Shown piece by piece: positions 1 to 22,383 of a stretch of DNA of 22,383 nt (within the stretch, counting starts at the first letter, position 1; the number at the start of each line of letters is the position of its first letter). The notes below the pieces were generated by a model. The model saw nothing but the letters and a program-made list of their open reading frames with translations. It was not told the DNA's origin and searched no databases. A program made the translations under genes and the position numbers. Origin of the DNA: Deinococcales bacterium (GTDB taxonomy: Bacteria; Deinococcota; Deinococci; Deinococcales; JAAFIG01); the NCBI GenBank assembly GCA_031414595.1, contig JANNVX010000009.1:1-22383 (forward strand), written 5' to 3'.

Positions 1-412
1 GTGGGACAATAAAATGTGCGCCTTGGGCATTTTGGTCGGTTGCATAATGAATTCCGCCGTTTCGTCCGATTCGGGTGCTGGTGTGGTTGTGTGGTTGTAA
101 AAGTACGGGTTTGACTTGAATTGTTTTGGCAGTTTCATCGAGTATTTCTAGGGTGCGGTAGTTATCGGTGTAGCCATCGGCTTTGATGGTCAGGTGATTC
201 TTTCCTGTGGGTATGCCTCGCATCAGGTAATAGCCATTTTGGTCTGTCACTGTCTCGAGTCCAAGAATGCTGACCTTGGCATTTTCTATGGCTTGGTTGG
301 TGGTGTTATCAAAGACATAGCCTTCAATGAATACAAAAGCATTGGCTTGTGGGTCTATTGCTCGAGGGGCTTCTCCTGCTCGTACCAAGAGTGCGGGGTA
401 TAGCGTGGCGCG
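1..412. repeat. Direct repeat copy 1 (partner 3297-3708)
   Basis: Offset 3296 with no gaps. 84-412 differs at only 3 positions (205, 314, 350). 28-83 is clearly more diverged. Confidence 0.97.
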
Positions 413-487
413 AGGGATGGCAAAAGACTGACCGCAGGCAGTCAGGAAGAAGAACAAGAGAAGGCTCGAGAGATAGGAAATTTGCAT
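2..487 (-). CDS. Lipoprotein, paralog of the 1311-aa toxin-like protein (5' part only; runs off the left edge)
   Basis: Not in the ORF track. Hand translation from ATG 487 gives MQISYLSSLLLFFFLTAC|GQSFAIP (lipobox LTAC), then RATLYPALLVRAGEAPRAIDPQ...GAHFIVP, which matches aa 372 onward of 886..4821. The frame is open to the window edge. Confidence 0.8.
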   Translation of the reverse strand, partial: MQISYLSSLLLFFFLTACGQSFAIPRATLYPALLVRAGEAPRAIDPQANAFVFIEGYVFDNTTNQAIENAKVSILGLETVTDQNGYYLMRGIPTGKNHLTIKADGYTDNYRTLEILDETAKTIQVKPVLLQPHNHTSTRIGRNGGIHYATDQNAQGAHFIVP

Positions 488-510
488 GGTAAGGCGCAAT
501 CTTGACTGTA

Positions 511-882
511 TTATTCGTCATTAACGGCTATAGCATCAGTTATCGCTTGATTTTGATATGGAATGCCTATAGTGATAGATTCATCTGTTCCTTGTTGAAA
601 ATGATACTCAGCTTCTGGACTATAGGTTACACATAAAATATCATTCCAAAATATGTGAATTCGACCACAAACTGGACATACAAAGATTAATCGTCCTTGA
701 TGTTGAATCTTTGTAGATTCCCCAATAATTTCATGGATAGCTGTTCGCGGATTTTCTGTGTATAAACCTTTCCTTAAAAGATGTAGGTGATTTGAGTGAC
801 TATATGAAACCAAACAATTCTCGATTGGTACAGATGAGTCTGTAAACGATTTTTGACCGCACTTACACTTAAACTTTGACAT
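511..882 (-). CDS. Small Cys-rich protein, putative immunity protein
   Basis: 123 aa with N-terminal CKCG and C-terminal CPVCGR (possible Zn site). Starts 3 nt after the stop of the toxin-like gene and is AT-rich like the toxin tip. The immunity role is inferred from position. Confidence 0.7.
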   Translation of the reverse strand: MSKFKCKCGQKSFTDSSVPIENCLVSYSHSNHLHLLRKGLYTENPRTAIHEIIGESTKIQHQGRLIFVCPVCGRIHIFWNDILCVTYSPEAEYHFQQGTDESITIGIPYQNQAITDAIAVNDE

Positions 883-885
883 GGC

Positions 886-3800
886 TCACCTATTTATGAA
901 AGTTACCCTTTCAGGATTTGGAGCTTTAGGTAATGGTTTAGGAAGAAATACGACTGTTGGCGCAGTTCCACCATTGGAAGCATTCACTAGCTGTTGAAAT
1001 GTTGGAAATCCCAAAGACTGCGCGTGGGCTTCAAGTGCTGCTGCCGTCAACGTGGTTTCATCAAGTACGACATAAACAACATTAGCTTGACTACTTTTAC
1101 GCACAATTCCACTGACTACATTATTGGGGTTAGTTGTTGTAATGCCAATAATATCAGCAGGAATACTGTTATCAAGAACCATATCAGAAACTCTTGTTGG
1201 ACTTGTTCCTCGCACTGGTGATGCAGCCGAGGATACACCATCTACACGCAATTCTATATTTCGCCCCTGTGTTCGAGCAATGTAATAAGCAGTATTCCAT
1301 TCGTACTCATAGAACTCGACACCTAGGACTCTTAAAGTGCCTCCGTTACTAAAACGAATTGTGAATCCACTACCCGGAACTCCAGTAATTGGGACTCTTG
1401 GTGAAGAGTTTGATTCTACTATTGGTTTTGCTGCCGATGCCGCAGGCTTACCTGCCCCTGAGCGCCCAATCGGGCGGGCTAACCACGGAAATTTTCTAAT
1501 GAGCAAGTCAACAGCCTCAATTCCTAGCGCCGCTACGAGGTAAGTTGCACCAATTTGTAAAGTTGAATAATTAGGGTAAACCGTATTGTAGACATACCGT
1601 GCATATTTGTCTAAACAATAATCCAAGTAAACTAAATCACCTTTACGTGCCAAGCTACCTAAGAAAGCTATATTACCGTTATTTATTGCTGTTTCTGCTT
1701 GGTAGAAAGTAAGGATAAACATTAGGTTTGCCAAAGCGTCTGCTTGTTGACAAGCTGGTGTTGTTTTATAAATACTCCGAATAGCGGTGATTTCCTGTTT
1801 GATAAAATTGGGTATCCCAAATCTAATGATTAACTTATCGATTTCGGGATTCATCTGTTGAATAGCTTTCTCGCACTCTTTAATGGGGTTTGGTTTTTGT
1901 GCTTGAAAACAAACTAAACCAGTTAAACTTTGTACTCGAATTCCACTTGAGGCATTTGAAACTGCGCTTTGGATTTTAGAAAAAGATATGCGATCACTCA
2001 AAATCTCGTCATGTTGTGCTGAAAGTGCAATACGAATAGGAAGTTGAGCGATACCATTCTCAATTGCTGCACTACCATTCACAATGACATCAGAAGCCCA
2101 ACCAGTTGAATCAAAGGAGTACCTTGTGATTGTCGTGACGTTTAGGAGTTGTCCCTTTTCATCAATTGCCTGTACGGGAATCAAAGCATCAATTTCACTT
2201 AATGCTTGTCCTTCTCGAGCAACAATATAAATACCAAGAGAATCTTGCTCTACAAAAGGTGTTTGAATGGTAGGGTCTAGTGCGTCGTCAGCAAATCTTA
2301 GATGTACAGTTGGCACTTGAAAGCCAGCCACCACATCCGCCATTGTCCTTGCCTCGAGCAACACAGGTGGTTCACTTGCTGTCCCTCGAGACTTAGCGCG
2401 AATCACAAACTCACTATTGGCTTTAGCGGGTAAATTGGTCAGTAACTTATAATCAATTCGCACACTCGAGGCATTTTGTTTAATATCAATGCGTTTGGTG
2501 ACATCTTCAGAGTTCACCAAGACTTTTAGGCTGCTTGGGTCTATGTTGGCACTCGAGAAATCCAGCAATTGGGTGGAAAGGGCGGTGGTTGTACTCGAGA
2601 TGAGAAGTTGTTTCTCGAGGTTAGTGCTTTGTGGTTTTAGGGTCGCTCCTTTGTCTACTGGGAAGGGTCTTGGGTCTGGGTTACAAGCATCATCTTGTTG
2701 TGGTTGTAATGGATTTAATGTTCCTGTTTTGGGTTTAGGCAAAATAATACACGTGGCTGGAATTTCAGGTTTAGGTACAGGCGAACCAAAGGCACTTTTT
2801 GGATTTAAGGTATAAAAACTTGGGGTCAGCGAATTCGCCCAAAAATCAATCATACCAAAGTCATCGGTGTAGCCACGGTTGGTGGGGACGATTGCTGCGG
2901 CTGTACCATCGTCGTAACGAACACAGGCAGTATAGAGAATACCGCTTGTACCACCGCCACCTTTTTTCTCTGGATACCATCCTGAACCATGACTAAAATG
3001 CAGCATTTCGATTTGTAAGAATTTCTTGCCTTGTAGACTAATAATTTTACCTTGTTGTGCTTCTTCAATCCATTCACCTGTGCTGTGGTCGTAAGTTCCT
3101 ACTTTTACGCTTGTACCTACAGGTAGGTTGTTGGTGCTAGGCAGTGGGGTGTTGTACAAAGCTGGTTTCTTAAACACCAGACCACTTGGTTCAAAATGGG
3201 CGGCACTTAAGTAGGTTTGGTCTTCGGTAAATTCTGGGGCGGTTTCTTCGGGTAATTCGGTCAGGCTGATGTAGGTGTCCTGCTCGAGTGCGTCTGGTGG
3301 GACAATAAAATGTGCGCCTTGGGAATTGTTGGGTGTGGCGTAATGAGTGCCGCCGTTGCGTCCAATTAGGGTGGCGTTATGGTTGTGTGGTTGTAAAAGT
3401 ACGGGTTTGACTTGAATTGTTTTGGCAGTTTCATCGAGTATTTCTAGGGTGCGGTAGTTATCGGTGTAGCCATCGGCTTTGATGGTCAGGTGATTCTTTC
3501 TTGTGGGTATGCCTCGCATCAGGTAATAGCCATTTTGGTCTGTCACTGTCTCGAGTCCAAGAATGCTGACCTTGGCATTTTCTATGGCTTGGTTGGTGGT
3601 GTTATCAAAAACATAGCCTTCAATGAATACAAAAGCATTGGCTTGGGGGTCTATTGCTCGAGGGGCTTCTCCTGCTCGTACCAAGAGTGCGGGGTATAGC
3701 GTGGCGCGGCTGCCGTTGGCTTGTCGGGCGATCATTCCGTAGTTGCTTGGCTCGAGTCTGGCTGGAATGGTCAGTATGGCACTGTTATTGGTTTGGCTTA

Positions 3801-4821
3801 GCACACGTAAGCGTCTGGCTTCGATGAAAAATTCGGTTTGGTGGTCAAAGTCTGTTCCGTAGACAGTCACTTGTTGTTCTTGGTCGTTATTTATGACGCT
3901 GGGACTGACTTTGTTTATGCTGAAGGTACTCTCGAGTAAGTAAGTGGGGGCTGTGCCTATCAGCAGGTTGTTGGTTCTTAAGCTATTTGGGGTGGTGCTG
4001 GTGTCGGCATCTCCGCCAATCAGCATCAGTTCACTTGCTCCGATTTGGTTGGCGCGTTGTTGGGCTTGGGTGGTGCTTTCGTCTGGGCTGCGGGTGACTC
4101 GAGTAATGTTGTCATCTGCCAGTACAAAAGTCATCACGAATTTGTAGGGGTTTAGGGTTTTGGTGGTACTTGGGTATTTGACTGCAATGGTTAGTAGTCC
4201 TGTGCTGCGTTTGGCAATTTGGCGTTGTCCGTTTAGATTTTGGGCAATATAGCCGTATTCAAGAATTTGGTCGGTCTGCCCGATGATATTGTTGTTCTTG
4301 GCGTTCTGCTCGAGATTCTGGGTTTCTTGGCTGGTGTACCCTTGGAATTGGGCGGCTTCGGGATTAACGTTTATGGCAAGTCCTTGGCGTTTCATTTCGT
4401 GGGTGGGTTTGATACTTTGGGCTATTGCAGGGTCGGTGATCAATTCACCACCAAAATTAACCATTGCTTTGATGGCTGTTCCGCCTAAACCATTGTTGGT
4501 TTGGGTGTAGGCTTGGAAACTAAGATTATTAAAATCTTGGTCTGTGGTATTGTTAATTTGGAATGTGGCGCTGAGGTAACGGGTTTTGCTGGTTTCATCC
4601 TCAAAACTCGAGACAAATTTTCGTTCAAAAGTAATGGCATTGTCCGAAAGTGCATTTTGGGTGCGTATTTTATTGGGTAAGAGTCGGGCTGTGGCAATAC
4701 CATTTAAGGAAACTTGGGCTTCGACCAGTCCCAAAATTTTTTGTACTCGAGTAATCGGCTGGGGTTGCCAGCAAGCTGCTAGTAATATAGTCAACGTCAT
4801 GATTTTAAGTAGATTCAACAT
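886..4821 (-). CDS. Large multidomain lipoprotein, putative polymorphic toxin (Ig-like, carboxypeptidase-regulatory-like, ZU5-like, C-terminal nuclease-like)
   Basis: 1311 aa. Lipobox LAAC (C17). IPT/TIG-like segment (SINKVSPS..VTVYGTDF). CarboxypepD_reg-like segment (IEGYVFD..IENAKV..TDQNGYY..ADGY). ZU5-like segment (IVPPDAL..FEPSGLVFKKP..HFS). C-terminus resembles CdiA-CT tRNase PD-(D/E)xK domains. Confidence 0.85.
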   Translation of the reverse strand: MLNLLKIMTLTILLAACWQPQPITRVQKILGLVEAQVSLNGIATARLLPNKIRTQNALSDNAITFERKFVSSFEDETSKTRYLSATFQINNTTDQDFNNLSFQAYTQTNNGLGGTAIKAMVNFGGELITDPAIAQSIKPTHEMKRQGLAINVNPEAAQFQGYTSQETQNLEQNAKNNNIIGQTDQILEYGYIAQNLNGQRQIAKRSTGLLTIAVKYPSTTKTLNPYKFVMTFVLADDNITRVTRSPDESTTQAQQRANQIGASELMLIGGDADTSTTPNSLRTNNLLIGTAPTYLLESTFSINKVSPSVINNDQEQQVTVYGTDFDHQTEFFIEARRLRVLSQTNNSAILTIPARLEPSNYGMIARQANGSRATLYPALLVRAGEAPRAIDPQANAFVFIEGYVFDNTTNQAIENAKVSILGLETVTDQNGYYLMRGIPTRKNHLTIKADGYTDNYRTLEILDETAKTIQVKPVLLQPHNHNATLIGRNGGTHYATPNNSQGAHFIVPPDALEQDTYISLTELPEETAPEFTEDQTYLSAAHFEPSGLVFKKPALYNTPLPSTNNLPVGTSVKVGTYDHSTGEWIEEAQQGKIISLQGKKFLQIEMLHFSHGSGWYPEKKGGGGTSGILYTACVRYDDGTAAAIVPTNRGYTDDFGMIDFWANSLTPSFYTLNPKSAFGSPVPKPEIPATCIILPKPKTGTLNPLQPQQDDACNPDPRPFPVDKGATLKPQSTNLEKQLLISSTTTALSTQLLDFSSANIDPSSLKVLVNSEDVTKRIDIKQNASSVRIDYKLLTNLPAKANSEFVIRAKSRGTASEPPVLLEARTMADVVAGFQVPTVHLRFADDALDPTIQTPFVEQDSLGIYIVAREGQALSEIDALIPVQAIDEKGQLLNVTTITRYSFDSTGWASDVIVNGSAAIENGIAQLPIRIALSAQHDEILSDRISFSKIQSAVSNASSGIRVQSLTGLVCFQAQKPNPIKECEKAIQQMNPEIDKLIIRFGIPNFIKQEITAIRSIYKTTPACQQADALANLMFILTFYQAETAINNGNIAFLGSLARKGDLVYLDYCLDKYARYVYNTVYPNYSTLQIGATYLVAALGIEAVDLLIRKFPWLARPIGRSGAGKPAASAAKPIVESNSSPRVPITGVPGSGFTIRFSNGGTLRVLGVEFYEYEWNTAYYIARTQGRNIELRVDGVSSAASPVRGTSPTRVSDMVLDNSIPADIIGITTTNPNNVVSGIVRKSSQANVVYVVLDETTLTAAALEAHAQSLGFPTFQQLVNASNGGTAPTVVFLPKPLPKAPNPERVTFINR
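3297..3708. repeat. Direct repeat copy 2 (inside the 1311-aa gene)
   Basis: Aligns base for base with 1-412. Homology stops abruptly at 3708/412. Confidence 0.97.
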
Positions 4822-7082
4822 TATTTCACTCCAAAAACGCGTAGCTTGCCGTTTTTTACACCGATAATCATTTTTTTACGAGTTGGGTCTAAACCTATAG
4901 TAAATATGTCATGGTCGTATCCATCTCGGTCATCATCTTGTAGCTCGATACCATTAATGCTGACATCATAATTACTGTTAGCCCGTAGGCTGCGCTCAAA
5001 GTGAATGTGGGTATTTTTGCCAAATTGGTTATTTTGCTGTTCTAAGCTGTAAATACGCAGGGTTTTATCTGTTCCACCTGCAATCAGGGCTTGGTCACTT
5101 AGCCAATCCAGACTGCGAATTGCCCCAAGTGCGCCTGAAAGTTGATGCAGCAGGTTGCCTGTGCTGGCTTCCCAGATGTAAATAATTTTATCCCAGCCGG
5201 CTGCCGCTACTTTTGTCCCGTCTGGACTCCATGCGACTGTCAGAAGTGGGGCTGCTGCTGCTAAGGTACGTTGTTCTGTACCGTCAGAATTCCAGATTTT
5301 TACGGTGGTGTCGCTGGACGCACTGGCAAAGTGGCTGCCAGTTGTATTCCACGCAACAGCGTGGACATCGGCGGTATGGCTGGTCAAGGTTTTAATTAGT
5401 ATTTTGTTGTCCGTGTCCCATAATCGAATGCTTCGATCCCATGAACCACTGACCAAGAGTGATTGTGTTGGATGCCAAGCTAAACTTCGGACGGTGCTGG
5501 TGTGTCCTTGGAGGAGTCCTTCGGAGCGTCTGGTTGTGACATTCCAGATTTCTATATCGCCTGCTTGATTGCCACTGGCAAAGAACTGGCTATTTGTATT
5601 CCAGTCTAAACTGTATACGCTGCTGTTGCCAAACCCCCAATTTTGGATCAGTCGCAGATTTGGTGCATCAAATAATTTAAGTTGTCCGTCACGTCCGCCA
5701 ATCACAAAAAGGTCGCCATTTGGACTCCATTGACTTGCATAGGTGTTGGCATAGTGCGTAAAGCGACCTTCAAAAATACTTAATTTCTCAGGCAGTTCGA
5801 TTTGGCTGCCAGTGGCTGTATTTTCTGGAATTTCAAAATTAAAGTCAAATACATTAAGGGCGACTCGAGTTGCTGGTTCATCAGCTTTAATGAAAGCAGG
5901 TACAGCAAACGCGATTTGCTGTGTATTGTGCCAGTCAAAGCAACTTGGGGTTCTAACATAAATCAGTTCATCTGGGGTTGGAAAAGCATCATAACTTCTT
6001 TCAAATTGTGTTGCAGCACTTGTTTTCAGGCTGTACTGATTAAAGCTGCTGTAACTTTCCCAATGGTCAGTAATTTTCTCGAGCAGAAAAGCTGTGGGTA
6101 TCTGACCGCCGAAATTGGTTTCTCGAGTTCCAAGGTAGACCAAACGATTTTTATTGGGGTTTATTTTGATACAAGGCGCAGGCTTACCTGCCGAAAAGGT
6201 ACTGAGTGGAATCTCGGCGGTGATCACTTTTTGAGTGGTATCTAAAATCCTGTATCGGTCTATATAATTATTTTGGTATCGAAACAAAAAACTAAAATTT
6301 GTATTGTCCAACCACTCGAGAGAGGTTATGGATTCAGATTCTAGTGCAACTTCGTAAACGGGTTCGGTTTGCTGTGTAGATAGGTCATAGAGCAAAATCG
6401 CATTTGGCGTATTGCTATTTTGTCGAGTTGTTGTGATTGCAATTTTGTTTGAATTTGGTGAAAAGTGAGCCGCATAAACAGGATTTTGAAAGTTCAGATT
6501 TGAGACAGTATTTGTGGTTAAGTCAATCAATTGATTTTGAAGATAGCGAAATATAATCTTTGTTCCGTCGGGCGACATATCGCTGGCATAAGGCAGTAAA
6601 ACTCGAGTGAACAGGTTGTTTTGTATGGAAATCGGTTTCCAAGTGAGGGTGTCGTAGACTATAAAAAAGGGAGTAATTTGATTGTTGTTATCGTATTGTT
6701 TTAACACAAACAGCTTTGTTCCGTCCAAAGACCATTTGGCTTTTAAGCACGATTCACCGATATACGAACTGATTACGTTTTTTGCCTGAAAAATAACTTT
6801 GGCTTGCTCGAGACCGTAAATGAGCAAACTGCTGCCACAAACCGCTATGGTTGCTCCATCTGGACTCCACGCCATGATATTTGCAGTTGCTATTTCTGGT
6901 GGACTCAATTTTGCAACTTCAAATCGACCCAGCGAAATAAGCTGTAGTGAACTAGGTAAACTCGCCGTCAGAATACCGTTGATGTTCGTACTGATTTGGT
7001 TCGGTAATAATTGTAGACATCCAATCAAACCAACGCTAAGCACAACAAGAAGATACCTCCAATTTGTGTTTATATTTTGCAT
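4821..7082 (-). CDS. WD40-repeat beta-propeller lipoprotein
   Basis: Canonical WD40 repeats (GHTSTVRSLAWHP..SGSWDRSIRLWD; SHTADVHAVAWN..SASSDTTVKIWN) plus a degenerate N-terminal propeller. Likely start is ATG 7082 (GGGAG upstream), giving MQNINTNWRYLLVVLSVGLIGC with lipobox LIGC. The stop overlaps the next start (TAATG). Confidence 0.9.
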   Translation of the reverse strand: MQNINTNWRYLLVVLSVGLIGCLQLLPNQISTNINGILTASLPSSLQLISLGRFEVAKLSPPEIATANIMAWSPDGATIAVCGSSLLIYGLEQAKVIFQAKNVISSYIGESCLKAKWSLDGTKLFVLKQYDNNNQITPFFIVYDTLTWKPISIQNNLFTRVLLPYASDMSPDGTKIIFRYLQNQLIDLTTNTVSNLNFQNPVYAAHFSPNSNKIAITTTRQNSNTPNAILLYDLSTQQTEPVYEVALESESITSLEWLDNTNFSFLFRYQNNYIDRYRILDTTQKVITAEIPLSTFSAGKPAPCIKINPNKNRLVYLGTRETNFGGQIPTAFLLEKITDHWESYSSFNQYSLKTSAATQFERSYDAFPTPDELIYVRTPSCFDWHNTQQIAFAVPAFIKADEPATRVALNVFDFNFEIPENTATGSQIELPEKLSIFEGRFTHYANTYASQWSPNGDLFVIGGRDGQLKLFDAPNLRLIQNWGFGNSSVYSLDWNTNSQFFASGNQAGDIEIWNVTTRRSEGLLQGHTSTVRSLAWHPTQSLLVSGSWDRSIRLWDTDNKILIKTLTSHTADVHAVAWNTTGSHFASASSDTTVKIWNSDGTEQRTLAAAAPLLTVAWSPDGTKVAAAGWDKIIYIWEASTGNLLHQLSGALGAIRSLDWLSDQALIAGGTDKTLRIYSLEQQNNQFGKNTHIHFERSLRANSNYDVSINGIELQDDDRDGYDHDIFTIGLDPTRKKMIIGVKNGKLRVFGVK

Positions 7083-7258
7083 AAGACTCCCAAAACTCGA
7101 CCTTGGCGAATATCCGAGTAGTTTAGCAACCTCTAAACACAAATACAATTGAATCTGAACTCGATAGGCAGCTTACTCTTACTTCTGTGTTTGAAATAGA
7201 CTTCTACTATCGTCACAGGAGCAAAAGATTGATGTGTCTTTTTAGTTGCCTTTATCCT

Positions 7259-9007
7259 TTAATTCACGCTGCTCGAGGCTCGAGCCAGTTCAATTGGCAC
7301 GGCGGGTGGGTCAATGCGCTCTAAGACCGTGAAACCTAGGCGTTCGGCTTCTTGCACAAAGTAATTGATGTTTTCGGTTTTGGTGGTTTCACCCAGACTG
7401 ACCCGTTCATAGCATTGGTTGGCGGCAATAATCAGGGTTTCGGCGAGACAAGCCGGTACGTTGCCTTTACCAAAATCGAGTTTGCCATCTGCCCAGCCAT
7501 TTGGGGCGGTCATTCCGCCGGGCGGTTGAACCACACCACCAGGAATTAAGCGCACACCGGGAACAGTCAGGACACTTTCGTCCACATCGGCAGGGCGACC
7601 TTCGTCGTAAATCCACGCGCCGGGTTTGACATCTTTAGCAAACACCACGGGGTTTGGGTCAGAAGTGGCGGTAAAAATTAGGTCAGCTTCTAAGCAGTCG
7701 TGTGGCTCGAGACTCGAGACAAATGTGGTGTTGGGATAGGCTTTTTCTAAGGTGGCTCGGCTTTTATCTAAACGGGTTAAGTCGCGTCCTATTAAAATCA
7801 CTTTGCCCACTTCTGGGGCAAGCATTCGCGCCATGCCAAACGCCACCACGCCATTTGCACCGACCACGGCGGCAGTTAAGTGCTTTAGTTCCTGCCCTTT
7901 ACTGCGCCAATGCTCTAAAATTTGTGGCACGGCTGCCCTAATGCTACCCGCCGTGTACGCGCCGCCATTGGTGACACTGATTTCTGGGACAGCCGCCTGT
8001 ACCTCGAGACCTTTTTTGCCAATCGTTCCCCAAAAAGCGCCCAGCCCGTAGACACTTGCGCCGAGTTCTCTTGCCAGTCTTGCGCCCTGAATCGCCCGTT
8101 TGACCGCCAATTCGGGTTCGTTCTTAAAGACTTGTGGCAGAAGTGGTCCAGTCAATAAAATGCAGCGAATCTCTTTGCCATCGGTGGTGTACATACCGCG
8201 CAATTCGCCGATTTTGAAGGGACGGACTTGTTTTCCAATCCACTCGAGTTGTGATTCAGAGATAATTTTATAATCATACAAAGGCTTAAGCCATGCAAAA
8301 CGGTCTGACTTAAACATGTACTGTGGTGCAAGTGGATGAATTATAAAAGCCGCAATCACTTGGTCATCGCGCTCCCCTGCCACATGGTGGACTTCGCCAA
8401 CCTTTGGTTCGGTCTGCTCAATAATTCGCCCAAGGTTTTCCTTAAAACGCCACAAGGCGGCGGCGAGTAAGCCAAAAACTGCCCACCTTGCACCTAGGTC
8501 AGAAGGGGAGAGCAGCACAATAAAAACCAGTGCCACCAAGCCGCCCAAAGTGCCAACTGCCACATAGCGAGTCCAGCCCAACAGCACTGCAAAAACAATT
8601 GCTGGAATTGCCGAAATCCAAAACGGCATCTCGGCAAAAATCGCTAAGCCAGCCATCATCCCAAGTAAGTAAACATTGCCACGACCACGCATCGGGTAAT
8701 ACTTTGGGAAGAAAACCGAAGGTGGATACTGATGCCCAACAAACCCAGCAAAAGCCGCAATAAACGCCAGCTCATTGCCCTCAAATGGCATGACTAACGC
8801 CACCACAATTGCACCTTTGAAGAAATCCAAAGCAAATGAAGCAATCGTCGATTCACCACCGAGTACCCGCATCGCATTTTCAAAACCAATGTTATAAGAA
8901 CTTGCCCGTAATGGATCAAAACCACGGTATTTGGCGTACCAATAACCAAGCGGTAACGCCCCAACGACATAGGCGAGTAAGAGGGTCAGTAAAATATCGA
9001 GTTGCAT
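7259..9007 (-). CDS. PlsY-like membrane domain fused to an acyl-ACP-reductase-like NAD(P)-binding domain
   Basis: The first ~200 aa are hydrophobic with PlsY hallmarks (AYVVGALP, LDFFKG, GHQYP, ENLGRI). The C-terminal part has GLGAF, TNGGAYTA, VVGANGVVA, DEGRPADV and ACLAETL, resembling aldehyde-forming acyl-ACP reductases. Confidence 0.85.
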   Translation of the reverse strand: MQLDILLTLLLAYVVGALPLGYWYAKYRGFDPLRASSYNIGFENAMRVLGGESTIASFALDFFKGAIVVALVMPFEGNELAFIAAFAGFVGHQYPPSVFFPKYYPMRGRGNVYLLGMMAGLAIFAEMPFWISAIPAIVFAVLLGWTRYVAVGTLGGLVALVFIVLLSPSDLGARWAVFGLLAAALWRFKENLGRIIEQTEPKVGEVHHVAGERDDQVIAAFIIHPLAPQYMFKSDRFAWLKPLYDYKIISESQLEWIGKQVRPFKIGELRGMYTTDGKEIRCILLTGPLLPQVFKNEPELAVKRAIQGARLARELGASVYGLGAFWGTIGKKGLEVQAAVPEISVTNGGAYTAGSIRAAVPQILEHWRSKGQELKHLTAAVVGANGVVAFGMARMLAPEVGKVILIGRDLTRLDKSRATLEKAYPNTTFVSSLEPHDCLEADLIFTATSDPNPVVFAKDVKPGAWIYDEGRPADVDESVLTVPGVRLIPGGVVQPPGGMTAPNGWADGKLDFGKGNVPACLAETLIIAANQCYERVSLGETTKTENINYFVQEAERLGFTVLERIDPPAVPIELARASSSVN

Positions 9008-9048
9008 GGTCAGAGTATGCTCCTTTTCAAATTAGAACTGCTTAGACG

Positions 9049-10623
9049 TTAGGCTTGGACTTGGTTTTTGCCACTGCGTTTACCAACATAAAGTTTTTCA
9101 TCGGCAACATTCAGCATTTTTTCGTGATTTTCTAAGTCTGTGTCGGCACAAACACCAACCGTAATGGTAACTTGTAATTCAGCATGAATTTCATCCCAGG
9201 GGTATGTTTCGACCCGAATGCGGAGACGTTCACAAGCTCGAGTGGCTTTTTCTAAACTGGTGTGAATCACCAAGGCAAATTCTTCTCCGCCATAACGAGC
9301 CGCAATATCGCCTGTCCGCAAACTGTCTTTGGCGAGTTTAGCCATAATTTTTAAGACTTCATCGCCTACACCATGTCCAAATGTATCGTTGACTTGCTTA
9401 AAACTGTCAATGTCAAGCATCGCCACCGAGAGTGGTTTAGCTTCTATTTTGGCTTCGATAAACGACTTCTCGAGTTGTGTTTCTAGGTAGCGCCGATTGT
9501 ATAAACCGGTTAAAGGATCGGAAATGGCTTGCCATTCGAGTTGACCGACCAAATGCCCCAATTCAACGCGGCGCATTCGCTCCAAGTCGGCTTCGGCTCT
9601 GGCACGGTCTAATTCACGTTGGGCGCTAATTGCATTTAATTGGCGTTCGGTATCTAACTGGCGCACTTCGCGTTCGATTTGATGAAAAATTTTATGGTGC
9701 TTTAAGGCGAATTCAAAATGTTGGTTGTGTTCGTGTGCCTCGGAAATTCGTTGATGAAACTCGGCTTCAAGGTCTTTTAAGCCGTGCGTTTTACACAAGG
9801 CTAAACCAGATTCTAAACTAGCAATGGCTTGACTGACCAGTTCTTGGCGAAGAAAAATTAGCCCCAAGTACAAGCGGCAATGGACAATCCCTTCAAAAAT
9901 ATCGTTTTCGACAAAAACCTTTTCGGCAGAGCGCAACAAAGCCAAGGCTTCGGCAAACTCGCCAAGGTATGCCAGCGCCTCGGCTAAATTGACTTGGACT
10001 CGAGTTGCCAACTGGGTCAGTTTTAATTCTTGGGCAGACTGTAAGGCTTGCCGTGAAGCACTGACGGCATCCTGAAAGCGTTCTAATTTAAGATAAGCCA
10101 ATGCCAAGTTGCCTCGGGCTTCGGAGACACGCCGCAGGTCTGGAATCAGAGCCGCTTGTTCGATGGCTTCTAAACAAACCGATTCGGCTTCGCTAAAGCG
10201 CCCCAAGGATTGGAAAATGTTGCCAAGGTTAATTAAACTACTGACTTGTCCGCCAACATCCTTGAGTTCCTGATTGATTTTTAAGGCAGTTTGCGTGTAC
10301 CCCAAGGCTGACTGCATATTGCCCATGGTTGCATAGGTGGCTGCCAAAAAATTGAGAATGTCGCGTTGAAGCTCTAAATCCTTGTACTTCTCGGCAATCT
10401 CGAGGGCTTGCGATAAACGGCTGAGGGCTTGACTTAAATTGGATTGATTGCGGTCAACAAAAGCCAGTGTTCGCAGTGCATAACCCATTTGTAATTCGTT
10501 TGATTCTTCTATAGCTTGTCTTAGGGCTTGTTCACTAAAACTCAGACAAATTTGCCAGTCGTCTAAACGAGCCTCCCAAGCCTTTTGATTGAGTTCTGAT
10601 GTGCTGATTTGGTCTGTTTCCAT
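9049..10623 (-). CDS. TPR-repeat diguanylate cyclase (GGDEF)
   Basis: Helical TPR repeats, then DPLTGLYNRR, DIDSFKQVNDTFGHGVGD, an RTGD I-site and GGEEF. Confidence 0.95.
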   Translation of the reverse strand: METDQISTSELNQKAWEARLDDWQICLSFSEQALRQAIEESNELQMGYALRTLAFVDRNQSNLSQALSRLSQALEIAEKYKDLELQRDILNFLAATYATMGNMQSALGYTQTALKINQELKDVGGQVSSLINLGNIFQSLGRFSEAESVCLEAIEQAALIPDLRRVSEARGNLALAYLKLERFQDAVSASRQALQSAQELKLTQLATRVQVNLAEALAYLGEFAEALALLRSAEKVFVENDIFEGIVHCRLYLGLIFLRQELVSQAIASLESGLALCKTHGLKDLEAEFHQRISEAHEHNQHFEFALKHHKIFHQIEREVRQLDTERQLNAISAQRELDRARAEADLERMRRVELGHLVGQLEWQAISDPLTGLYNRRYLETQLEKSFIEAKIEAKPLSVAMLDIDSFKQVNDTFGHGVGDEVLKIMAKLAKDSLRTGDIAARYGGEEFALVIHTSLEKATRACERLRIRVETYPWDEIHAELQVTITVGVCADTDLENHEKMLNVADEKLYVGKRSGKNQVQA

Positions 10624-10939
10624 AAATAATAATCTCGATATTGAAGCCGTTTATGTATTGTACGAACTCTTGGCGTTATTCTTGGCTAAATCTAGCATGG
10701 TTGAGTTTGCAGCCTTTTAAGCTAAGGTAATTTACTTTGAAGAGTATACACCAATTGAATTTTATAAAAATCTGCGAGAAACGGCTTAGTTCTTATTTGG
10801 TCACAAATTAGAATGGTATTGCTTGCCGATAATAGCTCGGCTTTTAGCAGTGTTTTAAGCACGCCAAAATAGTTTGGGCTGTAAGAGCGGTGTGACAAGC
10901 ATTTTGGTAAGACCAATCACTGGCTTTGATTATCGAGCA

Positions 10940-10948
10940 TGGTAATTT
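10940..10948 (+). promoter_or_regulatory. Extended -10 box, probable leaderless promoter of tsaE
   Basis: TGG-TAATTT ends 6 nt before ATG 10955, and there is no Shine-Dalgarno sequence. Confidence 0.5.
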
Positions 10949-10954
10949 GCGCTA

Positions 10955-11368
10955 ATGAAGCTTGTTTTCAAAACTGCCGAAGACCTAGAAGACTATGCGG
11001 CTGGCTTTGCCCAGCAACTGGGGGTGGGTTCGGTACTGATTTTAAGTGGGGTCATGGGGGCAGGAAAAACCACCTTTGTCAAAGGCTTAGCGTGTGGGCT
11101 TGGAGCAACCAGTCCAGTCTCGAGTCCAACCTACACCTATATTCATCAATACCAAACGCCTCGAGGGGTTTTGGTTCATATCGATGCCTACCGCTTAACC
11201 GATGCTAAAAAACTCTGGCAGATGGGTTTAGCTGAGTACCTCGAGACTGCCTTGGCGGTAGTGATTGAATGGGGTGAGGCATTACTCGAAGAAATGCCAG
11301 AAGCCCAACTGATTCGGTTTATGGTACTAGAAGACGCAAGACAATTGGAGTTCTATGCCAGACAATGA
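10955..11368 (+). CDS. tsaE: tRNA threonylcarbamoyladenosine biosynthesis ATPase TsaE
   Basis: 137 aa with GVMGAGKT, SSPTY, HIDAYRL and IEW motifs. Confidence 0.96.
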   Translation: MKLVFKTAEDLEDYAAGFAQQLGVGSVLILSGVMGAGKTTFVKGLACGLGATSPVSSPTYTYIHQYQTPRGVLVHIDAYRLTDAKKLWQMGLAEYLETALAVVIEWGEALLEEMPEAQLIRFMVLEDARQLEFYARQ

Positions 11369-12137
11369 TTTGCCAATGCTTGAGGGTGTGCAGTACCGTG
11401 CCTCGGTTGGCAGCACCATGGATGAAGTGCGGCAACAAGCCCTCGCAGGTGCGCCAGAATTTAGTATTTTACTGGCTGAAACCCAAACCGCAGGACGCGG
11501 CAGGCGCAATAAACTATGGCACAGCGCACCAGCTTCGGGGTTGTATTTTACGGTCTTACTCAGACCCCAAGTGGCACTTTCAAAACTTGGTTTGTTACCG
11601 CTTCTGGTTGGGGCGGTGATGGCTAGAAGCATCAAAGAAAACACGGGCATTGAGACCCAATTAAAATGGAGCAACGACCTGCTGACGCTTGACGGGCGAA
11701 AACTTTGCGGCATCCTGCTCGAGACCAGAATTGAAGCAGGCACAGCCGCATTTGTGTTACTTGGTATTGGAATCAATGTGCGCTGCCAAGATTTCCCACC
11801 GGAATTAAATGCTGCGGCACTCGAAGAGTTTGCTCCAGTCAATCGTAAAAATTTATTAAAAACTTGTATTGCAAACCTAAAAATAGCGTATCAAAAGTTC
11901 TTGGAAAATTCCGAATTTGCTTTGCAAAGCTGGAAAAGCCATGCCAATAATTTAGGACGCGAAGTGACAATTCTCGAGCCAAACGGCAATAGTTGGATCG
12001 GAGTAGCCCTAGACCTCGACCCCAGTGGAGCGCTGCTGGTGCAAACCACATCTGGCATAAAAACCGTCTACGCCGCCGAAATTAGTTTGAGAAATAGCCT
12101 GACCCCACTTGGGCAAGCACCCCTTGACGTAGCCTAA
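11355..12137 (+). CDS. birA: Biotin-protein ligase without an N-terminal HTH
   Basis: STMD, AETQTAGRGRR..W, KWSNDL, KLCGIL and GIGINV motifs, plus a C-terminal GALLV SH3-like domain. Confidence 0.95.
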   Translation: MPDNDLPMLEGVQYRASVGSTMDEVRQQALAGAPEFSILLAETQTAGRGRRNKLWHSAPASGLYFTVLLRPQVALSKLGLLPLLVGAVMARSIKENTGIETQLKWSNDLLTLDGRKLCGILLETRIEAGTAAFVLLGIGINVRCQDFPPELNAAALEEFAPVNRKNLLKTCIANLKIAYQKFLENSEFALQSWKSHANNLGREVTILEPNGNSWIGVALDLDPSGALLVQTTSGIKTVYAAEISLRNSLTPLGQAPLDVA

Positions 12138-12152
12138 TGCGTCTGTTACTAT
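12124..12152 (+). promoter_or_regulatory. Sigma70-type promoter of tRNA-Ala
   Basis: TTGACG (12124)-17 nt-TACTAT (12147) with a TGn extension, 12 nt upstream of the tRNA and overlapping the birA 3' end. Confidence 0.75.
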
Positions 12153-12164
12153 CCTCGAGCGCTT

Positions 12165-12239
12165 GGGGGTGTAGCTCAGAGGGAGAGCGCCTGCTTTGCA
12201 AGCAGGATGTCGTGGGTTCGAATCCCTCCACCTCCACCA
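12165..12239 (+). tRNA. tRNA-Ala (TGC)
   Basis: Cloverleaf: acceptor GGGGGTG/CACCTCC with G3:U70, D stem GCTC/GAGC, anticodon stem CCTGC/GCAGG around TGC (12197-12199), TTCGAAT loop, encoded CCA. Confidence 0.98.
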
Positions 12240-12253
12240 AGTGATAGACATAG

Positions 12254-12309
12254 GAACGGCAGTCATCAGTTGACCGCCGTTCTTACATTTGACCGCAGTT
12301 TGACCGCAG
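12254..12309. repeat. Hairpin plus three TTGACCGC direct repeats (candidate tRNA terminator and integrase arm sites)
   Basis: GAACGGCAGTCA/TGACCGCCGTTC inverted repeat at 12254-12282. GTTGACCGCCG at 12269, TTTGACCGCAG at 12288 and 12299. Confidence 0.6.
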
Positions 12310-13441
12310 CAGACTTTGAGAACCCCGCTAAAGGACTGAGCATCTCTTCGATGTCGTAAATATGTGAGCGTCGTTCATCCTCGAGCAGATGCCTGTAAAT
12401 GTTCAGGGTCACAGTCGGATTTGAATGCCCCATGCGTTCACTAACCAACTCGAGTGGTGTGCCAGCCCGTAAAGCCAAAGACCCATAAGTGTGTCGTAAA
12501 TCATGGACTCTGCACGGTTTTACACCTGCTTTAACACAAAGTTTTTTCATGGCATGGTTTGGGCTGCTTGGGTTCAATGGTTTATCAGCCCCAATCAAAA
12601 AAAGCTTCTTATGCTCTGGGTGCTTATCAAAATCCCATTGCTCAGCTTGGTCAAGTAACAACTTCGCCATAGATGGAGGCAACGGAATAACTCGGTTTCT
12701 CCGTCCTTTGGTTGGACCCATTTTGCCACCACCACCGAACTTACTAAACGACTTGCTGATTTTTACGGTACTGGTTTTGAAGTCAATGTCAGCCCATTGC
12801 AAAGCCAGCGCCTCACCCTTTCGTAAACCCATATTCAAACACAAGCGTATAAAGACTTCCCAGTAATCACCTTTAACCACCGCTAAAAGCGCTGTGACTT
12901 CTTCCAACTCGAGGCTGCGCCCAATCGGTTCACTTGGTGGGGCTTGGAACTTAACGGCGGCGCATGGGTTCTTATGGATTAACTCGAGGGCAATGGCTTC
13001 GGTAAATACGCAATTTAGTCGCTCGAGTACCTTAGCTCGAGTTCTGGGTGATGCCTGGTCAAGCTCGAGTCTTTTAAGCACTTCCCGAATGTGGACTGGT
13101 TTAACGTCTTGTAATCTCAAAGCACCAATAGTCAGATCGGTTTTACCAAGCTCATATTCGTAATCCATTTTGGTTTTGCTGCTGATACCGCCGGACACTT
13201 TCATCTCGAGCCACTGCTGACCAAATGCTTTTACGGTGCGTTTATCAGGCTCGAGCAGTGTGCCGTAATTAAACTGGGTTGTTAGTTCCTCGAGTTTTCG
13301 GGCTACTTCGGCTCGAGTCTTACCATAAACACTACGGCGTTTTGGATTGCCAGCCAATGTTAAACCTACGGTTTTGCTGCCTTCCCAACGTCCATCTTTG
13401 CGTTTGCGGATGTTCCCTTCGCCTCTGCCTCGTCGTGCCAT
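12266..13441 (-). CDS. int: Tyrosine recombinase / phage integrase
   Basis: 391 aa. N-terminal RGEGNIRKRKDGRW arm-binding segment, then catalytic motifs GLRKGEALAL, KMGPTK, HDLRH, MGHS and NIY. Confidence 0.97.
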   Translation of the reverse strand: MARRGRGEGNIRKRKDGRWEGSKTVGLTLAGNPKRRSVYGKTRAEVARKLEELTTQFNYGTLLEPDKRTVKAFGQQWLEMKVSGGISSKTKMDYEYELGKTDLTIGALRLQDVKPVHIREVLKRLELDQASPRTRAKVLERLNCVFTEAIALELIHKNPCAAVKFQAPPSEPIGRSLELEEVTALLAVVKGDYWEVFIRLCLNMGLRKGEALALQWADIDFKTSTVKISKSFSKFGGGGKMGPTKGRRNRVIPLPPSMAKLLLDQAEQWDFDKHPEHKKLFLIGADKPLNPSSPNHAMKKLCVKAGVKPCRVHDLRHTYGSLALRAGTPLELVSERMGHSNPTVTLNIYRHLLEDERRSHIYDIEEMLSPLAGFSKSAAVKLRSNVRTAVN

Positions 13442-13443
13442 TG

Positions 13444-13671
13444 CTATTCCCCCTTTGGCTTATCAGCAACAGAGGCTTCGGCTTGTCGGCGTAGGAATTC
13501 TTCAACCTCAAAATCGGGAATATACCGATGCGGACGACGATTCGGCTTTTTGGGGTTGCACAAAGAACGCACATGGCGAATTTCGCCAGCGTCAAGTAGG
13601 ACATGGATTTTCTGCACACCAACCCCTACTAACTTGGCGAACTTATTGGGGCTAATGGTACGGACACTCAT
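13444..13671 (-). CDS. Excisionase-like winged-HTH protein
   Basis: 75 aa, basic (SPNKFAKLVGVGVQKIHVLLDAGEI..RYIPDFEVEEFL). Lies directly upstream of int and contains the int RBS in its last codons. Confidence 0.75.
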   Translation of the reverse strand: MSVRTISPNKFAKLVGVGVQKIHVLLDAGEIRHVRSLCNPKKPNRRPHRYIPDFEVEEFLRRQAEASVADKPKGE

Positions 13672-13737
13672 AAGGTTATTTCGGTTGTCATTGTTACCGC
13701 CTCCTATTGGTCAGGGCTTGATTGTGCATGGTGCGCT

Positions 13738-14103
13738 CTACACGGTCTCGAGAAGGTCAGCAAACAGGGCTTTGATACCAGTTCGCACAGGCTCGAGTTC
13801 TGCATGAGTTAAAGCGCCGTAACGCTCTTGAATGCGGTACACATCAATCATTTGTATCTGGTCGAGCAGTACCACGCTGGTTTCTGGTAGCACTGCACCG
13901 TCAACAATTGGATAGAGTTTCTTCCCTGCTTTAACCCAAGTCCCTTCTGTCGTGGTAAGTGGGGCAATAATTAAGCATGGGTATCGGCTTCGTCCTACGG
14001 TGTCAGGGTTGGTGATGATAATACAAGGGCGTGACCCTTCTTGCTCACGTCCTGCTGGCAAGCGTCTGGGGAGGTTTATCAGTGCAATATCTCCGAATTT
14101 CAT
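13738..14103 (-). CDS. PemK/MazF-family endoribonuclease toxin
   Basis: GDI..GREQEGSRPCIII, IAPLTT, SVVLLDQIQMID..RI...G.L pattern; 121 aa. Confidence 0.93.
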   Translation of the reverse strand: MKFGDIALINLPRRLPAGREQEGSRPCIIITNPDTVGRSRYPCLIIAPLTTTEGTWVKAGKKLYPIVDGAVLPETSVVLLDQIQMIDVYRIQERYGALTHAELEPVRTGIKALFADLLETV

Positions 14104-14522
14104 GGTTGTTCCACAAACTTACGGGTTCTTTGGTCATAACGAACAGGTGTCCCTTTACCCTTGAATGAGGCGTGCCATGCCTTGAGTTCTTCGGGCGGTA
14201 CATCTTTTTCTATTTCTGCAAGCCTATCTGCCATCGCATAGGCTGCACCGTCAAGCCATGCCTTGGTTTCGCCGTCCATTTCCTCGAGCGGTTCTTCTAT
14301 CACCTCGAGAACATCATTTATGGTTACAGCTTGCCCCGTAGCTTTTTCTAGTGCCACCATTGCACTTGCCAAAACATCTAAGTCGAGCCTAACCCGTTCC
14401 TTAGAAGGGTTTGCCAGCCCGTAAACAGTATTACGAGACAGTCCATAGCCAGCCATAGCCAACTTGTTAGGTGTTATACCGCGTTGCCTTAGCAACTCTC
14501 CAAATCGTAATTTAATTAACAC
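14100..14522 (-). CDS. Xre/Cro-C1 HTH protein with a C-terminal extension; putative antitoxin/repressor
   Basis: LRFGELLRQRGITPNKLA..GLSRNTVYGLA HTH, with an ATGA overlap into the MazF gene. Start re-called at GTG 14522, 6 nt after a TATAGT -10 box. The longer ORF-track start runs through the promoter region. Confidence 0.8.
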   Translation of the reverse strand: MLIKLRFGELLRQRGITPNKLAMAGYGLSRNTVYGLANPSKERVRLDLDVLASAMVALEKATGQAVTINDVLEVIEEPLEEMDGETKAWLDGAAYAMADRLAEIEKDVPPEELKAWHASFKGKGTPVRYDQRTRKFVEQP

Positions 14523-14528
14523 ATCATG

Positions 14529-14587
14529 ACTATACAGTATACCTACTACTATTGACAATATACCAACTATTCGGTATACTATTGTCA
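14529..14587. promoter_or_regulatory. Overlapping divergent promoters with an operator-like inverted repeat
   Basis: Plus strand: TTGACA (14552)-17-TATACT (14575). Minus strand: TTGTCA-18-TATAGT ending 6 nt before GTG 14522. Inverted repeat TGACAATA (14553-14560)/TATTGTCA (14580-14587). Confidence 0.75.
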
Positions 14588-14659
14588 CTCAAGAACGCCC
14601 GCTTCTCACGGCAAAAAGCGTTCTCGAGAATCCCAAACAAGTTGTAAGGAGTCCCAACC

Positions 14660-14938
14660 ATGATACACGCCATCACTACCCAAGTCCAAGCCACACAAGA
14701 AGCCCTCTATGACACCATGCGTAACGGCTCGAGAGTCTACCCACACGGCATTGTCCGCCGTGTATGCGTCCAAACCCCTTGTAGTGGTGACTGGTACGAA
14801 CTCACCGCACACCAAAACCAACGCGGTCAACTGACCCACATCACAAGCCGCCGTGAAGATTGCACAACCCCACAACCCGTTAGCGGCTCGAGCATCACCC
14901 GATTCATGGACGCAATCAAAGAAGAGGTGAGGGCGTGA
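14660..14938 (+). CDS. Hypothetical protein, first gene of the micro-ORF operon
   Basis: AAGGAG RBS 8 nt upstream, downstream of a near-consensus promoter; 92 aa. Confidence 0.7.
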   Translation: MIHAITTQVQATQEALYDTMRNGSRVYPHGIVRRVCVQTPCSGDWYELTAHQNQRGQLTHITSRREDCTTPQPVSGSSITRFMDAIKEEVRA

Positions 14939-15132
14939 TGCCCTCACCTCATCGCACACTGGTCAGTGTTATCTCCATCACCTCGAGCCAAGCTACAGCA
15001 ACCATAACCCTCACCAAGACCGTCACTGGACTCTGGTTACTCGTGCGGGTCGCAGACTCAGACATCCTACTCGAGATTGACCGCGAAGCTGCTAAACGCC
15101 TCGGGAACGCCTTCTTGCAGGGGTTGCTATGA
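14935..15132 (+). CDS. Hypothetical protein
   Basis: GTGA/TGATG overlap with the previous gene and a GAGG RBS. Confidence 0.6.
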   Translation: MMPSPHRTLVSVISITSSQATATITLTKTVTGLWLLVRVADSDILLEIDREAAKRLGNAFLQGLL

Positions 15133-15380
15133 CCAAACCAATTAAATTGACTGTGAGAAACCCGCATTTTTTTACGACTGCCAGCAAGAATAAATTTGTG
15201 GACACCATCCTCGAGCGTACCGCACCACATACCAACAGCATTGGTGATATTCACCGTGAGCTACCCAAGTTTAGAAAGTTGTTTCTTCTTGTCTATCTCG
15301 AGCGTTCACAAGACCGTCTCAAGGTCGCACAAGAAGTTCAGAACCTCATCCTCGAATTCGGTTACAAGGTCGCATCATGA
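15129..15380 (+). CDS. Hypothetical protein
   Basis: ATGA overlaps at both ends; 83 aa. Confidence 0.65.
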   Translation: MTKPIKLTVRNPHFFTTASKNKFVDTILERTAPHTNSIGDIHRELPKFRKLFLLVYLERSQDRLKVAQEVQNLILEFGYKVAS

Positions 15381-15538
15381 CCCGCACAATCATCAGCAAG
15401 GATGGTCAGCCAGTCAGCACCAAACTCGAGAAGGGTTTTGTTTGGCTCGAGTCTGAAAGTTTCGCCGCTCGAGTACCGCTCACCCCGTTTATTGTCACCC
15501 TCTTGGCTGCCAAGGTTCGTAAAGGAATAACCGCATGA
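15377..15538 (+). CDS. Hypothetical protein, 53 aa (not in ORF track)
   Basis: MTRTIISKDGQPVSTKLEKGFVWLESESFAARVPLTPFIVTLLAAKVRKGITA; ATGA overlaps at both ends. Confidence 0.6.
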   Translation: MTRTIISKDGQPVSTKLEKGFVWLESESFAARVPLTPFIVTLLAAKVRKGITA

Positions 15539-15696
15539 AAGACAAACCCATTCGCATTAGCCGATTGCACCGCATTGATTTAATTGTTTCCAAAGACGAT
15601 AACCGCATCATGCTTTTAATTGGCAATCGTGATTACGCCCTGACTATCCCGAACGCTAAAGCCCTAGCTGCCCAACTCCTCGAGGTCACAAAATGA
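15535..15696 (+). CDS. Hypothetical protein, 53 aa (not in ORF track)
   Basis: MKDKPIRISRLHRIDLIVSKDDNRIMLLIGNRDYALTIPNAKALAAQLLEVTK; AAAGGA RBS; ATGA overlaps at both ends. Confidence 0.65.
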   Translation: MKDKPIRISRLHRIDLIVSKDDNRIMLLIGNRDYALTIPNAKALAAQLLEVTK

Positions 15697-16016
15697 ATCA
15701 AGTCCCCACAACCACCAATGCCAGCCAGTCTTACACCGGCACAGTCACCCCAAGTGCCTATGACTTGCGAGACCATGCCGCGATTGTTGCCAGTCAAGCC
15801 AAAGGTATTTTCATGCCAGCCGAACACGCCCTCGCCCCGCTCGAGCATCCAATTATCGCGCCTAGTCTTAGTGCCGCGCTTGCTGCTGTTCAAGACCTGA
15901 ACACCATTCTGGTACGTTGTGCGGTTAGTGTAGAACCAAGTTTAACCCGTATTTGGTGCGTTCCTCGAGACCGTCTCAAGGTCGCCCAAGCCCTCGAGCG
16001 CCGTCAGCATTTGTAA
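15693..16016 (+). CDS. Hypothetical protein, last gene of the operon
   Basis: GAGG RBS and ATGA overlap; ends just before a terminator. Confidence 0.65.
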   Translation: MNQVPTTTNASQSYTGTVTPSAYDLRDHAAIVASQAKGIFMPAEHALAPLEHPIIAPSLSAALAAVQDLNTILVRCAVSVEPSLTRIWCVPRDRLKVAQALERRQHL

Positions 16017-16029
16017 CTCGAGAAAGAAG

Positions 16030-16063
16030 AAACCCGCCTTTAACTTGGGCGGGTTTTTGTTTT
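16030..16063 (+). terminator. Rho-independent terminator, probably bidirectional
   Basis: AAACCCGCC-loop-GGCGGGTTT followed by a T tract, with an A-rich tract on the left. It lies between convergent operons. Confidence 0.85.
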
Positions 16064-16065
16064 GG

Positions 16066-16257
16066 TTAATTGTCTCGAACTTCCAACAATTCCGGCGGGA
16101 TGTTATGAAAAAACGATGCAAGAAAACGCGGGTCATTGTTAGCAGCCTGCTCAGCATCTTTGCGAATGCGTTTAGCTTGCTCAGATGTGAGTGTATCAGC
16201 AGCTCGAGCCGCAGCTAATTCTTGGTGCAATTCTCGAATTTTTTGAATGTCAATCAT
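16066..16257 (-). CDS. Hypothetical protein
   Basis: 63 aa with a GAGGA RBS; stops at the terminator. Confidence 0.65.
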   Translation of the reverse strand: MIDIQKIRELHQELAAARAADTLTSEQAKRIRKDAEQAANNDPRFLASFFHNIPPELLEVRDN

Positions 16258-16281
16258 TTAATCCTCACTCGAGCCAAAAAA

Positions 16282-16488
16282 CTAACCCCAGTATTCCAAG
16301 ATTGCTTTTACATGAGCCTTATCAGATGTGTCAGATGCTTCAAATTGAATTCCGTTGTCATCTGCCAATGGTTTAACATGACCAATTTTAGAATCTAAAA
16401 TTTGGTCTGGAATACCATCAGGAAATGCCTTACATTTTCCTTGTCCTGTAAAATGTTTGCATAGCAAACACATTGGAATTTTAATCAT
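16282..16488 (-). CDS. Small phage-associated Cys/His protein (CxxCxH..CxAFPxGIP family)
   Basis: CLLCKH..CKAFPDGIP..I..H..P..DNGIQFE pattern. Start re-called at ATG 16488 after GGAGTGAGG. Confidence 0.7.
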   Translation of the reverse strand: MIKIPMCLLCKHFTGQGKCKAFPDGIPDQILDSKIGHVKPLADDNGIQFEASDTSDKAHVKAILEYWG

Positions 16489-16576
16489 GAAAACCCTCAC
16501 TCCAACAGTGTAATGAACGCCGTAGCTTTTGAATATCAACCATGATTATCTAACACCCCAAAGACTTTGGATGAAT

Positions 16577-16969
16577 TCAAGTTGTTCTTTTGGTGTTTCT
16601 GGTATGGACTTCAGCTAGTAACTTATTCCCATCTAAGGCTTGTTGTGCATAATTGGCTAACTTGGTTTGTAACTGACCTTGTAGAGCTAACTGCACCGCT
16701 TTCTCAGCCTCAAAAAGTACCCGATAAGCCCCGATGTCGGGGTCAGTTGAATCCCTAAAAGCAGGGTCATCAAGAACACAATCAATCTCTTTTACTTTTG
16801 CTTTGGATAAGTCTTCTTCTTCCTGAACCATGTCTTTGAATTTCTTTGTGTTATCAGACATGAATTTTTTTTGCTTAACATCTTCATCCATTTTCTCGGT
16901 TAGCTTCTCAAGACAACCGGCTGTAGTTGGGCGCATAGCTTGAATCGTGGCAAGTTTTGACATATTCAC
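16577..16969 (-). CDS. Hypothetical helical protein
   Basis: 130 aa with an AAGGA RBS and a GTGA overlap with the upstream gene. Confidence 0.6.
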   Translation of the reverse strand: MNMSKLATIQAMRPTTAGCLEKLTEKMDEDVKQKKFMSDNTKKFKDMVQEEEDLSKAKVKEIDCVLDDPAFRDSTDPDIGAYRVLFEAEKAVQLALQGQLQTKLANYAQQALDGNKLLAEVHTRNTKRTT

Positions 16970-17409
16970 ACTTCCTTTTGTTTTGCTGCTCTTCGCTCCA
17001 GTACGGTGCGCTGTGCGATTGCTTTGAATTCCTCTTTATCGAATTCATACGGTACTGCTGTTGCCTTTTCTAATTTGTCCACTGTTTTCAAGAGGTCTTG
17101 CGGTGTTGATGGCTTTTCAGGTTCAAACTCGAGTTCAGACATCAGTTTCTTGTGTTCATCCCAAGTTAGCCACTCCTCAACTGGTTTATCTGGTTTTGCT
17201 CGAACTGGCTTAGGCACTTCCTCGAGTCTCGCGTACATGGCGCAGGCTTGCACCACTGCATGGGCTGCTGCGATTCGGTCAGATGCAGATTGCTTGGTGT
17301 CCTCGGCAATTCCTCGAGCGCATTCTGTGGCACTAGACAGCGCCTTTAATGCCTGTTCGTGGCTCATTGGTTTGCGTCTCGAGTGCCTTGCTGTGCGGTT
17401 ACTTGCCAT
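16966..17409 (-). CDS. Hypothetical protein (true start may be ATG 17367)
   Basis: 147-aa ORF, co-oriented and coupled within the minus-strand module. Confidence 0.65.
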   Translation of the reverse strand: MASNRTARHSRRKPMSHEQALKALSSATECARGIAEDTKQSASDRIAAAHAVVQACAMYARLEEVPKPVRAKPDKPVEEWLTWDEHKKLMSELEFEPEKPSTPQDLLKTVDKLEKATAVPYEFDKEEFKAIAQRTVLERRAAKQKEV

Positions 17410-17531
17410 AATCGGTATTGTGTCACCCCCTGCTGTGCTGCGTGTTGCTTAAAGTGATGGTTTCTTGCGGCTCTTTTGCACCGCATCAATACGGCTCGAG
17501 TTTTGTATCCCCGCGTTATCAGTCTCGAGCC

Positions 17532-18371
17532 TTAGAACTTGCCTTCAAAAAAGACCTTATTCAAATCTTCCCTAACTTTTAGAATCGGGTGCTTATTTTC
17601 GTACTGCCCAAATGCTGCGCCTTCAATCATCAGTAAATCCAATGCCCTACCGCTAACACCATGCTCGAGCAACAACGAACGCAACACAACAGGGTCACTA
17701 CTGGGTAAGCCCATACCCACAGCTTTGTAATGCTTTTTAATGGCTGCTTCTCGTAAATCCATAAGCGTAGAACGGGCAGTTGCCACAATGTTTAAGAGCG
17801 TATCGCGTTCATGGTCATAGGCTTCGATGCAAGCCATGAATTCTTTAGCGTTCTTCCAAGCGCCTTGGTCACGATGCCATGCCTGTACTTCGTTCTCGAG
17901 GTCAGACAAAGCCAGCTTTGCATCGGCATGATTATGTTCGGCTGCCTCAACTGCCCTGTGTGCTGCCCGAAGGCGGGATTCTAAGCGCTCGAGTTCGTCA
18001 AGGTCGCTTGGTGTAGAACGTGCCGCTTGACGGGCTGCTTCTTGGGCTTTCTCGGGTTCGCTTTGAATATCCTCTAAAGCATCTCTTGTCCGGCGTTCCT
18101 CTGCTCGTGCTGCTTTGATTAGCGGCTCGAGGCTTTCAGGGTCTCGAGGGTGGGTGTACCCAAATGAAATTTGCCGTGGTTGCTCGAGGCTTGGCAATTC
18201 GTCGGGTAGGTCATCGGTTTGAGTTTGCCCAAGTAACTTGAATCTGAATCTTGAGAGGGCATCTTCTGACACGCCAAAGTGTTTGGCGGTATTGGCAATG
18301 CTGTCGGTCTCGAGCATGGTTTTAATTGCCTCGAGTTCTGGGTGTGTGGTGATCGTATTTGGTCTTGGCAT
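17532..18371 (-). CDS. N-terminal HTH plus coiled-coil protein (small-terminase-like HTH possible)
   Basis: MPRPNTITTHPELEAI..SIANTAKHFGVSEDALSRFR HTH followed by a long Ala/Glu-rich heptad region; AAGGGG RBS. Confidence 0.7.
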   Translation of the reverse strand: MPRPNTITTHPELEAIKTMLETDSIANTAKHFGVSEDALSRFRFKLLGQTQTDDLPDELPSLEQPRQISFGYTHPRDPESLEPLIKAARAEERRTRDALEDIQSEPEKAQEAARQAARSTPSDLDELERLESRLRAAHRAVEAAEHNHADAKLALSDLENEVQAWHRDQGAWKNAKEFMACIEAYDHERDTLLNIVATARSTLMDLREAAIKKHYKAVGMGLPSSDPVVLRSLLLEHGVSGRALDLLMIEGAAFGQYENKHPILKVREDLNKVFFEGKF

Positions 18372-18425
18372 GATATTCCCCTTGTTTTCTTTTGCTGTGG
18401 TTGTGTTGCTCTTTTGCCGTGCTAC

Positions 18426-18462
18426 TTACCCCGCGTTATCCATCTCGAGTAACGCGGGGTAA
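18426..18462. repeat. Perfect 13-bp inverted repeat (hairpin)
   Basis: TTACCCCGCGTTA-11 nt-TAACGCGGGGTAA directly after the 18464 stop, with no U tract. Confidence 0.85.
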
Positions 18463-18463
18463 C

Positions 18464-18913
18464 TCACCCGTTAATGACCCATCCTTGTAAGTCCTCACGG
18501 GTAAAGCCATGTTCTGCCATGAGTTTCTTAGCGCGTTCCACATTGGCTTTGAATGCCTCATCACGGTTTGCATCTCGAGTGCTTTGCTGTTGGGTTACGT
18601 TCGGTGTGGTCTTGGTGGGTTGTAAGAGTTTGTCACCATTGGGGACACTGGGTAAACCAATACGCGCTCGTGCTTCGTTCAGGGTAAGAATCCCGTACTC
18701 AAGATGATACGCCCGTAATTCAATGCTGTCCTGGTTGCCAAGTGGTTTTAATCCAAATTTATTTAGCAGTGGGGTGATGTCAATGTTTTGATTGCCGAGT
18801 CTTGCTAGTGCTTCGGCTAGGACTGCGTATGTTTCGGCTTCTTGCTTTTTGAGTTCGGCTCGAGCCTTATCAAGTTCGAGTTGTATTTGTTGTTCCCTCT
18901 GGTTTGGGGTCAC
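18464..18913 (-). CDS. Small protein carrying a phage-portal C-terminal motif
   Basis: GILTLNEARARIGLPSVPNGDKL matches the G..T.NE.R...GL.P..GGD motif of HK97-type portals, but the protein is only 149 aa. AAGGAG RBS and GTG start. Confidence 0.7.
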   Translation of the reverse strand: MTPNQREQQIQLELDKARAELKKQEAETYAVLAEALARLGNQNIDITPLLNKFGLKPLGNQDSIELRAYHLEYGILTLNEARARIGLPSVPNGDKLLQPTKTTPNVTQQQSTRDANRDEAFKANVERAKKLMAEHGFTREDLQGWVING

Positions 18914-18966
18914 GGTTATTTCTCCTTTTTTGTTTCCTCGAGTTTCGCGGTGCGGTCTTGGTGGGA

Positions 18967-19149
18967 TTATGGTTCTTCTTGGTTCGGTGGTTCTCTGGGG
19001 CGTAGGGCTTCAGACCATTCCAGTAGGGTGCGCTGTCCCGTTTGTATGGCTTCCTCTGGACTGCTTGCAGTTGTTCCCTCGAGAAAGCGCTGTGTGATGG
19101 TCTTGGCGCGTTCCTTGGCTATGCGTTCGTGGTTGGTGTTGTAAGTCAT
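18967..19149 (-). CDS. Hypothetical protein
   Basis: 60 aa with an ATGA overlap with the upstream gene. Confidence 0.55.
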   Translation of the reverse strand: MTYNTNHERIAKERAKTITQRFLEGTTASSPEEAIQTGQRTLLEWSEALRPREPPNQEEP

Positions 19150-19565
19150 GCTTGCACCGTGCCGTAATACTGTCGGTGCAATTGCTCAAGCGTTTCTAAT
19201 TCTCGAGCATCGGAAGTCACAAACCACCATCCCACATGGCTCACCACAAGGTCAGCAAGGGGTACGGGGAGTTTGTCCGTTCTGGCTGCTCGAGCAAACT
19301 TCTCGAGATGAAGCGGCAAAGGTTTGGGGCGAAACTCAGGGGTTCGGTAAAGCGGTAACTTAGTTTGTTCAGTTGGTTTTAGCGTCGCATCCTCGAGCGC
19401 TGCTCGTACTGCGTCACGGTTAGCGCGTAACTGCTCGAGAATCCGTTCTGCATTTTCTGGTTGGTTTACCAAGTCGGTTGGTAAACGGTATTTGACCTTG
19501 CCATTCTCGAGCCATAATGCACCATCATTCTTGGTGATGGTTGCCATCAATGCGGTGATGGTCAT
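19146..19565 (-). CDS. Hypothetical protein with a TubC-N-terminal-like domain
   Basis: GALWLENGKVKYRLP..ILEQLRANRDAV pattern. AAGGTGAG RBS and ATGA overlap with the primase/helicase stop. Confidence 0.65.
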   Translation of the reverse strand: MTITALMATITKNDGALWLENGKVKYRLPTDLVNQPENAERILEQLRANRDAVRAALEDATLKPTEQTKLPLYRTPEFRPKPLPLHLEKFARAARTDKLPVPLADLVVSHVGWWFVTSDARELETLEQLHRQYYGTVQA

Positions 19566-22247
19566 AGCTCACCTTCTTGTTGTGGCTTTGTTTCACAGCT
19601 TGGTTTTGCCAAGGGCAAACTAAAACCCTGTGAAGTTTCTTCAATCTCACCACGGGTTAATAGGTCGGTCAGAGCGGTCTCGAGGTCACTGCTTTTGATG
19701 CCTAAGAGTTTTGGCAGTTTGTGCCGTGAAACTGTGCCACTTTTCAGGGTCTCGAGAACATTGCTTTGTAGGTCTGCCATATTCAAAGGTGGGGGTATAG
19801 GTATCGAATAATCCGTAACATCCGTAACACCCTCTAAACTACTGTCACTCACAGTATCAAGCCCGTTACGGATGCCCGTAACAGTCCGTAACACCCGTAA
19901 CACCTCGTCAGGGTCGCTCGTATACTCAGGGCTTGGGGGTGTTACGGATTCATCCGTAACGTTACGGATTGCCCGTAACGGATACAGTCTATCTAGCACA
20001 TTATTTTTTGCCCCTGTTACGGATGTTACGGATTTTTTTGTACCCCTACCCCCTGAGTTTTTATCAGAATCATCTTTTGAGGTTTCTAAGCTCGAGATTT
20101 TGACTTCTAAAACTCGAGCTTGCTGTCCGTTAATACGCCGTAGGACGCTATACTCTGCGCCCTTGGGTGTGTTGTAGGTGCTAATCATGCCACGCTCTGC
20201 CAAGGCTTTCTTAGTCGCATCAAAACTTTTTGCGATAGCCTCACCCTGTTTGGTTGCCATCGCCTGAATCTCGCTCCACACCGCTTGAGGTTGCAACAGC
20301 AAAGCACCATCACCTAACCACCCAATACAAGCCCCTTGGGTTTCGTATCGTTCGCTTTCATTCATCCCGTTGCCGCGTATTTTCAGGGCATAACCCCACT
20401 GCTCGAGATTGTCACCATCTAATGGTTTACCTGTGTTCTGGTCAAGCAGATGAGCTTTACCACTCGAGAGAACAGCTACCAGTAATTCTATGAATCGGGT
20501 TACTGGGTCATTGGCTGCTTGATGAGCCGACTGTAAAAGGGCAACCGTGACCATTGTTTCATCGGCTCGAGTCAATAATGTTGCTGCTTGCTCGAGCGTC
20601 ACAGCTTGGCTGTGTACCGCAAAACTAAGCCACACTTCAAGGCTTGCCAGTAAATCAGCAACCGCGTTTAATGTTTGCCCGTGGGTCGTATCGGGTAAAC
20701 ATTTGCTTAACTCGAGGTCATGCTGTTGTGTGCGTACCCTATGCCATTGCTGCACATCCTCGAGCCTTGGGGCTAACCATTGAATATAGGCACTCATCCC
20801 GTTCGCTAACACGCCGTTTTCGGCTGCTTGATTCAGTGGTAAACACACGTCCCGTTTTAAGTCACCACGTTTTAACTCGAGAATCAGATTACGCGCTCTT
20901 AGGCTTGTACCTGTTGGAATATCCTCACCTGTAACAATCGTTAAACCACGCGGTTTGTACTGGGTTGCTGCCTCGAGAACACCACCTTGACCCCAAGTCA
21001 TGCGTCCTCGAGATTGCCCGTTAGCTTGACCACGCAAAATTCTATCGGCTGTGCTGTGCAATTTTTGGCGTTCAATACTCGAGCCTTTAGGATTAAAGTC
21101 ATCAATTACAGCTACGCTATCCTTCAAAGTGAACAGTAACTTCTCTAGTTTTGAGGGTGTGCTTTCCCAATTATCGGGTAGAGTGTGACCCCTGAAACTC
21201 GATCCAAAGTGCGACAGCATCAAACCAACAAGCCCACTTTTGCCCGTGCCTGTAAGCCCATATAAGAAAATGCTGTAGTTTGCTGCGCCAAGGACTGAAC
21301 GCCACACGGCAAGCCACACAACAATTGTTACGGTATCAGGTGCGGTTTCGAGTAAAACTAAACTGGTTTGAATTGCTACTCGAGCCTCTAAGTTAGTCAC
21401 AGCACTGGGTAGGCTGTAGCGTTCGTATTTGGCTAAGTCCACTTCAATATCTGGTACTGCACCGTTCACACCAAGAGCGCCGCCGTTGTGCAAGTAAACT
21501 TGTCCGTAGCCTTTGAGGTTGCGCCATCCGGTGTGGGTGTACACCGTTCGGTTGCTGTAATCCCTTTCGGCACTCAAAACCTGAATCGCATGTCGAAGTT
21601 TATTTTGTGCATTCTGAAATGGTTGCACAATCACACGAGCGCCCCATTCCTTTGTGACCCATGCCATACCGCCAAAGCTCGAGGTAGGCACATCAATTTG
21701 GTGTAAGGCTGTGCCATCGCTTAGAACTCCCTCGAGGGTGATGTATTTCTGACTTGTGCCGCTTCCATCGTCCTTGGTTGTTTCGGCAATAATCCATACA
21801 AAGAAATTACACAGGGCAAGTGTGTACTGTTCTTCGTCACCTTTTGCACCTTTGCCTTTTTTAATTTCCACAATGTGCGGGTAGTTCTTCGTCACGGCAT
21901 AATCGCCAGCCATGAGAGTAAATTCTGGTAACTGGCTTTTTGTTACGGGGTCGCTCGAGTTTTCGCCCGTGCTTGGTTTTATTGCTTTGGGCTTTGACTT
22001 ACCAAGTGATTTTTTACCTACATGGCTCATATCTCGAGGCTCGAGTTTGCCAGCTTTGAGACCACTGTCAATACTTGTCCGTGCATTACGGTCTGGTTTT
22101 ATCCAACTGTTGACAGCGTTCTCGAGCGCTGCGTGTGCTTCGGATTCAGTCAGTACCCCCGAACCTACCAATTGACCAAGAGCAAAAGCACTTGTATTTA
22201 TTTGATTGTTACCCATTCCCTCCGGTGCATTCCTAACAGCCGTACAA
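19562..22247 (-). pseudogene. DUF927-type primase/helicase, 5'-interrupted by an IS (884-aa ORF 19562..22216 remains open)
   Basis: VYTHTGWR segment, Walker A GLTGTGKS, Walker B VIDD, GQSRGR, TGED and SLRAR motifs, C-terminal wHTH. The N-terminus is a primase C-terminal helical domain (AVRNAPEGMGNNQINTSAFALGQLV..SGLKAG..PR) whose homology begins upstream of the called Met and stops at the IS end. Confidence 0.75.
19791..20053. repeat. Iteron-like array inside the rep gene, candidate replication origin
   Basis: 12 copies of CCGTAAC/GTTACGG. Perfect 20-bp inverted repeat at 19810-19829/20015-20034, extended by GGGGGTATAGGTA/TACCCCTACCCCC. Confidence 0.8.
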
Positions 22248-22383
22248 TAGACGTTATCGGAAATAAGAAACTAGCTCGATTTCCGCAAAGCCCGTTTGCG
22301 AAAAGCACAGCGAAGGTTATGCAAACCACAAGCAATCTCCATAAACCAATCAGAGCAATACCACTTCGTATTCCGCAACACGT
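22248..22383 (-). mobile_element. End of an insertion sequence (probably IS5 family, ISL2-like / DDE_Tnp_4)
   Basis: Transposase-like C-terminus followed within about 20 nt by a candidate terminal repeat (plus strand TAGACGTTATCGGAAATAAG), exactly where primase homology begins. Confidence 0.7.
22271..22381 (-). CDS. Transposase C-terminal fragment (partial)
   Basis: Hand translation VLRNTKWYCSDWFMEIACGLHNLRCAFRKRALRKSS*. The ME.ACGLHNLR motif is typical of DDE_Tnp_4 transposase ends. Confidence 0.7.
   Translation of the reverse strand: MLRNTKWYCSDWFMEIACGLHNLRCAFRKRALRKSS

Follow-up and report, generated by a model that had tools for sequence, protein, structure and literature searches.

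A candidate lipid-anchored polymorphic toxin locus with a predicted self-cleaving ZU5-like domain in Deinococcales

The question raised by this locus is whether a run of lipoprotein genes at the beginning of a Deinococcales contig encodes a polymorphic toxin and its immunity gene, as the preliminary description had proposed, or whether these genes serve the envelope in another way. Polymorphic toxins influence how bacteria recognize kin and compete, and to our knowledge nearly all of the delivery routes that are understood come from work on Proteobacteria, Firmicutes, Bacteroidota and myxobacteria. Deinococcota possess an unusual diderm envelope, the source group consists of little-studied bacteria, and the toxin family would give Deinococcota a lipoprotein-based route of their own, with predicted self-cleavage built in and two accessory genes. 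Judged from sequence comparison, the locus probably encodes a Sec-exported, lipid-anchored polymorphic toxin accompanied by a candidate immunity gene and a putative spare toxin form.

Gene arrangement and composition of the locus

The window, a stretch of 22,383 nucleotides whose position 1 is the first base of contig C9, carries four consecutive minus-strand ORFs in positions 1-7082 (Table 1), in the order WD40 lipoprotein, 1311-aa lipoprotein, 123-aa Cys-rich gene and second lipoprotein gene. The ORF list and the reading of the junctions bore out the tight coupling first proposed: the stop of the WD40 gene and the start of the 1311-aa gene overlap in TAATG, the ATG of the 123-aa gene lies 3 nt past the stop of the 1311-aa gene, and the gap from the 123-aa gene stop to the start of the second lipoprotein gene measures about 11-23 nt. 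The low-GC tip reported at the same time was equally evident, with a GC3 of 0.258 over the last 163 codons of the 1311-aa gene, 0.226 in the 123-aa gene and 0.485 in the N-terminal domain of the 1311-aa gene, in a genome with a GC of 0.472; the tip and the 123-aa gene are foreign by composition. TIG, CarboxypepD_reg and WD40 families were the sole families in Pfam and NCBIfam scans of the four window proteins, and these scans listed no RHS, FHA/TPS, PAAR, VgrG, WXG/LXG or MafB families, in agreement with the absences noted earlier.

Table 1. Positions of the genes and protein regions discussed, with the basis of each assignment
Feature	Position	Strand	Basis
WD40 partner: lipoprotein, two beta-propeller halves	4821..7082	-	ORF, Pfam WD40, lipobox LIGC
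1311-aa polymorphic lipoprotein, toxin candidate	886..4821	-	ORF; conserved body and variable tip
Signal peptide with lipobox LLAAC, aa 1-17	4771..4821	-	sequence reading
N-terminal domain, aa 18-300, lineage-specific lipoprotein module	3922..4770	-	genome copies and model
IPT/TIG domain, aa 301-360	3742..3921	-	Pfam PF01833
CarboxypepD_reg-like beta-sandwich, aa 400-470	3412..3624	-	Pfam PF13715, PF13620
ZU5-like predicted autoproteolytic domain, aa 472-619	2965..3408	-	profile search, Pfam ZU5
His608-Phe609-Ser610, predicted self-cleavage site HF/S (cut after Phe)	2992..3000	-	translation IEMLHFSHGSG
Conserved stalk, aa 620-977	1891..2964	-	homology to paralogs and relatives
Helical, partly hydrophobic segment, aa 978-1120	1462..1890	-	low-confidence model
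Linker and unique tip, aa 1121-1311, presumed toxin domain	889..1461	-	no homolog; GC3 0.258
123-aa Cys-rich cytoplasmic protein, candidate immunity gene	511..882	-	ORF, position
Second, shorter lipoprotein gene, 5' part, 166 aa, open at 3' end	2..499	-	ORF
Repeat copy of 3297..3709, recombination tract common to both lipoprotein genes	1..413	.	DNA and protein comparison

Each of the three larger proteins starts with a signal peptide that ends at a lipobox whose Cys takes position +1, namely LLAAC in the 1311-aa protein, LIGC in the WD40 protein and LTAC in the product of the second gene. The lipobox consensus is [LVI][ASTVI][GAS]C, and it is on this pattern that LIGC, LAAC and LTAC are presumed to be lipoboxes. 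The WD40 ORF spans 4821..7148 (775 aa from TTG), the likely start being the ATG at 7082, MQNINTNWRYLLVVLSVGLIGC; Pfam WD40 matches aa ~460-775 with 154.5 bits, and the N-terminal half gives weak PD40/WD40-type matches. The proposed linkage of this gene to the big lipoprotein gene is retained in 9 of 12 related loci, where a homologous WD40 lipoprotein gene lies directly upstream of the toxin-family gene, the three loci with no adjacent WD40 gene being G021, G217 and G159.

Domain organization and predicted self-cleavage

The 1311-aa protein begins MLNLLKIMTLTILLAAC, with the lipobox LAAC. Its 283-aa N-terminal domain occurs in 18 copies in the source genome, fused to subtilase, nucleases, FG-GAP, RCC1 and SBBP propellers. 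The predicted structure of the domain (pLDDT 90.9, pTM 0.90) has no Foldseek match in the PDB at E<=0.001, the best candidate reaching a VIA Z of 5.9 (rmsd 4.2 A, 118 aligned); the domain is a lineage-specific lipoprotein module for which, as modelled, the PDB offers no clear structural counterpart. PF01833 follows on aa 301-360 with E 6.5e-4 and 20.1 bits against a cut-off of 20.9, and TIG is also found in the paralogs and relatives, while aa 400-470 score above the cut-off for PF13715 (39.9 bits) and PF13620 (37.7 bits). Such a front half would also suit a variable surface adhesin or enzyme-display lipoprotein that is not a toxin, in which C-terminal variation would reflect binding specificity, or phase or antigenic variation through recombination with the downstream copies, and the small gene would have no part in this or encode a chaperone; the N-terminal domain is common to many ordinary secreted enzymes and propeller proteins, and TIG and CarboxypepD_reg are common adhesin modules.

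The region behind the beta-sandwich resembles ZU5. When a profile of nine homologs was compared with PDB sequences, the five best matches were all ZU5 domains, from ankyrin-2 (E 0.002 and 0.0041), ZO-1 (E 0.0086 and 0.011) and ankyrin-3 (E 0.038), and Pfam ZU5 was found in eight of the nine profile members with a best E of 5.5e-4, the window copy scoring 17.7 bits, below the cut-off of 21. The motif LHFSHG occupies aa 607-612, at the C-terminal end of this domain; HFS is the cleavage site of PIDD and Nup98. HF[S/T] occurs in 48 of the 50 database homologs, the other two being short fragments that end before the motif, and in all 12 of the Deinococcales loci or fragments that extend across it. 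Its retention in 48 of 50 ZU5-like domains supports the self-cleaving reading, and from domain and motif together we infer that the 1311-aa protein is predicted to cleave itself. ZU5 is also noted in non-toxin surface proteins in the available part of Zhang et al. (PMC3482391), which would be compatible with an adhesin. A TPS match in one of the nine ZU5 segments (E 0.03) was judged to be noise.

Beyond the ZU5-like domain, a beta stalk extends to aa ~977, for which Pfam returned nothing at E<=0.1 over aa 620-977; homology of the 1311-aa protein to two paralogs and to relatives stops at about aa 933-978. A stray stalk fragment of 45 aa with 87% identity lies on contig C82. The segment at aa 978-1120 is modelled, with low confidence, as six helices (pLDDT 55-77), includes a hydrophobic stretch at aa 1086-1110 and occupies the position of the relatives' pre-toxin region, three homologs aligning into aa ~978-1064. 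No homolog of aa 978-1311 was found at E<=0.001 among 1.84 billion representatives, and aa 1121-1311 had no match among PDB sequences. A faint Pfam match to CdiA_C (PF18451) covers aa 1213-1274 of the tip (E 0.033, 14.8 bits against a cut-off of 26.6). ESM look-alikes of the tip at a similarity of 0.90, a value attained by shuffled sequences in 4-10 of 100 cases, fall in clusters partly annotated with CdiA_C_tRNase or CdiA_C, only 23% of the members carrying CdiA_C, and the single-sequence model of the tip (pLDDT 44.8) is too poor for fold comparison; a CdiA-CT-like nuclease is a weak lead to the identity of the tip.

The 123-aa protein contains six Cys, with a CxC and a CPVC knuckle, and has no signal peptide. 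No Pfam family and, by word-index search, no homolog was found for it, and its gene sits in the same position as the SUKH and Zn-ribbon genes of related loci. The adhesin reading gains from the fact that both the tip and this small gene fall below threshold for every toxin and immunity family.

Variable tips, small downstream genes and spare cassettes

The body recurs in two paralogous loci of the source genome. Among 251 Deinococcales genomes 11 contain it, and 50 database proteins share it; the family extends from Deinococcales genomes to environmental and other database proteins, and the original guess of Deinococcota as the source was correct. Complete genomes of cultured strains with homologs number two, represented by the chromosome of Deinococcota bacterium DY0809b and by a protein of Deinococcus metallilatus. 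A permissive lipobox pattern occurs within the first 80 aa in 35 of the 50 homologs.

The C-termini diverge into 18 clusters among 45 database homologs, and the tips of the Deinococcales loci into 7 classes among 13. C54 and its same-genus counterpart G006, for instance, are 62% identical up to aa 1028 and 1046, respectively, and unrelated beyond. For most of the 18 clusters the precomputed lists give no Pfam toxin family. Tox-GHH forms the tip of G006 (25.4 bits, cut-off 25), with two SUKH-1 genes behind it (28.4 and 25.0 bits, cut-off 25.4); the G021 tip aligns with the G006 tip, has a faint Tox-GHH match of its own (E 0.22) and is followed by a SUKH-1 gene of 34.5 bits. Further ends include PF07591 plus the AHH nuclease PF14412 with a QAHHLIPG motif (P0038 and P0039) and Endonuclea_NS_2, PF13930 (P0017). 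Tip class A is followed in 4 of 4 cases by small Zn-ribbon proteins of the pattern CPxC...GGGG...CxxC, and the small downstream genes thus follow the tip class, Tox-GHH going with SUKH-1 at two loci and class A with the Zn-ribbon.

The expectation that bodies would be kept while tips and downstream genes vary was borne out in the relatives, with small genes tracking tip class, and an invariant C-terminus lacking a dedicated small downstream gene was sought and not found. Family members ending in Tox-GHH, in PF07591 plus AHH or in Endonuclea_NS_2, SUKH immunity genes at the exact position of the window's small gene, and small cytoplasmic genes that co-vary with tip class form a pattern unexpected for adhesins, which leaves the adhesin reading unlikely.

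The second lipoprotein gene has its own signal peptide and lipobox LTAC (...LFFFLTAC), joined to the body at aa 372. The reuse of a middle region, recognized from the outset, was verified: aa 30-166 of its product match aa 372-508 of the 1311-aa protein with 129 of 137 residues identical (94%). In the DNA, positions 1-300 and 3297-3596 share 94% identity; the 5' boundary of the repeat is sharp, only 3 mismatches occur over the first ~330 nt, and identity falls toward the contig end. Because the window opens where contig C9 starts, the gene is truncated by an assembly break at the repeat and not by biology, and near-identity over ~330 nt implies recent exchange. Both observations, together with four frames that are all open and tightly coupled, count against a decaying remnant in which the tip would be an inactive relic and the downstream copy a pseudogene fragment; stray stalk fragments elsewhere, such as that on C82, and the visibility of only part of the second gene would fit such decay, which is nevertheless extremely improbable.

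Spare cassettes lie downstream in all three loci of the source genome. C26_488, with its own small gene, is 61% identical to the C26 tip (aa 950-1384 of the main gene there), further cassette fragments occur in C26 and C54, and the G011 locus holds three more spare cassettes. These cassettes carry their own signal peptides, unlike classical silent orphans. The polymorphic-toxin reading is supported mostly through such relatives, by variable tips, Tox-GHH with SUKH, AHH and the cassettes.

Relation to known systems and possible envelope partners

In contact-dependent inhibition (CDI), a long conserved CdiA body ends in a variable C-terminal toxin, immunity lies directly downstream, and orphan cdiA-CT/cdiI modules share a recombination tract. 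The present locus is like CdiA/CdiB/CdiI in its long body, variable tip, immediate downstream small gene and downstream modules with a recombination tract, and unlike it in that the Pfam scan turned up neither a TPS domain nor FHA repeats nor a CdiB transporter, the lipobox serves for export here, and the downstream cassettes, unlike CDI orphans, bear signal peptides. It differs from Rhs/YD toxins as well, RHS/YD repeats and an Rhs core not being found here; Pfam scans of the window protein, its paralogs and relatives gave no RHS families.

The preliminary description could place the locus in no named system, a claim that did not hold: as far as the available parts of the two papers describe them, it fits the Sec-dependent, ZU5-processed polymorphic toxins (PMC3482391) and parallels the SitA lipoprotein toxins (PMC8546572). 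In the accessible part of their account, Zhang, de Souza, Anantharaman, Iyer and Aravind (2012, PMC3482391) describe a Sec-dependent ('T2SS') class of polymorphic toxins in which ZU5 autoprocessing goes together with lineage-specific N-terminal domains after a lipobox; the Amoebophilus APD1 and APD2 come after a lipobox, and ZU5 often occurs together with beta-propellers. Shared with this class, so described, are the signal peptide or lipobox, a conserved N-terminal region behind it, a ZU5-type autopeptidase near the N-terminus, here a predicted one, presumed toxin domains that vary at the C-terminus, a candidate immunity gene next door and cassettes that stand alone, whereas the locus has no RHS repeats or SpvB/TcdB context, its beta-propeller is a separate lipoprotein gene, and a multiheme cytochrome is linked. 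The body of N-terminal domain, TIG, CarboxypepD_reg, ZU5 and stalk, with its Deinococcales range, was not found in the literature searched.

The SitA/SitI toxins of myxobacteria, with SitB (PMC8546572; PMC5562445), are lipoprotein toxins which, in the sections available, have a conserved N-terminal 'escort domain' of ~375 aa, of which there are six, polymorphic nucleases as modular C-termini, an immunity gene in the same operon and many loci in each genome; in some families the accessory gene sitB lies directly upstream, and delivery depends on TraAB outer-membrane exchange (PMC8546572). The likeness lies in architecture alone (lipoprotein toxin, conserved N-terminal part, polymorphic end, immunity gene, upstream accessory gene), and one of the SitA3 toxin domains belongs to PF18451 (PMC8546572), from which the faint match on the window tip comes. 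SitA proteins are shorter, no sequence relation was detected, and the sections available do not mention a ZU5 domain. In Neisseria MafB/MafA/MafI, as partly described in PMC7738311, MafB secretion needs the outer-membrane partner MafA, encoded on the same genomic islands; a Sec-exported polymorphic toxin with a partner gene is common to both, but no MafB-N (DUF1020) was found here, and the partner, a double beta-propeller, has as far as tested no relation to MafA. The S8-PTS of Gram-positive bacteria (Li, Tan and Zhang 2022, PMC9424270, in the part available) is a recently defined multi-component Sec-dependent system with a signal peptide, a conserved N-terminal domain, many toxin ends and immunity genes. 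Its third component is a toxin-releasing S8 peptidase, whereas processing here is predicted to be built in (ZU5, with PF07591 in some members) and the extra genes are the WD40 lipoprotein and the cytochrome.

Under the toxin reading, the lipidated 1311-aa protein would be displayed at the cell surface, where the ZU5-like domain may cut between Phe609 and Ser610, splitting the protein into an N-terminal part that keeps the lipid anchor and a C-terminal fragment of ~700 aa composed of the stalk, the helical entry or pre-toxin segment and the presumed toxin domain. The latter fragment could be held or released for delivery to neighbouring cells, with the 123-aa Zn-ribbon-like protein neutralising the toxin in the producer and its kin. 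The downstream lipoprotein gene may represent a spare or alternative toxin form that swaps ends by recombination, and the co-translated double-propeller WD40 lipoprotein may be an accessory for display, release or target binding. The family is also a source of unclassified material, comprising 18 tip clusters, a putative Zn-ribbon immunity family and the 283-aa N-terminal domain with no clear structural relative.

The family occurs together with a membrane-anchored pentaheme cytochrome, whose gene closes eight loci; at the present locus this gene lies beyond the contig end, where the preliminary description could not see it. The cytochrome occurs in 12 of 251 genomes and the stalk in 11, both being present in 10, with a patchy distribution, and the cytochrome has weak NCBIfam similarity to ExtKL, NrfH and NapC-type proteins, all far below curated cut-offs. 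That shared patchiness, the closing position and the similarities could suggest that the conserved core is an envelope redox module of propeller, big lipoprotein scaffold and pentaheme cytochrome, e.g. for extracellular electron transfer, to which toxin ends were added secondarily in some members. This is quite improbable, since CxxCH is absent from both the 1311-aa and the WD40 proteins, the cytochrome matches stay below those cut-offs, and toxin and immunity modules occur even in the most distant loci, as in G021, from another family, with a GHH-like tip and SUKH duplicated on both sides of the cytochrome.

We know of no place for a multiheme cytochrome in any toxin mechanism, and since it is co-distributed with the family, the function of the cluster may exceed the toxin model. 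It is possible, though rather unlikely, that the genes form an undescribed multi-component system for toxin display or delivery in diderm Deinococcota, in which the ZU5-processed lipoprotein would need the propeller lipoprotein and a cytochrome inherited with the toxin as its two dedicated envelope partners. The cytochrome could then act as a redox-coupled export or release factor, or as a kin-restricting entry receptor linked to the weapon, and the spare cassettes, each with a signal peptide of its own, would supply 'pre-cut' forms of the toxin that are secreted independently. The co-occurrence of the cytochrome is a concrete, testable oddity of these loci.

Four-gene run and its paralogs

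The minus strand of positions 1-7148 carries four consecutive open reading frames (ORFs), listed in the table below, which encode a WD40 lipoprotein, the 1311-aa lipoprotein considered as toxin candidate (the big protein, with its body up to aa ~977 and its tip beyond), a 123-aa Cys-rich protein considered as its immunity partner, and a second lipoprotein. In order, the genes overlap in TAATG at the first junction, are 3 nt apart at the second and ~11-23 nt apart at the third. Pfam matches the 775-aa product to WD40 families with 154.5 bits; for the big protein its hits are confined to TIG at aa 301-360 and CarboxypepD_reg at aa 400-470, and for the 123-aa protein there are none. The fourth ORF reproduces aa 372-508 of the big protein with 129 of 137 residues identical, and the underlying DNA repeat has a sharp 5' edge, 3 mismatches in its first ~330 nt, and divergence growing toward the contig end. 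GC3, at 0.485 in the N-terminal domain, is down to 0.258 over the final 163 codons of the big gene and to 0.226 in the small gene, with a genome GC of 0.472. The ORF layout and junctions, the Pfam results, the repeat and GC3 thus bear out the preliminary description of a four-gene run with a reused middle region and a low-GC tip. The second lipoprotein gene with the shared middle region is also real, with the qualification that the assembly (4.49 Mb, 120 contigs) cuts it, the window being bases 1-22,383 of contig C9. A search of the assembly for the remainder of this gene found only a 45-aa stalk piece on contig C82, 87% identical to aa 752-796 of the big protein and located downstream of a secreted thioredoxin/DsbA-like gene; as a continuation of the second lipoprotein gene it was rejected, and it represents a remnant. 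A promoter and terminator scan of 1-7400 gave counts at shuffle level.

Coordinates of the features discussed (window positions unless a fetched stretch, L, is named)
Feature	Stretch	Positions	Strand	Remarks
WD40 lipoprotein ORF, 775 aa	window	4821..7148	-	likely start ATG at 7082, MQNIN...LIGC
Big lipoprotein ORF, 1311 aa	window	886..4821	-	MLNLL...LLAAC
N-terminal domain, aa 18-300	window	3922-4770	-	~283 aa
Small ORF, 123 aa	window	511..882	-	
Second lipoprotein ORF, 166 aa	window	2..499	-	...FFFLTAC; runs past contig start
Acyltransferase fusion, 582 aa	window	7259-9007	-	
tRNA-Ala	window	12165-12239	+	
Tyrosine integrase	window	12266-13441	-	
MazF/PemK toxin gene	window	13738-14103		
Weak portal-like match	window	18464-18913		
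884-aa protein	window	19562-22216		no family
Multiheme cytochrome gene	L001	8855-10294		
Multiheme cytochrome gene	L002	793-2256		
Thioredoxin/DsbA-like gene, C82	L003	86-1066		secreted
Stalk piece, C82	L003	1115-1378		45 aa
AbiEi/AbiEii-type pair, G017	L018	224-1679		by eye
Myxococcales MAG lipoprotein	L033	7710-11132		1140 aa
WD40/propeller genes, G107	L037	12443-19052		four genes

Searching the assembly with the four proteins by tblastn, together with ORF maps and BLASTP, revealed two further loci of the same build, on contigs C54 and C26. At the C54 locus, a 665-aa WD40 lipoprotein is followed by a 1257-aa big lipoprotein, a 114-aa membrane protein, an ORF of 120 aa sharing 85% identity with aa 807-899 of the C54 big protein, and a multiheme cytochrome. 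The C26 locus starts with a 681-aa WD40 lipoprotein and a 1387-aa big lipoprotein. These are followed by a Cys-rich gene of 104 aa, an ORF of 488 aa with 61% identity to aa 950-1384 of the C26 big protein, a second Cys-rich gene (142 aa) related to the 104-aa one, a 108-aa fragment and a multiheme cytochrome. In BLASTP, the window protein aligns with the C54 big protein over aa 4-977 and 6-1039, respectively, at 36% identity, and with the C26 big protein over aa 291-933. The three big proteins of the genome are alignable through the body only, with unrelated C-termini.

Body domains and downstream modules

The N-terminal domain of the big protein occurs in 18 copies in the genome, that is, at 17 other places (L042-L057), and in many copies in relatives. 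The copies stand behind lipoboxes and ahead of varied partners, including subtilase, Exo_endo_phos with LTD, Endonuclea_NS_2 with PKD, the FG-GAP, RCC1 and SBBP propellers, and a cadherin-like domain. Since they precede proteases, nucleases and propellers, the domain is a general lipoprotein module of the lineage and not a toxin-specific leader. Its model, from a 29-sequence alignment, is mostly beta and confident (pLDDT 90.9, pTM 0.90), and Foldseek with this model against the PDB gave no match at E<=0.001. The best VIA-align scores were Z 5.9 (118 residues aligned, rmsd 4.2 A) for envelope proteins of white spot syndrome virus and Z 4.5 for the SadB lipoprotein; both lie within the stated background of the tool, and neither was adopted as the fold.

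Further along the body, aa 472-619 align well across homologs. The five best PDB hits of the profile from this alignment (A2) are all ZU5 domains, from ankyrin-2 (E 0.002 and 0.0041), ZO-1 (0.0086 and 0.011) and ankyrin-3 (0.038), followed at higher E by antibody fragments. Pfam ZU5 matched eight of nine members, with a best E of 5.5e-4, and the window copy scored 17.7 bits, below the cut-off of 21. With the profile of the segment, 50 database proteins were found, between 312 and 1970 aa long. The segment terminates in HF[S/T], LHFSHG in the window protein, and this motif is present in 12 of 12 Deinococcales copies covering the site and in 48 of the 50 database homologs, the remaining two being fragments that end before it. 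PIDD and Nup98 are cleaved at HFS. We infer from these sequence features that the window protein would cleave itself, with a predicted cut between F609 and S610. Zhang et al. 2012 (PMC3482391) describe ZU5 as an autopeptidase that acts in processing and lies N-proximally, in polymorphic toxins and in other surface proteins. A Myxococcales MAG lipoprotein with lipobox LAAC bears the same ZU5 type (…GLVFKKPA…EHFSEGG) right behind its signal peptide, followed by long Cys-rich repeats; the domain is therefore not limited to Deinococcota.

The modules downstream of the big genes begin with their own signal peptides, unlike classical silent orphans. These signal peptides are alike across genera, as in ...SVLITLFLFTSPSFAQNC and ...SILIMLFFFVSPALARDC, and the modules join the body sequence at differing points. 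The window module, the second lipoprotein, has a lipobox and is joined at aa 372, ahead of the CarboxypepD_reg and ZU5 domains. Other modules are joined after the ZU5 domain and would be exported as if pre-cut.

Varying tips and candidate immunity genes

The body profile (A1) has matches in 11 of 251 Deinococcales genomes, spanning four families, and relatives that carry the protein family are Deinococcales MAGs and a Deinococcota isolate. Cultured carriers of a homologous locus are the Deinococcota strain DY0809b and the Deinococcus strain with the homolog P0045. When aa 1-977 were compared with 41 relatives, 21 genomes matched, most via the N-terminal domain alone. In nine of 12 loci, the gene immediately upstream encodes a WD40 lipoprotein (the window contig C9, C54, C26, and the other Deinococcales genomes G011, G006, G017, G001, G007 and G107), and BLASTP at E<=1e-5 found none in the fetched flanks of G021, G217 and G159. 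At the G107 locus, four extra WD40/propeller genes between the big lipoprotein gene and the cytochrome represent a partner-gene expansion.

Body homology ends near the same point in the relatives' loci as in the paralogs. C54 and G006, of the same genus, share 62% identity up to aa 1028/1046 and are unrelated thereafter. Compared over their final 200 aa, 13 tips sort into seven classes. Among database homologs with >=500 aa after the HF motif (45 proteins), the last 200 aa form 18 clusters, with the window protein among nine singletons, and alignment of any homolog with the window protein stops by aa ~1064. A word-index search with the whole 1311-aa protein returned only the self-match.

Several of these tips carry recognizable toxin domains. 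The G006 tip matches Tox-GHH in Pfam with 25.4 bits (cut-off 25) and is followed by two tandem SUKH-1/SMI1_KNR4 genes (28.4 and 25.0 bits, cut-off 25.4). The G021 tip aligns with that of G006, with a faint Tox-GHH match (E 0.22), and a SUKH-1 gene (34.5 bits) comes next; a second copy of the tip end and SUKH lies beyond the cytochrome, which is thus flanked on both sides. In tip class A (C26, its downstream 488-aa cassette, and G011), a small CPxC...GGGG...CxxC protein follows every time, with the four members mutually related. Tips of classes A and B have a pre-toxin region resembling the PT-TG domain, but Pfam gave no such match at E<=1 and this assignment was not adopted. Among database homologs, P0017 matches PF13930 (Endonuclea_NS_2), while P0038 and P0039 have a terminal QAHHLIPG motif and match PF14412 as well as PF07591, which we take to be the pretoxin HINT family. 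PF14412 is the AHH nuclease family according to PMC8546572, and Zhang et al. 2012 (PMC3482391) include Tox-GHH with Imm-SUKH among their pairings. The homolog comparison proposed earlier, of varying C-termini and downstream small genes, favours a polymorphic toxin family because of the toxin ends, SUKH genes and class-A small proteins among relatives.

For the window tip, aa 978-1311, a full HMMER scan of 1.84 billion representatives gave no relative at E<=0.001, only the self-match, and PDB sequence searches gave none up to E 10. The only leads on its activity are a Pfam CdiA_C match at aa 1213-1274 that stays below threshold (E 0.033), and ESM look-alike clusters at 0.90, with CdiA_C_tRNase or CdiA_C in 23% of their members; shuffled sequences also reach that level 4-10 times in 100. 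Members of PF18451 (CdiA_C) were sought for comparison by profile, but the five genomes searched had none above cut-off, nor had the controls, and the comparison was dropped. The single-sequence tip model is poor (pLDDT 44.8), suggesting six helices in aa 978-1110 with strands after; Foldseek with it found no match at E<=0.001, a search rendered meaningless by that pLDDT.

Two Cys knuckles, CxC and CPVC, are present in the 123-aa protein, which lacks a signal peptide; a word-index search returned only itself, and its ESM look-alikes belong to unnamed clusters. Its predicted complex with tip aa 1125-1311 scored 0.30 (mark 0.34), a result that favours neither binding nor its absence. The window tip is taken as a putative toxin, and the small gene as the candidate immunity gene, on grounds of position, composition and analogy; the locus as a whole is probably a toxin locus.

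In Pfam scans of the window protein, paralogs and relatives, the features that define CDI, Rhs and Maf were missing. The system, previously not matched to a named one, can be placed: it fits the Sec-dependent, ZU5-processed class as outlined by Zhang et al. 2012 (PMC3482391), and parallels in architecture the SitA lipoprotein toxins, for which PMC8546572 describes a conserved N-terminal part, modular nuclease ends, operonic immunity and an upstream accessory gene. A literature search, with subscription journals and the PMC3482391 supplements outside its scope, turned up no account of the window family; Additional File 1 of PMC3482391 lists ZU5-bearing proteins and could already hold members of the window family.

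Linked cytochrome and neighbouring genes

The multiheme cytochrome, a protein of ~480 aa, has a hydrophobic anchor at its N-terminus and five CxxCH motifs. Its gene is the last one of the locus on C54, on C26 and at six loci of other genomes (G011, G006, G021, G217, G159 and G107), and the genes past it differ at each locus. The contigs of the window, G001 and G007 stop before the possible cytochrome position. In G017, the cytochrome is absent from the 3.4 kb available downstream, and two copies lie at contig starts elsewhere in the genome. Among the 251 genomes, cytochrome and body are similarly patchy: 12 have the cytochrome, 11 the body and 10 both. The genomes that do not agree, G001, G003 and G016, are all assemblies of 110-980 contigs. 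NCBIfam gives far sub-threshold similarity to ExtKL, NrfH and NapC-type cytochromes, and a literature search found no paper joining 'polymorphic toxin' with 'multiheme cytochrome'.

Other genes surround these loci. Downstream of the G017 toxin locus lies what appears by eye to be an AbiEi/AbiEii-type pair. In the window, a 582-aa fusion joins an N-terminal PlsY-type glycerol-3-phosphate acyltransferase (aa 11-195) to a C-terminal domain resembling acyl-ACP reductase, PigE N-terminal and Shikimate_DH-type NAD(P) domains. Positions 12165-22383 look like a mobile element inserted at a tRNA, with tRNA-Ala directly adjoining a tyrosine integrase, followed by a MazF/PemK toxin gene, an HTH gene and family-less ORFs, including that of the 884-aa protein. 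The sole PHROG hit in this region is the weak portal-like match.
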